Positions 1 to 64,000 of a DNA stretch of 64,000 nucleotides are shown piece after piece. Within the stretch, counting starts at the first letter, position 1; every line of letters starts with the position of its first letter. The notes beneath the pieces are model-generated. The model had not been told where the DNA came from and made no database searches. It was given only the letters and a program-made list of their open reading frames with translations. The position numbers were made by a program, and so were the translations under genes. Source of the stretch: an uncultured archaeon (lineage in GTDB: Archaea > Altiarchaeota > Altiarchaeia > IMC4 > SCGC-AAA252-I15). Where the stretch lies: NCBI GenBank assembly GCA_902384455.1, contig CABMCB010000094.1, forward strand, positions 53,305 through 117,304. Reading direction: 5' to 3'.

Positions 1-194
1 GGCGGCAGGTATAGTGTGGCAACGTCTACGTTTACGGGGATTTCGGATATGCTTTTGTAGCAGCGTATGCCTTCTATTTCGTTTTCTTTGGGGTTTACGG
101 GGTATACAGAATGGCCGGCCGCAATCCAGGCGCGTACTGCTTTGTTTCCGTATTTTTTCCTGTCTGCGCTTGCGCCTATGACCGCGACGTTCAT
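1..194 (-). CDS. CoA-binding protein (YccU-like), runs off the window start
   Basis: Manual translation from ATG 194: MNVAVIGASADRKKYGNKAVRAWIAAGHSVYPVNPKENEIEGIRCYKSISEIPVNVDVATLYLPP. VAVIGAS and YPVNP motifs; ATGA overlap with the glutaredoxin stop. Confidence 0.85.
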   Translation of the reverse strand, partial: MNVAVIGASADRKKYGNKAVRAWIAAGHSVYPVNPKENEIEGIRCYKSISEIPVNVDVATLYLP

Positions 195-433
195 TCGGCT
201 AGTTCTTCTTCTATTGCTTGCCGGTCGAATCCTACTATTATTTTCCCGTTTATGTCCAGTACGGGGACGCCCATTTGACCGCTTTTCTCGAACATTTCGG
301 TCGCCCCTTTTTCGTCGGACGAGACGTCCACTTCCTTGTAGGCGACTTTCTTCTGTTTCAGAAGATCACGTGCTTTATGACACCACGGGCACGAAGGCGT
401 CGCATAAATAGTTATTTGAATGTTTTTTGCCAT
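191..433 (-). CDS. Glutaredoxin-like protein (NrdH/YruB type)
   Basis: CPWC active site, GVP cis-Pro motif, IVGFD; GGTGGTGA SD-like sequence before the ATG. Confidence 0.9.
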   Translation of the reverse strand: MAKNIQITIYATPSCPWCHKARDLLKQKKVAYKEVDVSSDEKGATEMFEKSGQMGVPVLDINGKIIVGFDRQAIEEELAE

Positions 434-482
434 TTCACCACCCTTGCTTAGGGATTGGAACGAGGGGATTTAAATGGCGGGA

Positions 483-1001
483 CTATTTTTTCTTCTTTAT
501 CGTTTCCGTAAGCGCCAAAAGGCCTTTGAGTATTTCCGTCGGAGTCGGGGGGTTGCCGGGTATTTTAGCGTCCACGGGGAGTATTTTGTCGGCTCCGCCG
601 AGGACGGCGTATGAGTCTTTGAATATGCCTCCGTCGCATGCGTCGTCTCCGACTGCGATTACGAATTTGGGGTTTGGCATCGCATCGTAAGTTTTTTTGG
701 CGGCAATAGCCATGTTATGGGTGATGGGGCCTGTGACAACCAGGACGTCGGCGTGCCGCGGGGAGGCGACGAATGTTATGCCGAACCGTTCGACGTCGTA
801 GTAGGGTGTTGTAAGGTTTACGAGCTCTATTTCAGGGGAGTTGTCGCTTCCTGTGTCCAGTTCGCGGAGGGCTAGGCTTCTCCCGAAGATGGCGTCTACT
901 TCCTTTCGCAGCTTGATTCCGACGGCATCAAATTCTTCGTCTGTGAACGTGAAGTTTTTTGTCGACTTTGGTGTAACTATGTTTTTGAGTGGGTTCGCCA
1001 T
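483..1001 (-). CDS. hyfI: NuoB/HyfI-like small subunit of an Ehr complex, lacking the canonical Fe-S cysteines
   Basis: YDVERFGITFVASPRHADVLVVTGP family signature; GSDNSPEIE, GDDAC and PGNPP occupy the usual GSCxxC, GxC and PGCPP positions. Confidence 0.9.
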   Translation of the reverse strand: MANPLKNIVTPKSTKNFTFTDEEFDAVGIKLRKEVDAIFGRSLALRELDTGSDNSPEIELVNLTTPYYDVERFGITFVASPRHADVLVVTGPITHNMAIAAKKTYDAMPNPKFVIAVGDDACDGGIFKDSYAVLGGADKILPVDAKIPGNPPTPTEILKGLLALTETIKKKK

Positions 1002-1011
1002 TGTTTTTTCC

Positions 1012-2589
1012 TCACAGGTCCGTTCCCGCGTACGACAGGTTCAGGCTTTTATTGATTAAGGGGAAATCGGGCACGATGTTGCCCAAAACCGCATGCTCTA
1101 TGGCCTGCCAGTTGCAAAACGACGCCGTCCGCACTTTGTAGCGGTCGATGCGACCGTCTTTTATTCGCACCCAATGCAGGTTTTGGCCTCTTGGCGCTTC
1201 TATTAGGGATAGTGCGCTGCCGTCTGCGGGCTTGAGCGTAGTGTGGATGGCTTTGTTTTCGGGTATCCTGCAGATTAGTTTTTGTATTATGGCGGAGGAG
1301 TCATGTATTTCCGCCGCTTTGACTTCGAACCTAGACAGGACGTCGCCTTCTTCCCTCGTCCGCTTTTGCAGGTGCAGCTTGGGGTAGAGGCCGTAGGGGT
1401 GGTCTATTCGGGTGTCTACTTGTGCGCCTGATGCGCGGGCGGCTGGTCCGGTTATGTTAAGGGGTTCGATAAGCTCTTTTTTGATTACGCCCGTGCGCTC
1501 CAGGCGGTCTATGACTGATGTGGATGAGCGGATTGCGTTTACCGCTTCAGTGAATTTGCCGGAGAATTCCTCGAGGTAGTCTGAGAATTCGGTGAGCGAT
1601 TCGTCGGGGATGTTTTTTGTGAGGCCGCCTGTTGTGATTATGTCGCGTAGGAAGCGGGAGCCGGTTAGTTTTTGGTTTTGTTGTAGTGTTTGTTCGCGTA
1701 GGATGAAGAAGGGGCTTGCGCCTGCTGGGTATGCGACGTCTATTATCATTCCGGCCATGTCGCCAAGGTGGGAGTAGATGCGTTCTGTTTCCAGCAGTAT
1801 TGTTCGTATGTGCCATGCTCTTTCGGGTGCGTTTGTGTCGGTTATTTTTTCTATGGCGTTGCAGTAGGCGGTTGTGTTTGCGGCGGTTTCGTCGCCGCTT
1901 ATGGCTTGGGCTATTTTGACGGATTCTTGTGGTGTTTTTCCTTCGGCTAGTTTTTCTATGCCTCGGTGTTTGTAGAACATCCGGATTTCGAGGTTGAATA
2001 TTGTTTCGCCTATTACGCTGAATCTGAAGTGGCCTGGTTCTATTATGCCTGCGTGTACTGGGCCGACGGGTATTTGGTATACTCCTTCTCCGTGTACTTG
2101 TTTGAAGGGGTATTCGTCGGCTGCGTTGTTTTTTGTGTTTGTTGTTATTGGTCCGTTTTTGATTGTTTTTAGTAGGGGGTGGAAGTCGTTGGGGTATGTT
2201 TCGTGTAGGAATAGGCGGCGGATGTCGAATGCGTTTTTGAATTTGATGCCGAATCCGTCTGTGATTTCTCGTTCGTACCAGCAGGCGGCGGGGAATGTTT
2301 CGGCTATTGATTGGGCTGTTGTGTTTTTTAGTGGTATTTGGATTGTGAGGGTGTGTGGTTGGTGGCGTCGTTCGAAGACGTAGTGTAATGTGAATCCTTT
2401 TTTTGTGTCGGTTTCTTGTGTGCAGAATAGGGCTATTAGGATGAAGCCTTTTTGAGCGATGGCTGGAAGCGTCTCTTCCATCTCTTCTTCGCTGAGGGTT
2501 ATGGCGATTTCTTGGCTGCGTCCGTCGGTGGCCAATTCGGCTTTTTTGTTGCCGAATATGCCGTTCAGTTCTGCTCGTAGTTCGTCCAT
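1012..2589 (-). CDS. hyfG: NuoCD/HyfG-like large subunit of an energy-converting-hydrogenase-related (Ehr) complex; not a NiFe hydrogenase
   Basis: WYEREI, GPVHAGIIEPGHFRF, YKHRGIEK, EAPRG; both Ni-binding CxxC motifs absent (AISGDET; NKSLNLSYAGTDL). Confidence 0.9.
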   Translation of the reverse strand: MDELRAELNGIFGNKKAELATDGRSQEIAITLSEEEMEETLPAIAQKGFILIALFCTQETDTKKGFTLHYVFERRHQPHTLTIQIPLKNTTAQSIAETFPAACWYEREITDGFGIKFKNAFDIRRLFLHETYPNDFHPLLKTIKNGPITTNTKNNAADEYPFKQVHGEGVYQIPVGPVHAGIIEPGHFRFSVIGETIFNLEIRMFYKHRGIEKLAEGKTPQESVKIAQAISGDETAANTTAYCNAIEKITDTNAPERAWHIRTILLETERIYSHLGDMAGMIIDVAYPAGASPFFILREQTLQQNQKLTGSRFLRDIITTGGLTKNIPDESLTEFSDYLEEFSGKFTEAVNAIRSSTSVIDRLERTGVIKKELIEPLNITGPAARASGAQVDTRIDHPYGLYPKLHLQKRTREEGDVLSRFEVKAAEIHDSSAIIQKLICRIPENKAIHTTLKPADGSALSLIEAPRGQNLHWVRIKDGRIDRYKVRTASFCNWQAIEHAVLGNIVPDFPLINKSLNLSYAGTDL

Positions 2590-2593
2590 TTGT

Positions 2594-4051
2594 TTACACC
2601 CCCACGTCGGCGACGATGCGCGTTAGTAACGAAGTAAGCCATGCGGGGAAGTATATTCCCAGCACGAATATGAGTATGAGCAATGCTACAATAGGCATTT
2701 CCATGCCTATGTGCACCTGGTATTTCTTTGATGAAGCGACGTTTTTCTCCTCTATCTGAGAGAACATTTTGGTGAGCACAAGGGCGAATGATGACGCTGC
2801 CGCAACCAGCAGTATGAGTAGGATAAGCAGGAGTCCTGTGGATGCGTTCCCCGCCTGCAGCAGGATGGACAGCTTGGACATGAATATCATGAATGGCGGC
2901 ATTCCAGCTATTGCGGCGCTGCCAAGCATCATGCCCAATGATGCGAGGGGTTGCAGCTTAAGCGCATTCTCCATTTTTTCCACGCGGTTGCTTTGGTACT
3001 GCTGGTGGAGTATTCCCGCTGAGAAGAATAGCAGCGCCTTTGTGAGCGCGTGAGCTAGGACGTGGTAGAGGACCCAGAATAGGGCTATTGGAGTGCCTAT
3101 GCCTATGCCCACCAGCATTATGCCCATATGTTCTATGCTGGAGAAAGCGATGAGTTTCTTGAGGTTTCTCTGCGTTAGCATGCTGAATGCCGCAATGAAA
3201 ATGCTGAGCATGCCGAAAAATAGGAGTATCTTGGTGAAGGGGATTATTGCTGGCGTTTGCCTTACTATGGCCGTAAGCCGCAGTATCCCGTAGACGCCTA
3301 TGTTGAGTAGTACCGCAGAGAGCACGGCGCTTATCGCAGATGGGGCTCGTGAGTGGGCGTGCGGAAGCCAGGTGTGGAATGGGGCTATCCCGGATTTGGC
3401 GGCAAACCCTATGAAAACAAAGACGGCGGCGGCCGCAAGTAGTGTGGGAGGGAACTCTTTGGCGTGCGCTGTGATGTCGCTTAGGTTTAGTGTTCCTGCG
3501 GCAAGCGTGTGCTGCGTAAGCGCGAAAAAGAGTATGATGCCGATGAACGAGAAGAGCATTGCAATCGACGTTACAAATATGTATTTGAGGGAGGCGTCGA
3601 TGTTCTTGGTGGAGTTGAGGATGGCGATAAGCAGCGCGGAAACGAATGTAGTCAGCTCCGCGAAAATCCAAAAGAGCGCCAGATTGTTTGAGGAAAACAC
3701 AAGAACAGTCAGCAGCATCAGTATGTTGTATGCGATGTAGAACACCTGCATGTCCCTTTTGTCGAGCTCCTGATGCTGTATCATCCCCTTTATGTACCCC
3801 TTCAGGTACACGGCCGCAAGTAGGAACACCGTTCCCGCAATCAGTATTTCGTAAGCGGCTAGGTGGTCTATTAGGAGGTCTTTGTTTTCTAGGTAAGTGA
3901 GGGGTAGGTTTCCTTGGAAGGCGATAATCGCCGTTATCATCGCTCCCGCGGCGTTCATAACGGTCAGGATGTTCATTATCCGGTGCGACCTCGCAACGGA
4001 CACTACCGAGGAGACCAGCAGACTGAAAACCACGTAGTATATGAGTATCAT
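2594..4051 (-). CDS. hyfF: HyfF-like antiporter-type (NuoL/M/N family) membrane subunit
   Basis: Multi-TM; KSGIAPFHTWLPHAHSRAP, KKLIAFSSIEHMG, HALTKALLF. Confidence 0.9.
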   Translation of the reverse strand: MILIYYVVFSLLVSSVVSVARSHRIMNILTVMNAAGAMITAIIAFQGNLPLTYLENKDLLIDHLAAYEILIAGTVFLLAAVYLKGYIKGMIQHQELDKRDMQVFYIAYNILMLLTVLVFSSNNLALFWIFAELTTFVSALLIAILNSTKNIDASLKYIFVTSIAMLFSFIGIILFFALTQHTLAAGTLNLSDITAHAKEFPPTLLAAAAVFVFIGFAAKSGIAPFHTWLPHAHSRAPSAISAVLSAVLLNIGVYGILRLTAIVRQTPAIIPFTKILLFFGMLSIFIAAFSMLTQRNLKKLIAFSSIEHMGIMLVGIGIGTPIALFWVLYHVLAHALTKALLFFSAGILHQQYQSNRVEKMENALKLQPLASLGMMLGSAAIAGMPPFMIFMSKLSILLQAGNASTGLLLILLILLVAAASSFALVLTKMFSQIEEKNVASSKKYQVHIGMEMPIVALLILIFVLGIYFPAWLTSLLTRIVADVGV

Positions 4052-4052
4052 C

Positions 4053-4736
4053 TTAATCCTCCTCCTTAGACCACCCGTGGAAAGGGTGAAGCCGCATATG
4101 GAATTCCTCGATGCTCGAGTCTATGCCTATAGTGAGTATCAACGCAAGCAGCACAAGGATGAACAGGTCAATCATAATCAAAACCTCCACGATGAAAGGA
4201 AGCTCGGCCAAAAATAAACTGAAAAGTAGGACGCCGTTCTCCATCACCAAGTACCCGATGATTTTGGTGACAAGCTTCTTGCGGCTGACAGCCACCATCA
4301 TGCCCATTAACGTAAGCGAGACGCCGAATACTGCGCCAAGGTAAAATAGGTTGCTTAAGGCCAGTTCACGGATGATCTCGGAAAAAGCCGTATAGACCAG
4401 CAGGATGAGTATTATGGTGGCAACCAAAGAGCGCGCAGGAGTGAAATAATGAAACTCAAGGTCCCGTTTTATGCGCATCTCCCTCTGAATGCTGCGCATT
4501 ACGTACGGAATCAGTATGACCTTGCTTATGAGAGTTAGAGCGGCAAGGTACAGAAGAACCGAACTTCCATCCAACAGGTAAAGGAATACGGCCGCAAGCA
4601 CCAGAAGGAATGACTGTGCGGCATATGTGGAGACTAGCGAGAATAGGTCTCGTCTGGTGACGACTAATGCGCCTGTGATGAACGTGAGTGCTAGAAGTAC
4701 TTTAATCCATTCTGTTAGTAGCAGCGGGTCGATCAT
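4053..4736 (-). CDS. hyfE: HyfE-like membrane subunit
   Basis: Multi-TM; KVILIP and GYLVMENG motifs; lies between hyfC and hyfF homologues. Confidence 0.85.
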   Translation of the reverse strand: MIDPLLLTEWIKVLLALTFITGALVVTRRDLFSLVSTYAAQSFLLVLAAVFLYLLDGSSVLLYLAALTLISKVILIPYVMRSIQREMRIKRDLEFHYFTPARSLVATIILILLVYTAFSEIIRELALSNLFYLGAVFGVSLTLMGMMVAVSRKKLVTKIIGYLVMENGVLLFSLFLAELPFIVEVLIMIDLFILVLLALILTIGIDSSIEEFHMRLHPFHGWSKEED

Positions 4737-5674
4737 TTGAAGACCTCCAGGAATAGTGTGAGGACTGAAAAGAAGAATGCGGTCATGAACACGTTAGGCA
4801 GGTTGAATAGGCGCAATTTGGCTATTGACGACTCGACGACTCCTATGGCGAACGCAAGCACAGCGCCCTTAACAAGGAAGCTTAATGCGCCGACTGCTAT
4901 TCCCACGAGCGTCGCATCTGAGGATAGGCCCCATGGTACGAGGAGGTTTATGAATATACCCATTAGTAGGGTCTGTTTTACTGCGTGGGAAAGTTCCATG
5001 AGAGCAAGGTCGCTGCCGGATAGTTCCAGAATCATGGCTTCATGTATCATGGTGAGCTCAAGGTGTGTTTCGGGGTTGTCTACAGGTATCCGCGCAGTTT
5101 CCGTGATTAGGACGATAAACAGTGGAATAGAGATTAGGATAAATGCGGGGTCCATGAAGAAGCCGGTTCCTGCCGTCGCCCTAAACATCTCATGGAAGTT
5201 GGTGGTATGCAGTATGAACGCAAGCGCGGTGAAAACCATGACGGTAATCGGCTCTATTACCGCGGAGATGCTCATCTCCCGTGAGCTTCCCATCCCCCCG
5301 AATGTGCTTCCTGCGTCCAAACCCGCAAGAGCCATGAAAAACCGCGCGAGCGCCAGCAGGTACAGGAACAGTATGACGTTTCCTATGCCGTCGACAGGCG
5401 AAGGAACGAAAGCGAGGGGCACGAAAAGTGCGGCAACTACCATCGCTATTATGCTAACGTAAGGTGTTGCCCGCATAATCCACGACGCGTTTGAGGAGTA
5501 CACCCGCTCTTTCCTCATCAATTTCGCAATGCTATAGTACTGCTGAAGAAGCGGCGGACCCCTGCGCCTTTGGGCGTACGCCTTGACCTTCTTTATGAGC
5601 CCCATGAACAGCGGAGAAACCAATAAAGCCACCGCCACGTTCACTATACAGTATAGTACGAAGGAGCCGGTCAC
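4733..5674 (-). CDS. hyfC: HyfC/NuoH-like membrane subunit
   Basis: QRRRGPPLLQ, FGGMGSSREM, ETARIPVDNPETHLELTMIHEAMILE; probable GTG start 5674 overlapping the hyfB stop (ORF track starts at 5683). Confidence 0.9.
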   Translation of the reverse strand: MTGSFVLYCIVNVAVALLVSPLFMGLIKKVKAYAQRRRGPPLLQQYYSIAKLMRKERVYSSNASWIMRATPYVSIIAMVVAALFVPLAFVPSPVDGIGNVILFLYLLALARFFMALAGLDAGSTFGGMGSSREMSISAVIEPITVMVFTALAFILHTTNFHEMFRATAGTGFFMDPAFILISIPLFIVLITETARIPVDNPETHLELTMIHEAMILELSGSDLALMELSHAVKQTLLMGIFINLLVPWGLSSDATLVGIAVGALSFLVKGAVLAFAIGVVESSIAKLRLFNLPNVFMTAFFFSVLTLFLEVFK

Positions 5675-7617
5675 AGGTACCACCCCAAAAGAACCAGTAA
5701 CGCCACGACCGCTATGAAGCCGTAGTTAATGTACGAATCGAGGTTGCCGTTCTGCAGCGCCGAAACCGAACGCGAAATGCCGCCCGCCATCTTAGCAACA
5801 GGCATGTAAAGGTACTCCTCAAAAAACTTCATCAGGTGAATCTCTGCATATCCCCCCTTGAAAATAACCTGCTTATTATCGAAGAACGTCCTATCACTGA
5901 CTTTCTTAGTCTGGTAAACAGGCTTGAATATGGTGACAATAGGCTCGGAAAACCCTGACGCCGTATACTCCATCTTACTGTTCTGCGAAAGCAGCCCGCA
6001 CCCCCACGTCTCGCTAACACGACTTCTGCGAACGGACAACGTAAAGACCGCAATATACACTGCCGCATAAACCAAAAGCAAAAGCAAACCAACCAAAAGA
6101 AGATTCGGGATAAGAAGCGGATAACCTAACCACGACAAAAGCGGCGCGGAAAAGACACCGAGAAAAACGCACAAAAAGGCAAGAAAACCAGGACCAACCA
6201 ACATCAGAAACGGCACCTCCTTCGACTTCTGCGCCTCCTCAGACCTCGGAACCGCAAGGAACATGACACCGAACGCCTTAACGAAACACGCGGCAGCAAG
6301 CGCGCTGGTTAATGCGAAAACGGAGAGGCACATCATCAGCGACAACTGAAGCATCGGGTGGTTCTGCAGCGCGTAAGACTGAAGAAGCACCTGGAATATC
6401 ATCAATTCGCTTACAAATCCATTGAAAGGAGGCAACGCCGATATGGACACCGCACCCACAAGGAAGAATAACGCAGTATACGGCATACGCTTAATCAAGC
6501 CTCCCATTTCCTCTATGTTCTGCGTCTTTACTGCGCTTACGACCGAACCCGCAGTGAGGAACAGGAGGCTCTTGAACAGCGCGTGATTGAGGGTGTGGAA
6601 TAGGGCGCCTATGAGGCTGAGGAACGCCAGGTCCGCAAGCCCGTAATGCAGGAAGATAGGATACAAACCAAATCCTATAAGAATTATGCCGACGTTCTCT
6701 ATGCTGTGGTACGCAAGAAGCCGCTTGATATCATGCTCCTTGAGGGCGTATATCACGCCCAAAATGGCGGACGTAGTACCTACGACTAAGATGATGATGC
6801 CCCACCAGGGGTTGGGCGGCAGGACATATAGGACGAACCGCATCAGACCGTATATCGCCACCTTTATCATTACGCCGGACATTAAGGCGGATATGTTTGA
6901 GGGGCTGGCGGGGTGCGCGTAAGGCAACCACTTGTGGAAAGGTATGACTCCCGCTTTAATCCCGAATCCCACAAGCAACGCCAAGAATACGGCGGCCGCA
7001 GACCCAGTCGCGATTTCAACGGCCGTTATGCTAAGTGATCCGCTTGCGCGGTATAGCAGGGAGAATGCGATTATTAGGAAGACTGTGCTTAACTGCGTCA
7101 TTGCGAAGTAGAATATTCCTGCTTTTCTTGTTTCCGGCTTCTCGTACTCGAACATCACAAGGAAGAAGGATGAAAGCGACATGAGCTCCCAGAAGAATAG
7201 GAATGAAAAGGTGTTTTCTGACGCCACTACGAGGACCATGGAGAGTATGAAAACGTTCATTAGGGAGGCCAGCACGTTTTTGCGGCGCACGTGCCTGCCG
7301 TGTTCCACATACTGGATGGAGTATACCGCCACCGCCAGCGAGACTACGGATATTACGAGGATGAAGAATGAGGCAAGCCGGTCTACTGCGAATGACAACG
7401 CCAGCGACGGCGCAAGGGAATAAGCGGCGAAATAAGTCTCCTGATTCGCATATATTGTTGCCGAAGAGAAGGATAGAAACAGAAGGGACGATACTACAGT
7501 AAGCAGAAAAGAAATCCGCCTAACAGACCTGCCCAGACGCAAAGAAAAAAGAAGCGGCAACAGAGAGCCGACGAGGGAGAACGCCACACCACCGCAGAAC
7601 AATGAAGACGTAAGCAT
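5671..7617 (-). CDS. hyfB: HyfB-like antiporter-type membrane subunit
   Basis: WELMS, KAGVIPFHKWLPYAHP, KRLLAYHSIENVG, LPPFNGFVSE, TWGCG, MEYTASGF. Confidence 0.92.
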   Translation of the reverse strand: MLTSSLFCGGVAFSLVGSLLPLLFSLRLGRSVRRISFLLTVVSSLLFLSFSSATIYANQETYFAAYSLAPSLALSFAVDRLASFFILVISVVSLAVAVYSIQYVEHGRHVRRKNVLASLMNVFILSMVLVVASENTFSFLFFWELMSLSSFFLVMFEYEKPETRKAGIFYFAMTQLSTVFLIIAFSLLYRASGSLSITAVEIATGSAAAVFLALLVGFGIKAGVIPFHKWLPYAHPASPSNISALMSGVMIKVAIYGLMRFVLYVLPPNPWWGIIILVVGTTSAILGVIYALKEHDIKRLLAYHSIENVGIILIGFGLYPIFLHYGLADLAFLSLIGALFHTLNHALFKSLLFLTAGSVVSAVKTQNIEEMGGLIKRMPYTALFFLVGAVSISALPPFNGFVSELMIFQVLLQSYALQNHPMLQLSLMMCLSVFALTSALAAACFVKAFGVMFLAVPRSEEAQKSKEVPFLMLVGPGFLAFLCVFLGVFSAPLLSWLGYPLLIPNLLLVGLLLLLVYAAVYIAVFTLSVRRSRVSETWGCGLLSQNSKMEYTASGFSEPIVTIFKPVYQTKKVSDRTFFDNKQVIFKGGYAEIHLMKFFEEYLYMPVAKMAGGISRSVSALQNGNLDSYINYGFIAVVALLVLLGWYL

Positions 7618-7708
7618 CTTAGTCGCCTTTGGATTTCATAACGCAATTTCTAGCGTTCTTATTCATCCCCCCTCTTTAAGAACATTCATTCAATGACCAA
7701 AAAAAGCG

Positions 7709-8920
7709 TCATCCGCCAAACATCAGAATGCCCGGCTTGAATATTAGTATGAGGCCGAGAAGCAGCATTAGTGTGCCGCCGATTAGTTTTCCTATTTTTC
7801 CTTCTTTCGCATCTAGTTTGCGGCTGCGCAACGTATATACCGCTATGCTAAAGACGAGAAGGTCATCCAGCATGTAGAAGAAGATGTATAGGCTCAAGTA
7901 AGCGTAGTACATTGGAGCGGAGAGGTTGTTTAAAGTCAATACTCTAGTGTAAATGGCGGGAAACCCGGCCGTGCACGCAAGCTCCACTAGGTTGACGGCG
8001 AACGCCAAAACTATTGTGCCGGCGATTGTCGCAGGCAACGCTCCCTCGTGGACTATACTGCGCATCCGCTTGAATATGCCTGGTTTGACGCTTTCAGGTA
8101 TCGTAAGCGACGGACCCTTCTTGAACCAAAACACGTCCTTAAGGTTTATGAGGCCTGCTGCCACCGCGAACGCTCCTATTGCAACGCGGGTCGGGGTTGC
8201 GTAGCCCACAAACAGGAATAAATTAAGCCACGCGGCCATAAACAGGAAGTAGCTTATGCCGGAAGCCAAAATGAATATCCCGCCTACGAGGAACATCTTT
8301 CTTCGGCTTCTTGTGTACACTAAAAGCGCAAGAAGGAAAGTCAACACCCACATAGCGCAGGGGTTAAATCCGTCCAAAAGGCCGACGGCCATTGTGAAGG
8401 CGGGCAAGCTGACTGTGAGAGGGTCTACTTCGCCAAGGCCAGGAACCAGCATGATGTTTGAAACGTTTTCCGGCTGAACCAACTCCAGTTTCATGGAGGA
8501 ATTAGTAAGTTTGAGGTATGGGCTGAGGCAGCCGTATTTTATGCAGAATTTTACTTTGTTTTCAATTCTCTGCCCTGAAACAAACGTGTTGCCGTAGCCG
8601 GCAAAGTATGTGTCGCCTATGAAGTTTGCCGGCACTCCGCCGGGTTTCTCGCCGTATGCGTCCGTGAAATTCAGAAGCAGAGGCACAAATTCAGGATTCG
8701 TCTCTAAGTCGTAATAATCAAACGTGACCTGAGGATAACGGACTAAAAGTTCAGACATGAACTCTTTCTCCGCCTGACAGTGAGGGCAACTTGTGCGCCC
8801 GAAAACAACCAACGTGACGTTGTACTCCGGCTGCCCCACATCATCCGCTGAAACAGGCAGAAGAAGGAGAAAGACGGAGAATAGTATGATTGCCGCCTTG
8901 AAACTCAAATATGACGCCAT
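7709..8920 (-). CDS. Thioredoxin/glutaredoxin domain fused to a CcdA/DsbD-like membrane domain
   Basis: Signal peptide, CPHC, GVP; membrane region with DGFNPCAMW and ELACTAG cysteines. Confidence 0.85.
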   Translation of the reverse strand: MASYLSFKAAIILFSVFLLLLPVSADDVGQPEYNVTLVVFGRTSCPHCQAEKEFMSELLVRYPQVTFDYYDLETNPEFVPLLLNFTDAYGEKPGGVPANFIGDTYFAGYGNTFVSGQRIENKVKFCIKYGCLSPYLKLTNSSMKLELVQPENVSNIMLVPGLGEVDPLTVSLPAFTMAVGLLDGFNPCAMWVLTFLLALLVYTRSRRKMFLVGGIFILASGISYFLFMAAWLNLFLFVGYATPTRVAIGAFAVAAGLINLKDVFWFKKGPSLTIPESVKPGIFKRMRSIVHEGALPATIAGTIVLAFAVNLVELACTAGFPAIYTRVLTLNNLSAPMYYAYLSLYIFFYMLDDLLVFSIAVYTLRSRKLDAKEGKIGKLIGGTLMLLLGLILIFKPGILMFGG

Positions 8921-8930
8921 ATCAGCGGTC

Positions 8931-9893
8931 CTAAACTTCGTAACCTAATTCCCGCGTAAGCTCCTCATACCTATTGCGGATAGTAATCTCGGTCACACCC
9001 GACAGCTTCTCAGCAATCTCCTTCTGAGTGTAACGCTCACGAGTAAGCTTCCCAGCCAAATAAATAGCAGCAGCCGCAACACCAGTAGGACCGCGGCCCG
9101 ACGTAATACCCTTCTCGCGGGCCCGCTGAATTATTTCCATAGCCTTCGCCTCAGTCTCCCCGCTTATTCCCAACTCGCTAGCGAACTTAGGAACATAATC
9201 CATGGGAGTCGCAACAGGCATCTTAAGGCCGAGTTTGCGGCAGCAGAAGCGGTAACTTTTTCCGATGTCCTTCTTGCTTTTGCCGGTCGCCTCGGAAAGC
9301 TCGTCCAGCGTCTTAGGCTGCCCGTGCTTCCGGGTTACGAAATATACGATTGCGGCAACAACACTCTCTATGCTGCGCCCCCGCGTCAGCCCCTGATTGA
9401 CGGCTTTGCGGTAAATCATGGCGCACTCCTCCTTTATGTTGTTGTTTATGGAAAGGAAACTGCAGACTCGGTCCAACTCCGGAAGCGCAATAGAAAGGTT
9501 CCTGTGGACGCTGTCGCTCATGCGGCTGCGCCGCTGCCACTTACGCAGACGATACAACTGAGCCTTCCTCTCCGGCTGAATGTTACCCCCGCGAATGTCG
9601 CGATCATAACGGTCGATTTCAGTGGTAAGACCTTTGTTAAGCTTAGCGAACTTGACTGGGCCGCCGGTGCGGCTTCTTTTGGCGGTCTGCTCCTGATCGA
9701 ACGCCCGCCACTCCGGACCGCTGTCGATAAGATTTTCCTCAATAACGGTGCCGCATGCTTTGCAGACTATTTCAGCGTGCTTGCGGTCCGTGAACAAGTT
9801 TCCGCTGCCGCATTCAGGGCAGACCTTTATTTCTTCTCCGGGGGTAGACTCAGGTTTTTCCCCCTTCACCATTTGCATTGATTTAACTGTCAT
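8931..9893 (-). CDS. tfb: Transcription initiation factor IIB (TFB)
   Basis: Zn ribbon CPECG...CKACG, GPEWRAF B-reader, RLRKWQ, two cyclin repeats (GRSIE, GRGPTGVAAAAIY, TEITIRNRY). Probable ATG 9893; ORF track start 9965. Confidence 0.96.
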   Translation of the reverse strand: MTVKSMQMVKGEKPESTPGEEIKVCPECGSGNLFTDRKHAEIVCKACGTVIEENLIDSGPEWRAFDQEQTAKRSRTGGPVKFAKLNKGLTTEIDRYDRDIRGGNIQPERKAQLYRLRKWQRRSRMSDSVHRNLSIALPELDRVCSFLSINNNIKEECAMIYRKAVNQGLTRGRSIESVVAAIVYFVTRKHGQPKTLDELSEATGKSKKDIGKSYRFCCRKLGLKMPVATPMDYVPKFASELGISGETEAKAMEIIQRAREKGITSGRGPTGVAAAAIYLAGKLTRERYTQKEIAEKLSGVTEITIRNRYEELTRELGYEV

Positions 9894-10056
9894 CTTAGAA
9901 CCGTGTAAAAGGCAGAATGAAGAGTATATTGCTTCTTTACCGCTTAAAAAAGAGGCAGTATTCAAAAAGTTACCTGATTTCGGCCGGATTCTTATTCTTT
10001 AGCATTTTTTAAGGGGGGAACATAAAGAGTGGATGACAGTTTTTGTAGGCACTCAC

Positions 10057-10839
10057 ATGAAAAAAATCTATTTAGGATTAATGGTTTTCACCTTGGCCCT
10101 GTTTGCTTTCAACGCATCCGGAGCAGGACAGAACGGGCAAGACAACCGCCCTGACGCTCAAGTCGTCCCATACAAAGGGAACGAGATTAAGAACTACAGC
10201 CTGTTTGACTGCGGCAACACCACAGACAAGAAGGAGGAATTAAAGTGCAAAACATCTGCACGGATAAGAGAGGATGAAGGAAACAAAAGCAGATTTACCG
10301 GAATCAACTGCTCAAACATAACTGGAGTAGGAGACCGAATAAGATGCCGCATCAAAACGCAAGTAAACGAAAAAACAAACAAAAGCGAATGCGCCGAGCA
10401 AACAGGAGAAAACCAGACTCAATGCGAACAAAAATACCAGAAAACCAAAGACTGCTGGAAGAAAAACCTAACTGACGACCGCATATCATGCATAAAAGAA
10501 AAACTAAACGCCACAGACTTCCAAGAGCGCAAACAAGAATGCATGAACAAAACAGAACAAGAACGCGGACAATGCATAGCAGACCTAAAACGCGCGGCCT
10601 ACGACGCAGTGCTACTTAGGTTTGAAAACATCGAAGACCGCATACAAACCCTCCAAAACAAAAGCCTGCTCACAACGGCAGAAGCCGATGAATACACCGC
10701 CCAAATAGAAGAACAAAAAATCGCGTTCAACCAATCCAAAAACCTGGACGGACTATTAGAAGCCATCCACACCGTCAGAGACATATGGCAAGAAATCATA
10801 CAAACAGCCAAAAACCACAAAAAGGAGGCCGAACAATGA
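10057..10839 (+). CDS. Secreted Cys-rich helical hypothetical protein
   Basis: MKKIYLG signal peptide (probable start 10057; ORF from 10033); regularly spaced Cys. Confidence 0.7.
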   Translation: MKKIYLGLMVFTLALFAFNASGAGQNGQDNRPDAQVVPYKGNEIKNYSLFDCGNTTDKKEELKCKTSARIREDEGNKSRFTGINCSNITGVGDRIRCRIKTQVNEKTNKSECAEQTGENQTQCEQKYQKTKDCWKKNLTDDRISCIKEKLNATDFQERKQECMNKTEQERGQCIADLKRAAYDAVLLRFENIEDRIQTLQNKSLLTTAEADEYTAQIEEQKIAFNQSKNLDGLLEAIHTVRDIWQEIIQTAKNHKKEAEQ

Positions 10840-11105
10840 AACCCGCGTTTATACTGCTTATGATGGCATTCGCAGTCGCTTTGTCAGGCTGCTTGGGAAC
10901 AGACGAGACATCCACGACCACTGCTCCATCAACAGTAGAGCAGACGTATGTCACAACCACTTTAGCGGCGCAGTCTGCCACAACAACTACAGTAATTCAA
11001 CCACCGATAGAGGTTAGTACGACCGCCACAACAATAGACCTCGGCGTTGACTTAAACGACGGCTTAGACGGCGCAATAAAGGACGTCCAGGACGTAAACT
11101 CTTAG
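10836..11105 (+). CDS. Small Thr-rich lipoprotein
   Basis: GGAGG SD then ATG 10836 (ATGA overlap); lipobox LSGC; Thr-rich linker. Confidence 0.75.
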   Translation: MKPAFILLMMAFAVALSGCLGTDETSTTTAPSTVEQTYVTTTLAAQSATTTTVIQPPIEVSTTATTIDLGVDLNDGLDGAIKDVQDVNS

Positions 11106-11167
11106 TGAGTATTCTGACCGCGTTTGCAGCAGCCTAATCTAAGTAAGCTTTTATCTACAGCAGGGAA

Positions 11168-11953
11168 ATGAGTATTGTGGAAGCCCTTAAGCTGATTAGT
11201 TTAGGCCTTTTATGCGGGTTCCTGAGTGCCACATTGGGCATTGGAGGGGGGGTTATTCTGGTGCCTGCGCTTGTTTTCCTTTTGGGTTACCACATGAAAA
11301 AAGCAGTCTCTACGTCTCTTTCCACTATTATTCCCACGACTCTTGTCGCACTTCTTACCCACTATTTGATACAAGGAGGACATTTCCAATTTCTCCTTGC
11401 CGCATTAATCACATTAGGCGCCCTTTTTGGCGCAAAGTTCGGAGCACAACTGGTCCACCAGATAAGCACACACCGCCTAACAAGATTATTCTCGCTGCTT
11501 TTGATTGTTACCGGACTCAAGCTCGCAGGAGCACTAAGCGTATCAGCAGACACCGGCACAGTAAGCACTACGCCGCCGCTGCTTGTCTCATTGGGCCTGG
11601 CAACAGGCACATTATCCGCGCTATTTGGGGTAGGTGGCGGCGTAATAGTAGTACCTGCGTTAAACATGCTCTTCGGATTGCCCCTTAAGGACGCCATGAC
11701 TATTTCCCTCCTTGTTATACTTCCTACGGCGTGCGCGGGCGTTTTCTTCCACAGAAAATTCAATAACGTGGATTCTGGGGCTCTTAAAACGCTTGTTCCG
11801 GCAGCCGCTTTAGGGGCAGTCATAGGCACTTTTGTTTCACCGCACATTCCCGCAGACGCGCTAAAACAGATTCTCGGATTCTTCCTCGTCTTGACCGCAA
11901 CCTTGATGATAGTACAGCACAAAATCAAAAGTAAAACCCCGACAGTTGCGTAG
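11168..11953 (+). CDS. Sulfite exporter TauE/SafE family protein
   Basis: Two repeats of G(I/V)GGGVI(L/V)VPAL, about 8 TM helices. Confidence 0.9.
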   Translation: MSIVEALKLISLGLLCGFLSATLGIGGGVILVPALVFLLGYHMKKAVSTSLSTIIPTTLVALLTHYLIQGGHFQFLLAALITLGALFGAKFGAQLVHQISTHRLTRLFSLLLIVTGLKLAGALSVSADTGTVSTTPPLLVSLGLATGTLSALFGVGGGVIVVPALNMLFGLPLKDAMTISLLVILPTACAGVFFHRKFNNVDSGALKTLVPAAALGAVIGTFVSPHIPADALKQILGFFLVLTATLMIVQHKIKSKTPTVA

Positions 11954-11991
11954 CGACTAGCATTCTTATCCTTGTACAACGGGGTATTTTT

Positions 11992-12678
11992 ATGGCGAAT
12001 CCGACGACATTGCCAGCGGTACAGCAGATGAAGGGGGACGCGCTCGGAATCCGCGGGCAACAGGCCATGCAACAGCTTGATGAGGCTTTAGGGCAGTTGG
12101 ATCCAGGCAAACTTAGAGAATACGGGATTCCAACAGGATATCTAATCGGCGCAGAAAGGGAGCTGGCAAGGAGGCCTCTCGCGCAGTTGGACAGGCTTAA
12201 GGATGCGCGGCGCGGTTTGGAGGAACGGTGCGACCGCCTTTCTTTACAGTTTATTAAACCGACCGGCGAGTACAGTTTTGCAAATTACGGATTTGACACG
12301 GCGAATTATACGGGGGGAGAAAACATTGAAGACAGAGTCGTCCAGGTGGATGGAAAGCTTCAAACCATTTTCGTGGGAAGAACCGGCACCAACTCCCCAT
12401 ACAACTACAGAGACATCGGTAAGGCAGTTTACGACATAGCCGAACTTAGGATACAACAGGACAGGGAGAAAAAAGGCTGGCTAAGCAAACCCGTAAGCCC
12501 CGCAGAATCTGAACTAGGCGCAAGAGAAGCGCACATTATCGTCGAACACAAAGTCCTAGACCAAATTGAGGCAGACCCGGCACTACTTACTCAAGTTGGA
12601 AGAGCCATAAAAACATCCAGAGACACCGGAAAACCCTTTAGACAAATCTGGGCGGCACTTCAAGAAAAACAGGCGTAA
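11992..12678 (+). CDS. Hypothetical protein
   Basis: 228-aa ORF of normal composition filling the gap; no motif recognised. Confidence 0.65.
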   Translation: MANPTTLPAVQQMKGDALGIRGQQAMQQLDEALGQLDPGKLREYGIPTGYLIGAERELARRPLAQLDRLKDARRGLEERCDRLSLQFIKPTGEYSFANYGFDTANYTGGENIEDRVVQVDGKLQTIFVGRTGTNSPYNYRDIGKAVYDIAELRIQQDREKKGWLSKPVSPAESELGAREAHIIVEHKVLDQIEADPALLTQVGRAIKTSRDTGKPFRQIWAALQEKQA

Positions 12679-12690
12679 AAACTTATTTTT

Positions 12691-12732
12691 CGGTGGACGC
12701 CCACTCTACAGATTGAAACGGTGGACGCCCAC
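12691..12732. repeat. 14-bp direct repeat CGGTGGACGCCCAC x2
   Basis: Exact copies at 12691-12704 and 12719-12732. Confidence 0.85.
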
Positions 12733-12749
12733 CTAACCCCCTTCTGAGC

Positions 12750-12950
12750 AAAAAGCAGACATCTACGCCTTACCCCACCTTCTTCCAGTCGGCCGGAAGC
12801 AGATTGTATGGGTCATAGGCGTATTTCTTCTCTTTATGCCCGTCAAAGGGATTCCCCTTTATACCCGAAGGTATACAGTCATAGACCACTTTCCCGTTCA
12901 CCTCCTACACGGGACAATGCCCGGATGGCGCTATTTCCCTGTCGCCTGGG
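12750..12950 (-). ncRNA. Structured ncRNA, ARRPOF-like (tentative)
   Basis: Intergenic with several hairpins (TATACC-TTCG-GGTATA, AAAGGG-GAAT-CCCTTT, CTTCCGG-CCGA-CTGGAAG); ends in TGTCTGCTTTTT; the family resemblance is from memory only. Confidence 0.55.
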
Positions 12951-13025
12951 AGGCGGAGTTATGTAATACTCCGCCCCCGCATACCCGCGAATTTTCTTAT
13001 TGGCGACTTTCATCTTACCATCGAT

Positions 13026-13105
13026 TCTATATTACTCCGGATGGCATATATACTTTCCCGACATAGAATATATTTATATATATAGACTCTTTATTTGTAT
13101 ATAGA
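13026..13105 (+). promoter_or_regulatory. AT-rich promoter/operator region of phoU with repeated TATATA/ATATAG elements
   Basis: TCTATAT, ATATATA, TTTATATATATAG and TATATAG clustered upstream of a GAGG SD and the ATG. Confidence 0.4.
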
Positions 13106-13117
13106 AGAGGTTTGATT

Positions 13118-14113
13118 ATGGACACAAGAAAAGTACAAATCACCGGAGGAGCATCCTACATGATAACACTCCCAAAAGAATGGATACAATCACTCAACAT
13201 AAAGAAAAACGACACACTAGGACTCGTAATACAACCAGACAAAACACTAACAATAACACCATACACAACAACAGAACACACCCAAAAAACAAAAAAACTC
13301 GACGCCGACACAATAACCAACCCCGCCTACCTATACCGCTACCTAATAGGCAGCTACATCGCAGGCTACAACAACATAGAAATAAAATCACAAAAAAAAC
13401 TCACACCACCCATAAAAAACGCAATAAGAACATTCACAAGAACCGCAATAGGCCAAGAAATAGTCGAAGAAACCGAGAACCGCATACTCATAAAAGACCT
13501 ACTTAACCCCAAAGAAATGCCCGTAGAAAACACGCTCAAAAGATTCTACCTCATCGTAAAAGGCATGCATGAAGACGCAATCAACTCCCTAGGAACATAC
13601 GACAAACAACTCTCAGAAGACGTCATAAAACAAGAAAACGAAACAAACAGACTACACTGGCTAATAGCCCGACACCTCAACCTAATAATGAACGACACAA
13701 CACTCGCCACAACCATGAACACCACAACATGGACCGCCAACAGCTACTACAGAGTAAGCATGAACCTAGAACACATAGGAGACCACGCAGTAATCATCGC
13801 CAAAAACAACGTTGAAATAAAAGAAAAAAAAATAGACGAAAAAACCCTAACAGACATAAAAAACGCAAGCAAACAAGCAATCACAATACTAAACGAAAGC
13901 ATGGAATCACTCTTCAAAAAAGACATCAACACAGCACAAAAAAACATGGACCTAATGGAAAAACTACAAACACAATGCCAACAAATACACACAAGACTAC
14001 AACACCAAAAAAACCCCACAACAGTACAACTAAGCTACATAACCACAAGCATAGAAAGAACAGGAGAATTCTCAAAAAACATATCAGAACAAATGATAGA
14101 CTACCTAGTCTAA
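13118..14113 (+). CDS. phoU: Phosphate uptake regulator, archaeal AbrB/MazE-PhoU type
   Basis: RKVQITGGASYMITLPKEW N-terminus; LEHIGDHA and IERTGE PhoU repeats; probable ATG 13118. Confidence 0.9.
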   Translation: MDTRKVQITGGASYMITLPKEWIQSLNIKKNDTLGLVIQPDKTLTITPYTTTEHTQKTKKLDADTITNPAYLYRYLIGSYIAGYNNIEIKSQKKLTPPIKNAIRTFTRTAIGQEIVEETENRILIKDLLNPKEMPVENTLKRFYLIVKGMHEDAINSLGTYDKQLSEDVIKQENETNRLHWLIARHLNLIMNDTTLATTMNTTTWTANSYYRVSMNLEHIGDHAVIIAKNNVEIKEKKIDEKTLTDIKNASKQAITILNESMESLFKKDINTAQKNMDLMEKLQTQCQQIHTRLQHQKNPTTVQLSYITTSIERTGEFSKNISEQMIDYLV

Positions 14114-14120
14114 AAGAAAA

Positions 14121-17100
14121 CTAAAAAGGAAGTTCGTCATCCGACGCATCAGAACATTTTCTGGCCTCAAACACACCTTCAAAAATATTTTGCTTACCAT
14201 TTGAAGCTACTGGAGTCTTCGTTATTTTTCTTCCCGCGTACGCTACGAAAACAAGGAAGGCTAGTGCAGAAGCGCCTAATACGCCTGAAGTGAGCAGTCG
14301 GTTCCCTCCCACTGCGCGACCGGATATAATAGGTGTGTCAACTGGTGAATCCGAATATTCGGCGCCTGTTTCCGCAGTTGCGTTCACCTCTTCGTCGTAA
14401 GATGGTGCCGGTGGCAGAGGTACTGTTGAATCTACGGTAGATTTGTTCTTTTTTTCTGTGACGTTGGATTTTACGGTTTTTTTCTCCCCGCTTTTAGACA
14501 CGTTTGACGTGGGTTTTACTTCTCGGAGGGTGGTTGAAGTAGCTGTTGTAACTTCGGGGGTGGTGGTAGGGGAACTGTCTTGGTTTTCTTCTTGTGTCTC
14601 ATTGTGGACTGGTGTAGGCACGTCTTGAACCGATGTTTCAGGGAGTGTTTCAGTTGGGTGATTTTTTCGTCCGGGAGTTCCGCCTTCAAATCCGCTTTCT
14701 ATCCACTGGTTGTCGTCTGTTTTTTCTAGGCTGCGGTTGTTCCCGTTTCCGCCGTCTTCTGGGCTGTATGTGGTTTCGTCTGTTTGTGTTCCGTCTGGCG
14801 TGAGAATCCGCAGGGTTTTTCCGGTGTTTGGTAGTCCGCCGTTGGTGAGCGAGTTGTCTTCGGTTGTGAAGTGCGGCACGTAAGGTGGGAAGGAGAGCGA
14901 CGTGTCTTTGTCTGTGATTATGGCAAAGCCGCCAGGTGGCACAAGTGGGAACGAACCGGTTTGTATTTCCAGAGTATCTTCGCCTTTGTCGTCTGCAATG
15001 CGCCAGCCGGTTAGGTCTACGTATCTGTCGCCGGTGTTTATGAGTTCTATGTATTCAGTGCGGTAGTCATCGCCAGGTGGGTTGTACATGATTTCGTTGA
15101 AGGCTATGTCAGCGTAGATTGTTGTTGACGTTATTGAGGTGGCGGAGGTAGTTGATGTTGAGGAGGTCGTGGTGGTGGATGTTGAGGTCGTGGTTGATGT
15201 GGAGGATGTTGTAGTTGAGGAGGTAGTAGATGTCGTTGACGGTAATGAAGTAGTAGTTGAGGACGTTGTAGTTATCGGCAGGGTTGTCGTTGTTGATGTT
15301 GTGCTTGTTATTGTCGTGGTGGGTTGAGTTGTGGATGTTATCGACGTGGTTGTGGTGGGTTGTACGGTAGTTGTTGTGGTTGTGTATGTCGTTGTTGTTG
15401 ACGTGGCAGTTGTGGAGGAGGTGGTTGTTGTCTGAATTGTTGTGGTCGATGTTTTGGTTGTGGTTGTTGTCGTGGAGGTTGTTTGTGTTGTCGACGTCGT
15501 CGTTGTGGGTTGCGTTGTTGTCGGGATTGTTGGGGTTGTGGTCGTTGTTGTGTCCAGCAAGGTTGTTGTGGTTGTCGTAGTTGAGGTTGTGGAAGTTGTT
15601 GTGGATGTTATGGTTGACGATGTTATCGTGGAGGTTGTTATGGTAGTTGTGGATGTGGCGGTAGTTGAGGATGTTGTTGTCGTTATGGAGTATGTGGTTG
15701 TTGTAAAGGATTCTGTTGTGGATGTTTCTGTTGGTGTCGTTGCGGTTGTTGATGTGATTGTTTGAGTTGAGGTTGTGGTTGTTGTTGATTCGGTAGTTGT
15801 GGTTGTCGCTTCTTGCGAGAGGCTTGTGGTTGAGGTTATGGCCGTCTGTTCCGTTGTTGTGGTGGATTCGACTTTTGTTGTCGTTGTATAGTCGGTGGTT
15901 GATGTTGTGGCGGGTTCATCCTCTGTTAGGGTTGATGTTGTCGTGGGGTCTATTTGGGTTGAGGTGGTTGGGGTTTCTGTTGTTGAGGTTGTAGTGGACG
16001 TGTCTATTGTGGAGGTTGTTGTGGATTCCGGTTGGGATGTTGTGGGGGGTATTTCAGCGGTTGAGGTGGTGGTGGATTCTATTAGTGTTGATGTTGTTGT
16101 GGTGTGCTCTTCTGGCTTTGTTGGAGTTGTCGGGTCTGTTGCTGTCGTTGTCGAAGTGGGTTCTTTTGTGGAGGCTGCCGTTTCGGTCGTTGTGGTAGCC
16201 GGCTCTGGGATGGAAGTCGTCGTTGTTGGATTTGGTATGGTGGTCGTCGTGGATTCGGTAGTTGAAGTTGGGGTGGACGTTTCCGTTGTTGACGTCGTTG
16301 TTTCTATTGTTGGGGTTGGCTTGGTTGTCGACGTTTCATCTAAAACCGTTGATGTTGTTGTAGTAGACTCGATTGCGGGGGGGGTTATTGTGGAAGTGGA
16401 GGATTCTGTCGTTGTGGTCGTTGATTCTGCGATAGAAGTCGTCGTGGCCGAGTCCGGTAGTGTGGTTGTCGTGGATTCCGTGGTTGACGTTGTGGTTTCG
16501 ATTGTTGTTGGGGGTTCGACTGTCGACGTCGTGGTGGTAGTGGTTTCGGTGGTAGTTGTTGTTTTCTGCGTCGTTTGTTCTTCGGGAGTTATGCTGTTTC
16601 TTTTTCCGGGAGTGCCGCTCTCCGTGTTTGATTCGCCCCAGTTTTCCTCTTCGTCTCCCGCCGACATATTTTTCTTTTCCAGACTCTTGTTGTTTCCGTT
16701 CCCGCCCCATGAATTTCTGTATGTAAGATTCGCTTTGACGCTTCCGTTTTCCTCCAGCGCAAGAGGCTCTCCAGTGTTGCTTAAGCTGTCCCAACTAGAG
16801 TCTAACAGTATCCCGTTGTATTGCTGGTAGTCTGTGATGAACTTCACCGGGTCGTCTGTAATAACCGCGTATTCTCCGGGAAGTAGAGTATCGTACTGTA
16901 TCGGCTCCAACTTGTGCTTTACTCCGCCTTCCAGAAGCCGCCAAGCCGAGACGTTGACGCTTTCATTGCCGAAATTCAGCACCTCAACCCACTCGCGCCC
17001 CGAATCCGAGCCTGCCGGATTGTACATTACCTCCGTGAAAATCAAAGAGGCGCTTGTGAGGGTAGGGTACATTAAGCATAACAACAACGCCACAACTAAA

Positions 17101-17126
17101 CCCAACAAGCCCCCCCTCATTTTCAT
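14121..17126 (-). CDS. Surface protein with two lamin-tail domains, a long Thr/Ser stalk and a C-terminal TM anchor
   Basis: FTEVMYNP..EWVEVLN..GTPG and FNEIMYNP..EYIELIN..GTPG; Thr/Ser-rich linker of several hundred residues; hydrophobic helix followed by a basic tail. Confidence 0.85.
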   Translation of the reverse strand: MKMRGGLLGLVVALLLCLMYPTLTSASLIFTEVMYNPAGSDSGREWVEVLNFGNESVNVSAWRLLEGGVKHKLEPIQYDTLLPGEYAVITDDPVKFITDYQQYNGILLDSSWDSLSNTGEPLALEENGSVKANLTYRNSWGGNGNNKSLEKKNMSAGDEEENWGESNTESGTPGKRNSITPEEQTTQKTTTTTETTTTTTSTVEPPTTIETTTSTTESTTTTLPDSATTTSIAESTTTTTESSTSTITPPAIESTTTTSTVLDETSTTKPTPTIETTTSTTETSTPTSTTESTTTTIPNPTTTTSIPEPATTTTETAASTKEPTSTTTATDPTTPTKPEEHTTTTSTLIESTTTSTAEIPPTTSQPESTTTSTIDTSTTTSTTETPTTSTQIDPTTTSTLTEDEPATTSTTDYTTTTKVESTTTTEQTAITSTTSLSQEATTTTTESTTTTTSTQTITSTTATTPTETSTTESFTTTTYSITTTTSSTTATSTTTITTSTITSSTITSTTTSTTSTTTTTTTLLDTTTTTTPTIPTTTQPTTTTSTTQTTSTTTTTTKTSTTTIQTTTTSSTTATSTTTTYTTTTTTVQPTTTTSITSTTQPTTTITSTTSTTTTLPITTTSSTTTSLPSTTSTTSSTTTSSTSTTTSTSTTTTSSTSTTSATSITSTTIYADIAFNEIMYNPPGDDYRTEYIELINTGDRYVDLTGWRIADDKGEDTLEIQTGSFPLVPPGGFAIITDKDTSLSFPPYVPHFTTEDNSLTNGGLPNTGKTLRILTPDGTQTDETTYSPEDGGNGNNRSLEKTDDNQWIESGFEGGTPGRKNHPTETLPETSVQDVPTPVHNETQEENQDSSPTTTPEVTTATSTTLREVKPTSNVSKSGEKKTVKSNVTEKKNKSTVDSTVPLPPAPSYDEEVNATAETGAEYSDSPVDTPIISGRAVGGNRLLTSGVLGASALAFLVFVAYAGRKITKTPVASNGKQNIFEGVFEARKCSDASDDELPF

Positions 17127-17890
17127 GCCACCGTAATCTGACCGTTGACTAACTTCAGCGTCCTATACTGGCCAGTTCCCTGGTCTAGAATCTGGAATTC
17201 CCGGACTCGCACGATAGTGTTGTTACTCGCGTCAATGTTTCCGCGCACGGTCACATTCCCGTTCACGTCTAACCGCGAAACCGGAGTTGTCGTTCCCACG
17301 CCGACGTTGCCGTTGTATATTGTCAGGCGTTCCGCCCCCATCTGGATGAAGCTTATGTCGTCGTCCATATCGTTGTTGTTTGCGAGAACCAACTTAGTGT
17401 TTTCCCCACCCTCTGAATAGTATTTCAAGTAAGCATCGTCCCCCGAACCGCCCCACGCATTGTCCTTGAAGTTCAATCCATAACCTGCGGCAGGCTCAAT
17501 CCACCCGCCTGAGACACTCAATTTCTGACTTGGCGATGCTGTTCCCACTCCAACATTACCGTTCTTAAGGGTAACAGTCCGCGCCCAACCGGACGTTGGA
17601 TTACTGCGGTTGTACGCGTTATTTGTCCACAAGTTTCCGCCGTAAGAATCTGCAGCCACCGCAAAAGCCATGCCACCGTTGCTTGCTACAATATCCCCAA
17701 CAACGTCAACAGTCTTGCCGGGAGTCATTGTTCCCACACCTAAACTACCGTTAACTACGACGTTACCCCCAGCCGGACTTAAAAACAGGTTGCCCTCTTG
17801 GGTGGTAATCGTCCCTTCAGCAGCCGCGTAAACCGCTAAAGCCGCCAACACCAGTCCAATACACAGTTGCTTTTTTTTCATGTTTTTCAC
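17123..17890 (-). CDS. Secreted protein with GNVG(V/I)GT..P..KL.V repeats (fibre-like)
   Basis: Signal peptide; three GxxGVGTxxPxxxLxV repeats; ATGA overlap with the next gene. Confidence 0.75.
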   Translation of the reverse strand: MKNMKKKQLCIGLVLAALAVYAAAEGTITTQEGNLFLSPAGGNVVVNGSLGVGTMTPGKTVDVVGDIVASNGGMAFAVAADSYGGNLWTNNAYNRSNPTSGWARTVTLKNGNVGVGTASPSQKLSVSGGWIEPAAGYGLNFKDNAWGGSGDDAYLKYYSEGGENTKLVLANNNDMDDDISFIQMGAERLTIYNGNVGVGTTTPVSRLDVNGNVTVRGNIDASNNTIVRVREFQILDQGTGQYRTLKLVNGQITVA

Positions 17891-17916
17891 TTTTTATCCT
17901 ATCGTTTTTGTTCACC

Positions 17917-20900
17917 TCAGAATAGCCCTATTCCCCCGGCCCCCGGATCCTTTAGCGGAACCGGCGGCGCATAATCTTCTATCAAGCCGTCTTGAGTTGA
18001 AGTGAAAACCAATGTCCCGTAGTCAAGACTCAAGACGTTGTTGAGAACAAGTTTGCCAAAGACTGGGATAGACGGATCTTCGCATACGGTATTCACGTTT
18101 ATCCGCCAGTCTCCTGCCGCAGGCGGACTGCTCCCCAAGCAAGCCGACTGCGCGACATACTGCTTGTTGTAGTCAACTATGAAAGCCGACGGTCGAGTAA
18201 CGTGGATTATGTATCCTCTGCCGGGTGTTAGTTCAGTCAGGTTTTGTGTTTCTTGTGGGGGCTTTTTTGGGTCGAATGTGACGGAGCAGTTGGGTCCGAC
18301 TCCGCAGTCGTCTTTCTGCCATTGGATTATGTCGTATGCTCCGTCGAAGTCCGGTCCGAAGTTTGTTGCGTTGCCGTCGTGCAAGGAGGACAAAACGGAG
18401 TCTCTGAAAGGTTTGATTGGGCGAGCGTATTTTCCGGGGTAGCCTATCCAATACCAACCTGCGGCTGAAAAGTTGATCACCGTTGTCGTTGGCTCATATC
18501 CCAAAACCTTCATCGTACTGGGCTTATTGACCCACAATGAGAAGCCGGTTTTCTCGGAAACCTTATTGAAACCCTGACTTATCCACGAGGGAACAGTAGG
18601 ATTGAACGACGCCAGAGTCGCGGAAGAATCCGCAATCGGCCCAATTGTGAAGTCGTATGAGCCGTCGAAGCCGGGTCCGAAGTCGGTTGCGTTTCCTGTG
18701 TGGAGGCTTTTGAAGAATGAGTCGCCAAACGGCTTGAAGCTTGTGTTTAGTGGTATCAGCGGGATTGAGATGTATTTCCATCCGGTAGTGTTGAATTGTA
18801 TCACGAATTCCTTTACTCGCAGGTCTTTGATTTCTATTGTTTTGTTTTGGCTCCAGACGCCCCAGTTGCCTTTTGCGTCTTGCGCGCGGACTCTGTATGT
18901 GACGTTTCCTAAAGATTTGTTTTGCGTTTGCAGCAGGGGTATTTGGCTCGCGTAAGTCGTCTTGTTTTTGGCGTATTCCTCGATTTCGTAGGCGCTTATT
19001 CCGCTTCCGTCTGAAGAAGGCATCCACACTAACGTGACGTTGTATCCATCAACGAATCCACCAATGATTTCGGGGGTCGTCGGCGGTTTCATCAGGACTG
19101 CGCCCGCGTCCGAGACGGCACTTAACGCGTATTCTGGCGTGTTGTCTGCGTCTGCCGCCTGAACCCGCACGTAAAGATGCTCGCCTTCATGGGCTTCGGG
19201 AGCTTCTATTGCCGCCGTCCATAAGCCGCCTGCTTTCGCGAGTTTTTCTATGCCGTCGAATTTGCTTTGCGACACGTCGCTTGCGTTCCACCGGTACAAT
19301 ACGCGCGGCAGGTCCTGCGTCTCCTGTATTCCCTTAGTATCGTTGAATGTTGCGGCGATAATAAAGTTTCCGCCCGCATCAGCATCTCCAAAGGATAAGA
19401 CGGTAATGTTCGGCGGACTTACGTCGTCGTCGCCTATTTTGTATCCGCCACCGGGGTCGTCGTAGGGACTCCACTGGTACCCCCACCATGAATCGTAAGT
19501 GCGAATCCTCCAGTAGACTTTTTTGCCTTCGCATTCCTCTGAGAGCAGGAAGTTGGCGGGAGTCTTCCAGTTGTAGGGGCAGCTTCCAACGCAGTAATTG
19601 GACAAATCCACCCAACCGGTCCTGTGTAAGTCATCTACGCTTGTGTCTTGGCACCTGTAGAATAATCGCGCCTTTGTGACACTTGAGGGTAGTTTGAGGC
19701 CTATGAAGTAGGGTTGCGATGAGTTTGTTGGTGGGCGGTCTTCGATTGTGTCGAATTCAATCCACGTCGGCGGGTGAACTGGGATTTCAAGTATTTTATT
19801 TTTGTGTTCGTCCACCGCCCAGTCGTCGATTGTCACGTTGAGTTTTATGTACTGCGCTTTTTCTCCGTCGCCTACCTTACAGTTCGTCAGATTGTATACG
19901 TCTACGTGGTTTACGTCGACGTATTCATAGTCTCCTGCAGTGATTGCGCCTATGTGTTGGTATTGGGCTAATGTTTTTCTGACGCAGGGCCCTGCAGTCC
20001 ACACCTCAACGCTCACGTCTCCTCCGCTCTTTGCCCCCGTGTTCTCAATTTTCAGCGTGAAGTCGACTTCCTCGCCGGGGTTTACGTTGCCGTCTTCCGG
20101 ATTGTATCCTTCAGGTATAGCGTATGTTCCCCGCGCCTGCGCCGTCAACTCCAAATCAACAGCCTCAAAAAAAGGAGCAACAGAAACATTCACCCAAACA
20201 GGATTACTAAACGCAACAAAACCACCACCCCCAACCAAAACAACACGAAGATAATATGACTCATTAGTTGACAATGAAAATGGCAACACTTTACTCCCTT
20301 GTAGAGGTATATTCTGATATTCTTGCCATACAATTTCTTCAACTGGAAGAGCATCTAACTCCCTCTTTTTTCCTTTGAATACAGTGATACTACTCACGTT
20401 CCCAAACTCTGCCGTAGTATTCCACGTAAGTACAACCGTTGGTGTTCTGCCGTTTGGTATGTTTAATGTGTCTCCCATCCCCACGCCATCTGCCGTCAAT
20501 GTGACTGCCGGTCCGTCTGTCATATAACATCGGCCATTCTGGAGCGCGTCGTATATGCTCGACGGGTTGTTTGCGGCACGACAGCAGGTGCGGACGCGAC
20601 CGAAAGAGGATGTGTTGTCGCTGCTTTCTCCAGTGATTATTCTTCGCCGTAGAATGTTGAAGTCTCCGTGTGAGTCCGTCCCACCTATTGCATTGATGTG
20701 GCGGCTGAGATTTTCAGTTAGGAGGGTGCGCCATTTTTCGAGGACGAGGTCGCGGCTTTTTACGTTTTCAGTTGTGCGACCGTTCCAGAGTTGGATTCCC
20801 GCATAGTTAGGGAGGGTGTAGTCTTCGGATACATAATCTCCTATGTTTAGTTCGCCGTCGTTGAGGAACGTATATGGCATCGACGCAATCCACATGTCTG

Positions 20901-22020
20901 CTGCGGATTTGTTGATTCCCGCGAGTCGCGCGTATATAGGACCCAATCGCCCGCTAATTAGAAACAGATCTGAGCTGTTATTAGTTGGCGAAGATTGCCT
21001 AAATTCCAGTGGGTGTGCGTAGTAGGAGAATGCGCCGCTTTGCTTCAGGCTTGATAGCAGTAGGTAGAGGGGTAGAGTGCATGTTTGATTGAATGTTCCA
21101 TGTTCGTCTGGAATACAATTTTTTTCTCCAAAGCTGTCGCCGTCTCCGTATATTGCTTCTGTGTAGTTTTCCATCCGGTAGCCAAGTAGATGAACATACT
21201 TTCCTGCGCTGTTTTCCGCGCTGATTTCCTCTCCAACGAGGCATCTTACGCCGCCCTTGCCGTTGACGGCGGCGCATTCCTGCTTGAGATTCCCCCATTT
21301 ACCGAGTTCCGGCGGATTTTGACTGTCGAGGTCGAAGCTGTGGTCTGTAACGGCAAACCAGTCTAACCCTATAAGTTGCGCGGCTTCAGCTGAAGCGTTT
21401 ATAGTATTCCCCACTTCGGCGTAGTTGTCGGTGTATATAGTATGGAAGTGCGTATCGCCGCAGATGTAGCCGGGAATTGAGGGTATCCCATTTCCGTAGT
21501 GAACAGAAAGGGGATAATGCTCTTCAACATTGTTCCATAGTGTTGCAAGGGTTCCGTTGATTATGGAGCCGTTACCACTCAAAGTTCCTATACGGGACTG
21601 ACCGGATAAGATGACTGTGAAAGAATAGATGCCTAAGGTATTGTCTAATTTTAGCTCTGAACGTTTAACGTATACGGTCGTCATCCACGTTCTTTGTTGA
21701 ATAAACGCCGGGAGAACGCCGTTGAGGAAAGTCGATAGAAGGTTTCCGTTTCCGTCATAAAGTAGAAGTTGTGTGCCGTTGTTGTTTGCATCAAACACTG
21801 AAATGGAAGTTAGGTTAAGGAACTCAGTTCTTCCGAATTCGCTTGACGTTTTAACTACGATGCTGACTGGCATTAATTCTACGTTGGGTTGTATTCTCCA
21901 CGGCGCATCCGCGACCGCATACCACGAAGCAAAATTGCTGCTGTAAGCTGTTGCTTCCTGCGTGGCCCACAGAGCCGACCCGAAGGCTAGCGCTAAAGCT
22001 AACCAATTTTGTTCCTTCAT
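17917..22020 (-). CDS. Large secreted PHP-family (CehA/McbA-like) metallohydrolase with Ig/FN3-like and C-terminal GW-strand domains
   Basis: GDTHFHT, AVTDHS, GEEIS, YAHP, GGTDSHG metal ligands; YRVRAQD..GNWG FN3 motif; signal peptide. Confidence 0.85.
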   Translation of the reverse strand: MKEQNWLALALAFGSALWATQEATAYSSNFASWYAVADAPWRIQPNVELMPVSIVVKTSSEFGRTEFLNLTSISVFDANNNGTQLLLYDGNGNLLSTFLNGVLPAFIQQRTWMTTVYVKRSELKLDNTLGIYSFTVILSGQSRIGTLSGNGSIINGTLATLWNNVEEHYPLSVHYGNGIPSIPGYICGDTHFHTIYTDNYAEVGNTINASAEAAQLIGLDWFAVTDHSFDLDSQNPPELGKWGNLKQECAAVNGKGGVRCLVGEEISAENSAGKYVHLLGYRMENYTEAIYGDGDSFGEKNCIPDEHGTFNQTCTLPLYLLLSSLKQSGAFSYYAHPLEFRQSSPTNNSSDLFLISGRLGPIYARLAGINKSAADMWIASMPYTFLNDGELNIGDYVSEDYTLPNYAGIQLWNGRTTENVKSRDLVLEKWRTLLTENLSRHINAIGGTDSHGDFNILRRRIITGESSDNTSSFGRVRTCCRAANNPSSIYDALQNGRCYMTDGPAVTLTADGVGMGDTLNIPNGRTPTVVLTWNTTAEFGNVSSITVFKGKKRELDALPVEEIVWQEYQNIPLQGSKVLPFSLSTNESYYLRVVLVGGGGFVAFSNPVWVNVSVAPFFEAVDLELTAQARGTYAIPEGYNPEDGNVNPGEEVDFTLKIENTGAKSGGDVSVEVWTAGPCVRKTLAQYQHIGAITAGDYEYVDVNHVDVYNLTNCKVGDGEKAQYIKLNVTIDDWAVDEHKNKILEIPVHPPTWIEFDTIEDRPPTNSSQPYFIGLKLPSSVTKARLFYRCQDTSVDDLHRTGWVDLSNYCVGSCPYNWKTPANFLLSEECEGKKVYWRIRTYDSWWGYQWSPYDDPGGGYKIGDDDVSPPNITVLSFGDADAGGNFIIAATFNDTKGIQETQDLPRVLYRWNASDVSQSKFDGIEKLAKAGGLWTAAIEAPEAHEGEHLYVRVQAADADNTPEYALSAVSDAGAVLMKPPTTPEIIGGFVDGYNVTLVWMPSSDGSGISAYEIEEYAKNKTTYASQIPLLQTQNKSLGNVTYRVRAQDAKGNWGVWSQNKTIEIKDLRVKEFVIQFNTTGWKYISIPLIPLNTSFKPFGDSFFKSLHTGNATDFGPGFDGSYDFTIGPIADSSATLASFNPTVPSWISQGFNKVSEKTGFSLWVNKPSTMKVLGYEPTTTVINFSAAGWYWIGYPGKYARPIKPFRDSVLSSLHDGNATNFGPDFDGAYDIIQWQKDDCGVGPNCSVTFDPKKPPQETQNLTELTPGRGYIIHVTRPSAFIVDYNKQYVAQSACLGSSPPAAGDWRINVNTVCEDPSIPVFGKLVLNNVLSLDYGTLVFTSTQDGLIEDYAPPVPLKDPGAGGIGLF

Positions 22021-22037
22021 TTGCGTCCTCCCGCGGA

Positions 22038-22868
22038 CTAAACAAACTGGTGTAGTATCTCTACGTCATCCACCGTGCCCACAGTGGTCGAATCAATATA
22101 CTTCCCAGTGTTTGTTTTAAGTTTGAGTGTGATATTGAAAGGATGTCTGCTTGAATACTGGATAGAATAGGGTACTGTTGCTAATGCACATGGATCATCC
22201 GGCCCGCCCGCCCTATTAATATTCCAAAGAGAATCATTCACATACGCCTCTAGAGTCTGAAACCCTCGCCCCGTCACATTCACCGCAAAAACGTGAGAAT
22301 AAACCTTTTCGTCGCCCTGTAATTCATAAGCAGGATAACGCCGCACTACTACACTCGTTATTTTCCCTTCCGCCGGACACTGTGAGTAGGGATCCACATT
22401 GGGCCCGTAGTTTACTGTGAACTTGTCCAAAACTTTGTCGCCGTCTCGCAACTCCACAGTAATCGGATACGTGAGGCTGGTGTTGGCGACGCGAATGCGA
22501 TAAGAAGTGGTGATTGTATTAGAGAATTCTACGTTGACTACGTCAGGCTTTAAACTAAGGGTTTCTGAACGTAAGCCCCAATATTGAATCGACTCATCCC
22601 CAATAAAACCAGACGCCCAATTTGAACCATACGGTAAACCACGCAACTTAAACTGCAGACCATTAATCCATATTTCGTAGGGTACTTTACCATGACTAGC
22701 TCCAAGCACACCCTCCCCCACAGCAAAACTAATTATTGCGCCTCCTTCCTGTACTTGAGGATCACCGAACTTTACGTATTCACCCAAACAACCAGAAGAT
22801 GCTAGAACAACAACCAAGCTTACCGTCAAGACCGCCGTCAATTCCTTGCCACCACGTAATTGTTTCAT
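22038..22868 (-). CDS. Array lipoprotein paralogue A4
   Basis: Lipobox SSGC; family blocks EYVKFGDPQVQEGG and NYGPNVDPYSQCPAEGKIT. Confidence 0.85.
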   Translation of the reverse strand: MKQLRGGKELTAVLTVSLVVVLASSGCLGEYVKFGDPQVQEGGAIISFAVGEGVLGASHGKVPYEIWINGLQFKLRGLPYGSNWASGFIGDESIQYWGLRSETLSLKPDVVNVEFSNTITTSYRIRVANTSLTYPITVELRDGDKVLDKFTVNYGPNVDPYSQCPAEGKITSVVVRRYPAYELQGDEKVYSHVFAVNVTGRGFQTLEAYVNDSLWNINRAGGPDDPCALATVPYSIQYSSRHPFNITLKLKTNTGKYIDSTTVGTVDDVEILHQFV

Positions 22869-22886
22869 CGCATCTATCCCTTCAGT

Positions 22887-23048
22887 TTATTTAGTATTGC
22901 TTTTGATTAAGCCGCTAACTAAAGCAGCCGAACCCGACCAGACTCCCGCACCCAACGCAAAGTTGCTGTTGTATGCTGTCGCATTCTGCGCGGCCCCCAC
23001 AGCCAGTCCGAAGGCTAGCGCTAACGCTAACCAAGTTTGTTCCTTCAT
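22887..23048 (-). pseudogene. Truncated 5' fragment (B'') of the PHP hydrolase gene
   Basis: Manual translation MKEQTWLALALAFGLAVGAAQNATAYNSNFALGAGVWSGSAALVSGLIKSNTK*; N-terminus matches the 17917..22020 signal peptide. Confidence 0.75.
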
Positions 23049-23073
23049 TTAGGTGTCCTCCCGCGGACTTTCT

Positions 23074-23910
23074 TTAGTTCAGGGGTTCGATTTCCTCCTC
23101 GGTTCTTGCGCCCACGACAACCGAGTCAATCAACCTCCCTGAAGGCGTTTTTAAAGTGAGATTAAAACTGAAAGGAAGAGTTCCAAAGTAATTCATAGAG
23201 TATGTTAAGTTCGCCCATTCACAGGGATTATCAGGTGGACTTGCTGGCGAAATCAAGTAATAACGAGAATCGAGGTATCCCTCCAAACGCCTAAACCCTT
23301 GACCATACGTATTGACAAAAAAAACAACTGAATACTCACTACCATTTTCTCCAATAGCATACCCCCGATACCTCTTCAATTTCACGCCCGTTATTTTTCC
23401 TTCCGCGGGGCATTCCAGGTACGGATTCACGTCCGGCCCGTAGTTTAACGTGAACTTATCCAACACTCTATCGCCGTCCCGCAACTCTACAGTAACTGGA
23501 TACGTTAGTGTTGTGTTGGCGACGCGAAGCCGGTACGATGTGACTGTGTGTCGCCATAGATTTACATTAATTGTGTCGTGTTCAGCATACAATTCAGGAT
23601 AAGACTGAGTACACCAGTAGTCAACCGCTTCTTTTTCTAGGTTGCCTTGCGCCCAGTAGGATCCAGGAGGACATCCTTCAGAAATCCAACGTCGCCCATT
23701 TAACCATACTTCCAACGACAAATCTTCACTGCTGTACCAATACCTTTGGTCTATCGCGTAGCTGATTATTGAACCCCCCTCTTGCACTTGCGGATCACCA
23801 AACTTAACGTACTCACCCAAGCAGCCAGAAGACGATAAAACAACAACTAAACTCACCGCTAAAATCACCGCCAACACCCTACCGCACCGTAAACGTTTCA
23901 TCGCATCCAT
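23074..23910 (-). CDS. Array lipoprotein paralogue A3
   Basis: Lipobox SSGC; same conserved family blocks as A1, A2 and A4. Confidence 0.85.
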   Translation of the reverse strand: MDAMKRLRCGRVLAVILAVSLVVVLSSSGCLGEYVKFGDPQVQEGGSIISYAIDQRYWYSSEDLSLEVWLNGRRWISEGCPPGSYWAQGNLEKEAVDYWCTQSYPELYAEHDTINVNLWRHTVTSYRLRVANTTLTYPVTVELRDGDRVLDKFTLNYGPDVNPYLECPAEGKITGVKLKRYRGYAIGENGSEYSVVFFVNTYGQGFRRLEGYLDSRYYLISPASPPDNPCEWANLTYSMNYFGTLPFSFNLTLKTPSGRLIDSVVVGARTEEEIEPLN

Positions 23911-23932
23911 CCCTTCAGTTAAATTACTTTGT

Positions 23933-24151
23933 TCATGCCGTAAATTGTACTTTAGTATTACTTTTGATTAAGTCGCTGACTACTACCGCAGCCAAATTCA
24001 GCCGGACTTCAACCCCCGGCTGTATTCTCCACGGCGCATCCGCGACCGCATACCACGAAGCAAAATTGCTGCTGTAAGCTGTTGCTTCCTGCGTGGCCCA
24101 CAGAGCCGACCCGAAGGCTAGCGCTAACGCTAACCAAAGTTTAAGTTCCAT
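23933..24151 (-). pseudogene. Truncated 5' fragment (B') of the PHP hydrolase gene
   Basis: 24021-24136 matches 21890-22005 with one mismatch seen by eye; then diverges into a ...LIKSNTK tail shared with B''. Confidence 0.8.
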
Positions 24152-24171
24152 CGTGTCCTCCCGCGGACTAT

Positions 24172-25020
24172 TTAGTTCAGGGGTTCGATTTCCTCCTCGG
24201 TCTTTGCGCCCACAACAACCGAGTCAATCAAACGCCCAGTCTGTGTTTTTAACGTGAGATTAAACGTGAACGGAAGAGTCCCAAAATAATTCATTGGGTA
24301 CGTTAAGTTCGCCCAGTCACAAGGATTATCAGGCGGATTAGCCGGCGAAATCAAGGAGTAGCGAGTATCAAGATAGCCCTCCAAATTCCTAAACCCTCGA
24401 CCATACGTATTAGCAAACAAAACAACAGAATACTCACTACCATTTTCACCAATAGCATAACCCCTATATCGCTTCAATTTAACGTCTGTTATTTTTCCGT
24501 CTGCGGGGCACTGCGGGTACGGGTTTACGTTGGGCCCGTAGTTTAGTGTGAATTTGTCTAAGATTTTGTCGCCTTCGCGCAATTCCACGTTAATCGGGTA
24601 TTTGACGCTGGTGTTTGCGATTCTAATGCGGAATGATGTTGTGATTACGTTGGAGAATTCTACGTTCACTATGTCCGGTTCAAGACTCACGCTTTGACCC
24701 CAAACAGCCCAATAATCCACAGGCTCTTCTCCAAGTTTGCCAGTCGCCCAGTAGGAGCCGGGCGGAAAAACACTACAACTCCACCTTCTACCGTCAATCC
24801 AAACTTCCCACGGCACATTACCTTTCCCGCCACCCAACACACGCTCCTCCACCGCAAAACTAATTATCTGCCCCCCCTCCTGAACCTGCGGGTCAACAAA
24901 ACGAACATACTCAACAAAAAACAACCAGTAAAAACCAACAACAAACAAACCCAAAATTATCAAGAAAACTAAACACAACCCCGCCACCACCCGCCATTTA
25001 CTTTTCATTGTATCCATCAT
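24172..25020 (-). CDS. Array membrane-anchored paralogue A2
   Basis: N-terminal TM helix; EYVRFVDPQVQEGG and NYGPNVNPYPQCPADGKIT. Confidence 0.85.
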   Translation of the reverse strand: MMDTMKSKWRVVAGLCLVFLIILGLFVVGFYWLFFVEYVRFVDPQVQEGGQIISFAVEERVLGGGKGNVPWEVWIDGRRWSCSVFPPGSYWATGKLGEEPVDYWAVWGQSVSLEPDIVNVEFSNVITTSFRIRIANTSVKYPINVELREGDKILDKFTLNYGPNVNPYPQCPADGKITDVKLKRYRGYAIGENGSEYSVVLFANTYGRGFRNLEGYLDTRYSLISPANPPDNPCDWANLTYPMNYFGTLPFTFNLTLKTQTGRLIDSVVVGAKTEEEIEPLN

Positions 25021-25035
25021 CGTCCTCCCGCGGAC

Positions 25036-25947
25036 TTATGTTGTTTTTTCTGTTTCGGACACAGCGCCCACTGTGACCGAATCTATTGGTTTACCTGTTT
25101 TAGTTTTTACTGTGAGTGTAATCGGCATTTTCAATGATTCGTTAGTATACACAAGACGATAAGGAATCGTTTGAATCACACAAGGATCAGACGGAGAAAC
25201 ATAATCAGGAAGACGATACTCACTCCAATAAACTCCATCAACAAAAGGCTCAGAACCATCAATACCCACCCCAGTCAAATTAAAAGACAACGTCCACACC
25301 TCCATAGGCCGCCCATCAAGAACATACTGACCCTCAGACTGCCGCAATATAACACCGCTAGTTTTTCCTTCCGCCTGGCATTGCGGGTACGGGTTTATGT
25401 CTGGCCCGTAGTTTACTGTTTTTTGTCCTACAGATTTTCCTTTATACTTGACTTCCACTGTAAGAGGGTAAGTGAAATTGAAATCTGATACCCTAAGCAG
25501 ATAATGAACCTTCCGCAAATACACAATATTTATGTTGATTGTATCATGCTCCGCCTGCAACCCCGGATACTCCACGTTATTAGGCATCAAACCCACCTGA
25601 CGCCCATTAACCCACACCTCCCACGGAAAATCAAAACGCTGACTCCAAACCCGATCTTCCACAACAAAAGACACCACACCACCCCCCTCAACCACATCAA
25701 CACCACCCAAACGAACATACTCAGAAAAAAACAACTCGTACACGCCAAGAGAAAACAAACAAAAAAATACAATAAACGTTAAACCCAATAGGATGGCGTA
25801 TTTATGGTTGTAGTGTGAGGTATTTTTTAGGCCTCTTTGGTTTCTGGTTGTCCTCCCGCGGACTCCGGATGTGAGGCTTAGGGTCGGGGTGATGGGGGGA
25901 TGGCGCCCACTGTCCTCCTCCCGGCCCGGTTTCGGTTGGACGTTCAT
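25036..25947 (-). CDS. Array membrane-anchored paralogue A1 (start uncertain)
   Basis: TM helix then EYVRLGGVDVVEGG and NYGPDINPYPQCQAEGK; the N-terminal extension runs through a 15-bp repeat copy. Confidence 0.75.
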   Translation of the reverse strand: MNVQPKPGREEDSGRHPPITPTLSLTSGVRGRTTRNQRGLKNTSHYNHKYAILLGLTFIVFFCLFSLGVYELFFSEYVRLGGVDVVEGGGVVSFVVEDRVWSQRFDFPWEVWVNGRQVGLMPNNVEYPGLQAEHDTININIVYLRKVHYLLRVSDFNFTYPLTVEVKYKGKSVGQKTVNYGPDINPYPQCQAEGKTSGVILRQSEGQYVLDGRPMEVWTLSFNLTGVGIDGSEPFVDGVYWSEYRLPDYVSPSDPCVIQTIPYRLVYTNESLKMPITLTVKTKTGKPIDSVTVGAVSETEKTT

Positions 25948-26125
25948 GTTTTCAGTATTATTTTGACTGCGAGGGCGGTTATGAATACTGTTGTGTTGAA
26001 AAGTATGTATGTGTTTGTTTTCTGGTTCATTCCAGGTCCCTCAGCGGTTTTGCTTTTAGTTCTCCGTCTTCTGTTTTCAGGCGGAGTATGTCGCGGTGTT
26101 TTAGGCTTAATGCGAGGATGACTTC

Positions 26126-26149
26126 GCGGGGCACGTAAATTCGCCCCGC
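26126..26149 (-). terminator. GC hairpin downstream of the 26185 ORF
   Basis: GCGGGGC-N10-GCCCCGC inverted repeat; no clear U-tract. Confidence 0.35.
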
Positions 26150-26184
26150 TCCGTTGTCTTCCAAGTATATTTTGCCTATCTCAA

Positions 26185-26478
26185 TCATTTGTCTGCTGCC
26201 TCCTTGAGGGTTTGGATTACGACGCTGTTTGGGAAGACGGCGACTCCTGCGCGGAGGTTGCGTCCGTCCTCGCTTTTCCCCAAGAAGACTGTGTGTTTGT
26301 ATGCTGGTTTGACGCCTTCTGCGCCGCGCTTCTCCAGTGCTACGTTGTCTAATGCTGCCGTTATCAGGGAGGCGCGGGCGGCCACCGCTTCGAATACTCG
26401 CGCCGACATGCGGCTTTCGTTCATTAGGTCGTATTTTGTTTTTCCTATGGTTACCGTTTTCGATTCAGTTTTGGTCAT
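26185..26478 (-). CDS. Hypothetical protein
   Basis: AGGTGG SD before ATG 26478; normal composition. Confidence 0.65.
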   Translation of the reverse strand: MTKTESKTVTIGKTKYDLMNESRMSARVFEAVAARASLITAALDNVALEKRGAEGVKPAYKHTVFLGKSEDGRNLRAGVAVFPNSVVIQTLKEAADK

Positions 26479-26607
26479 ATTCAACCACCTTGTTAGTTAC
26501 CGGGCAGAAAAACTATAAAAAAAGATATGCTAGAATGTATATGTATGAAGTTACACTTTTGTGGGGTTAACGTTATGAAAACCCTGTTTTTGGCGGCGCA
26601 GATTCGT

Positions 26608-27828
26608 TTATTTTGTTTGCCAGGTCATTAGGTTTCCTTCTTGTTCGTGGGGTATTTTTCTTGGTAGTAGTAGGCCTGTTCTGGAGAATTCTGTGTGGTG
26701 TAGGCTTAGTGTTGCGGGTAGTATGCCGGCGTATATTTCGTCTTTTTGGTCTGGGTTTTGGTCTGCGTCGTTTAGTAGGCGAGTGATTTCTGTTTGTTCT
26801 TGTGGGTTGTCTAGTTGCCATTTTAGTCGTGTTAGGCGGGCTAGTGTGTATGGGCTTGTGGGGTAGGATTGTATTAGGTGTGCTTCTTTTTTTTGGGTTG
26901 CGTTGGCGATTGTTTGCGCTAGTGCCATTGTTGTGCGGGTTAGGAATGCGGACCATCCTTGTTGTTGGTAGGGTGTTTGGGTTTGGGTGTAGTGTATTTC
27001 CCATGTTTTGGCGCTTCCTAGGTTTAGGGTTTGGTATGCGACTTGGGTTTCGTGTCCTTTTGTGCGTGTGGGGTTTGTGTCTGTTATTTCTAGCATTATT
27101 CCTGCGCCGCCCCATACGGCTGTGTGTTCGTCGCCTGTGTCTGCGTCTGCTGGTCGGGTTATTTTGAGTGTGTATCCGTCTTGGAGGGGTATTGTCCAGG
27201 GTTGTCCTTTGTTTCCGTCGTATGCTTTGTTTATTAGGTCGTTGGTGTTTGCGGGGTTTATTGTTTCTGCGGCTGTTTGTATTAGGCGGTCGTCGTCTTG
27301 TTGCGTGAATACGGGGTTGCTTGTGCGTGCGGGCGTTGCTTCTCCTGTAAGTAGGCGCGCTATTTTTTGGGCTGCTGCTTCTGCGGTTTTTGTAAGTAGT
27401 ATGCGTTCTTCTTCTTGCATTGGCCGGTGGGCTTTCCAGCTTATTTGGGGGTCTGCGGTGCGTATTTGGTGTTTTTGGGTGTCGAATGGGGTGAAGTTTA
27501 TGCAGGCTAGGTCTTGGTCTCCTTGGGCTAGGAACATTCGGAAGGGGGGTATGCCTGCTTTTGGCGTGATGTCTATGCGGTATTCGACGTCCAAGTGTAT
27601 TGTTGCTTTGCGGTTTAGTTCGGCTATTGTTTGAGCGCGGTTTGGGTATTGGTTGGTTCTTGCTCGCCAGTAGCGTCTTATGTCTCGTCCGAAGTCGTAT
27701 ATTCCTTCTCTGTTGTCGGGTAGTGCGTCTAGGATTCGTTTGGTTACTGGGTCTATCTGGAGGGTTTCTGGGGGCGCGGGTGTTTCGCCGGGTTTGTGTT
27801 GTATGGGGTCGGGTTGGTTGACTAGCAT
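26608..27828 (-). CDS. Hypothetical protein, possible degenerate GNAT-like C-terminal domain
   Basis: 406-aa ORF; WEIHYTQTQTPYQQQGWSAFL resembles GNAT motif A (weak). Confidence 0.65.
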   Translation of the reverse strand: MLVNQPDPIQHKPGETPAPPETLQIDPVTKRILDALPDNREGIYDFGRDIRRYWRARTNQYPNRAQTIAELNRKATIHLDVEYRIDITPKAGIPPFRMFLAQGDQDLACINFTPFDTQKHQIRTADPQISWKAHRPMQEEERILLTKTAEAAAQKIARLLTGEATPARTSNPVFTQQDDDRLIQTAAETINPANTNDLINKAYDGNKGQPWTIPLQDGYTLKITRPADADTGDEHTAVWGGAGIMLEITDTNPTRTKGHETQVAYQTLNLGSAKTWEIHYTQTQTPYQQQGWSAFLTRTTMALAQTIANATQKKEAHLIQSYPTSPYTLARLTRLKWQLDNPQEQTEITRLLNDADQNPDQKDEIYAGILPATLSLHHTEFSRTGLLLPRKIPHEQEGNLMTWQTK

Positions 27829-27854
27829 TGTTATTAACCTGCGTTGGGAGTTAA

Positions 27855-28466
27855 TTAATTCGGCTTTTGTGCTGTGAAGTATATGTCGGCGTGTATGTGT
27901 GTTCCGCCGTGTGTGTGGTTTACTAGGTCTTCGGTGATTTCGACTTCAGTCATTCCCGCCAGCATTTCCCTTATTTCTTTTTTTGTGAAGTATTTTCCTT
28001 CGCTGCCTCTTGTGCCTTTTGGCCCGAATTTTTCGTCTTTTTCGCTTGGAACTGAGTGGACTAGCAGTCCCCCGGGCTTAAGCACCCTCATCATCTCGTC
28101 GAACGCCTTTTTCCTTTCGGTGCTGGTGAATATGTGGAATATGAAGAATCCGTATACTGCGTCATATGAGGCGTCTTTGAATGGTAGGTTTAGAAGCGAC
28201 CCCAATCGTAAGTCTGCTTTGGGGAAGAGTTTTTTTCCCAGACGCAACGCCTCCTCGGAGGCGTCTATTCCAACCGCCTCAAAGCCTTCCCGCCGGAAGT
28301 ATTCCACGTCCCGGCCGTATGCGCAGCCGACCTCAAGGATTCCGCAGGCTTTTTTCTTTTTGAACAATTCTGCGGCTTTGACTGCGGCGGGGCTTGGTTC
28401 TATGCCCCATACTGCGCCTTCTTGTTTGAAGCGGTGGTTCCAGAGTTTTGCCGAGTCGTCTTCCAT
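27855..28466 (-). CDS. Class I SAM-dependent methyltransferase
   Basis: ILEVGCAYGRD motif I, GIDAS, LPFKDASYDAV, RVLKPGG; probable start ATG 28466 in TAATG overlap with the upstream stop. Confidence 0.9.
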   Translation of the reverse strand: MEDDSAKLWNHRFKQEGAVWGIEPSPAAVKAAELFKKKKACGILEVGCAYGRDVEYFRREGFEAVGIDASEEALRLGKKLFPKADLRLGSLLNLPFKDASYDAVYGFFIFHIFTSTERKKAFDEMMRVLKPGGLLVHSVPSEKDEKFGPKGTRGSEGKYFTKKEIREMLAGMTEVEITEDLVNHTHGGTHIHADIYFTAQKPN

Positions 28467-29326
28467 TAGTTGAATGTGGCTATTGGAAGGCTTATGAGGT
28501 TCCATCCTCCGAACATGATTGTGCGGTAGGTTATTGCTTGCAGGCAGTTTACGCATTGGATTGTTCTGGAGCCCGTGTCTTCTTGCGCGGTGTTGTCTGC
28601 TGTTGCTCGTAGCGTGAATGTTATGTTTCCGTTGTCTGTTGCGCCTGCTGCGGGTTGTATGTTTAGTGTGCCTGTGATTTGTGCGCCTGCTGCCAGTGTT
28701 CCGCCCGATATTATTGCGCTTCCTGTTCCGTCTTGGTAGGATAGGGAGTTGGAGGGGGTTGTGGTTATGGCGAGGCGTAGGTTGCTGGTGGATGCTGTTT
28801 GGGCGTCTCCTATGTTTGTGAGGCGGTATTGGACTGCGGCTGTGGTTCCGCCGTTTATTGCTGCGGGGACGCTTATTATTTCCAGGTTGAGCACAGGCTG
28901 GTTTTTGACTTCGATTGTTCCTGTGGGGCTTCCTGTTGCGGGGTTTATTGTGTCGCCGCCTGTTGAGCTTCCGCGTACTTCGATGATTATTACGCTTCCG
29001 TCGTATGTTCCTGTTGTTGTGGGTTGTATTTCGAATGTTGCGGTGCCAGAGCATGAGGGTAGTGTCTTGTAGTTTATGTCGTAGTTGTCGCGGACTCCCC
29101 ATCCGGAGGGTATGCTTGTGACTTTTGCTTGGCAGTTTGTGACTGAGACGCCGGAGGGACTTGAGTAGGTGAATCCTATTTGAGTGTAGAGGTCTTTGCT
29201 GTAGGGGCTTGTTTCAGTGAAAGCTACGTTGCTGATGCTCATGCTGTATGTGGCCGCGTACGCTGTCTGGGCGATGAAGGCGGTTAGTATTAGCGCCGCC
29301 CAAGCCGTCTTGGTTGTTTTGTTCAT
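28466..29326 (-). CDS. Secreted Ig-like protein with C-terminal GWNLISLP motif
   Basis: Signal peptide; beta-rich; ends ITYRTIMFGGWNLISLPIATFN. Confidence 0.8.
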   Translation of the reverse strand: MNKTTKTAWAALILTAFIAQTAYAATYSMSISNVAFTETSPYSKDLYTQIGFTYSSPSGVSVTNCQAKVTSIPSGWGVRDNYDINYKTLPSCSGTATFEIQPTTTGTYDGSVIIIEVRGSSTGGDTINPATGSPTGTIEVKNQPVLNLEIISVPAAINGGTTAAVQYRLTNIGDAQTASTSNLRLAITTTPSNSLSYQDGTGSAIISGGTLAAGAQITGTLNIQPAAGATDNGNITFTLRATADNTAQEDTGSRTIQCVNCLQAITYRTIMFGGWNLISLPIATFN

Positions 29327-29327
29327 T

Positions 29328-32300
29328 TTATGGTCCTCCTCCGGTTGCGTCTCTGTCGCAGGCGTTGTCTGCGAAGGACCAGGTGCATAATGCTCCTGGG
29401 CCGGGTGTTTGGTCGCAGATGCTTTGTTGGGTTATTATGTTGCAGCTTGCGCATTGGTTGTGGCCTGGGTCCCAGAAGCATGGGGGGTCGGCTGCGTTGC
29501 ATGCGCCTTGCGTTGCGTATGTTGTGCAGTCTACTGGGTCGCCGGTTGGGTTACATTCGCTTAGTCCGCCGTCCCACGCGCATAGGCCGTGGCTGTTGTC
29601 GCATACGTTTTGGACTATGATGCTGTTGCATGCGTCTGGGTTGCCTCCGCCTCCTCCGCTGAATGCTATTCTCATGCACTTGTTTTTGTCGGCGTCCCAG
29701 TTGCATTCGGGTAGGTGGCTGCAGGAGCTTTCGTCTTGTATCATGTTGCAGCTTAGGCATTTGTCGCCTTCGGGTGTTCCTGTGACCCATAGGCAGGGTG
29801 GGTTGGCGTTTGTGCAGTCGCTTTGGTTTTTGAGGTCGCGGCAGTATACGGGGTTGGGGTTGGGTTGGCAGGTGCTTAGTCCGGCGTTCCAGCTGCATAG
29901 TCCGGGTGGGTTGGATGCGCATACCGTGTTGTTGGCGACTCCTTCGCAGGCTTCAACTTGAGGTCCTTCGCCGCCTCCGCCCCCGCCGCCTTTGCCTCTG
30001 AAGTCGAACCAGATGCTGCTTTCTTCGCTGTCTCCTGCGTCTTCTTGTATTAGGATGCGGACTTCGTAGCCGAATCCTTCGTACCAGCTTGTGTTGTCTG
30101 TGAGGGCGATTAGCAGGAACATTAGGCCGTCGCTGTCTAGGCGGTTGTCGTCGATTGTTATGCCGTCGTAGTGGACTGAGACGTTTATGTCGCTGTAGTT
30201 GGCGAGGTCTGTTTCCTGCCATCGGCCGCCTATTACGCCGAACATTGATATGCCTGTGACGTTTACTGTGCCGGATATGGGTTGTCCGTTGAAGTCTCTG
30301 ACGCGTATTCCTACTGTGAGGTTGCTTCTTGTGGTTAGGGATTGGCCCCACCATCCTTGGTATCTTTCTAGTAGGTGTACGGGTTCGCTTGTGTTTGCGT
30401 CCCATATTTCGTAGCCGCTTTGGGTGAATAGCGCGCCTGATGCGTTTCTGTATGGCAGGTTCATGAAGTTCCAGGTTCCTATGTTGCCTTGGGCTTCTGC
30501 CATGAGTCCTGCTTCGTCTGTTTGGCTTCCGGATGTGGGGTTTTGGTCTGTGCAGTTCATTCCTTCCCCGCCTCCTTCGCATTCGCGGTCGAATCGTATC
30601 ATGTTGCTGTCGTCGTCTCCTCGTATCATGCCTTGTTGGGCGGGTTCGTCTTGGCCGCGTTCTTCTGCGTAGAGGATGAATGTTACGTTTCTGCCGCTGT
30701 TGTTGTTTAGGGGTGTGGGCCATGCTGTTTCTGGGGCGATGCTGCGTTTGTATTGTCCGTTTACTGAGCGGGGTATTCCTAGTGTTTTGGTTGGGTTTTG
30801 GGCTATGACTACGCCGTCGTTTTGGCTTAGGTAGCTTAGGTAGTAGTTGGTGCCGTCGAAGTTGGTTAGGTTGCCGTACTGGCGGCCTTCGTTTGGTGTG
30901 AGTATGGTGTCGTTGGATAGGTAGATGGATGTTAGTGTTACGTCGCTTTGGCTTTCGTTTCCGTCTATGGCGACTGCGTTGTATAGGGTTCCGCTTACGT
31001 TTATTTTGCATAGGAGTTTTTGGTAGTTTTCGTTTGTGTAGTGGTCTTGGGTTTCGGCGGGTAGTCCGCTTACGTTGTAGCCTAGGGTTACCATGCCGTT
31101 TGTTAGGGTTACGCTTGCGTTTACTGAGTTGTCGCCGTTTACTCCTCCGAATGTTATTTTGACTCCGCGTCGTTCCTGGGTTGGTTGTCCGGGGTTGAGC
31201 CACATTTCGTCGGCGCCGCATCCTCTGCAGGTGGTTTCGTTTATTAGGAATCTTGCGGTCTGTTCGGTGTTGTTGGACTCGGACAGAGTGACTAAGTACG
31301 CCTGATACTGTTTCTCTTCAGCGAGGTTGAATGTGGTCCAGCCGTAATCCAGTGGGCTTATGTAGAGGACGTTTAGGATTATTGTGTCGTTGAGCCAGCT
31401 GTTGTAGACTCCTATGTCTTCGCCTTGGTGTTTTCCTGAGGTACCTGTGAAGTTGCTTGTGGCGCTCGTGTAGAACACGGGGTCTGCTGGGTTTGTCGTG
31501 TCTATTGCGTACCAAAGGTTCCTCCAGCTTGCGTAAGTAACCAGGTAGCTGCCGCTTGGGCCGACAAGCGCGCCTTGGTTTGGGTCGACTTTTATGTTGG
31601 AGTGTATTGTGTCGTTGTATTTCGTCTGAAGGTCGAATGTGATTTGATACATTGTGCCGGTCCACGTGGCGTTGAATATAGTCAGGTTTACTTCCGCTTC
31701 GCCTCCGGGGCAGCCTTGTTGGGCGCACCAGTCTTGGGTGTTGGCGTCGCCTCTAACTTGGATTACTCCAGTCTCGTTTGGTATTCCGGATGCGTCTAAG
31801 GCTACTGCCTTCTGGGCTGTGCTTAGGTTGAGGTCGTCGTCTATGTAGAGGTTTGTGGGCAGTCCGCCTGTGTCGTTTATGAACATGTAGGCGTTGGTGT
31901 TCACGCCTTCCCTGCGTATGCCAGTGTCGTAGCAGACTTGGTATAAGCCGTTTGTTGGGCCGCCGCATCCTGTGGCTGCGCCTGCTCCTTTGGTTATTAT
32001 TGCGGTGTTTGTTTGGGCGGCTTCGAATACCGTCTGGCATCCGTCTGGGCGGCATATGATGCCTTTGAATGTGTATGTTATGTTTTCCTGTGGGTCTTGT
32101 ATTTGGCCGTCTGGGAATTGCCGTTCTCTTGTTAGCACCACGTCTCCTTGGGAGTAGGCTGCGGCGCCTGAGTAGTTGCCTGCGGCGGCTTTTATGAAGA
32201 GGTGTTGGATGTTTTGGTTGTAGAGGGCTGTGTAGCTGTCGTAAATCATGGAGGGGCCGAAGTCGTTGCTTAAGTATCCGGTGAAGTTGGCTTCGGGTAG

Positions 32301-35300
32301 GTCGGCGAGTATTTGTTCGAGTAGTGTGCCGTTTGTGTTTATCCATTCGGTTTGGGTTCCGCGGCTTTCCCACCATGTTAGCCGGCAGCTTGTTGCGTTG
32401 AAGTCTGTGAAGGCGGGGATTTTTATTACGTTTTTGAATAGTTCTGTTCGGCTGTCGAATGCGCGTACTTGTAGGAAAGGTGCCTCCCAGGGTTCAGGCA
32501 CTTCTGTGATTGTTCCGTTGGGGTCTGTAGCCCTGTATAGGACTCGGAAGCTTCCGGGCACTGCTATGTTGACTGTGAGGAAGCCCATTCCGTCGTCTCC
32601 GACAACTGCAGGCCACCATGTGTAGTTGTTTGGGTCTAGCGGTTGGAATGTGCGGTCGTTGACTATTTCTGCGACGGTTATGTTTAGGTTTCTGGTGCGG
32701 CTGTATATTGGGATTGTGATGTTGCTTTGTTTGCGGTGCGTCCCAAGCCAGTTGTCTCTGCCGCTTTCGTTGAATGCGAATAGGACGTCGAAGAAGTCTC
32801 CTTTGATTAGGTAGAGTGTTTTGCCTGCGTAGTTAAGGTTTGCTCCGTTGCCGCCTATTATTATCGGAGTTTCCGCGGTGAAGTCTAAGTCGAGGTTGGT
32901 GTCGACGAGGGCGGTGTCGTAGACTCCCGACGTGTGCGGGTCCATGAGTACGAATGGGATTCCGTAGCTTGCTCTGTTTTGGCCGCGGTCTATTTCGCCG
33001 TCGTGATTGAAGTCTACGTCTACGAAGTCTTCGCCTATTGTTCCTATGCGCAGTACGCCGGATAGCGTTACGTTTCCGCTCGTGTTTACGCGTAGGTCGC
33101 GGAGTTCCCAGGTATTGGCGAATATGACTGGGGCTAGTGTGACGCTGTCGCGTTGTATTTTGGATATGCGGAACTTTGCGCCTGAGGAGTCTGTTATTGT
33201 GTCTCCGACTGAAAGCGGGGTCAGGCTTCCGTTAGTGAGGTCGGCGTCGTTTTGGGCTACGTATACGCGCGCTGAACTTACTGACTCCCAGCTGACTGGT
33301 CCGACGATTAGGTTGAATCCGCGCAGTACGGTGAGGTTTCCTGATGTGTTGTAGTAGCTGTAGAATTGGTTTAGTGCGACCTCTTCGTCGTGGTTTCTGA
33401 CCTGAAGTATTTCAGCCCTTACGCCGGTCTTGTTTATTAGGCCGCAGCTGTAGTTGCTGCTTATTACGGGGTATGGGCAGCCTCCTGGGTATTGGTCGTA
33501 GAATCTGTTGCCTCTTTGTTCGTCGTAGTAGTAGAGTTTGTAGGAGGATGTTGTGTTGTAGTCTTGGCTCCATGTCTGTAGTATGTTGGCTAGGCCGTAT
33601 GTGAATGATCTTAGGCTGAACCATTGGCTGTAGATTACGTTTCCTGGTTGTCCGTCTCCGAATGTGACGTTGAATCGTAGTTGTAGTACGTATTCTCCTT
33701 TGTTTAGTCCTGCGTTGGATAGTGTTGCGGTTAGTACGCGGCTTGCGTTGACGTCGTTTTCCCATGTGAGGTTGATTATGTTTTCGGGGTGGGGTATTGT
33801 TTGGTCGCCTTCTTTTCCTCCGCCGCCCATCTTGAGCAGGCGCACCAGCGACGCGTCTGTTACGTTTGACGATGGGTCTGCGCTTACGCGGAAGCGCAGT
33901 GATTCGCCTGGCGAGAACACTGGTTCTCCTCTAAGAAGGAATTCCACGTCTATGTTGAATGGGGAGACTGAGAAGTGGTTGAATCCTGACGCCATCCTGC
34001 CTTGCGCGTCTTCGCCGACAGCCTCAATATCGTATTCTCCACCTAACGATGCGGCTTGCAGTATGAATGAGCTGACGTTGACGTTCCCGTACTGCGGGAT
34101 TAAGCACCACGCTACGTTTGTTATGTTGGGAGTGAGCGACCGGAATACGGGTTCGCCGTTGAGGTTTGTGAACTGGAACAGCTGGGACTGGTCTAGGCGG
34201 GGTGTGGCTTGTACTATGCCTCCTCCGGCTTCGAATCCTACTATGGCGAACGCCTGGCTTCCCACCACCTTTATGGGGCCGCCGCCTCCGTCTTTGCCTC
34301 CTGCGTTTAGGGGTGTGCAGTTGCCTCCGGTTCGTTCTACTGCGAATACGGTCAGGTAGAAGTCTTGTATTTTGAAGAATCCTCGTCCGTAGTCAATGTT
34401 TCCGTCGGCGTCTCTTACGCGGATGGATACGTCGTATTCTCCTACGGTCAGGTTTTCTGTGGGGTCTATTGTTACGTTGGCGCGGCCGTCGCTTCCTGTT
34501 GTTGCTCTTATTGCGGTGTAGTTGAATGTTCTGCTGGTTCTTTGGTGGCGTATTTCTTGTATGTATACGTCTACGTTGCTTGCTGGGCCGCGTGGGCCTC
34601 TGACTTCTATGGTTAGGTTTATGCTGTCTCCGGGTGCGAAGTAGTCGAATCCGGCGTTTGAGTTGGGGTATCCGCGTATGTCGTATCTTTTGATTTCAAA
34701 TCCTCCGCCTCCTATGCCGGTTGTGGGGGTGGAGTTTATTGTTGTTGTGATGCGGTATCTTAGGGAGTGGAAGCTTGTTGTTGTGTTTGGTAGTTGTATC
34801 CAGAGGATGGTTGTGTTTTCTTGTCCTATTGTGGTTGTTTGCCAGCCCCATGCTGTGACTGCGTCGAGTATGTTTGTTCCTTGGGCGAATAGTTCTTGCG
34901 GTTCGATGTTTTGGATGTTTTCGGGGGATACTTCGTTTCCGGTCTGTAGGTCTTTTACTGTTATTTTGAGGGTGACGTTTGATGAGGGGGGGAATTGCGG
35001 GCGGAATGTGTTTGACGTTAGGTCCCATGGTTGCGCGTATGTTTCTAGGTTTTGTATTAGCAGTTTTGAGCGTGCTTCTGTTGTTTCTCCGTTTAGGTTT
35101 AGTGTGGCGTGAAGGGCGTATTCTCCGGGTGTCGCTGGCGCCCAAGGCAGCCACGCCATGCATTGGCTTTCAAACGGCTGGGGGATTAGCGCTGTGGGGG
35201 CTTTGGAGTCGACCGTCTGTTTGACGTTGTCGAAGCCGCCTATGATTCCGGGTGCTGAGCTGTAGTTTGCAAGCAAAGTCCCTGAAGAGTCCGTTATTTC

Positions 35301-37022
35301 AAGGCTGATTAGGGATTGGTTGCAGACGTTTACGTCGTCGCTCACGTTTTCGTCTATGGGCAGGAGGTCTTGAGGATCCAGGTTTTTGGCTATGTCGCCT
35401 TTGACCCCGAAGTTTGTGGCAAGCAGAGTTATGAATCCTTCCGCGTTTGGCGGAAACGCTCCGAAGTCGGGTTCAGGGTTACCCGGGAGGAACCGGATAG
35501 GCTGCATCTGGAGCTCAAATGATTTGACGGTGATTGAACGCCCGATTACTCGCTCTTCAACGCCGTCGTTCACGAGAGTAACAACCACATCCCAGCGGCC
35601 TGTGCTGTTCAGACTGAACAGGGGGGTAAGGTTTGTTGTGAGCCCTATTATGTATTGGTTTGTGGAGTTGCTCCAGAATAGGCCGTCTGCGTCTGTGCCG
35701 TTGTATGTCCATGTTTGGGTGAGGATTGATGATGGGTTGTATATGTCGAATGTTATTGTTGTTATGTTGTCGGCGTCTGTGGTTAGTCCTGCTGCGAGGG
35801 GGGAGTTGATTTGGAAGTCGAATCGGTCGCGGCGCATTAGTGGGTCTCCGACAAGTAGCATTGCGTTCCAGGATGGTTGTAGGTTGAATGTTTCTGCTGC
35901 GAGGTTGTTTGCGATTAGGGTGTAGCTTCCTGCGGCGTATGTTCCTGTTTGGAGTACTGCTTCGTTTGATAGTCCGTCTGCTCCTGTTTGGTCTTCTATG
36001 TGTGTGTCGTTTTTGACGTCGGTTTCTTGGTAGCTTCCGTTTGGTTGTTGTAGGCGGAGTATGAGGCTTGTTATGTTTGTTGATGTTGGGGCTCCGCTTT
36101 GTGTGAACACTGCGAGGGTTATGTTGTCTCCGGTGGTGTAGGGGCGGTCTCCTGGGCCGGGTGGCATCGCCAGTACTACGCCGTTGTTCCATATGTGGGC
36201 TATCCGGTATGGTGCTGTTTCGTTTAGGTTTTGGCAGCGGACTGCGGTGTCGTCTATTGTGCGGCGTAGTTTGGTTGTTGCGTCTGATGTTTCGTTTAAT
36301 ATTGGGTCGTTGTCGAAGTAGGCTTTGTTGTATTCTCCGGGTGCTGTTGGGTCTCCGACCCATACGTAGAGTGTTCCTGTGGTTTCGCCGTCGCCGTCTA
36401 GGTCGCAGCCGAACGATGCTTCGCTTATGCTTCCGTTGTGTAGTGTGCCGCTTAGGGTTGTGTTTTCTCCGCCTACGGGGAATCCTGCGGCAACGTTCCA
36501 TGTGTCGTTTGTGTTTATTGTTATTGTGCGGGCTGCTCCGTCTGGGTTGGTTTCCAATAGGAGTATGCGCATGTAGTAGTCTTCTATGATTGTGAATTCG
36601 TGCGTGATGTTTTTGGCGCCGTCATCCAACTCCATAGTCCATGTTCCTGCGGACGTGAAGTTGTCTCCCGTGTAGGAGAGCGTTGAGGAGGTGTTGAGTG
36701 ATACTGTTTCTACTGGGGGGTTGCCGGCTAATCCTCCTGCTGGGAGGTAGAAGCGGATTTGAACTGGCGTATCGTCTTGGGTTGCTGCGACGTTCACCAG
36801 TAAGGTTTCGCCGGTCCTGAGGAAGCTGGGGCCGGTGACTGAGGTTATGGTGCCGTTTAGTGGGCCATATCCGAATCCTAATGCGGATGAGCCTTGGCCT
36901 GAGGCTTTTGCCTGTGCGCCGCTTCCTCCTGCGGCAAGTAGTAGACCGACGATGAGTGCGGTCGCAAACGGGGGTATTGTCCTTTCGGGGTGTTTCGCCG
37001 ATAATTTAGAAGGAGGCATCAC
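29328..37022 (-). CDS. Giant (2564 aa) secreted surface glycoprotein with a C-terminal Cys-rich repeat region
   Basis: Signal peptide; many N-x-S/T sequons; DxDxDG-like motifs; poly-Gly linkers; repeated C-x-W-x(5-9)-C units at the C-terminus. Confidence 0.85.
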   Translation of the reverse strand: MMPPSKLSAKHPERTIPPFATALIVGLLLAAGGSGAQAKASGQGSSALGFGYGPLNGTITSVTGPSFLRTGETLLVNVAATQDDTPVQIRFYLPAGGLAGNPPVETVSLNTSSTLSYTGDNFTSAGTWTMELDDGAKNITHEFTIIEDYYMRILLLETNPDGAARTITINTNDTWNVAAGFPVGGENTTLSGTLHNGSISEASFGCDLDGDGETTGTLYVWVGDPTAPGEYNKAYFDNDPILNETSDATTKLRRTIDDTAVRCQNLNETAPYRIAHIWNNGVVLAMPPGPGDRPYTTGDNITLAVFTQSGAPTSTNITSLILRLQQPNGSYQETDVKNDTHIEDQTGADGLSNEAVLQTGTYAAGSYTLIANNLAAETFNLQPSWNAMLLVGDPLMRRDRFDFQINSPLAAGLTTDADNITTITFDIYNPSSILTQTWTYNGTDADGLFWSNSTNQYIIGLTTNLTPLFSLNSTGRWDVVVTLVNDGVEERVIGRSITVKSFELQMQPIRFLPGNPEPDFGAFPPNAEGFITLLATNFGVKGDIAKNLDPQDLLPIDENVSDDVNVCNQSLISLEITDSSGTLLANYSSAPGIIGGFDNVKQTVDSKAPTALIPQPFESQCMAWLPWAPATPGEYALHATLNLNGETTEARSKLLIQNLETYAQPWDLTSNTFRPQFPPSSNVTLKITVKDLQTGNEVSPENIQNIEPQELFAQGTNILDAVTAWGWQTTTIGQENTTILWIQLPNTTTSFHSLRYRITTTINSTPTTGIGGGGFEIKRYDIRGYPNSNAGFDYFAPGDSINLTIEVRGPRGPASNVDVYIQEIRHQRTSRTFNYTAIRATTGSDGRANVTIDPTENLTVGEYDVSIRVRDADGNIDYGRGFFKIQDFYLTVFAVERTGGNCTPLNAGGKDGGGGPIKVVGSQAFAIVGFEAGGGIVQATPRLDQSQLFQFTNLNGEPVFRSLTPNITNVAWCLIPQYGNVNVSSFILQAASLGGEYDIEAVGEDAQGRMASGFNHFSVSPFNIDVEFLLRGEPVFSPGESLRFRVSADPSSNVTDASLVRLLKMGGGGKEGDQTIPHPENIINLTWENDVNASRVLTATLSNAGLNKGEYVLQLRFNVTFGDGQPGNVIYSQWFSLRSFTYGLANILQTWSQDYNTTSSYKLYYYDEQRGNRFYDQYPGGCPYPVISSNYSCGLINKTGVRAEILQVRNHDEEVALNQFYSYYNTSGNLTVLRGFNLIVGPVSWESVSSARVYVAQNDADLTNGSLTPLSVGDTITDSSGAKFRISKIQRDSVTLAPVIFANTWELRDLRVNTSGNVTLSGVLRIGTIGEDFVDVDFNHDGEIDRGQNRASYGIPFVLMDPHTSGVYDTALVDTNLDLDFTAETPIIIGGNGANLNYAGKTLYLIKGDFFDVLFAFNESGRDNWLGTHRKQSNITIPIYSRTRNLNITVAEIVNDRTFQPLDPNNYTWWPAVVGDDGMGFLTVNIAVPGSFRVLYRATDPNGTITEVPEPWEAPFLQVRAFDSRTELFKNVIKIPAFTDFNATSCRLTWWESRGTQTEWINTNGTLLEQILADLPEANFTGYLSNDFGPSMIYDSYTALYNQNIQHLFIKAAAGNYSGAAAYSQGDVVLTRERQFPDGQIQDPQENITYTFKGIICRPDGCQTVFEAAQTNTAIITKGAGAATGCGGPTNGLYQVCYDTGIRREGVNTNAYMFINDTGGLPTNLYIDDDLNLSTAQKAVALDASGIPNETGVIQVRGDANTQDWCAQQGCPGGEAEVNLTIFNATWTGTMYQITFDLQTKYNDTIHSNIKVDPNQGALVGPSGSYLVTYASWRNLWYAIDTTNPADPVFYTSATSNFTGTSGKHQGEDIGVYNSWLNDTIILNVLYISPLDYGWTTFNLAEEKQYQAYLVTLSESNNTEQTARFLINETTCRGCGADEMWLNPGQPTQERRGVKITFGGVNGDNSVNASVTLTNGMVTLGYNVSGLPAETQDHYTNENYQKLLCKINVSGTLYNAVAIDGNESQSDVTLTSIYLSNDTILTPNEGRQYGNLTNFDGTNYYLSYLSQNDGVVIAQNPTKTLGIPRSVNGQYKRSIAPETAWPTPLNNNSGRNVTFILYAEERGQDEPAQQGMIRGDDDSNMIRFDRECEGGGEGMNCTDQNPTSGSQTDEAGLMAEAQGNIGTWNFMNLPYRNASGALFTQSGYEIWDANTSEPVHLLERYQGWWGQSLTTRSNLTVGIRVRDFNGQPISGTVNVTGISMFGVIGGRWQETDLANYSDINVSVHYDGITIDDNRLDSDGLMFLLIALTDNTSWYEGFGYEVRILIQEDAGDSEESSIWFDFRGKGGGGGGGEGPQVEACEGVANNTVCASNPPGLCSWNAGLSTCQPNPNPVYCRDLKNQSDCTNANPPCLWVTGTPEGDKCLSCNMIQDESSCSHLPECNWDADKNKCMRIAFSGGGGGNPDACNSIIVQNVCDNSHGLCAWDGGLSECNPTGDPVDCTTYATQGACNAADPPCFWDPGHNQCASCNIITQQSICDQTPGPGALCTWSFADNACDRDATGGGP

Positions 37023-37161
37023 GAGTCATCTCCGTGATTACTTACATCGAGATGCTTAAAAGTGAGGGCTGTTTTTTTCTTGCGGTAGGAAGAAGGTATT
37101 TGGGGAGTTTTGGGAGTCGGCTGGTATATTTATATTACTGTATGTTACTATAGTGTCTGCT

Positions 37162-37326
37162 ATGCCTTCTTTGAAGAAGCAGTCTGGTTCGGGTCTTGCT
37201 GGCTCGGCGGGTTTGATTCGTTATTTTGACGTTGACGAAGGCGGGCCCAAGTTGGATCCTAAGTTGATTATAGCTATCATCAGCGCTTTGATTTTGTTGG
37301 AGTTGCTGTCGAAGGTCCTGGTTTAA
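37162..37326 (+). CDS. secG: Preprotein translocase subunit Sec61-beta
   Basis: Not in the ORF track; manual translation MPSLKKQSGSGLAGSAGLIRYFDVDEGGPKLDPKLIIAIISALILLELLSKVLV*; AGLIRYFD..K.DP plus one TM helix. Confidence 0.92.
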   Translation: MPSLKKQSGSGLAGSAGLIRYFDVDEGGPKLDPKLIIAIISALILLELLSKVLV

Positions 37327-37335
37327 TTTTGTTTT

Positions 37336-40035
37336 TTATTCGATTACAGGCGGGAATTTGAAGTTTAGGGTTGTTTCTCCGTCTGGTTGTCTTTCGACGT
37401 TGATTGTTCCGCCTAAGTCTCTTATTGTTGTTCCTGCGTTTCGTAGTATTCGGATTAGTTGTTCTCTGCTTGTTTGGGGGTTTATTGCATTTTCATATCG
37501 GTCTGTCGCTGTTGGGTGTTGGTATTGTGTTCCTGAGGTTTCTCCTCGTCGGGCTTCTGCTTCTATGAGTATGTCGTTGAATGCTGCGTCAGGTATTTGC
37601 TCTGCGTTCCACCCGCGGTAGTTGACTGAAATTAGGGGTCCGTCTTCGGGGTTTGTTAGGGTGAATGCGAGGCGCCCTCCTTTTTGGACGCCCAGGAAAC
37701 CGTTGTCGGATATTAGTGGCTTGATTATTACTTCGGATATGGCTCTTTCGTTGTCGTCTGTTGGTGCTAATCCAGCCAAAACTTCTGTTTCCGGATATTT
37801 TACTTCGAGTTCTATGCCGAACATCTGCCTTATTGAGTCTTGCCCTCTGGCTAGTGCCGCAACTTTTTTAGTCAACTCCAACACCATTCCTTTTATTTGA
37901 GGGTTTACAGGCAGAGTGATTTTAAATCTTGTTCCGTGGTCTTGCGGGTCGACCGAGCTTTCTATTCCTATTGTTCCCCCGTGCGCTTCGATGAGGCTTT
38001 TGGATATGTCCAACCCCAGTCCTTGACCGCCCTTAGCCGTATCTCCTGCTTCATCTACTTGGGCGCCTCGAGTGAATATCCCGCCTATTTGGTCGGCTGG
38101 TATTCCGCGGCCTGTGTCTGCGACTATTATTTCCACTGCAGGAGGGTCGCCTTCTTTTCGTCTTGCCGACACCGTAACCGTGTTTGCTTGCACTTCGCCG
38201 CTTTCGCTGACTGCAGGGAACTTGAATGCGTTGCCTACGAGGTTTATTAACACACGACCGAGTTTCACGGGGTCTGCGTTTACGACCGCGTCTTCTTCGC
38301 ATTGTGTTTCCAGAGCTTTTTCAGGCCCTTGTGATGGGTTGGATTTTTGGCGGACGGCGGTTTCCGTTTGGATTGTGGCTGCGACTGCGTTGAGTGTTTG
38401 GGGTATGAACTCGGCTAGTTGCAGGCGTTTGGGTTGAACCAGTATTCCCCTTGCTTTTATTTCGGCGCCTTGGTCCGTTATCACTCCCTCAAGACGCCCC
38501 ATTTCAAAGTCTAATATTTCGAAGGTACTGAGGTCTAATAGTGCTGTATGTAGCAGACTGCTGAATATCGGGTTTTCTGCTGCAACTAGAAGCGCCTCCG
38601 CTTTTCGTACGTTCTCCAAATCCTCGGGGGACGCTGCCGCCTTATTCTGCGCGACATACGTCGTGACTAATCCTAAAAACTCCGGAACATCGGTTCGTTT
38701 TTTGCGGACTTCTGCGAGTACTTGAGGGGGAGTCCCTATTTCACGCAGCGCTTGTCGGCTTCTTCGCGCAGTATGCGCAGAAAATCCGCCTATTGTAGCT
38801 ACCGGATTCCTTACGTCATGGGCCAAACGGTCAGCTAACACGGACATCAAAGCCTCTTGGAGGAGTATTTGCTGGTGTTCCTGCGCGTTGTGCAGCGCAG
38901 TAGACGCATCTTTAGACAGGCCCGTCAGGAACTCAGTGTCTTCCCTGTCCCAATCCTGCTTATTGGATACTAGTAATGCGCCTATGGTTATCGTACTTAT
39001 TTCTCCGGTTTGTCTGTTTCGCACTCTGCGGGTTATTGGAAACGTGCCCATAGAGAATATTCCCCACTTCTCGTCTTTGCTGTGGTCTACGCGCGGGTCT
39101 GCGGCGTAAGCGTCCTTCCCTAAGACGACAGGTTGCCCAGTCTGAAGAACCTCCTGGACTATGAGGTCAGTTAATACGTCGCTTCTTACCGCCTGCATCT
39201 GAGCGTCAGTCCACCCATTTTCACCTGCGCCAGGCGCCCTGAAAACTGCGCTATCTACACTAATGCCTCTTCTTGTTTGTTTTGTTGTGATAAGCAGTCC
39301 TTTAGGGGAATCCTCGTCTTGGCCGGTCCATAGTCCGGCAAGTAGCACTGCGCCGTTGCATACGTCGCCTTGGACTGTTTCGACGTCTATTCCCTCTCCG
39401 ACTAGGGAGACGTCGTCTCTTATCCTCTCAAGAAGCTTCGCCTGAGTCTTGTCTTCAACCCTAAGTAATACGCCTATTCTGTTGTCCGTCTGCCCCTCGT
39501 AAATAGGGTAGTACGTTAGGTTTTGGTGGACGTTCATGCCCAATGCAGTAAGGAGTTCCTGGCGTCTTGGCGAAAAATACTCCATATCGTACTCATGGAT
39601 AACTTCAATTGAGGGGTCTGACATTATGCGCCTGAAGTTTGCAGTCCGCCTTACGCCTTCGTCGCCTGTGACCACGTCAGTGTAGGGGATGTAGACTTCT
39701 TCAGGTTGGGTCTCAGGGTTTCGTCCCCACTTCCTAAGCTGCTCTCCTCCGTAATATACGACAATCCAGTCACTATGCTCCACGTCATCGGGCCTAGTTG
39801 GAGCAAGCGCAATATAACCTGTCCTAACGTCAAGCCTCCGCGTATTAATGTTCCCTAAAACCCTGTAAACGGAAGCGGCAGCAGGCTCATCAAGAGGCTG
39901 CCCCCTTTTTTCCATAGTCTCCAACACTTTCGCGTAGAGCGCCCGAGATTCAGGAGAAAGCTGAGGTTGACCTTCGCCGGGTTGATATGGGCCTGGAAGC
40001 CCGCTTTCATGGCCTTCTACAGGCTTGAGAATCAT
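37336..40035 (-). CDS. Cytoplasmic GAF-domain sensor histidine kinase
   Basis: GAF (YAADPRVD..FPI..IGALLV..ALHNAQ), H-box AHDVRNP, N-box NLVGNAFKF, DTGRGIP, GQGLGLDI, HGGTI. Confidence 0.9.
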   Translation of the reverse strand: MILKPVEGHESGLPGPYQPGEGQPQLSPESRALYAKVLETMEKRGQPLDEPAAASVYRVLGNINTRRLDVRTGYIALAPTRPDDVEHSDWIVVYYGGEQLRKWGRNPETQPEEVYIPYTDVVTGDEGVRRTANFRRIMSDPSIEVIHEYDMEYFSPRRQELLTALGMNVHQNLTYYPIYEGQTDNRIGVLLRVEDKTQAKLLERIRDDVSLVGEGIDVETVQGDVCNGAVLLAGLWTGQDEDSPKGLLITTKQTRRGISVDSAVFRAPGAGENGWTDAQMQAVRSDVLTDLIVQEVLQTGQPVVLGKDAYAADPRVDHSKDEKWGIFSMGTFPITRRVRNRQTGEISTITIGALLVSNKQDWDREDTEFLTGLSKDASTALHNAQEHQQILLQEALMSVLADRLAHDVRNPVATIGGFSAHTARRSRQALREIGTPPQVLAEVRKKRTDVPEFLGLVTTYVAQNKAAASPEDLENVRKAEALLVAAENPIFSSLLHTALLDLSTFEILDFEMGRLEGVITDQGAEIKARGILVQPKRLQLAEFIPQTLNAVAATIQTETAVRQKSNPSQGPEKALETQCEEDAVVNADPVKLGRVLINLVGNAFKFPAVSESGEVQANTVTVSARRKEGDPPAVEIIVADTGRGIPADQIGGIFTRGAQVDEAGDTAKGGQGLGLDISKSLIEAHGGTIGIESSVDPQDHGTRFKITLPVNPQIKGMVLELTKKVAALARGQDSIRQMFGIELEVKYPETEVLAGLAPTDDNERAISEVIIKPLISDNGFLGVQKGGRLAFTLTNPEDGPLISVNYRGWNAEQIPDAAFNDILIEAEARRGETSGTQYQHPTATDRYENAINPQTSREQLIRILRNAGTTIRDLGGTINVERQPDGETTLNFKFPPVIE

Positions 40036-40110
40036 GTATTAAAGTGGGTTTTTGAAGCATAAAATCAGTCAAACCCCCCTTTTTTATGCTCAAATGCCTC
40101 CGTAGTATAC

Positions 40111-40387
40111 GGTGGACTAGGCTGGGGGGCTGATCCTCTCCTGTTGCCCCAAACGGATCTTTTGGGGGGGCTGAAGTCTGCGGGGCGGCGTCCAAAACCG
40201 CCTTGAAGTCTAAGGTCGGACGGTGACTTCTCGTCCCGCTGGATTGTCCGCCGTTGGAATCGGGTCAGGCCCTGACGGGAGCAGCCCTAACAGCAGCGGA
40301 CGATGCTTGCGGGGTCACGGGGAAAAGAATGGCCTTAGGTTCCCTTCAGGGCAGTTAGGTCGTCCACCTGCGGACGTGTCCGCCACC
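40111..40387 (+). ncRNA. ffs: Archaeal SRP (7S) RNA
   Basis: 5' GGTGGACTAGGCTGGGGGG pairs with 3' CCACC; helix-8 signature GGGTCAGGCCC-TGAC-GGGAGCAGCCC. Confidence 0.9.
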
Positions 40388-40453
40388 TATCTTTTAGGTC
40401 TCAGATGGGCGGTTTGAGATGTTTTTAAGTTGCGACAGCACTAATAGTGTTAT

Positions 40454-41557
40454 ATGAATTCTATTGTCAGCTCTGCTATCCAACATGGAACACAAGATAA
40501 GAAGCTTGGGGAATTCGACGATACTGAAAAGCTTAAGATCGTCATACTAGGCGCTGGAGGCGGCGGAAACAACACCATTAACCGGCTGCACCGCGCGGGC
40601 ATAACTGGGGCTCAGCTTGTCGCAGTCAACACGGACAAAGTCGACCTTATGAAGAAGCTCCCCAACCAAGGAATCACCAAAATACTCATCGGCGCCAAAC
40701 TTACCCGAGGACTGGGCGCAGGCGGATTCCCCGAGATAGGGGAGAAGGCCGCTGAAGCCAGCCGCCATGAGCTTGAGGAGGTTTTGGCTGGAACTCACAT
40801 GCTCTTTTTGACTGCCGGGATGGGAGGAGGAACCGGCACAGGAAGCGCACCGGTGATTGCTCAGATAGCCAAGGAGGCGGGCGCAATAGTCATCGCAATG
40901 GTGACTTTCCCGTTTGAGCTTGAAAGAAGCCGCTTGGACAAGGCGCGCGAAGGAATCGACAAGCTTAGGGAGGCGGCAGACACCGTCGTCATAATCGACA
41001 ACAACAAGCTCGTCCAGTACGTGCCCAACCTGCCTTTGGACAAGGCGTTTATGGTAGCAGATGAAGTGGTGACAAGAAGCGTCAAAGGAATTACCGAGAC
41101 GATTATGGAGCCGTCACTCATCAACCTCGACTTCGCAGACATCAAAGCGGTGCTCGGAGGAGGAGGCGTCGCAGTAATTTCCGTCGGAGAAGGCGCAGGC
41201 CCCAACCGCGTTGAGGAGGCCGTTAAGAACACCATCAGCCACCCGCTTTTGGAAGTCGACTACAAGGGTGCGACCGGCGCGCTCATCCACATTACCGGAG
41301 GCAACGACATGACTTTAGGTGAGGCGAACCGCATAGGTGAGATGATTACGTCGGAGTTGGATCCTAAGTCGAGCGTCATGTGGGGTGCCCGCGTGAACCC
41401 GAATGTGAGCGAGCACTTGGACGTGATTGCGATTATTACTGGAGTACATAGCCCAAACATCCTTGGCGCAAGCTCAGGGAAGCCTAGGCGGAAATCCGAC
41501 GACTCCGCAAGCATGTACAGCAAGGACATCGACGAGCTCAACATTAAAGGGCTATAA
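40454..41557 (+). CDS. ftsZ: Cell division protein FtsZ
   Basis: GAGGGGNN, NTD, GMGGGTGTG tubulin signature, INLDFAD. Confidence 0.97.
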   Translation: MNSIVSSAIQHGTQDKKLGEFDDTEKLKIVILGAGGGGNNTINRLHRAGITGAQLVAVNTDKVDLMKKLPNQGITKILIGAKLTRGLGAGGFPEIGEKAAEASRHELEEVLAGTHMLFLTAGMGGGTGTGSAPVIAQIAKEAGAIVIAMVTFPFELERSRLDKAREGIDKLREAADTVVIIDNNKLVQYVPNLPLDKAFMVADEVVTRSVKGITETIMEPSLINLDFADIKAVLGGGGVAVISVGEGAGPNRVEEAVKNTISHPLLEVDYKGATGALIHITGGNDMTLGEANRIGEMITSELDPKSSVMWGARVNPNVSEHLDVIAIITGVHSPNILGASSGKPRRKSDDSASMYSKDIDELNIKGL

Positions 41558-41625
41558 AGTACGTCAAACAAATTTAGGGGGCCTTTTTTCGGCTCCCGCC
41601 CAATCTTTTTTTGTTGTTGCTTAGT

Positions 41626-42537
41626 TTAGAGGTCGTATTCGTCTGTGCGGGATTGGACGCTGCGTGTTTCATAGCGTATTACGTGGATTCTTTTAGGGTT
41701 CCGGTGGACTGTTATGCTTGATGTGTTTTCTCCGCGGGGGAAATTGGGGTCTGGGGGACGAGCGTCTTCGACTCCTTCCGGCTTAATCCACGGGCTTGGC
41801 GGCGTAATCCAGTCTACGGCGCGAAGCTTAAGTCCCTTTTTGAAGAAGGGGGTAAGTTCGTGCAGGATTCGAGGGAGTATTTCTGCGGAGTCTCTCCCGT
41901 TTCCTTTCACGAGCGCAAGTTCGACTTTGTTTATGCCGCCCGCTTCATCGCCTACTTCGTATGTGAATTCGAGCAGGCGTGCTGACGGCTGGGCATGCGC
42001 TAAGGCCAGAAGGTCGTCTGCCATGTATGCTGCGTAGAAGCAGCTTGTTGCGAAATCAGACGATACGCTTGGCATGTTTCTGGCTATGATGGCTTCGCTG
42101 GAGTGAACATTTAATCCGGCTGCGACCGCTTCAGACCCCTCAAGGCGACTTAGTTCTATGAACCGGTGTAGGTCTGAGCTTACAGGGGAGTAAGTTGTTC
42201 CGGAAGGTATCTGCCAGACTTTGACAGACGGTTTTTCCAGGCGTATTTCGCCGTGGACCGTCACTTGATCAAGTAAGTCTATGCGGCGCGGGTCAGGCAA
42301 AATATCAAGGGGTATGTCTTGTCCTAAAACGTTTATGTACTGCATTCTTTGCTTTGGCGGCGTTCCTGGCACGTCGATTGACCGGGCGAAATGCAGCGCT
42401 CGCTCTGAGAATGCGAGTTCGGCGTTTAAAGCCGCCTCCTCGAGTGTTGCGTCGGGAAGCGTTATTCCGTTTGTTTGGCGTTGCCGAGATAATGCTTGGC
42501 GGAGTTCGTCCGGCTTGGTTTGAGGCGTTATGCGCAT
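41626..42537 (-). CDS. Hypothetical protein, CheD/CNF1-like cysteine hydrolase fold (tentative), paralogue 2
   Basis: 303 aa; SSDFATSCF..ALAH resembles the CheD Cys/His pair; tandem duplicate of 42539..43450. Confidence 0.7.
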   Translation of the reverse strand: MRITPQTKPDELRQALSRQRQTNGITLPDATLEEAALNAELAFSERALHFARSIDVPGTPPKQRMQYINVLGQDIPLDILPDPRRIDLLDQVTVHGEIRLEKPSVKVWQIPSGTTYSPVSSDLHRFIELSRLEGSEAVAAGLNVHSSEAIIARNMPSVSSDFATSCFYAAYMADDLLALAHAQPSARLLEFTYEVGDEAGGINKVELALVKGNGRDSAEILPRILHELTPFFKKGLKLRAVDWITPPSPWIKPEGVEDARPPDPNFPRGENTSSITVHRNPKRIHVIRYETRSVQSRTDEYDL

Positions 42538-42538
42538 T

Positions 42539-43450
42539 TTATAGGTCGTATTCGTTTCTCGGGGAGGTGTTGGATTCGTATTGGTAGCGGATGACGTGGA
42601 CTCTTTTTGGGTTTTGGTGTACTGTTATGTTGCAGTAGTTTTCTCCGCGGGGGAAATTTGGGTCTGGAGGACGCGCGTCTTCGACTCCTTCCGGCTTTTT
42701 CCATTCTGCAGGAGGTGTTGTCCAGTCAACTGCCCGCAGTACAAGTCCTGCTTCAAAAAGCGGTCCGAGCTCTTGCATTAAGCGGGGGAGAGTCCTGCGG
42801 CTGTCGCTTCCGTTTCCTTTCACTAATACAAGTTCTACTTTGCTTAATCCTCCTGCTTCCGCCCCCACCTTTTCGGTTAGCTGCCTTATGCTGGAGGATG
42901 TTGGGGCGTGAGTGAGGGCTATCGGGTCGTCTGTTAGGTATGCGGCATAGAAGCAGGTGGACGCAAATTCCGAGGCTAAGTAGGGCACGTTTCTGGCTAT
43001 TACAGCATATCCAGATTTAACTGACTCCGCCGCTTCGACTGCCTCCGAGCCTTCTTTTAACCCCAACGGCGTGAATCGGGGTTGTTCATCGTATCTTAAG
43101 ACTTCTAAATAGGTTACTCCGGTAGGCATTTTCCAGACGGTAGCTTGGGGTTTCACAAAGCGCAGTTCTTTTTGAACTGCCAGTTGGTCCACAAGGTCAT
43201 ACTGGCGGGGTGCTGGAAGTAGGTTTGTGTCTATTTCTCTGCCTGCAGCAGAAGCCATGACAAGTATATCTTCTCTTTCGGCCGGAATCATTGACTGTGA
43301 GATATGTAGTGCTTTGGCTGAGAATGCGAGTTCGGCGTCTAATGCCACCTGTTCGCGTGTTGCGTCAGGCAGTGTTATGCCGTATATGCGGCGTTGCTGA
43401 GAAAGGGCTTCCCTGAGTTCTTCAGGGCGCACCTGAGGCGTTATGCGCAT
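42539..43450 (-). CDS. Hypothetical protein, CheD/CNF1-like cysteine hydrolase fold (tentative), paralogue 1
   Basis: 303 aa; ASEFASTCF..ALTH; shares MRITPQ start and KPEGVEDARPPDPNFPRGEN with its neighbour. Confidence 0.7.
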   Translation of the reverse strand: MRITPQVRPEELREALSQQRRIYGITLPDATREQVALDAELAFSAKALHISQSMIPAEREDILVMASAAGREIDTNLLPAPRQYDLVDQLAVQKELRFVKPQATVWKMPTGVTYLEVLRYDEQPRFTPLGLKEGSEAVEAAESVKSGYAVIARNVPYLASEFASTCFYAAYLTDDPIALTHAPTSSSIRQLTEKVGAEAGGLSKVELVLVKGNGSDSRRTLPRLMQELGPLFEAGLVLRAVDWTTPPAEWKKPEGVEDARPPDPNFPRGENYCNITVHQNPKRVHVIRYQYESNTSPRNEYDL

Positions 43451-43484
43451 GAGTTAATTACGGGAATCCTAAGGCAAAATACGT

Positions 43485-44702
43485 TCAATCCTTTATTCCC
43501 AGTAGAATCCGCATGAAATCGCGGCCTTCCCTTAGGCCCAGTGACCCTTTTGCGCAGGCTTCTTCAGAGTATTCCGGCAGATTGTCTCCTTTTGTTTTTG
43601 GGTTGTAGATTATGAAGGGTACTGGGTCGCGGTTGTGTGTTTTTAGCGGTATGGGTGTTGCGTGGTCTGGTAGTATTCCTATTGCGAATTCTTCGCCGGA
43701 TTTCTCAAGCGCAAAGAGTATGGGCGCGACGACTTTGGCGTCTAAGTCTTCTATGGCTTTGATTTTCTTTTTTACGTCTCCTTCGTGGCCTGCTTCGTCG
43801 GGTGCTTCTATGTGTACGCAGGCGAAGTTGCCTTTTTCGAGTGCTGATAATGCCGCCTCTACTTTTCCCTCGTAGTTTGTGTCGAGGTATCCTGTTGCTC
43901 CGGGCACGTCTGGGACGGACAGTTCGGTTAGGCGGCCTATTCCTTTGAGTAGGTCTACTGCGGAGATTATGCTTCCTGTTAGGCCGTATTTTTGTTTGAA
44001 GGATTGTAGGTTGGGTTTTTTTCCGCTGCCCCATAGCCATATCATGTTGGCTGGTTTTTTTCCGGCTTTGGTTCTGGCGGCGTTTATGGGGTCGTCTTTT
44101 AGGATTTCGTTTGAGCGTTCCATTATTTGCCGCAGGAATTGAGATGTTTTTGCGCCTTCTGGTTTTGTTGCGGTGGGCCAGTTGTCTTTTATTTGTTTGC
44201 CGACTATGTCGTGGGGCGGTTTGCATTGGATGGCATCGGACCATTTGCTTCTTAGAACCATTATGTGCCTGTATCCAACACCCGGATGAAACTCCGCGCC
44301 CATCTGCCCCAACTCCTTTTGAAGCCGCCGTATTATTTTTGCTCCCTCTTCGGAATTGATGTGGCCTGCGTTGAAGTCTATTATGGCGCCGTCTTTCTCA
44401 GTGATTAGGTTGCACCTGAACGCGACGTCGTTGGGCCCCATATTTATTCCCATGCTCGCCGCCTCAATTGGCGCGCGGCCGCTGTATGATTTGCTTAGGT
44501 CGTAGCCCAGTAGTGATAGGTGGGCTGCGTCGCTTCCTGCGGGGAATCTTTCGTCTGAGACCGTCTTAAGTAGGCCGCATCTCCCTGTTTTTGCGAGTTT
44601 GTTTAGCGCGGGTTTTTTGGCGGCTTGTAGGGGTGTTTTGCCTTTTAGCTGTTTTAGCGGCATGTCGCTCATGCCGTCGCCGATTATTATGACGTATTTC
44701 AT
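43485..44702 (-). CDS. apgM: Cofactor-independent phosphoglycerate mutase (ApgM type)
   Basis: GDGMSD, GKTPLQ, GSDAAHLS, EAPDEAGH, PDHATP, HNRDPVP. Confidence 0.93.
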   Translation of the reverse strand: MKYVIIIGDGMSDMPLKQLKGKTPLQAAKKPALNKLAKTGRCGLLKTVSDERFPAGSDAAHLSLLGYDLSKSYSGRAPIEAASMGINMGPNDVAFRCNLITEKDGAIIDFNAGHINSEEGAKIIRRLQKELGQMGAEFHPGVGYRHIMVLRSKWSDAIQCKPPHDIVGKQIKDNWPTATKPEGAKTSQFLRQIMERSNEILKDDPINAARTKAGKKPANMIWLWGSGKKPNLQSFKQKYGLTGSIISAVDLLKGIGRLTELSVPDVPGATGYLDTNYEGKVEAALSALEKGNFACVHIEAPDEAGHEGDVKKKIKAIEDLDAKVVAPILFALEKSGEEFAIGILPDHATPIPLKTHNRDPVPFIIYNPKTKGDNLPEYSEEACAKGSLGLREGRDFMRILLGIKD

Positions 44703-44756
44703 TTGTGGTTGATTTTATCCTAGAGAGTGGAAATTAAATAGGGAAGGTATTTTGGT

Positions 44757-45209
44757 GTGAAGATTAGGCCTTTTGAGTTGGGGGATGCGAAGGATATTGC
44801 GCGTCTTCATACTTCTGAGAAGGGTTGGTTTGAGGAGGATTATGTTAGTGAGGAGTTTGTTGATGCTGCAAGCAGGCGGCTTGATTTCCAGTTTTTTGTG
44901 GCAATAGACTTGGACGGCAGGTTTGCGGGTTTTGTGGGGGCGCTTTTTTACGACTCAGTAGGCAGGGCTGAAGTGGGTCCTATTGCGGTTGAGCCTTATG
45001 CGCGCGGTAAGGGTGTTGGTGGGGAGCTTCTTGAGTCGATGGTTGAGTTCCTTAGGGGTAAGGGCATTAGGAGGGTTGCTGCTCTTGTGAAGGCGGGCAA
45101 CAAGGAGGCTCTTCGTTTTTTTGAGTATCACGGCTTCCACAATGAGGCGTTGCTGGGCAGTTACACCAGGAGGGGGGAGGACGTGGCGCAGCTTGTCAGG
45201 TTTATCTGA
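44757..45209 (+). CDS. GNAT family N-acetyltransferase
   Basis: IAVEPYARGKGVGGELL motif A; NKEALRFFEYHGF motif B. Confidence 0.9.
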   Translation: MKIRPFELGDAKDIARLHTSEKGWFEEDYVSEEFVDAASRRLDFQFFVAIDLDGRFAGFVGALFYDSVGRAEVGPIAVEPYARGKGVGGELLESMVEFLRGKGIRRVAALVKAGNKEALRFFEYHGFHNEALLGSYTRRGEDVAQLVRFI

Positions 45210-45214
45210 TTTTG

Positions 45215-46186
45215 TTATCTGCCGACTTCTATTATCGTCCGGGCTATTTGGCGCCAGCTGTATTTTAGCGCCGTATTCCTTACTCGGACCCTGTCTTTTT
45301 TTGCGGCTTCAATTATGCTTTCCGCCAGTTTCTTGGGTTTTCCGACTGGAGTCAGTATTCCCGCATCGTAAGTTACTATTTCAGGTATTCCGCCGACTGG
45401 AGTTGCCACCACGGGGCAGCCGCATGCCATTGCCTCAAGTAGGGTGAGTGGCGTTCCTTCGGAGCGCGATGGCAGGCAGAATACGTCACAGATGTTGTAG
45501 TATGCGGGGAGGTTTTCGTGGCTTATTTTTCCTGCGTACTTAATCCGCGGGACCTCCTTCACTTCGTCGCCTCCTACGGCGATCAGCGAATACTCTTGAG
45601 GCAGGTAATTTAGCGCGTCGACCAGGTCCGCGAATCCCTTGGACTTGGTTAGGCGGCCTACGAACAGGATTTTTTTTGCGGTTTCTTGGGTTCTTTTTTT
45701 GGGTTTGAATTGTTCTGTGTCTACGCCGGGGTATATGACGTGCATCTTGCTTTCGTTTTCGATTTTTGTGAGGAATTTTTTCAGCCTTTCGTTTATGCAC
45801 ACTATCCGTTCTGTGAGTATCAGGTCCAGCACTTCGAATGCGGCGTCCACGTATGTGAACGGGCTGAAGTATGCTTTTTTGTCGGTGAAGAACCTTTGGA
45901 GCCCGCTTCCGTGGAATATGGATACGACCCTCTTTGTTTTTGTTATGAGGCGCAGTGAATGGCTGTTTGAGATTACTAGGTCGTATGAGCTTAGGTCGTG
46001 GGATGTCAGGCAGAATCTGAGCGTCGTCCATGTGAGTGAGAGGTGGCCGCCGATTTTCTTTTTGGGGGATATTACGTCTATTTTGTGGCCGTCTTTTTTG
46101 AGTGCGTTTGTTAGTTCTTTGATGTAGAGTTCTACTCCGCCTACGTTTTGGTCTGGGTCTGATGCTGTGAGTATTGCTATGTTCAT
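45215..46186 (-). CDS. Glycosyltransferase family 4
   Basis: GGVE, PGVD, FVGRL..KG, EGTPLTLLEAMACG (EX7E). Confidence 0.92.
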   Translation of the reverse strand: MNIAILTASDPDQNVGGVELYIKELTNALKKDGHKIDVISPKKKIGGHLSLTWTTLRFCLTSHDLSSYDLVISNSHSLRLITKTKRVVSIFHGSGLQRFFTDKKAYFSPFTYVDAAFEVLDLILTERIVCINERLKKFLTKIENESKMHVIYPGVDTEQFKPKKRTQETAKKILFVGRLTKSKGFADLVDALNYLPQEYSLIAVGGDEVKEVPRIKYAGKISHENLPAYYNICDVFCLPSRSEGTPLTLLEAMACGCPVVATPVGGIPEIVTYDAGILTPVGKPKKLAESIIEAAKKDRVRVRNTALKYSWRQIARTIIEVGR

Positions 46187-47286
46187 TTCTTTGTTGTTTT
46201 TTGGTATGTTTCTTTGAGTTTTTTGGAGAGTGTTTTCCAGTCGTATTTTTCTTCTGCGAGTTTTCTGGCTGCGTACGCCCTTTTTGCCGCGTGCTCAGGG
46301 TCTTCGTAGATTTTTTTGAGGGTTTGAGCCATTTCGTCTGGTTTTCCGACTGTCACGACGTATCCTGCCCCGTCGAGTATGTGTTTTATTTCGCCTACGT
46401 CTGTTGCGACGATTGGTTTGCCTGATGCCATGTATTCGAATAGTTTTACGTTGCTTTGGTATCTTATTCCGGGCAGGTTCATGAAGGGTATTACGAGGGC
46501 GTCTGTTTCCGCTATGATTTGGGGCAGTTTTTGGTGCGGCTGCATTCCCTTGAACTCAAAGATTTTTGCGAGCCCTTTTTCTTCGACTATGCGTTTGAGT
46601 TCCTCTTCTTTTTCTCCGCCTCCGACTATGACGCATTTGGCGTTTGGGAGGTCTTTTTTCAGCGCCGCGGCGGCGTCAACCAGAGGGAGTATGTGGTCTA
46701 TCTTTTTTAGCATACCCATGTAGAGAAACGTGAATCTGCTATGGCGTATTATGCGCGGCTTGAATTCCCGAGTGTTTACGCCGTTTGTGAGGTAAACGCA
46801 TTTTTTGTGGTATCTAGCCGGGATTTTTTCCTCAAGGATCAGCCGGTTAGAATAAAGTATCGAGTCGGACAGCGCCATTGCGGCTTTGGCCAAAAATGTA
46901 GTCAACTGTATTTTGAGCCAGTTTTCCTTGTTGTCGGAGAGAGTGTCCGGGTCCCATTCGTCGCAGTCGAAGACGATTTTCCCGCCGAAAAACGTTTTGT
47001 ATGCCAAGGCCGGCGGCAGAGTGAAGAGGTGGGGTTTGAGTACGTGAATTATGTCGGGCCTGAATTCCCGCATCTTCTTCATGGTTCTAAGCCACCAACT
47101 CAGAATATTGCCAAACGACTTCTTTTGCAGCGGGAAGTAAAACCATTTTTCAGTGGAAGAAACCCCGTACCTGTCTTCATAAGGCAGCACCAGGAGGACT
47201 TCGTCGTCCAGATTTTTCAGCAGATTGTATACTCTGCTTGTGCTGGCTCCTGCAGTCGAAAACGGGGATATTGCTAAAATTTTCAT
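46183..47286 (-). CDS. Glycosyltransferase family 4
   Basis: NGVN, KLFEYMASGKPIVATDVG, YDW; probable start ATG 47286 (MKILAISP) overlapping the upstream stop. Confidence 0.9.
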   Translation of the reverse strand: MKILAISPFSTAGASTSRVYNLLKNLDDEVLLVLPYEDRYGVSSTEKWFYFPLQKKSFGNILSWWLRTMKKMREFRPDIIHVLKPHLFTLPPALAYKTFFGGKIVFDCDEWDPDTLSDNKENWLKIQLTTFLAKAAMALSDSILYSNRLILEEKIPARYHKKCVYLTNGVNTREFKPRIIRHSRFTFLYMGMLKKIDHILPLVDAAAALKKDLPNAKCVIVGGGEKEEELKRIVEEKGLAKIFEFKGMQPHQKLPQIIAETDALVIPFMNLPGIRYQSNVKLFEYMASGKPIVATDVGEIKHILDGAGYVVTVGKPDEMAQTLKKIYEDPEHAAKRAYAARKLAEEKYDWKTLSKKLKETYQKTTKK

Positions 47287-47984
47287 TGCACCTGTACGCA
47301 CTGAGGGTTTCCTGGAACGCACACGTACCTCGTGTTGCCGTGGGACCTGTCGCACGAATCCACGCGCTCAGGAGCCGTAAGCCACTTGCAAGTTCCATTC
47401 ACACACCGCGGCTTCAAAATCTCGCGGACGACATTGTTGTTGACGCAGATGTAGGGCCCGTAATGGTCCACTCCGCAGTCCAATGGAGAATTGCATTGAA
47501 GGCAGGGTTCGCAAGGCCCTCCGCAGTCAACCTCTTCTTCCCCGTGGTTCATTTCGCCGTCAAAGCACGAGAGGAAACAGGACGGACAAGGTCCTCCGCA
47601 GTCAATCCACGTCTCATTGAAGTCCCATACGCCGTTTGAGCACTTCTCCAAAGTCGAGTTCACGTCATTGTAAGACTCTGCCAACAGCGTGGCGGTTGTA
47701 GTTGATGATGAGGGAGTTATGTTCAACGTGGGTATGAGAGGGTTCTGGCGTAAGGCGGACGACTCATCCGCCTTCTTCTTTATCGGCTCAACCACTTTGG
47801 AGACAAATATTGAATCCCCTTTGGGGTCTTCCAGGGTGCTTGCGAAACTTGAGACGTAGATTCCCACGACGAGTATTATACTTAACGTAGCAAATACGAG
47901 GCCGTAGTTGAATGCTCTGCTTGTGGACGAGGGCATGTTGTTTAATGAGTCGCGTGCCCACCTTAAACTCGCCTTCCCTGCCAT
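47283..47984 (-). CDS. Membrane-anchored protein with C..G..D..E..DCGGPC Cys-rich repeats
   Basis: N-terminal TM; two DCGGPCxxC repeats; start may be 47936. Confidence 0.75.
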   Translation of the reverse strand: MAGKASLRWARDSLNNMPSSTSRAFNYGLVFATLSIILVVGIYVSSFASTLEDPKGDSIFVSKVVEPIKKKADESSALRQNPLIPTLNITPSSSTTTATLLAESYNDVNSTLEKCSNGVWDFNETWIDCGGPCPSCFLSCFDGEMNHGEEEVDCGGPCEPCLQCNSPLDCGVDHYGPYICVNNNVVREILKPRCVNGTCKWLTAPERVDSCDRSHGNTRYVCVPGNPQCVQVQ

Positions 47985-48073
47985 GATGAATGCCGTTTTC
48001 GTTTGTTTACTGCGCCGTTACAACATTAATAGGTTTCCGCTAATACTAAATAATATATAGTGCGGAAAGAAGG

Positions 48074-50233
48074 ATGGAAAAACGTCATACGCTCATTTTT
48101 TTTGCTCTGGTCGCCTTAGCGCTTGCTTCGTCTGCTTCAGCAGAGATACTGGGGGTTACGACCAACAAGCATGAAGTGCGCGTCGGAGGCACGCTTTACG
48201 TCGAAGTTACGGTTGGAGGGGACGAGTCCTGCGGGAGCGACGTCGAGTTTTACATGGACAACGACACCAAAGCTTTCAGCATAAAGCGCCCTGCCTGCGA
48301 GACAAGCGTGCAATCAACCAACTGGGATTGGGCGATTAAGGACCTCGACTGCGGCACCCACGTCGCCCGCGTCATACTGAAGAGGAACGGAGAAATCTTA
48401 GGTAAGGCGGAGGCGACATTCGACGTAGGAAACCCCCCGACGTTCATCATCACTCCGGAACAGCCGACTGTAGGCAAAGACGTTTTCATCACATTCAACG
48501 ACAGAACAAACGGCTCGACGATATCAGACGTCAAGGCGAACATATACGACAAGACGGCAAGAACACGAGCAGACTACATCACAAATGACAAAGGAACAAT
48601 CGACTACATGCCGTCTTCATACGGAGACTACGAAATAACAATAACCGACCGCCAATACTGCGGAAGAATCGCATTCGAAGCCAAACGCAAAACAATAGTC
48701 ATAGGACCCCAACCAAAAACACCCATCACCGGGGAATTGACTTCAATCATAGTGCCTCAGGGAGTGGGCGTAAAAGTACTCAAAAAAGACGGCAGCCTAT
48801 ACAAAAACCTCTTCACCCCAAACTCAGGAGAAGTCAACTTCACAGTTGAAAACGCAGGCGAATACACAATCACCGTAGGCGACCTATCCACACAATACTG
48901 GCCGGTCAAATTAGACCTTACCGTATCAGACAAGCCAACCCCGGAAGTTGCCGCATGGCCCAACCTTGCCGTCGGAGGCCGCACAGTCAATATTTCTGTG
49001 GGGGATAGAGGGCAGCCTCTTGGAGGCGCGGCTGTGACTGTGACTAAGCCGGACGGCGACGTTAAACAGTTCACCACCAAGGAGGACGGCGTTATATTGT
49101 TCGAAGATACATTGGTCGCAGGCAACTACTCCGTACTCGTATCTAAAGACAGGTACTTGAATGCCACAAGTCAGTTTACTGTGGTGCACATGATGTACGC
49201 TCAACTGACGCCCGACAAGCCGCAAACTGGAGACAGCATAACAGTGAGGGCAGTTGATGAGAGAAACACTTTGGTTTCGGGCGCGACGGTCGACGTGGAC
49301 GGAAAAAGCGGTCTGACAGATGCAAACGGCGCTCACACGTTCAACCTCGATGAAGTCGGCCTTTATAATATTAGTGTGAGTAAGGACGGTTATGTTCCCA
49401 CTGACTTGAATGTGCTTGTGGGCGACGAGCTTTCCATTAGTCTTTCCAGAAGCGATGCTGAGATAGGGACGGTAGTGGAGGCTGCGGTTTTCAATCACCT
49501 TGGCAGTCCGGTTGACGCTAACATAGTGGTTTCGTCCCCCTCGGGGGATGCTCAGGAGAAATACGCTTCGGGGGTACAGTATAATCCCCGCGAAGACGGA
49601 AACCACTCTTTCACCGCCGAAAAAGAAGGTTACGTTTCCGCAAACGCGCAACTGCGCGCCTTCCGGCATCCTGTTGAAGCGTCCATAAGCCTCGTCTACG
49701 ACTTCCTTGTGGTGAACGTCACAAGCCACGGTTATCCTGCTGCCGGCATCCCAGTTGCTATCCAGCTGCCTCAAGGCGGCGCAACAGTCATGTTTTCCAC
49801 AAACAAAAGCGGGCAGGCAGGCGTCGAGATGACCGCCGCCGGACCTGTCTCAGTCACAGTAAACCCCGGAGGAAGCAACAGAGTTTACGCATCCACCAAA
49901 GCGGACGCCAACGTGGAAAAAAGCTACAGCTTAGGCCTTCTTGTTCCGCCCGTTGTGCTTATCGCCGCCGTCGCGCTTTCACTCATCGTGCTTACTAGAG
50001 TCTTTAAGATGAGGAGGAAGAGGCAGAAGGGCGGGAAAGTGGTTTCAGGGATTTACAAGCACGGCGAAGTAAGCTCTCTGGCCAGAACGCGAGAGAGAAC
50101 TGCCGCAGACAAACCTAAAGCAGCGGCAGCATCATGGCCTGAAACCGAAGAGAAGGCCAGCAGCGCATCCAGAGGAAAAGAAGGCGAAACAAGCCCCCCG
50201 CGCAGAGGGCTTATGAAGCTTAAGGATTCCTGA
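48074..50233 (+). CDS. Surface protein with tandem Ig/carboxypeptidase-regulatory-like domains and a C-terminal TM anchor, paralogue 1
   Basis: Signal peptide; repeated T..(D/N)G...G.Y.I..SK.GY motifs; TM helix plus basic tail. Confidence 0.8.
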   Translation: MEKRHTLIFFALVALALASSASAEILGVTTNKHEVRVGGTLYVEVTVGGDESCGSDVEFYMDNDTKAFSIKRPACETSVQSTNWDWAIKDLDCGTHVARVILKRNGEILGKAEATFDVGNPPTFIITPEQPTVGKDVFITFNDRTNGSTISDVKANIYDKTARTRADYITNDKGTIDYMPSSYGDYEITITDRQYCGRIAFEAKRKTIVIGPQPKTPITGELTSIIVPQGVGVKVLKKDGSLYKNLFTPNSGEVNFTVENAGEYTITVGDLSTQYWPVKLDLTVSDKPTPEVAAWPNLAVGGRTVNISVGDRGQPLGGAAVTVTKPDGDVKQFTTKEDGVILFEDTLVAGNYSVLVSKDRYLNATSQFTVVHMMYAQLTPDKPQTGDSITVRAVDERNTLVSGATVDVDGKSGLTDANGAHTFNLDEVGLYNISVSKDGYVPTDLNVLVGDELSISLSRSDAEIGTVVEAAVFNHLGSPVDANIVVSSPSGDAQEKYASGVQYNPREDGNHSFTAEKEGYVSANAQLRAFRHPVEASISLVYDFLVVNVTSHGYPAAGIPVAIQLPQGGATVMFSTNKSGQAGVEMTAAGPVSVTVNPGGSNRVYASTKADANVEKSYSLGLLVPPVVLIAAVALSLIVLTRVFKMRRKRQKGGKVVSGIYKHGEVSSLARTRERTAADKPKAAAASWPETEEKASSASRGKEGETSPPRRGLMKLKDS

Positions 50234-50240
50234 ATCGGCA

Positions 50241-50252
50241 GAAGTTTATATA
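50241..50252 (+). promoter_or_regulatory. BRE/TATA box (GAAG-TTTATATA), probably a leaderless transcript
   Basis: TTTATATA at 50245-50252, 22 nt before ATG 50275. Confidence 0.6.
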
Positions 50253-50274
50253 GCGGCGTCATTAATTTAGTATT

Positions 50275-52428
50275 ATGCTCTCCCCCAACAGACGCATAAT
50301 TGGACTGTCGCTTCTGACACTAATCACAATAACACTGATTGCCTCGCTGGCTTCTGCCGCCTACGACACCGGCGGCATACAAATAGACCTCAATGACACA
50401 AGGCTCACGGCAGGAGACGACTTCACACTCCAAATAGAGTTCCAGGACCCGGAATACAACGACTCACGAAGAGTGGAAGTTCTGGTGGAGATAGACGGAA
50501 CCCAAGTCCACCTACAAGACCACACAGTCAACTTCATTGAAGGCCAGAAATACCAGTTGAACATAAGCAGCAGCAGCTTCCGCGACGAAAAAGACGACAA
50601 CGTTTTTGAATCGATGCTGATGAAATACGAATGCGACACCAGCCACACGATTTCAGTCGAAGTCGATGACCAAGTGGACACCGCAACAGACGAGCTCACA
50701 TACAAGGTTGACGGCGAAGACTTCAAGACAATCACGATAACCCCCAGCGTACCCAACCTCAAAGACAACACAGTAGTCTACGTCTCAGACTACCGCGACA
50801 GAGACTTTAGCGGAGTAGACGTCCGATGGACGTGGGTAAGCGACACCAACGGAGACACGGACAACGCATGGGACATAGCAGACAAATACAGAACAGTCAG
50901 AACCAGCAGCGGCGGCGAAACATCAACAAACTTCGGCACCAGATTCGGAACAGACGCAAGAGGCAAATACCAGCTTGACGTATACACCGCAGGCTACTGC
51001 CTCAACACCAAAACAGTCGACGTAGACAGCGAAATCGCATACGTAGGCCCCAACCCTTCGGTGCCCAAGGTGGGTGAGCAGTTCACAATCCGCGTCACAA
51101 GCAAGGAGGGAAGCAGCGCAGTTTCTGGCATACAAGTCAAAGTCGGAAGCAACCAAGCTCTCACAGACGCCAACGGATACGCCCGCTTCACAATCAACTC
51201 GCCCGGAGACTACGACCTAGTAATAGGCGCCACAGGAGACTACTCCAACACACCTATTCTTGGGACGATCACCGTGGCAGCCAAAGGCGGACTGGCGATA
51301 GCAATAAGCAACAACAAACCCAACATAGGCGAAGCCGTCACTTTGACTGTGACAGGACCAGACGGAGCAGTAATGCCAAGCGCCGCAGTTGCGCTTGCAG
51401 CCCCCGACGGAAGCGGTGGAACATACACCACAACAACAGCAGGAACAGTCTCCTACACGCCAACCCAAAGCGGAACATACAGAATAACCGCGTCCAAATC
51501 AGGGTACACCAACGGCACCGCAACATTCTCCACCCAAAACACATTCAAAGTCACAATAGACAACCCAAGCGCATGGATAATAGGAGCACAAGTATCAGTG
51601 ACCGTACTTTCCTACGCAAACCAGCCAGTCCAAGACGCGGCAGTAATGATAAAAGACACCACAACAAGCGCAACAACAGACCTAAACGGCCGCGCCATAA
51701 TTTCGCTTCCTAAGGCGGGCGACGTTCAGGTGCTGGTTAGGAAGGCGACTTATCAGGATGCCACTGTAACTCAGCGCGTTCAATGCAACCTGCAGGCGAC
51801 TGCGACTCCGAGTTCTTTGGACGTCGGAGACCAAAGCATCATCACAGTCTTAAACGACGCCAACAAACCCGTTGCCGCAGACCTTAGGGTGACAAGCCCA
51901 GACGGCAGCGAAGTAGTGGCAAAAAGCGACTACACCCTGACCACCGACAAGGAAGGAGAATACCGCATAGACGCAAGCCTGGCCGGATGCCAGCAGTCCA
52001 CTGTTACTGTCACAGCCCGCAGGCAACCTCTAACCTTAACCACCGAAGTCCAAGACGACAAACTTTTGGTGACGGCCTTAAGCAACACTAAGGTGGCAGC
52101 TGGGGTTTCCCTGAGGATTTCCTCTCCGGCAGGCACTAAGACGGTCATCACAAACAATAGGGGAGAGGCTACAGTAGACCTTGCTGAAAACGGAAACTAC
52201 ACGGTGACGTCTGCGGACTCCCGCTACATTCCGGCTACGACCACATTCGAGAAGGAGTCGTCGGCGCTCGGAAGGTACTGGTGGATAATCATCGTCCTGG
52301 GCGTTGCGATAGTCATAGTGGCTGTGGTGGCGCTCGCAGTGATGCAGGCGTACAAGAAGGTCAACCGAAGAAGAAGGCCCCCGCACGTGCTTGACATAAA
52401 AGACGAAGACACGCACCTCAACCCGTAA
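50275..52428 (+). CDS. Surface protein with tandem Ig/carboxypeptidase-regulatory-like domains and a C-terminal TM anchor, paralogue 2
   Basis: Same domain order and nearly the same length as 48074..50233; TDANG and ASKSGY motifs; TM helix plus RRRR tail. Confidence 0.8.
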   Translation: MLSPNRRIIGLSLLTLITITLIASLASAAYDTGGIQIDLNDTRLTAGDDFTLQIEFQDPEYNDSRRVEVLVEIDGTQVHLQDHTVNFIEGQKYQLNISSSSFRDEKDDNVFESMLMKYECDTSHTISVEVDDQVDTATDELTYKVDGEDFKTITITPSVPNLKDNTVVYVSDYRDRDFSGVDVRWTWVSDTNGDTDNAWDIADKYRTVRTSSGGETSTNFGTRFGTDARGKYQLDVYTAGYCLNTKTVDVDSEIAYVGPNPSVPKVGEQFTIRVTSKEGSSAVSGIQVKVGSNQALTDANGYARFTINSPGDYDLVIGATGDYSNTPILGTITVAAKGGLAIAISNNKPNIGEAVTLTVTGPDGAVMPSAAVALAAPDGSGGTYTTTTAGTVSYTPTQSGTYRITASKSGYTNGTATFSTQNTFKVTIDNPSAWIIGAQVSVTVLSYANQPVQDAAVMIKDTTTSATTDLNGRAIISLPKAGDVQVLVRKATYQDATVTQRVQCNLQATATPSSLDVGDQSIITVLNDANKPVAADLRVTSPDGSEVVAKSDYTLTTDKEGEYRIDASLAGCQQSTVTVTARRQPLTLTTEVQDDKLLVTALSNTKVAAGVSLRISSPAGTKTVITNNRGEATVDLAENGNYTVTSADSRYIPATTTFEKESSALGRYWWIIIVLGVAIVIVAVVALAVMQAYKKVNRRRRPPHVLDIKDEDTHLNP

Positions 52429-52445
52429 AGGTTGAAGTAACTCTA

Positions 52446-52478
52446 GCCGCCCCTAAAGGGGCGGCCAACCATTTTTTA
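52446..52478 (+). terminator. Hairpin plus T-tract terminator
   Basis: GCCGCCCC-TAAA-GGGGCGGC followed by ..ATTTTTTA, just after the 52428 stop. Confidence 0.65.
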
Positions 52479-52535
52479 TTTGGAGTGACCGGGTTCAGCA
52501 TTAAAAAGCCCGTTTGACCATACTTCTTAGCACGT

Positions 52536-53597
52536 ATGGTTCTGGTGACAGTAAACGCGTTGGGCGCCTTCGCCATAAAGAAAGGCAGGGTCATTGAGCA
52601 GCGGCTCTTTCCCACAGATGAAGCCCGAGTAGTAGGCGACGAGATAACACCAGAGGAAGACGAACTCATACAGCTTCTCATCAAAACAGGCAACAAAGAA
52701 ATTGAGACTTCAGACCCGCGCAGATACCGCAGCAAAGGATACGACGCAACATTTAAGTCCTCCAACGAATTCTTGGACGCCTACGAAGTCGCAAATAAAG
52801 TAGGTATCCCCCCGCAGGAAGTCGAAAAAAGGATTCAGGCAGTAAACACCGCTTTAACGCGCATGCGCCTTACTCAAGTCGGCCGCGACCAGCTTGTGAT
52901 TCAGGCTGTGGCCGCGATAGACGACATTGATGAGGTGGGTAACCGTCTTGTTGAGCGTCTGCGCGAGTGGTACAGCCTGCATTTTCCCGAACTGAATTAT
53001 TTGGCGACTAAGCACAGCGTCTATGCGCGCATAGTCCGCGACACGGGACTGCGCGAGGATTACGTTAAGGAGAAGCTCCCTTACGACGCGGAATTCGTCA
53101 GCGACATAATAAAGGCGAGCAAAGACTCAGTCGGCGGAACGTTCACGAAGCAGGATGCGGAAGCAGCCCAAAAACTCACTGAACCGTTACTTGCCGTCTG
53201 GAAAACGCGCGACGACATAGAAAAATACCTCACAGAACTGATGCAGGAGGTGGCGCCAAACCTTTCGGCGGTAGTCGGACCCATAATAGCCGCACGCCTA
53301 ATTCAGATAGCAGGCGGACTGGAAAACCTCTCCCGCATGCCCGCAAGCACAATACAGATACTTGGTGCTGAAGACGCGTTCTTCCGCTTCCTAAAGACTG
53401 GGCAGAGACCGCCCAAGCACGGAATCATTTTCGCGCACCCTGACATAAGAAGCAAACCGAAGGTGGCTCGCGGGCGGCTCGCAAGGACGCTTGCAGCCAA
53501 GGCGACGACCGCGGCGAAGACGGATTACTTCAAGGGGGGCTTCATAGGAGACCGCCTGACAGACGAGTTCAAAAAACGAGTGAAGTCGCTCTCCTGA
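52536..53597 (+). CDS. nop5: Box C/D RNP protein Nop5 (Nop56/58)
   Basis: RLREWYSLHFPEL, APNLSAVVG, MPASTIQILGAEDAFF, PPKHGIIF. Confidence 0.95.
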   Translation: MVLVTVNALGAFAIKKGRVIEQRLFPTDEARVVGDEITPEEDELIQLLIKTGNKEIETSDPRRYRSKGYDATFKSSNEFLDAYEVANKVGIPPQEVEKRIQAVNTALTRMRLTQVGRDQLVIQAVAAIDDIDEVGNRLVERLREWYSLHFPELNYLATKHSVYARIVRDTGLREDYVKEKLPYDAEFVSDIIKASKDSVGGTFTKQDAEAAQKLTEPLLAVWKTRDDIEKYLTELMQEVAPNLSAVVGPIIAARLIQIAGGLENLSRMPASTIQILGAEDAFFRFLKTGQRPPKHGIIFAHPDIRSKPKVARGRLARTLAAKATTAAKTDYFKGGFIGDRLTDEFKKRVKSLS

Positions 53598-53636
53598 CCG
53601 TTTATTTAAGAGGCCGCGGATAATTATTCTCCAATT

Positions 53637-56600
53637 ATGAAGAGGTTTTGTTCTGCATTCCTGATTGCCGCAGTAATTTTGCCTCTGCTTGCGCCCTGCG
53701 TTTCGGCCGCCGTAAGCGACCGTTTTGATTATCCGGTTCGGTATGAGTTTTCCGGGATGACTTTTGCAGTGATTTATAACGGCACTAAGACGCCGGAGGA
53801 GAATTGGCTTGAGAGCCATCTTCAGGGGCATGCGGTCTTCAAGTCGAACACTACGTCCACTTCGGAGCTTCAGTCGTATAACGCTGTTTTTGAGACGAGG
53901 CCTCTTTTGGGGGCAAGCAAGATAACGGAGCTTAGCGGCAACGTCAACCTTATTTTAATCGGTCAGGCAGTCCTTGACTTCAACGCTTCTTTGTGGGGCA
54001 TTGACTCAATGAGCCAGAATAATGCCAGCGAAAACAACACTTTCGTTGTCGCCTCAGACAGCGGGCCTACGCGGGGTTATCCTGAGAACAGCACCCCGAC
54101 TATTGGAGTGAACGGGGTCTACGAGTTTTCGGGCGATAATTTCACGGCTCATCTTGTGGACATAAACACGAGCGCCGCGATATTGGGGAGCTACAGTTAC
54201 GGCAGCGGCAAAACGGTGCTGATTGGAACCAACGTAAGCGTCTATCACACAGGCCGCATAATGGATAAGGCGGTTTATTGGATGGCGGACAGGACGCCTT
54301 ACGCTCCCTTAAACAGCTGGTACTGCTTTAACGGCGCCTCGGATAAGGAGGGCTGCAGCCGGATTGTGGTGGTCATAGACAATCCCTCTAACGTCACGCA
54401 TCAGGAAAACAGCACTTATTATCTGCCGGCGATAACTTTCGGGGACACTGAGGTTCACCGGATAGAGCTGTCTGAGCTGACGACGGCCAACCTGACTCCG
54501 GTTAGGGCTGTTGTTGTTACACAGCAGAATCATCTGGGGGCCATTAGGGATTGGCTTACAGGCAACAACAAAAGCATATTCTATATTTACGGCGCAGTGC
54601 AGGACCTCGCTTACACGCCTTATGAGGGAGCATCTACTGGGCCGTTAAACATCACCAACACCACGAGAGGTCTTGCGACGGTCACCCGCAGTCTGCCGCA
54701 GGACATGACGTGGGGTTACCCCGTTGGGGCTCAGATAGCGACACAGAAGGACGGATTGCATTACATCGCAACAGCCCCCGGTTTTACCGCGCTTCTTACG
54801 GGCGAAGACGGAGTGTTTCTTACGGCTAACGACGCCGGCAACTACAGGATAGCGGCCTTCGGATACGACCCGTACCAAAGCGATTTGCAGAAGTGCACTC
54901 CAGACGGATACCACGGCTGGATAATACTGCATAGGGGCCTTGATTGGCTTCAGAACCGCCTTAATTTGACTGCTCCTGCGCAGAAGCCGATTATTGTGGC
55001 CGCCTACAGCAATGACTTTTTGCATCAGTGTCCTTTGGGCAGCAGTTCGCCGTCTGAGAAGGCGCTTGTGGACCACATGCAGAGTGCTTACTCTGGTGAA
55101 GTTGCGACGGTGGACCTGTCGCTGATTAACATAACCAACTATACGGGCGTGAACCTTGTCGTAGTCACCACCGCCTACACTATGACGTCCAAGATTCCTT
55201 TGTGGACTGGCGCCAACATAAGCATGCTTTATGTCCATGACGGAGTGAACGAGACAAGCACTCCGTATTACGGCGGCACCGTCACCGCAGTAGAGTACGT
55301 GAATTACGCGACTGTAAGCAACGGCGAAGGAGGCTATCCGACTTACGGCTATCCGGTGAACGTACAGGTTTATACGCAGTACAACGGAACCCAATATTAT
55401 TCTTCCGTATCTGGCTACACGACTTTGGCGAGGGGCGCTGACGTCCTGCTGTCGGTAAAAGGCACTTCTCCGCGGGTTGGAGTTTACGGATTCGACCCTA
55501 ACGGAGCCAACCTAAGCTTATGCTACGGCTACCACGGCTGGAAACTCCTTGACAGGACAGTGGATTACCTAATGTATGACCTGACGATAGTGGGGGTCAC
55601 AGGAAAAAGAATCGTCGTCCCATTCTACTCCATCAACGCAAACGACACCTCGACTTACACGTGCGCCACAGACCAAGACTACCTCATATACCAGAGGATT
55701 TCAAACAAAAGCTACGCCCAAAACAACATCAGCCGCATAGACATATCAGTCCTAAACGCCAGCGACTACACGCGCACCCAGATGATGGCCGTAGGATACC
55801 CGACTGCGGCAAAAAGCATGGTCTCTTCGTGGAGAAACGCCGGCCGAGGCATACTGTTTGTTAGGGGGGCGGTTTATGACGCAATTGGGACTGTTGGCGC
55901 GGGAAGCTATTCGTTTGACGCTAACAACTCGGGTTACGCCAACATTTCACTGGCAAGCTCAGACAAACTCACTTACGGCTACCCTGAAAGCGGGTACATA
56001 CCCATTGATTTTGGCAGCAGCCCCGCGACGTTCACGATACTTGGCACCGCAACGCTCGTGACAAACGAACAAGGCGCTGGGCTTGTGGCAAGCGGAACGG
56101 GCGTAGGCAGGGTTGTCGCTTTCGGATTCAACCTCACTGACACGTTCGGAACGTGCGACGCCTATCATGGATGGAAGCTTTTCGACAGGAGCGTCGAGTG
56201 GATTTTAGGCATACTTTCGGTGCCGCGCCTAAACGTCCAGAACCTAGGCCTCGTCGTAGTGAAAGACTCAAACTCCACCTGCATGTCCGACGAGGAAAAA
56301 GCGATACAGGCTCGCCTAAACTACACCATGAACATGAGTTCAAGAGGCATCCTAAACACCACTGTGATAGAGGTAAGCGTCTTGGGCTCAAGCAGCTACG
56401 CCAACGCCGAAGCAATAGTAATACCCGACGACGCAGCAAACGCCACAGGCAACTACCACATGAGCCTCATCGCAGGAGACACCTACGACTCCGCCAAAGT
56501 AGGAGTCCTAATGTTCAAAGAAGGGCTAGCCAAAGCCAAAATACAATCAGGAGCAGGAAACTGCGACTTCAGCAACGTCAGCGGAAGATTCTACGGCCGC

Positions 56601-59600
56601 ATAACAACAAGCAACGTCAACAACAAAGACATGGTTTATCCGCCCTACGGCTACCCATACAACGCTAAGATACAGATTCAAGGTGAATCAGACAACGCCT
56701 GCTACTGGCAGAATCCAAGCCCCCCGTACGTAGGATTCCTCAAGACAGACGGAAGCCTCTACGACATGGTGGGAGTAGTTAGGGAACAAAGCGGAGGAAA
56801 CGAAAAGATGGTGCTGCTAGGATTCACCCCATACAAAGCGTGGATGGCCGGCACGCTCGAATCAGACGCAGACTACCACCACGCATACAAACTCTTCGAC
56901 AGAAGCATATACTGGATAACAGGCGACTCACCCAAACCAACAAAAACACTCGACAACACAATCGTCGTCTACAACAGCCTATCGCTCACGCAAGGAGAAA
57001 GCACCCTAGTAAACTGGAGCAGAAACTACTTCGGCGCAAAAGCCACGTCATACATCGACGTGGGAGACAGCCTCACCGCAGACAGCTGCGGAGCAGAAAG
57101 AATGACGTTCCTCAAACGCGGCCTAATAAGCGGAATAGCAGACCGATGGAACAACCTCGGCCGCGGACTCACCTTCCTTGGCGAAAGCGTCTACGACAGC
57201 AAGCCGTCTGTGGCGGTCATAACCGACGTGAACTACCTCGGCGCAGAATACGGCATGGACACCCCAATTTACGCTCAAAGCATATCGCCCCACGCAATCA
57301 CCAACTACCTCACAGTAGGAAACTCCGAGAACGTGTCCAACAAAGGCATAGGAGTCTACGCCTTCTACGTCAACACCACAATAGCAGACCAAATAGCCAA
57401 CCACACCAACTGGAACGGCGCAGGCAATATGGAAATTCTCGTAGCAGTCAGAAACCAAACGGGCTCGGCCGGAGCAGTATCCGTGCTCGCATTCGAACCG
57501 GAAAACGCCTCCACTATAGGCCAAAACTGGACTAAGAACGCCATGTTGTGGGTTCACCCGTTCGACAACGTTTCTCCGACTTATTTGGGCACCGCGGCGG
57601 TTCCGTCTTCATACAGCAACGCGTCGGCGTTCTCCATAATCGCCAACTTCACGGATGACCGAAACTGGAGCGTCTACAACGTGTGGATAAACTACACCGT
57701 AGACTACGTCACATGGTTCGTCAGGAACCTCACCCAAAACGTCCGCCCCGACGTCTACGGATGCAGCATCGACCCAAACATGAACTACTGGAACGCCTCA
57801 TTGGGGCCGTACCCCGCCTACAACTTCATAGTTTATTATGCGGCGGCAGTGGACACTGCGGGTAATTCTGCCAGTGGGCCGTTGAAGTATTACGGTTATA
57901 CTGATTCTACTGCTCCGCAGGTGTTGGACGTCCGTTTTACGCCGTATCAACCCAACAGCACAAGCAACATTTCCATCCTTTGGAGGACCAGCGAGTATTC
58001 CAACGGAACAGTGTACTACAGGCAGAGGGGAGGCGGTTCTTGGACTACGCTGAATAATAACGACATCGTAATAAACCATACGATTTCCGTAGGAAGCTTC
58101 TCAAACGGCACTTATGAGTACGGCGTAATGAGCTGCGATTTGTCAGGCAACTGCAGAAACGACGCAAACAACGGCAACTTCTACCTCTTCTGCGTCAACC
58201 CCGGATGCGAAACGCGGGCGCCAAACATCACAGGACACTCGCCTCCAAACGGCACCGCATACGCCCCGCCAGTACCCAACTTCTACATGAACGTCACAAC
58301 AAACGAATGGGCGTGGTGCAGGTACAGCGGAGGGTCAGACAAAGCCTACGCCAACATGACCTTAGACTTCAACACATCAGACGGCATAGCCCACAACGCC
58401 ACGATCACATTCTACGAAAACTCAAGCACCAACACGTACTACATCAGATGCCGCGACATGTACAGCAACACAATGAACTCAAGCTACGTAGTCTACTACG
58501 AAAAAGACGGCACCCCCCCGGTAATCGCACTACTCACACCTGAAAACCAAACGAACTACACCGGCGGAAAAATCGTCTTCACATACCAACCCTTCGACAA
58601 CGTCAACATAAGCCGCTGCACCCTATACACCACGCGCACAGGAAGCTGGCAGCCCGAATACACCCAAACAAACATCACAGTAGGCGCCACAAACAACTTC
58701 ACACTAACCCACGTCTGCAGCGGCACATTCAGATGGAACATACTGTGCTACGACACAGTAAACAACAGCGCATTCGCCCCACACAACCTAACACTTTCCG
58801 TAAACAGCACACTACCCATATTCACATTAGGATGCCAACTGGAAAGCGGATGCGCAACCCACGGAGGAGGAGGACCCGCAGAATTCGACTGGCCGCTCGG
58901 ACTGCGCCCGTACAACGGCCGAATGTACATTGTGGACTACAACAACAATCGGATTAAGGTGTACAATACCAACGGCGACTACGTCACCACATTCGGCACA
59001 GAAGACTGCGGCGGATCCCCAGCAAACGGCGCATTCTGCCAGCCGCACGCGGTAAGCATAGTGACAAACACCACGACGGCGCGCATACTCGCAGCCGACA
59101 ACATAAACAACCGAGTACAACACTGGACGACACTAAGCACCCCAACGTTCGTGGAAAACGTGGGCATAAACCGCCCCGCAGGCATCGCGTCAATGCAAGG
59201 GAAATACTTCGTGGCCTCAAGCAGCACAGACACAATCACAACATACAACTTCAGCACAGGCGTCACAATCAACACGTTCGGAAGCGGCATAGTAGACATC
59301 AACTGCTTCGGCTCGCCTAAACCCGCAGGAATGTACGTATCAGGCACAAGCCTGTACCTCGCCAACCGCTGCGACAACACAGTTGAAGTTTTCTTCACAA
59401 CAGGAGGAGCCCACCTATCCACGTTAGGAGGATACGGAACAAACCAAAGCCACTTCATAGAACCCACCGACGTATACGTGGACGCACAAGGCCTGCTCTA
59501 CGTCGCAGACACAGAAAACCACCGCATCCAAATATTCAACGCAACAACCCTCGAATACGTCTACACCCTGGGAACAAACTTCTACGGCGGAGGAAGCGAC

Positions 59601-59804
59601 TTTTCCGGCCTCTTCAAGTATCCGCGAGGTGTGGCAGCCGACGAAAGCGGCAACGTCTGGGTGTCGGACACTCAAAACAACAGGATTCAAGTATTCAACC
59701 TATGCTACTCCGACTTCACGACTCCGCCGGAAAACAACACCGTAACATACCACCCGACACTGCGCGCCGGCTGGAACCTCATAAGCATACCAATCGCCTT
59801 ATAG
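53637..59804 (+). CDS. Giant (2055 aa) secreted protein: tandem ~200-aa repeats, Ig/FN3-like domains, NHL propeller, C-terminal GWNLISIP
   Basis: Repeats ending YHGWxLxDRxxxW; NHL motifs YVADTENHRIQIF and WVSDTQNNRIQVF. Confidence 0.87.
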   Translation: MKRFCSAFLIAAVILPLLAPCVSAAVSDRFDYPVRYEFSGMTFAVIYNGTKTPEENWLESHLQGHAVFKSNTTSTSELQSYNAVFETRPLLGASKITELSGNVNLILIGQAVLDFNASLWGIDSMSQNNASENNTFVVASDSGPTRGYPENSTPTIGVNGVYEFSGDNFTAHLVDINTSAAILGSYSYGSGKTVLIGTNVSVYHTGRIMDKAVYWMADRTPYAPLNSWYCFNGASDKEGCSRIVVVIDNPSNVTHQENSTYYLPAITFGDTEVHRIELSELTTANLTPVRAVVVTQQNHLGAIRDWLTGNNKSIFYIYGAVQDLAYTPYEGASTGPLNITNTTRGLATVTRSLPQDMTWGYPVGAQIATQKDGLHYIATAPGFTALLTGEDGVFLTANDAGNYRIAAFGYDPYQSDLQKCTPDGYHGWIILHRGLDWLQNRLNLTAPAQKPIIVAAYSNDFLHQCPLGSSSPSEKALVDHMQSAYSGEVATVDLSLINITNYTGVNLVVVTTAYTMTSKIPLWTGANISMLYVHDGVNETSTPYYGGTVTAVEYVNYATVSNGEGGYPTYGYPVNVQVYTQYNGTQYYSSVSGYTTLARGADVLLSVKGTSPRVGVYGFDPNGANLSLCYGYHGWKLLDRTVDYLMYDLTIVGVTGKRIVVPFYSINANDTSTYTCATDQDYLIYQRISNKSYAQNNISRIDISVLNASDYTRTQMMAVGYPTAAKSMVSSWRNAGRGILFVRGAVYDAIGTVGAGSYSFDANNSGYANISLASSDKLTYGYPESGYIPIDFGSSPATFTILGTATLVTNEQGAGLVASGTGVGRVVAFGFNLTDTFGTCDAYHGWKLFDRSVEWILGILSVPRLNVQNLGLVVVKDSNSTCMSDEEKAIQARLNYTMNMSSRGILNTTVIEVSVLGSSSYANAEAIVIPDDAANATGNYHMSLIAGDTYDSAKVGVLMFKEGLAKAKIQSGAGNCDFSNVSGRFYGRITTSNVNNKDMVYPPYGYPYNAKIQIQGESDNACYWQNPSPPYVGFLKTDGSLYDMVGVVREQSGGNEKMVLLGFTPYKAWMAGTLESDADYHHAYKLFDRSIYWITGDSPKPTKTLDNTIVVYNSLSLTQGESTLVNWSRNYFGAKATSYIDVGDSLTADSCGAERMTFLKRGLISGIADRWNNLGRGLTFLGESVYDSKPSVAVITDVNYLGAEYGMDTPIYAQSISPHAITNYLTVGNSENVSNKGIGVYAFYVNTTIADQIANHTNWNGAGNMEILVAVRNQTGSAGAVSVLAFEPENASTIGQNWTKNAMLWVHPFDNVSPTYLGTAAVPSSYSNASAFSIIANFTDDRNWSVYNVWINYTVDYVTWFVRNLTQNVRPDVYGCSIDPNMNYWNASLGPYPAYNFIVYYAAAVDTAGNSASGPLKYYGYTDSTAPQVLDVRFTPYQPNSTSNISILWRTSEYSNGTVYYRQRGGGSWTTLNNNDIVINHTISVGSFSNGTYEYGVMSCDLSGNCRNDANNGNFYLFCVNPGCETRAPNITGHSPPNGTAYAPPVPNFYMNVTTNEWAWCRYSGGSDKAYANMTLDFNTSDGIAHNATITFYENSSTNTYYIRCRDMYSNTMNSSYVVYYEKDGTPPVIALLTPENQTNYTGGKIVFTYQPFDNVNISRCTLYTTRTGSWQPEYTQTNITVGATNNFTLTHVCSGTFRWNILCYDTVNNSAFAPHNLTLSVNSTLPIFTLGCQLESGCATHGGGGPAEFDWPLGLRPYNGRMYIVDYNNNRIKVYNTNGDYVTTFGTEDCGGSPANGAFCQPHAVSIVTNTTTARILAADNINNRVQHWTTLSTPTFVENVGINRPAGIASMQGKYFVASSSTDTITTYNFSTGVTINTFGSGIVDINCFGSPKPAGMYVSGTSLYLANRCDNTVEVFFTTGGAHLSTLGGYGTNQSHFIEPTDVYVDAQGLLYVADTENHRIQIFNATTLEYVYTLGTNFYGGGSDFSGLFKYPRGVAADESGNVWVSDTQNNRIQVFNLCYSDFTTPPENNTVTYHPTLRAGWNLISIPIAL

Positions 59805-59861
59805 AGGGAGTAACATTCCGTATTTATTAACGGAGGAATATGTATAACCGAGGGGCATAGA

Positions 59862-60443
59862 ATGGCAGAAAAACACTCTTCTGAAAAAGAAACAACCGCC
59901 AAGGCGGACAAAAAAGGCGACACAACACTCCAGTGGATCGTAATCGCAGGAGTCCTGATAGTAGGAATAATACTGCTGGTATACTTCTCAAACAGAGCCC
60001 CACCTGCCCCGCCCGTAACCACAACAACCGTCGCAGTCAAACCCACGACCACAACAGTCAAAGCAGCTCCAAAGCCGACAACCACAATATTCGGAACTAA
60101 AAAGCCCGCAGACATACTCAAAGAAGTTCAGAACCTCCAAGGAGCCGACGCCGCCTGGTGCAAAAAAGGCACCTCCTCAAGCAAAGCAGGAAACCTCACA
60201 ATACTCGGAATAGTAACATACAAAGGCAAAACAATGTGCCATGAAATCCTAAGACACAACCAAGGCACAAGCGAAAGCTGGTTCAGCCAAGACAGAGGCC
60301 TAATATACACCAACCACTACCTACCGAACGGAACGCTGCTTTTCTCGGTAGTGGAAGAAGGCAAATGCCAGAAGACGTACACAGCGCAGGGAGTCCTGCA
60401 GAAAGACAGCTGCGTATCATTCAAGGCAACTGCTACGAAGTAG
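59862..60443 (+). CDS. Membrane-anchored hypothetical protein
   Basis: GAGGGG SD; single TM; Pro/Thr linker; Cys-containing C-terminal domain. Confidence 0.75.
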   Translation: MAEKHSSEKETTAKADKKGDTTLQWIVIAGVLIVGIILLVYFSNRAPPAPPVTTTTVAVKPTTTTVKAAPKPTTTIFGTKKPADILKEVQNLQGADAAWCKKGTSSSKAGNLTILGIVTYKGKTMCHEILRHNQGTSESWFSQDRGLIYTNHYLPNGTLLFSVVEEGKCQKTYTAQGVLQKDSCVSFKATATK

Positions 60444-60472
60444 GGATAGAAAGCGCACACGGCTTGGGCTGT

Positions 60473-60532
60473 GTCCGTCAGAAGCTACCCTTATCGTCAC
60501 TAATCAGAGTGGGTCGCTCTCATCACCCGGAC
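60473..60532 (-). ncRNA. Box C/D guide sRNA 1
   Basis: Minus strand GTCCG-G-GTGATGA(C)-GAGCGACCCACT-CTGA(D')-TTA-GTGACGA(C')-TAAGGGTAGCTT-CTGA(D)-CGGAC; terminal stem; two 12-nt guides. Confidence 0.9.
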
Positions 60533-60577
60533 GGTAAGATAGAGGACGACGCCGTAAATTAACGAAACAAGCAGACA

Positions 60578-60640
60578 TGTCCGTCAGAAGCTACCCTTAT
60601 CCTCACGTAATCAGTCTACTTCGCTATCATCACTCGGACA
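60578..60640 (-). ncRNA. Box C/D guide sRNA 2
   Basis: Minus strand TGTCCG-A-GTGATGA(C)-TAGCGAAGTAGA-CTGA(D')-TTAC-GTGAGGA(C')-TAAGGGTAGCTT-CTGA(D)-CGGACA. Confidence 0.9.
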
Positions 60641-60721
60641 AATAGACATAGGAAACCAACGGAATAATATGCGACAAGCAAACGGAATTAAAAAAGAAGC
60701 GCAACGAGTAAAGTAACTGGT

Positions 60722-62089
60722 ATGCAAATGCCGTTTCGCAGGGTTGCCTTGACGTTAATTCTATTTTCGGCGCTAACCAACAGCGTTAACGCAGTAAACT
60801 GCGGGGGCACCACATCATGCGGGTGCACCGACACCGTAACGTCAGACTATAACCTGACCTCCAATTTGAAGTGCGCGCCATTTGCTTTCACTATCGGCTC
60901 CGACAACATCACAATAGACTGCCAAGGCCACAACGTGAGCGGATTCGGATTCGGCAACGGCTTTCTGGTATCTGGCCGTTTTGGAGTTGGGATTAGGAAT
61001 TGCTCGATACGGGATTTCTCGAATGCGCTTCATTTGTACAACTCAAGCGTGATAGTGGTTAGCAATAACTCTTTCATTGGAGATGACGTCGGCGTTTTCC
61101 TTAATTACTCAAGGAACAGTACTGTGGCGGATAATACGGCGTTAAATTGCGTTCAGGCGGCAGTGTACTTGCTTAATTCGACCGGCAACAACGTGACGGC
61201 AAACAACATGAGCACGAATAGTACGTGGGCGTCTTCGTCTTCAGGGGTTTACCTGCGCAATTCCAACTTCAACGAAGTGAGCGAAAATACCGTGCAGCAC
61301 CTTCAGTACGGCGTTTACCTCCTTAACTCCGCAGGTAATGCCGTGAGAAACAACACCCTCATGAACTACTCAGACTATTACCCAACTTACGGCATTTTCC
61401 TTTCAAACTCGGCCAACAACACCGTACTCTGGAACACCCTCCTCTCAGTGAGCACTGGCATTTTCCTCGCCACCTCGAACAACAACACTGTAGGAAACAA
61501 CATCGTCAGACTAGAGTATGGTTACGGCACCCCCCGGACATGGACAGGTATAGATGTGGCGGGCTCAAGATTCAACGCCCTTGTTTTGAATAGAGTAAAC
61601 TTGAGCGGCGACGGCATCATATTCAGGGACGGCTCAAGCAACAACACCGCTAGGGAAAACACACTTTACTCGAGTGGTTACGGACTCCACGTCCTCGGCG
61701 CAGTAAACAACACCGTAGAGAACAACACTTTCCGGTGGAATTACGTCGGGATTTACGTTGAGAACTCTAGCCGCAACAGAATCGCGGCCAACGTCGTTGA
61801 AAACTCCTCTACGGACGGACTCCGCTTTGCCGATTATATAAGCGAGGGGGCAAGCAACAACAACGTGGCAGACGACAACAGGCTTTGCTATAATGGGTAT
61901 GCTGGAGGGTACTACGACTTATATAACGGAGGGACAAATTCAGGAAGCGGCAACACCTGCAATAGGACATTCAACTGGAACGACACCGGAACAGTAGGAT
62001 GCCGGCACCTGTGCGGAGCAACGATACTCGTGTGGAATCAGCGCTTAACAGGCGGCTGGAACCTTGTTGACCTCCCGATTATCATTTAA
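60722..62089 (+). CDS. Secreted right-handed parallel beta-helix (NosD/PbH1-like) protein with C-terminal GWNLVDLP
   Basis: ITIDCQGH; repeated G(I/V)(Y/F)LxxSxxNxVxxN; ends LTGGWNLVDLPIII. Confidence 0.87.
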   Translation: MQMPFRRVALTLILFSALTNSVNAVNCGGTTSCGCTDTVTSDYNLTSNLKCAPFAFTIGSDNITIDCQGHNVSGFGFGNGFLVSGRFGVGIRNCSIRDFSNALHLYNSSVIVVSNNSFIGDDVGVFLNYSRNSTVADNTALNCVQAAVYLLNSTGNNVTANNMSTNSTWASSSSGVYLRNSNFNEVSENTVQHLQYGVYLLNSAGNAVRNNTLMNYSDYYPTYGIFLSNSANNTVLWNTLLSVSTGIFLATSNNNTVGNNIVRLEYGYGTPRTWTGIDVAGSRFNALVLNRVNLSGDGIIFRDGSSNNTARENTLYSSGYGLHVLGAVNNTVENNTFRWNYVGIYVENSSRNRIAANVVENSSTDGLRFADYISEGASNNNVADDNRLCYNGYAGGYYDLYNGGTNSGSGNTCNRTFNWNDTGTVGCRHLCGATILVWNQRLTGGWNLVDLPIII

Positions 62090-62103
62090 TCCTACGGGAG
62101 GGA

Positions 62104-64000
62104 TTAGACTCCAACGTAGGATACGTTGAGGGTGTATGGGTTAGGCAGCAAAAGCCCGGAGTTTAAGTGGACGATAGCCCAGTATCGGGCTTCCGTGAGG
62201 TTTTGGAGGACCAACGTCTTTTGAGTCAGACTTGTGGTGTTCCCAGTTTTTAGGATTCCCCCGCCCGGAGACGCAAGATAAAGCTCGATGTCGTTCACTC
62301 CACCCCACGTTAAGGCTAAAGACAATGAAGTCGCATTTGGGTTGTAAAGGAGATAGTAGACGTAGTCTCCGATTGTTCTCTCGTTCACATAAGCGTCATT
62401 TACCGTCCCGTTAATCAAACCTGCGCCGATAAGAGGCACAGTCGCCACGATTGGGACGCGCAACGTCCTGTTAGAATGGTGGACCACCAAAATACCGCCG
62501 TAAACGAAAGGCGCCTGACCCAAAGGCGCAATAAGAGTAAAAGGCGCTGAAACATCACCTCCCGCAGGAAGCGACACGTTACCAGGAAGCGTAAAATAAG
62601 AAGAAGACATAACCACGTCGTTCTCAATGTTGGACAAATTCTCGGCCTCAAACCATACGTATGTCGAATCGTTTCCGTGGTTGATTAAAGAAACGTTTAC
62701 TGTGAGGGGTGTTCCGGGAATCAATTCGGTTTCCAATCTGTCGGTGCCGTTGATTGAAACGTCAACGGTCTCGGTCAGCGCGTTGTATATGTTTACTTCT
62801 CCAGCTCCTGCCTCAAATGTTTTGGCGTCAATCTTTGAGGCTGTATGCATTAGGCGGCTCTTAAAGTCGCGGGCAGACAAATTAGGCATGCCCTCCTTAA
62901 GTAAAGCGGCAACACCTGAAACGTGGGGAGTGGCCATGCTGGTGCCGTCGAACGTGAGGTAGGGAAAAACTGAATGGACGTATGTGCTTGTTATCCTAAA
63001 TCCTGGGGCAGAAACATCCGGGTCAAGGCGGCCGAATGCGCTCGGTCCTCTGCTGCTGAATGCGGTTATTGTGTCGTCTTCTTGCTCTATGGTGCCTCTG
63101 TCGTCTGAGGCGCCGACGGTTATTACGTCCGGGTTGTCGCCGGGTGATGCGACTGTGCCTGTGCCGGGTCCGGCGTTGGCTGCGGCCACAACCGGAACTA
63201 CGCCGTATTCTACTGCTTCTCCTGCCGCTTGGGCCATTGGGTCGTCTGCGCCGTCGTTGGTTATGTTTGGCGGCAAGCCGCCTACGCTCATGCTGAGCAC
63301 GTCAGCGCCTGCGCCTACTGCCCAGTCTATGCCGGCTATGATATTAGAAACTGAGCCGGTGCCTGAGGAATCAAAAACTTTGACTGCAAGAAGCCGAGCG
63401 TCAGGAGCCACACCCAAAAGAGTGCCTTTGGCGGCCACTATGCCGGCGCAGTGGGTTCCGTGTCCGTTGTCGTCCATGGGGTCGGGGTTGGCGTAGCTGA
63501 CAAGATTTACTCCGTCCACTACCTTGCATGTTGTTCCCAAGCACCCTCCTAAGTCTGGGTGGAGGTAGTCTATTCCGGTGTCTATTATTGCGACGGTTAC
63601 ATTTTTGCCTGTGACGCTTAGGTTGCCCCATGCTGCGGAGGCTCCTGTTGAGGGAATCCTCCAGTCCTGCGTTTCATAATCTCCTACTGAGTTGATCAAA
63701 CTAACATTCCGGTCGAAGTAAGCTGATTCCACGTACGGACTCTTAAGCGCCAGCCTTAAATCCGAAGCAATAAACTCCCCTGAAAGGACATTAAGGTACT
63801 TGAGCCGACGCTCAACATGAGACCCCTTGGAAAGCAGGCCTTCAACGCTGTTCTGCTCCTGCTGAATCAATGAAATACTTTGGGAGTCTAATATGCGGCC
63901 TCCTTTTGGTGTCCGGGTTGTTTTTGTTTCTTTGGGGGGGTGTAGGAAGAGTATTGCCTTGATTTTTTCGTCGTCTTGGGCGTTGTTTAATTGGGCGTTC
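62104..64000 (-). CDS. S8 family subtilisin-like serine protease, 5' end beyond the window
   Basis: Triad motifs VAIIDTGID, HGTHCAG, GTSMATPH; the frame stays open from 63870 to the window end. Confidence 0.93.
   Translation of the reverse strand, partial: NAQLNNAQDDEKIKAILFLHPPKETKTTRTPKGGRILDSQSISLIQQEQNSVEGLLSKGSHVERRLKYLNVLSGEFIASDLRLALKSPYVESAYFDRNVSLINSVGDYETQDWRIPSTGASAAWGNLSVTGKNVTVAIIDTGIDYLHPDLGGCLGTTCKVVDGVNLVSYANPDPMDDNGHGTHCAGIVAAKGTLLGVAPDARLLAVKVFDSSGTGSVSNIIAGIDWAVGAGADVLSMSVGGLPPNITNDGADDPMAQAAGEAVEYGVVPVVAAANAGPGTGTVASPGDNPDVITVGASDDRGTIEQEDDTITAFSSRGPSAFGRLDPDVSAPGFRITSTYVHSVFPYLTFDGTSMATPHVSGVAALLKEGMPNLSARDFKSRLMHTASKIDAKTFEAGAGEVNIYNALTETVDVSINGTDRLETELIPGTPLTVNVSLINHGNDSTYVWFEAENLSNIENDVVMSSSYFTLPGNVSLPAGGDVSAPFTLIAPLGQAPFVYGGILVVHHSNRTLRVPIVATVPLIGAGLINGTVNDAYVNERTIGDYVYYLLYNPNATSLSLALTWGGVNDIELYLASPGGGILKTGNTTSLTQKTLVLQNLTEARYWAIVHLNSGLLLPNPYTLNVSYVGV

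Follow-up and report, generated by a model that had tools for sequence, protein, structure and literature searches.

A six-gene operon on the minus strand of the 64,000-nucleotide stretch of archaeal DNA analyzed here (the window) was found to encode a complex with neither a Ni-Fe site in its peripheral arm nor the one iron-sulfur cluster retained there by ordinary Ehr complexes, and the loss of both defines a conserved subfamily. By sequence, the operon is assigned to the Ehr-type complexes, relatives of formate hydrogenlyase-2 (Hyf), membrane-bound hydrogenase, and complex I. The name Ehr and its subunit letters reportedly go back to Coppi in 2005 and Marreiros et al. in 2013. We estimate at about one in two the probability that the operon represents a functional Ehr subfamily without redox cofactors that would move ions without electron transfer, a function deduced from absences.

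The operon occupied window positions 483–7617 and consisted, in order of reading, of minus-strand ORFs at 7617–5671 (ehrA), 5683–4733 (ehrB), 4736–4053 (ehrC), 4051–2594 (ehrD), 2589–1012 (ehrL), and 1001–483 (ehrS). All six frames were intact, with no internal stop, and neighbors were separated or overlapped by at most 13 nt, in agreement with an earlier note on this DNA that had described an intact, tightly coupled operon. The products comprised HyfB-, NuoH/HyfC-, HyfE-, and HyfF-like membrane subunits, together with a NuoCD/HycE-like large subunit and a NuoB/HycG-like small subunit. The antiporter-type, HyfB/NuoL-like EhrA (648 aa) matched Pfam families PF00361 (Proton_antipo_M, E = 3e-62) and PF00662 (N domain), scored 893 bits against NCBIfam PRK08667, above the cut-off of that model, and had HycC (7z0s_C, E = 2e-72) as its top solved relative. 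The NuoH/HyfC-like EhrB (316 aa) matched PF00146 (NADHdh, E = 1.6e-38), being the sole match to that family in the whole genome, and its top solved relative was HycD (7z0s_D, E = 4.9e-42). No match was obtained for the small, HyfE-like membrane subunit EhrC (227 aa) in the Pfam search; it matched NCBIfam PRK11492 (hydrogenase 4 membrane subunit) with E = 2.4e-16, below the cut-off of that model, and its position within the operon was kept in all loci of the clade described below. The second antiporter-type subunit, the HyfF/NuoN-like EhrD (485 aa), matched PF00361 (E = 2.7e-54) and NCBIfam PRK08676 (573.6 bits, above its cut-off). The NuoC-NuoD/HycE-like EhrL (525 aa) contained PF00329 (Complex1_30kDa) and PF00346 (Complex1_49kDa), with HycE (7z0s_E, E = 3e-64) as its top solved relative, and the NuoB/HycG-like EhrS (172 aa) matched PF01058 (Oxidored_q6, E = 2.7e-26) and HycG (E = 5.3e-30). 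A run of seven T residues on the minus strand (7699–7705), directly 3′ of the stop codon of the upstream gene, is likely an archaeal terminator, in which case a separate transcript would begin with ehrA.

Next, the [4Fe-4S] ligand positions of EhrS were read against a Cys-containing homologue, P0123, which carries GSCNGCELE, GDCARDCG, and PGCPP. The four ligand columns were occupied by D53, P56, D120, and N150, and alignment with NDUFS7 likewise paired GSC with GDD and PGCPP with PGNPP. On the minus strand, D53 (845–843, GAC) and P56 (836–834, CCT) stand where the cluster motif has its CxxC pair (834–845). D120 (644–642, GAC), within the segment 636–647 that also encodes D119 and C122 (638–636, TGC), replaces the third Cys, and N150 (552–554, AAC) replaces the fourth. 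C122 is the sole Cys in EhrS. Thus, the alignments and codon coordinates bear out the earlier claims that all four N2-type cysteines are replaced, that each codon is at least two substitutions from TGY, and that a single non-canonical Cys is left. D53, D119, D120, and C122 were each at least 90% conserved in an alignment of 47 sequences (A1). The fold motifs previously noted for this NuoB/HyfI-like subunit, ASPRHADVLVVTGP, were also found in EhrS. An AF2 model (pLDDT 88.8) had NDUFS7 (E about 1e-15), HycG, and MbhJ as top Foldseek matches and aligned with MbhJ (6cfw_J) at a TMt of 0.87 and an rmsd of 2.3 Å; the fold is thus kept despite the loss of the cluster.

The large subunit was analyzed in the same manner. 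Against E. coli HycE, RVCGIC aligned with AISGDE and DPCYSC with NLSYAG, and neither the L1 (RxCGxCxxxH) nor the L2 (DPCxxCxxH/R) Ni-Fe motif was present in EhrL. The Ni positions were instead occupied by S231 (1899–1897), E234 (1890–1888), S519 (1035–1033), and G522 (1026–1024), as expected from the earlier observation that both Ni CxxC motifs are missing. This S-E-S-G set occurred in every clade locus with readable positions, and both the Glu at the second Ni position (E234) and the Asn in place of the following His (N238) were clade-specific. PF00374 gave 47.1 bits over two stretches of the whole EhrL protein, and its matches in the genome scan were short stretches of about 24 bits each, below its cut-off. 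EhrL shares the motifs S-G-D and N-K-S-x-N-L-S-Y-x-G-x-D with cluster-keeping Ehr complexes; therefore, whatever activity Ehr large subunits have in common may persist in EhrL. Three Cys residues were conserved in the clade, namely C122 of EhrS and C243 and C492 of EhrL, and the conservation of C122 and C492 was specific to it. The operon was also said to lack a NuoI/HyfH ferredoxin, and this held in motif scans, as CxxCxxCxxxC was not found in the six frames of window positions 1–14000, nor CxxCxxCxxxCP across the whole 64 kb.

Every hallmark charged residue of an ion-translocating membrane arm was retained. E144, K221, H228, K252, and K349 of EhrA, E132, K219, H226, and K338 of EhrD, and R198, D202, E209, E215, and E220 of EhrB were invariant in all 10 clade loci. 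In the antiporter-like EhrA and EhrD, they correspond to the TM5 Glu, the Lys and His of TM7, and the TM12 Lys, with the TM8 Lys in addition in EhrA; the five EhrB residues are charged positions in the NuoH-like loop. They were likewise kept in two comparison sets of 15 loci each, one of other Cys-less and one of Cys-keeping Ehr loci, the exceptions being one X and one Q at two TM7 His positions, both in other Cys-less loci.

Homologues were then collected from the databases. GSDN..E.E was present in 116 of the 120 nearest homologues (68–100% identity), with the CxxC form in none, and PG[ND]PP in 113 (PGNPP in 109 and PGDPP in 4). The carriers belonged to Altiarchaeota, Woese- and Nanoarchaeota, Thermoplasmatota, methanogens, including a cultured Methanosarcina with a complete genome, and Dehalococcoidia. 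D-x-D-N was found in all eight top genome loci and in all Altiarchaeota orthologue loci read. The ehrS clade was supported by an SH-aLRT of 97 (IQ-TREE, trait columns removed), and two small-subunit trees, on which the Ehr placement rests, nested the window's EhrS among Cys-keeping Ehr small subunits, apart from true hydrogenase small subunits. All six genes were under strong purifying selection (dN/dS 0.04–0.14); the values for ehrS in the two least saturated pairs, 0.039 and 0.045, were the lowest, and the other five genes ranged from 0.068 to 0.140. The earlier note had raised the question of whether motif-sharing homologues form a clade under purifying selection; they do so, and the opposite picture, with Cys-keeping close relatives and relaxed selection, was not observed. 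The Cys-less operon therefore belongs to a large multi-phylum clade and is not a peculiarity of this genome stretch, which the earlier note had missed.

Among 80 Ehr-type loci, the four small-subunit Cys residues were kept in 57 and not in 23, although the ranking of these loci by likeness to a Cys-less query means that the Cys-less ones are over-represented. The large subunit could be read in 79 of these loci, and no Cys occurred there at any readable Ni position. These counts agree with the earlier statement that Ehr complexes lack Ni ligands and normally keep the small-subunit Cys residues. The gene order A-B-C-D-L-S recurred throughout the complete clade loci and in the majority of the 80. 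Further Cys-less Ehr lineages, likewise missed before, were found in CPR bacteria and elsewhere, and the residues replacing the ligands varied among them. Two to three Asp/Glu occupied the four former ligand positions in 63 of 72 Cys-less rows, and Gly at position 120 was accompanied by an acid at position 56 in 13 of 15 Cys-less rows, the rows being related in both cases so that the counts are not independent. No mention of small-subunit cluster loss was found in the accessible literature, a coverage that does not include the two founding Ehr papers.

As far as the accessible parts of the papers go, Ehr complexes are defined by loss of the large-subunit CxxC motifs (PMC6349859, PMC7304191, PMC10284858, PMC4378227). 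The window's operon resembles them in its six subunit types and their order, in a large subunit without Ni-Fe cysteines that carries the two common motifs, and in having no NuoI/HycF-type ferredoxin subunit, but differs in the loss of all four small-subunit ligands. E. coli Hyc (PDB 7Z0S) and hydrogenase-4/Hyf (FHL-2) have the same antiporter-like and NuoH-like architecture, and HycE, HycC, HycD, and HycG are the top solved relatives of four subunits. Unlike these, the present complex has no Ni-Fe site, proximal cluster, HycF/HycB-type ferredoxin subunits, or formate dehydrogenase, and the TM7 Lys present here is Leu in HycC. More generally, it differs from group 4 [NiFe]-hydrogenases (Hyc/Hyf, Ech, and Mbh) in having no L1/L2 motifs, proximal cluster, or 2×[4Fe-4S] ferredoxin-like subunit. 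Pyrococcus furiosus MBH (PDB 6CFW) and MBS/MBX are also related, MbhJ being the closest structural match of the EhrS model and MbhL, MbhH, and MbhM clear sequence relatives of window subunits. However, MBH carries a Ni-Fe site and three [4Fe-4S] clusters, whereas the window's complex has ligands for none of these and fewer membrane subunits. With the Q-module of complex I (NuoB, NuoD, and NuoH), it shares the NuoB fold, NuoC-NuoD homology, and, in EhrB, the NuoH loop R-x-P-x-D...E...E...E-x-S-G, but it has no N2 ligands, NuoI, NuoEFG, or Pfam-recognized NuoA/J/K genes, and the NCBIfam NuoB, NuoD, and NuoH equivalog scores of the window's proteins were far below the cut-offs. Mrp antiporters (PDB 6Z16, 7QRU, and 7D3U) are not known to use any redox cofactor. 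Their MrpA and MrpD subunits are homologues of EhrA and EhrD (EhrA versus MrpA, E = 5.7e-43; versus MrpD, E = 1.4e-34) and have the same Glu/Lys/His set (TM5 Glu and TM7/TM12 Lys). In contrast, Mrp is a seven-subunit MrpA-G assembly without NuoH-, NuoD-, or NuoB-like subunits, and no MrpB/E/F/G-type genes were found in the window's operon by Pfam and NCBIfam.

Because the cofactor sites are all lost and yet the complex is strongly conserved, it probably moves ions without electron transfer. As the complex has no cofactor that could accept electrons or hand them over, redox chemistry most likely plays no part in its own activity. Like its Mrp antiporter relatives, it would then be a secondary cation/proton translocator, in which the large and small subunits, capping the NuoH-like subunit, would have a role in coupling, gating, or sensing. 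Where the cluster used to sit, conserved carboxylates and amides appear to line the cavity (D53, D120, and N150, next to D119 and C122), which would make it a site of the proton or hard-cation type, not of the Fe-S cluster type. More speculatively, and with a rather low probability in our estimation, the N2/proximal-cluster cavity may have been rebuilt as a buried D53/D120/N150 site, in which binding and release of H+ or a hard cation (Na+ or Mg2+) replaces the redox change of the cluster as the coupling trigger. On this view, a Glu56/Gly120 pairing at the former cluster site of sister lineages would be compensating.

Some observations speak against ion movement as the function. The constraint on EhrS and EhrL exceeds what a passive cap would seem to need; these peripheral subunits are the best conserved (for ehrS, the lowest dN/dS and 59–70% identity between archaeal and bacterial phyla by tblastn), which is indicative of genuine chemistry or of a specifically bound ligand. 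Moreover, Mrp antiporters have no such peripheral arm, and the same genome already contains four Na+/H+ exchanger genes, so that another antiporter is not obviously needed. Alternatively, the complex could be an ion-gradient-driven, non-redox enzyme or ligand-handling machine, in which ion flow drives a conformational cycle in the large/small-subunit pocket, like a complex I in reverse, and which would catalyze or release a non-redox product. We regard this as unlikely overall, but it would account for the strong constraint on the peripheral subunits and for clade-specific invariant polar residues at both former cofactor sites (E234 and N238 in EhrL; D53, D120, and N150 in EhrS). One speculative example would be the interconversion of CO2 and bicarbonate, which has been proposed for the Cup and DAB systems. 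In this respect, at one of two related Methanomicrobiales loci (L037), ehrA has a β-carbonic anhydrase gene about 1.2 kb upstream, and the other (L033) has a homologous ORF. However, that gene is on the opposite strand with an acetyltransferase gene between, and it was identified by Pfam in one lineage only, the L033 ORF being a BLAST match. The carriers also include CPR and DPANN organisms, which are not expected to be autotrophs. Furthermore, no substrate can be named, and the differing substitutions among Cys-less lineages argue against one fixed catalytic center.

We consider it doubtful that the complex is still a redox enzyme. Its cofactor would then have to be unconventional, either a metal held by Asp/Asn/Cys or the conserved Cys residues acting as a thiol/disulfide pair, or else the centers would be supplied by a partner whose gene lies elsewhere. 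Other Ehr complexes keep the cluster and are assumed to be redox-coupled in the literature, as far as the accessible part of PMC6349859 goes. In the window, a glutaredoxin gene (191–433, minus strand; PF00462, E = 5.3e-19) lies 49 nt downstream of ehrS, and the operon is flanked on the other side by a gene (7709–8920, minus strand) for a 403-aa membrane protein whose N-terminal domain weakly resembles thioredoxin/glutaredoxin (PF00462, E = 8.9e-4, below the cut-off). L033 and L037 also have a glutaredoxin gene upstream of ehrA, at a distance of about 2.7 kb, accompanied in L037 by a ferredoxin-thioredoxin-reductase-like gene in the same region (about 2.2–2.7 kb). The three clade-conserved Cys residues and these thiol-redox genes near the operon in two lineages make thiol-based chemistry possible, and in one separate Cys-less lineage the small subunit is extended at its N terminus by a ferredoxin-like segment. 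However, the window's clade has no such extension, zero to one Cys is left at or near the cluster site, and the position of C122 is Ile in most other Cys-less lineages. To our knowledge, non-Cys ligation of [4Fe-4S] clusters involves replacement of one ligand, not all four. In addition, comparison of 12 loci, drawn from at least five lineages, revealed no conserved redox gene beside the module. The glutaredoxin gene adjoined ehrS in this genome only, being not adjacent in four Altiarchaeota relatives and seven other clade loci; the membrane protein had no homologue beside the operon in relatives; and neither the L037 genes nor a cupredoxin-like ORF downstream at L034 recurred across lineages. 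Only the six operon genes were common to eight loci and to the four Altiarchaeota relatives, and the flanks held regulators, transporters, and a transposase, with no known respiratory or hydrogenase module genes. These results indicated that the operon is a self-contained six-gene module that travels across archaeal and bacterial phyla without a conserved redox partner beside it.

Total loss of cofactor ligands is also the expected look of a decaying remnant of a hydrogenase or Ehr operon, and the operon was patchily distributed within the Altiarchaeota phylum (10 of 61 genomes; 7 of 31 genera). Nevertheless, decay is very improbable and is contradicted by the selection data, as well as by the intact frames, the identity of ehrS between phyla, the at least 90% conservation of replacing residues, and the invariant membrane-arm residues. 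A sequencing or assembly artefact or an alternative genetic code can be set aside almost entirely, since each codon is at least two substitutions from TGY, the same residues recur in 116 of the 120 nearest homologues, including independent assemblies and the complete Methanosarcina genome, and other genes of this genome, such as a group-3-type [NiFe] hydrogenase, have normal Cys motifs.

All three options of the earlier note, namely a redox-independent transporter, a gradient-driven enzyme, and a metal bound through Asp/Asn, are compatible with all these findings. If the less probable reading of a rebuilt, ion-binding cluster cavity is true, these operons would encode natural redox-free versions of complex I, in which ion pumping is driven or gated by ion binding alone. 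Their carriers would then include Altiarchaeota, DPANN, and CPR, whose energy metabolism is minimal, as well as methanogens.

Six open reading frames were found on the minus strand at window positions 483–7617, separated by gaps of at most 10 nt or overlapping by at most 13 nt, and no internal stop was present in any of the six genes. Subunit identities were assigned with Pfam and NCBIfam. The operon encoded a HyfB/NuoL-like subunit (ehrA, 648 aa; PRK08667 at 893 bits, above cut-off), a NuoH/HyfC-like subunit (ehrB, 316 aa; Pfam/NCBIfam), a HyfE-like subunit (ehrC, 227 aa; NCBIfam only, E=2.4e-16), a HyfF/NuoN-like subunit (ehrD, 485 aa; PRK08676 at 574 bits, above cut-off), a large subunit that is a NuoC-NuoD/HycE-like fusion (ehrL, 525 aa; Pfam/NCBIfam), and a NuoB/HycG-like small subunit (ehrS, 172 aa; Pfam/NCBIfam).

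We analyzed the cofactor ligands of the two peripheral subunits by alignment. With phmmer, segments GSCANGG and PGCPPT of mammalian NDUFS7 lay over GDDACDGG and PGNPPT of ehrS. A homologue that is 50% identical to ehrS (P0123) kept its cysteines (GSCNGCELE, GDCARDCG and PGCPP), and its alignment placed the four [4Fe-4S] ligand columns of ehrS at D53, P56, D120 and N150, whose codons were GAC, CCT, GAC and AAC; C122 was the sole Cys of the protein. Alignment of ehrL with Escherichia coli HycE showed that the Ni-Fe motif segments read A-I-S-G-D-E and N-L-S-Y-A-G, indicating that the Ni positions are S231, E234, S519 and G522. The ferredoxin motif CxxCxxCxxxC was absent from all frames of window 1–14000, and CxxCxxCxxxCP was absent across the whole 64-kb window. 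The earlier note had claimed that all small-subunit cluster cysteines were replaced through these very codons with one Cys left over, that the large subunit lacked both Ni CxxC motifs, and that the operon had no NuoI/HyfH ferredoxin; all of this was borne out. E234 was also considered as the counterpart of Tyr87, which binds quinone in complex I, but this was dropped, as the alignment placed that Tyr opposite G232.

The genes of the operon and their order, its large-subunit motifs and its place in the tree make it an Ehr complex. It lacked a cluster-bearing small subunit, which is a usual, although perhaps not a defining, feature of Ehr. Judged on what defines each of them, it is neither a [NiFe] hydrogenase nor complex I nor an Mrp antiporter. 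Coppi 2005 and Marreiros et al. 2013 are reportedly the founding Ehr papers and may already describe small-subunit loss. In the available portions of the Ehr literature found, a set that excludes those founding papers and supplements, small-subunit cluster loss was not mentioned. The portions available described Ehr complexes either by loss of the large-subunit CxxC motifs alone or without motif detail (PMC6349859, PMC7304191, PMC4758237, PMC10284858, PMC10432482, PMC4378227, 10.1101/328856 and 10.1101/2021.08.23.457424), and their function was given as unknown. Nothing relevant to this loss was present in the available parts of PMC5520028, PMC9258230, PMC8091004 and PMC12411855.

Next, homologues of ehrS were collected. 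A word-indexed search gave 6055 relatives at E≤1e-5, and the best 120 of these 6055 (68–100% identity) were examined. GSDN..E.E was present in 116 of the 120, GSEN in one, and three were unmatched by the pattern; none of the 120 carried the CxxC form. PGNPP was found in 109 of these best homologues and PGDPP in 4. Their named sources included Altiarchaeota, Nanoarchaeota, Woesearchaeota, Thermoplasmatota, Crenarchaeota and Dehalococcoidales, and the database labels of homologues read "NADH-quinone oxidoreductase subunit B family", "Ni,Fe-hydrogenase III small subunit", "formate hydrogenlyase" and "mbhJ". In a 47-sequence ehrS alignment, D53, D119, D120, C122 and N150 were each at least 90% conserved. 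An exhaustive search of representatives returned 6737 proteins at E≤0.001, with the best representative 57% identical, and a metagenome atlas search with ehrS (ESM Atlas) returned the NuoB family only.

A genome scan with one genome per species was then employed, and the best 80 loci among the matches listed were compared. No Cys occurred at any readable Ni position in the 79 loci with a readable large subunit, so all of the loci are Ehr-type. All four small-subunit cysteines were kept in 57 of the 80, including those of rhizobia, methylotrophs, Verrucomicrobiota, Omnitrophota and Nitrospirota, and were not all kept in 23; because the ranking was by similarity to a Cys-less query, this split does not give population frequencies. 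Among the 23, the eight best loci (59–70% tblastn identity) all showed the order A-B-C-D-L-S, D-x-D-N at the small-subunit ligand columns and S-E-S-G at the large-subunit Ni positions. They came from a Moduliflexus MAG, two Methanosarcina, Methanosarcinales, Methanomicrobiales, Methanoregulaceae, Dehalococcoidales and Dehalogenimonas; one of the two Methanosarcina is a cultured isolate with a complete genome (L036). The other 15 showed the patterns TCDD, TEGx, SEGD, DCDD or DADD, had the order S-A-B-C-D-L in every case, and belonged to CPR phyla, Bdellovibrionales, a Syntrophus MAG, Thermoleophilia, a Gammaproteobacteria MAG and four unclassified MAGs. At positions 3350–9988 of the Methanomicrobiales MAG locus L033, ehrA, ehrD and ehrL were broken into several ORFs; this looks like frameshift errors in the assembly, not decay, given the mostly intact sister locus L037.

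Within the phylum of the window, an orthologue at E≤1e-50 was present in 10 of 61 genomes and 7 of 31 genera. On one Altiarchaeales scaffold (L113), ehrS alone was visible, but three 100-N gaps interrupt the sequence at this place and make the locus uninformative. In an Altiarchaeota relative (G024; L115:2671-3747), the end of ehrS is followed or preceded at a distance of some 300 nt by a gene for an IS110-family transposase, which hints that the six-gene module is mobile. This patchy distribution, the 59–70% identity to bacterial and methanogen copies and the adjacent transposase together suggest that the module spread horizontally.

Phylogenetic analysis was conducted with the small subunit, a protein of 172 columns, and the Cys status of each row was read from the alignment columns. 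A FastTree analysis of 258 small subunits was rooted on a true hydrogenase small subunit, with fragments shorter than 130–150 aa left out. It placed the window within a 60-row group (support 86) that had no row with three or more of the cysteines, and the sister of this group consisted of Cys-keeping Ehr rows (support 96). IQ-TREE (LG+C20 PMSF, short search) was run on 101 rows after removal of the five trait columns, with seven partial or NuoB-type loci dropped and Cys-keeping rows randomly thinned to 40. Here, the D-x-D-N clade comprised 22 rows (SH-aLRT 97), and its sister was a set of four Cys-keeping rows from Omnitrophota and Saganbacteria (SH-aLRT 90). CPR-type Cys-less lineages stood beside that pair inside a 51-row group (93). 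Another Cys-less group of 12 rows was placed apart, with an N-terminal ferredoxin-like extension in at least five of its rows. The two trees differed in their bearing on the number of cluster losses, FastTree giving a single Cys-less group and IQ-TREE interposing Cys-keeping rows; in an AU test, the 47 Cys-less rows as one clade, a group defined after seeing the tree, were not rejected (p 0.47). From its placement in both trees, the D-x-D-N clade is solid and descended from Cys-keeping Ehr ancestors. A separate NuoB-like small-subunit lineage (P0159, P0205, P0206, P0222 and P0257) also lacked the proximal-cluster cysteines (with patterns such as DIDD, DVDS, DDDS and ECED) and carried an N-terminal extension with ferredoxin-like Cys motifs; it would be a different route to a reshaped electron path.

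The AlphaFold2 model of ehrS, built from a 47-row alignment, had a mean pLDDT of 88.8 and a pTM of 0.81, and its best Foldseek matches were NDUFS7, HycG and MbhJ (E ~1e-15; for MbhJ, TMt 0.87 and rmsd 2.3 Å). In the membrane arm, the TM5 Glu, TM7 Lys and His, TM8 Lys and TM12 Lys of ehrA, the TM5 Glu, TM7 Lys and His and TM12 Lys of ehrD, and five charged residues in the NuoH-type loop of ehrB were identical in 10 of 10 clade loci; the assignment of these motifs to helices is one that we take from complex I and Mrp. The same residues were identical in all 15 Cys-keeping Ehr loci and in the 15 other Cys-less loci, except for one X and one Q at the two TM7 His positions in the latter. In ehrL, S231-G-D233 and N-K-S-x-N-L-S-Y-x-G-x-D were common to Cys-keeping Ehr, and E234, N238, K424, T488-A489 and C492 were clade-specific. 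Furthermore, two to three of the four former ligand positions were Asp or Glu in 63 of 72 Cys-less rows, and where position 120 was Gly, position 56 was acidic in 13 of 15 rows, all of these rows being related. The former cluster positions are not randomly filled, and both patterns suggest that a buried charge, or a site for a hard cation, is conserved there.

The host genome (2.41 Mb, archaeal, 92% complete) showed matches to PF00361 and PF00146 in the operon's own genes only. It carried an A/V-type ATPase, a membrane pyrophosphatase and four Na+/H+ exchanger genes, and no Rnf/Nqr-type gene was found in this 92% complete assembly. The only true hydrogenase signal found in it was a group-3-type, cytoplasmic-type [NiFe] hydrogenase pair that lies on the same contig some 40 kb upstream of the window (L002; G000:C94:12304-15702), with a 435-aa large subunit having intact RICGTCS and DPCMSCASH and a 163-aa Oxidored_q6-type small subunit.

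A conserved seventh partner gene was sought by all-vs-all BLAST of the flanks of 8 loci, tblastn in 4 Altiarchaeota relatives and Pfam analysis of 28 flanking ORFs, and nothing common across lineages appeared. The flanks varied by lineage, with two-component regulators in Dehalogenimonas and Moduliflexus, TrmB-/FilR1-type regulators in Methanosarcinales, and transporters. In the window, a glutaredoxin gene lies 49 nt 3′ of ehrS, and a seven-T run follows the gene upstream of the operon. The product of that upstream gene (7709–8920, minus strand) is 403 aa long and combines a signal-like N-terminus with a thioredoxin-fold domain containing CPHC and some six predicted membrane helices; Pfam gave a weak glutaredoxin match only, and by its predicted features the protein resembles DsbD/CcdA-type thiol-disulfide transporters. 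Both adjoining genes were rejected as parts of the module, being particular to this genome. Just upstream of the membrane protein, a TFIIB-like transcription factor gene (8931–9965, minus strand), recognized from its translation alone, fits an archaeal origin for the contig. In L037 (334–3264), ehrA is preceded by genes for a glutaredoxin, for a fusion of a ferredoxin-thioredoxin-reductase catalytic subunit with a rubredoxin-like domain and for a GNAT acetyltransferase, by a small uncharacterized ORF and, on the opposite strand, by a beta-carbonic anhydrase gene. In L033 (307–3232), Pfam confirmed the glutaredoxin and the acetyltransferase only, and the other ORFs matched L037 by BLAST. In the window, too, a glutaredoxin gene lies beside the operon. 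Elsewhere in the window, at 14121–22020, 29328–37022 and 53637–59804, four very large ORFs (1001, 1367, 2564 and 2055 aa) gave near-zero Pfam signal, with C-terminal NHL repeats in the 2055-aa ORF and otherwise only a lamin-tail domain and one weak Ig-like match; they may be surface or appendage proteins.

Selection was estimated as Nei-Gojobori dN/dS over six orthologous pairs. Between the two Methanosarcina loci, dN/dS was 0.039 for ehrS and 0.068–0.115 for the other five genes; similarly, two congeneric Altiarchaeota relatives gave 0.045 and 0.080–0.140, the ratios being approximate because dS was 0.76–1.6 in these pairs. More distant pairs were saturated. Of the six proteins, the one without its former cofactor is under the strongest constraint. 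Relaxed selection, which the earlier note had named together with Cys-keeping close relatives as evidence against its reading, was contradicted by this range of 0.039–0.140 with its minimum at ehrS, and the tree support and low dN/dS answer in the affirmative its question whether homologues with GSDN and PGNPP motifs form a clade under purifying selection.

The operon encodes a complete, selected six-subunit complex-I-type assembly, in which the ion-translocation apparatus is intact and ligands for any known redox centre are absent. Because no centre could accept electrons, the complex would be unable to use redox energy on its own. Mrp antiporters exchange cations for protons, and the simplest working mode would be such an exchange, with the peripheral cap closing and controlling the cavity on the NuoH-like subunit. 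We propose this Mrp-like exchange under control of the cap with a probability of about 0.5. Alternatively, an ion gradient might drive a non-redox enzyme, which we consider unlikely, or the complex might be a cryptic redox or thiol-based enzyme, which seems quite improbable. Both are kept live by the Ehr-wide motifs of ehrL and by how strongly ehrS is constrained, which argue for some specific activity persisting in the peripheral cap. Operon decay, in contrast, is contradicted by the intact reading frames and by ehrS being the most constrained gene, against relaxed selection. That the missing cysteines are an artefact is likewise contradicted.

Given the hydrogenase and complex I names that databases attach to these proteins, metabolic reconstructions may credit Altiarchaeota, Woese- and Nanoarchaeota, Thermoplasmatota, Dehalococcoidia and some methanogens with a coupling site, H2-evolving or respiratory, for which the sequence offers no basis. 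Should the complex be redox-inert, the searches found no redox-driven ion pump of the families covered (complex I superfamily and Rnf/Nqr) in the host genome, and of the primary pumps looked for it would have just the ATPase and the membrane pyrophosphatase. For complex I, it has long been an open question how the distant antiporter subunits are driven by chemistry at the NuoB/NuoD/NuoH junction. A naturally cofactor-free, strongly selected member of the superfamily, one carrier of which is the cultured Methanosarcina, offers a system for studying the coupling machinery apart from electron transfer.

Follow-up and report, generated by a model that had tools for sequence, protein, structure and literature searches.

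Four tandem genes of an uncultured archaeon, here called A1 to A4, resemble one another in different pairs along their lengths. This locus, which lies in the 64,000-nucleotide stretch of DNA analysed here (the window), raises the question of whether the genes have exchanged parts and, if so, whether the exchange still serves to vary a surface protein.

The array and its predicted products

A1 (25036..25947, 303 aa), A2 (24172..25020, 282 aa), A3 (23074..23910, 278 aa) and A4 (22038..22868, 276 aa) lie in tandem on the reverse strand, with 15 to 261 nt between successive genes and 15 nt from the A1 stop to the A2 start. The family has four copies in the genome, all in the array (25947-22038). 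No member was found in any other genome or contig, no homologues were detected and a Pfam scan of the A proteins gave no match; a single weak profile match was to repeat protein P0005 (E 4.1e-6). The downstream gene (17917..22020, reverse strand) encodes 1367 aa with a signal-peptide-like start and only weak CARDB/fn3 matches. A1-A4 probably represent a lineage-specific tandem array, an operon-like run upstream of this secreted protein.

The 14-nt motif GTCCGCGGGAGGAC occurs exactly five times, at 25850-25863, 25022-25035, 24155-24168, 23055-23068 and 22025-22038, with no further copy elsewhere in the genome. It is probably a ribosome-binding site because it contains GGAGG. The copy at 25022..25035 (reverse strand) is directly ahead of A2, whereas in A1 the motif sits inside the frame; A3 and A4 have a shared leader of their own, which A2 lacks. 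The upper limit given in the earlier note, 25850, is this motif inside the A1 frame, which extends to 25947.

Each A protein is predicted to consist of a membrane anchor followed by two Ig-like beta-sandwich domains. The anchor appears to be a transmembrane (TM) helix in A1 and A2 (type a) and a lipobox-like signal peptide in A3 and A4 (type b). A1 has an N-terminal tail, the type a anchor, domain 1 of type x (AEHDTIN), a linker and domain 2 of type p, and is the most divergent member, with 32-35% identity to the other three. A2 combines anchor a with domain 1 of type y (SL.PD.VNVEFSN) and domain 2 of type q (KLKRYRGY...EEEIEPLN), A3 combines b, x and q, and A4 combines b, y and p. By a lipobox criterion modelled on PROSITE PS51257 (positive N-terminus, hydrophobic stretch and [..][..][AGS]C box), A3 (VVVLSSSGC) and A4 (VVVLASSGC) fit, and A1 and A2 do not. 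Genome-wide, 49 of 2898 crude frames fit this pattern, and the cysteine ending the box was enriched about 3-fold over its frequency. A structure model of A1, built from the four-sequence alignment and of modest quality (mean pLDDT 63.8), placed a helix at residues 44-74 and strands at 77-178 and 193-293. The best fold match of this model was FlaF/FlaG (5tug; Z 8.1, rmsd 8.1 over 106 residues), and many Ig-type chains matched it at Z 6.4-7.8, a range that the tool rates as common. The four products are putative surface proteins, whose surface location, expression and lipid anchoring are predictions.

Closest pairs change along the genes

The closest pairs switched along the alignment, from A1A2|A3A4 in the anchor to A2A4|A1A3 in domain 1 and A2A3|A1A4 in domain 2. 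The earlier note had described the genes as mosaics of three modules; the clustering of informative sites and the differing trees per module bear this out, and the strings that it quoted are present: FFSEYVR/FFVEYVR in A1/A2 and SSGCLGEYVKFG in A3/A4 for the anchor, SLEPDIVNVEFSNVITTS/SLKPDVVNVEFSNTITTS in A2/A4 and LQAEHDTININ/LYAEHDTINVN in A1/A3 for domain 1, and KLKRYRGYAIGENGSEYSVV...TEEEIEPLN in A2/A3 for the C-terminus. Its C-terminal grouping stood in part: A2 and A3 are alike there, but most letters given as a consensus of A1 and A4 are the same in every gene of the array. In domain 2, A1 stands at nearly the same distance from all three, with 39/111 identities to A4 compared to 36 and 35 to the others. 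The domain-2 grouping is mainly a likeness of A2 and A3, and the affinity of A1 and A4 is marginal. Domain 1 is a finer patchwork, in which columns about 105-148 favour A2 with A3, and columns 83-104 and 149-175 favour A2 with A4.

The codon alignment held 756 ungapped columns, 114 of them quartet-informative (34 for A1A2|A3A4, 21 for A1A3|A2A4 and 59 for A1A4|A2A3). Adjacent informative sites agreed in 82 of 113 cases; 100,000 permutations gave a mean of 43.5 (sd 4.75) and never more than 64. The PHI-type score, the kind of check that had been suggested for this locus, was 0.387 versus 0.614 +/- 0.011. A fit with three breaks made 92/114 sites compatible (permutation maximum 71). Clustering persisted after RY coding (78/125 vs 46.4 +/- 5.15), at amino-acid sites (18/26 vs 8.5 +/- 2.3) and in the A2/A3/A4 triplet, where neighbouring sites agreed in 236/432 cases (161.3 +/- 9.4).

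Trees per module, also proposed earlier, were not congruent; no two of the three modules preferred the same quartet, with the segment borders picked from the same data ahead of the per-segment tests. Nucleotide AU tests of the alternative trees gave 0.005 and 0.002 for the anchor and 0.015 and 0.004 for domain 2, and in domain 1 the A1A4|A2A3 tree was not rejected (0.082). At the amino-acid level, the alternatives had AU values of about 0.02 (anchor), 0.025 (domain 1) and 0.008 (domain 2).

A single gene tree without recombination could yield such a pattern if evolution were fast or convergent in a different module of each gene, with a slow pair staying alike and long branches attracting. Except in the anchor, A2 is always in the closest pair, which fits a slow copy, and both the near equidistance of A1 in domain 2 and the silent sites, which do not separate the pairs in domain 1 (pS 0.65 for A2A4, 0.67 for A2A3) or in the anchor (0.62 for A3A4, vs 0.60), agree with this account. 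The groupings in these two modules rest on amino-acid and transversion patterns because silent sites are uninformative there. However, when branch lengths were fitted separately per module and data were simulated under each alternative tree, in none of the six tests did any of the 100 replicates attain the likelihood gap seen in the real data, which rejects both alternatives in every module. The partner sharing states with A1 also changed from module to module (7/14 vs 1.6, 6/16 vs 1.0 and 10/42 vs 3.0), by a permutation that ignores site-specific constraints and is therefore optimistic. The pS of A2-A3, 0.60-0.81 elsewhere, is down to 0.42 precisely in domain 2, where other pairs have 0.67-0.73, and the likeness continues into the non-coding spacer; in addition, the leader common to A3 and A4 is missing from A2. 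We consider a history without recombination very improbable.

The earlier note had placed the switches at conserved blocks, and this is where they were found. Block 1 (A2 24868..24912, A1 25678-25722, A3 23770-23814, A4 22737-22781; reverse strand; EYV[RK]F.DPQVQEGG) lies at the border between anchor and domain 1, and the first switch maps to alignment nt 237-249 (A2 24903-24886). Block 2 (A2 24493..24624, A1 25363-25494, A3 23395-23526, A4 22362-22493; reverse strand) comprises the final strands of domain 1 and the inter-domain linker NYGP..PY..C.A.GK, in which the second switch lies (alignment nt 618-630, A2 24525-24508). Both breakpoints coincide with predicted domain borders. In 60-nt windows of block 2, A2, A3 and A4 are 62-83% identical, whereas in the variable parts pairs that are not partners reach 38-60%. 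Block 2 also gave a spurious A1A2|A3A4 signal, which was gone after RY coding, because a strong local strand-composition bias makes silent transitions converge. Each of the four copies of block 2 keeps a GGCC (25406, 24536, 23438 and 22405). Strand composition in this genome shows a step at GGCC, as though DNA were newly made or repaired from that point. Recombination among the array members at the two blocks, whether as module exchange, gene conversion or unequal crossing-over, is well supported.

Growth of the array and age of the exchanges

Two spacers hold copies of the 5' end of the 1367-aa gene, both derived from its first ~150 nt. The remnant behind A2 (23933..24151, reverse strand) is a 72-aa open frame with 88% identity to that gene over residues 4-51, followed by a junction and the A3 leader. 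The remnant behind A3 (22887..23048, reverse strand) is a 53-aa open frame, older and shortened, about 82-85% identical and with a 34-nt deletion; the A4 leader comes next. The presence of these remnants behind A2 and A3 shows tandem duplication: the array grew by copies of a unit in which a gene and its RBS-like motif were joined to the first ~150 nt of the 1367-aa gene. Within the first remnant, 120 nt (24018..24137, reverse strand) are 98% identical, with 2 mismatches, to 21887-22006 at the start of the 1367-aa gene, and the older remnant is ~82% identical to this tract in a gapped alignment. This is the only recent conversion tract, and it lies outside the A genes, in the remnant of another gene.

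The stretch from A2 domain 2 through the spacer to the A3 anchor aligns with that from A3 domain 2 to the A4 anchor, the only such pair (identity 78-95% for domain 2, 64-82% for the spacer and 67-82% for the anchor). We infer that domain 2, spacer and the next gene's anchor were passed on as one unit.

The shared coding tracts are 67-95% identical, with 95% in the best 60-nt window. Their dS is saturated in domain 1, about 1.3 in the anchor and about 0.6 in domain 2 and spacer (0.61 for the best coding tract). The exchanges are thus of different ages, and that of domain 1, with saturated silent sites, is the oldest. The dN/dS was 0.10 for the A3A4 anchor, 0.13 for A2A3 domain 2 and 0.22 for A2A4 domain 1, and third codon positions account for 34 of the 51 differences between A2 and A3 in the domain-2 tract; the tracts have been under purifying selection since exchange.

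A short-read assembler could also have joined reads of different strains or paralogues; the genome was assembled from a metagenome, in 103 contigs, and tandem paralogues classically give rise to such mis-joins. Against this, the shared tracts differ by 5-30% and have no long exact words in common, the one stretch of near identity, with 2 mismatches in 120 nt, falls short of the 127 nt by which contig ends overlap, and the arrangement of remnant, junction and leader is present twice in diverged form. Another run of the study yielded a 151-nt contig, possibly from the same sample, that crosses the A1/A2 junction (24914-25064) without a difference. An artefact is extremely improbable.

Taken together, the best explanation as a whole, with a probability of about 0.75, is a patchwork made by old exchanges that left a fixed repertoire. 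Two blocks, the anchor/domain-1 border and the last domain-1 strands with the linker, stayed similar in all copies. Misaligned copies may then have recombined homologously at these blocks by unequal crossing-over, gene conversion or both, swapping the segments between them. With exchange at both blocks, domain 2, spacer and the next gene's anchor would travel together, and so A2->A3 resembles A3->A4. The domain-1 core was probably swapped separately and more than once. The outcome would be a fixed, probably co-expressed set of four combinations of anchor, domain 1 and domain 2 and not a switch. The order, direction and number of events are not resolvable because the material is one metagenome-derived genome with four sequences and neither an outgroup nor an orthologous array.

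Surface variation, related systems and meaning

If gene conversion were frequent and ongoing, it could reshuffle modules in the population and vary the surface structure, for example against viruses or symbionts. Recombination was repeated and at least once recent (the 98% identical 120-nt tract), exchange affected the anchor and the exposed domains, and the conserved blocks could act as recombination sites. However, all four frames are complete (276-303 aa), and the array holds no expression site and no silent or truncated cassettes. There is no near-identical coding tract (best 60-nt window 95%, dS at least 0.6), the sole recent tract sits in another gene's remnant, and the shared tracts are under purifying selection. 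Adenine-directed mutagenesis is absent from the A2/A3 tract, and neither a recombinase nor a reverse transcriptase was found among the neighbours scanned with Pfam, a part of the window's frames. In population reads from three runs, six contigs of 151-230 nt (depth about 2) were all identical to the window, though they cover little of it. Such active diversification is therefore unlikely. Separately, the A2/A3 tract lacks the marks of a diversity-generating retroelement target: the bases at its mismatches are evenly spread (A 14/17, C 12/9, G 12/13, T 13/12), and no reverse transcriptase was found in the neighbours scanned.

Programmed antigenic variation by gene conversion operates in Neisseria pilE/pilS and opa, Borrelia vlsE and Anaplasma msp2. 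The A array resembles these loci in segmental, non-reciprocal exchange between paralogues and in conserved flanks around variable segments, but differs in having no expression site, silent cassettes or near-identical donor tracts, and its tracts are old and under purifying selection. The likening of the array to antigenic-variation loci in the earlier note is not upheld, given four intact full-length frames, each with its copy of the RBS-like motif.

A more speculative possibility is that module exchange is still ongoing and starts at a specific site, with GGCC-directed breaks repaired from a paralogue. The inter-domain switch is about 10-25 nt from the GGCC conserved in all four genes, and the recent 120-nt tract also holds a GGCC. 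We think this quite unlikely; if true, one process would both write the composition sawtooth of the genome and shuffle anchor and Ig modules, and the array would be an archaeal site-triggered surface-variation cassette.

Thermosome subunits are an archaeal case of gene conversion between duplicates. Another reported case is the duplicated mtrA genes of methanogens (PMC4632066). These cases and the A array have in common interlocus conversion between paralogues of an archaeal genome; however, conversion there homogenises housekeeping duplicates (concerted evolution), whereas exchange in the A array made new domain combinations. Yeast, a eukaryote, is reported to form chimaeric alleles by ectopic recombination between its cell-surface FLO paralogues (PMC3512402). 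These are likewise chimaeric surface-protein genes, but they belong to another protein family and are dispersed or subtelomeric.

The Staphylococcus aureus lpl (lipoprotein-like) cluster, a tandem paralogue cluster described by Tsuru & Kobayashi 2008 (PMC2568036), is similar in several respects. Both systems are runs of genes in tandem on one strand, coding for anchored surface (lipo)proteins; they have a conserved region within each gene as recombination site, yield trees that disagree between the 5' and 3' variable regions of the same gene, and inherit whole a unit of the type domain 2 - spacer - next anchor. Duplication, deletion and apparent conversion in lpl were all explained by unequal crossing-over. 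In contrast, the A array is archaeal and of an unrelated protein family without detectable homologues, its two conserved blocks delimit three modules instead of two, the exchanged modules include the kind of anchor (TM helix or lipobox-like), and the spacers hold remnants of the downstream gene. The lpl model rests on rearrangements between strains, whereas the A array is known from one genome.

Module exchange between tandem paralogues is thus already known from bacterial gene clusters, and no new mechanism is revealed here. The locus carries a warning: the local strand-composition bias of this genome drives silent sites towards the same states, which can imitate or obscure signs of recombination, and analyses of this kind therefore need transversion or amino-acid controls. 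The array provides a clean case, backed by solid statistics, from an uncultured archaeon and a protein family without detectable relatives: new surface proteins were built by whole-module swaps between tandem copies, the type of membrane anchor included, and a single locus preserves a dated series of exchanges.

Array genes and their products

The four paralogues A1 (25947-25036, 303 aa), A2 (25020-24172, 282 aa), A3 (23910-23074, 278 aa) and A4 (22868-22038, 276 aa) are arranged in tandem on the minus strand and are followed on that strand by a frame of 1367 aa (22020-17917). A2, A3, and A4 are 51-63% identical among themselves, and A1 is 32-35% identical to each of them. TFIIB, aNOP56, and an Mbh-type hydrogenase are encoded in the window, which therefore belongs to an archaeon. 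A Pfam search with the A1-A4 proteins gave no family above threshold. A structure model of A1, of modest quality (mean pLDDT 63.8, built on an alignment of four sequences), predicted a transmembrane helix at residues 44-74 and two beta-sandwiches, at 77-178 and 193-293, with a linker between them at 179-192 (NYGP..PY..C.AEGK); from the N-terminus, these parts are called anchor, domain 1, linker, and domain 2 below. Fold matches to the model were generic Ig-like (Z of at most 8.1), and the ESM Atlas gave no usable feature match, all structure rows having TM below 0.4. A3 and A4 begin with a lipobox-like signal peptide (..VVVL[SA]SSGC), in place of which A1 and A2 carry a longer hydrophobic anchor. 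A lipobox pattern after PROSITE fitted 49 of 2898 crude frames genome-wide, and Cys at the end of the box was approximately 3-fold enriched. Just upstream of A1 lies a 53-aa frame (26027-26188) that could encode a small DNA-binding regulator, judging from a weak, sub-threshold match of MazE/AbrB type (E 0.069). Tandem frames were also observed within 41626-43450 (303 and 303 aa, no Pfam match) and within 48074-52428 (719 and 717 aa, with CarboxypepD_reg and Ig-like domains).

Mosaic structure and its alternatives

The earlier note had proposed that the four genes regroup module by module, and each string it quoted was found in A1-A4. Sliding windows along a codon alignment bore out the regrouping, with the closest pair shifting along the gene. 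In anchor windows, nucleotide identity was 68-81% for A3-A4 and 61-69% for A1-A2, compared to 35-59% for the cross pairs; A2-A4 reached 64-79% over most of domain 1; and in domain 2, A2-A3 were 80-88% identical and the other pairs 36-64%. There were 114 quartet-informative columns among 756 ungapped columns, and those favoring A1A2|A3A4 (34), A1A3|A2A4 (21), and A1A4|A2A3 (59) were arranged in runs. Neighboring informative sites agreed in 82 of 113 cases, compared to a permutation mean of 43.5 (sd 4.75), and none of 100,000 permutations exceeded 64. A statistic of PHI type, a recombination test that the same note had suggested, was 0.387 compared to 0.614 +/- 0.011 and agreed with the proposal. 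Three breakpoints made 92 of the 114 sites compatible (maximum of 71 in 200 permutations). Two switches were located at conserved blocks, as had been claimed: the first at alignment nt 237-249, on the border of anchor and domain 1 beside EYV[RK]F.DPQVQEGG, and the second at nt 618-630, in the linker NYGP..PY..C. Both coincide with structural borders predicted by the A1 model.

Silent-site composition is a potential confounder of these counts. On an (A+C)-(G+T) scale, third positions in A1 swing from +0.7 down to -1.0, and individual genes in 21700-26150 and 26608-37022 alternate at their silent positions between stretches that are almost all G/T and stretches that are almost all A/C. A1-A4 have a common profile, from G/T-rich to A/C-rich across the last strands of domain 1 and the linker (conserved block 2) and back to G/T-rich; its amplitude declines from A1 to A4, and the rise comes approximately 40-45 nt past the GGCC conserved in the NYGP block. 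In two genes near the array, 26608-27828 and 29328-37022, T makes up only 1-3% of third positions. Genome-wide, a keto-skew step was specific to GGCC (8309 sites), with four control palindromes being flat. Since such bias makes silent transitions converge, the tests were repeated with the bias removed, by RY coding and on amino acids. Under RY coding, the counts for A1A2|A3A4, A1A3|A2A4, and A1A4|A2A3 were 27, 0, and 2 in the anchor, 6, 19, and 11 in domain 1, and 10, 2, and 44 in domain 2, and neighbors agreed in 78 of 125 cases (46.4 +/- 5.15 under permutation). Amino-acid sites, in the same order of splits, numbered 7/0/0, 0/6/1, and 1/0/10. An A1A2|A3A4 patch within conserved block 2 (8 of 9 sites) disappeared with both RY coding and amino acids and was discarded as a compositional artifact.

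Rate differences could also shift the closest pair. Outside the anchor, A2 is always a member of that pair, so a single tree throughout, with one fast-evolving module per gene, is imaginable. We therefore weighed likelihood tests for each module in which separate branch lengths were fitted. On amino acids, AU tests rejected both alternative trees in the anchor (approximately 0.02), domain 1 (approximately 0.025), and domain 2 (approximately 0.008). On nucleotides, the alternatives had values of 0.005 and 0.002 in the anchor and 0.015 and 0.004 in domain 2; however, those in domain 1 were 0.039 and 0.082, so that one alternative escapes rejection there. In simulations under the alternative trees (six tests of 100 each), the largest likelihood gap was 4.85, and none reached the observed gaps of 11.35, 9.82, and 11.82. 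Silent sites in the anchor and domain 1 are saturated and uninformative in either direction. The partner of A1 differs by module with shared states above permutation (7/14, 6/16, and 10/42), a comparison that ignores site-specific constraints, and in domain 2 A1 is nearly equidistant overall from the others (39, 36, and 35 of 111). Furthermore, the A2-A3 pS is 0.42 in domain 2 compared to 0.60-0.81 elsewhere, and the likeness extends into the non-coding spacer. Taken together, the tests speak against a single tree.

Misassembly of similar copies is an unlikely source of the mosaic because the shared tracts are too divergent to have long exact words in common, the only stretch of near-identity falls short of the 127 nt by which contig ends overlap, and a contig of 151 nt, drawn from a different run within the same study, spans the A1/A2 junction unchanged. 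The mosaic in A1-A4 is confirmed for these four sequences from one metagenome-assembled genome, and recombination among the array members is its best explanation, with a probability of about three in four.

Duplicated units and the ages of exchange

We aligned three array periods end to end. The stretch formed by A2 domain 2, the spacer, and the A3 anchor corresponds to A3 domain 2, the spacer, and the A4 anchor, with identities of 78-95% in domain 2, 64-82% in the spacer, and 67-82% in the anchor; the domain-1 cores depart from this pairing. When A2, A3, and A4 were analyzed as a triplet, spacers included, there were 433 informative sites. Neighbors among them agreed in 236 of 432 cases (161.3 +/- 9.4 under permutation), and the sites fell into three major segments: 25002-24886, mainly A3=A4; 24880-24511, mixed, with A2=A4 commoner than A2=A3; and 24508-23964, mainly A2=A3.

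Behind A2, a 72-aa open frame (24151-23933) is a copy of the first approximately 150 nt of the 1367-aa gene, and a 53-aa open frame behind A3 (23048-22887) is a shorter, older copy of the same 5' end, approximately 82% identical to each of the other two copies. Both frames have a signal-peptide-like start and the common end ..LIKSNTK. Past the copy, each spacer has one common junction and then a leader running into the start of the next gene. The duplicated unit therefore included a gene, the RBS-like motif after it, and the beginning of the downstream gene. Among the leaders, only those of A3 and A4 have a 17-nt AT-rich element. Homology of these leaders to the region upstream of A1 was considered and rejected, as alignment recovered only a 16-nt motif.

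The 14-nt motif GTCCGCGGGAGGAC has five exact copies, and none elsewhere in the 2.4-Mb genome. One lies within the A1 frame (25850-25863), and the others are immediately 5' of A2 (25022-25035), the two remnants (24155-24168 and 23055-23068), and the 1367-aa gene (22025-22038). All five remain exact although their flanks have diverged to about 80%. The motif is probably a conserved translation-initiation element, as it includes GGAGG along with an inverted repeat, GTCC/GGAC. The copy in A1 is 84 nt past the ATG and has no nearby downstream start codon (25790-25947); the original start of A1 seems to have been lost, with an upstream ATG now used that adds a 50-residue, A/C-rich N-terminal tail.

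The shared tracts differ in age. Domain 1 of A2-A4 had a dS of about 1.5 (saturated) with dN/dS of 0.22, the anchor of A3-A4 a dS of about 1.3 with dN/dS of 0.10, and domain 2 of A2-A3 a dS of 0.61 with dN/dS of 0.13. This last tract is not young, since transversions separate its copies at 8 of 43 four-fold sites; third positions account for 34 of its 51 differences, which had no adenine bias. The single clearly recent exchange joins the remnant behind A2 (24018-24137) and the start of the 1367-aa gene (21887-22006), at 98% over 120 nt, and leaves the A genes untouched. These differing ages indicate that exchange has been recurrent over a long period.

Relatives, precedents and the course of exchange

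A word-based search of 5.8 billion proteins returned 2 matches, namely A2 itself and A3 in a form of 275 aa, each encoded within the window, and a profile search of 1.84 billion representatives returned 3: A4, A1, and one weak repeat protein. The A family was not found in any of the 60 further genomes searched from this phylum, and no relative was among 581 pattern matches in metagenome contigs. A genome from another family of the same order (G027) has an orthologue of the 1367-aa gene without an A-like gene upstream; the contig of G015 stops too soon to show that region. A reading of the HFH.../DH motif in the 1367-aa protein as that of a PHP-type phosphoesterase was dropped for want of support, as residues 150-560 had no Pfam or PDB sequence match. 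Its residues 1077-1284 are 48% identical to a second protein of the source genome (G000:C96:9296-9913), which points to a paralogous C-terminal module.

The closest precedent is known from Staphylococcus aureus, in the lpl cluster of lipoprotein-like genes. There, a central conserved region recombines and so reassorts the variable regions at the 5' and 3' ends, and duplications and apparent conversions are explained by unequal crossing-over (PMC2568036). Every lpl feature that was checked in this one genome was found in A1-A4. Gene conversion is also reported between duplicated housekeeping genes of archaea (PMC4632066), as are chimeric FLO genes in yeast (PMC3512402). A full-text literature search found no such array reported for archaea or Altiarchaeota, which does not prove its absence.

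The earlier note had likened the array to antigenic-variation loci. Programmed variation of that kind is not supported, as the array has no expression site with silent cassettes and near-identical donor tracts are absent among the A genes. Only six short contigs from population reads matched the array, with no variants and no joints in them. Genome-wide, only 35 intragenomic repeat pairs had at least 90% identity, many being contig-end overlaps, which is too small a set to bear on a link between GGCC and recombination. One breakpoint and one recent tract lie near GGCC sites, which occur every 290-400 nt or so; given this frequency, ongoing exchange starting at the conserved GGCC of the linker is only a lead. 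If true, exchange started at GGCC would tie the shuffling of modules to the GGCC-anchored composition sawtooth of this genome.
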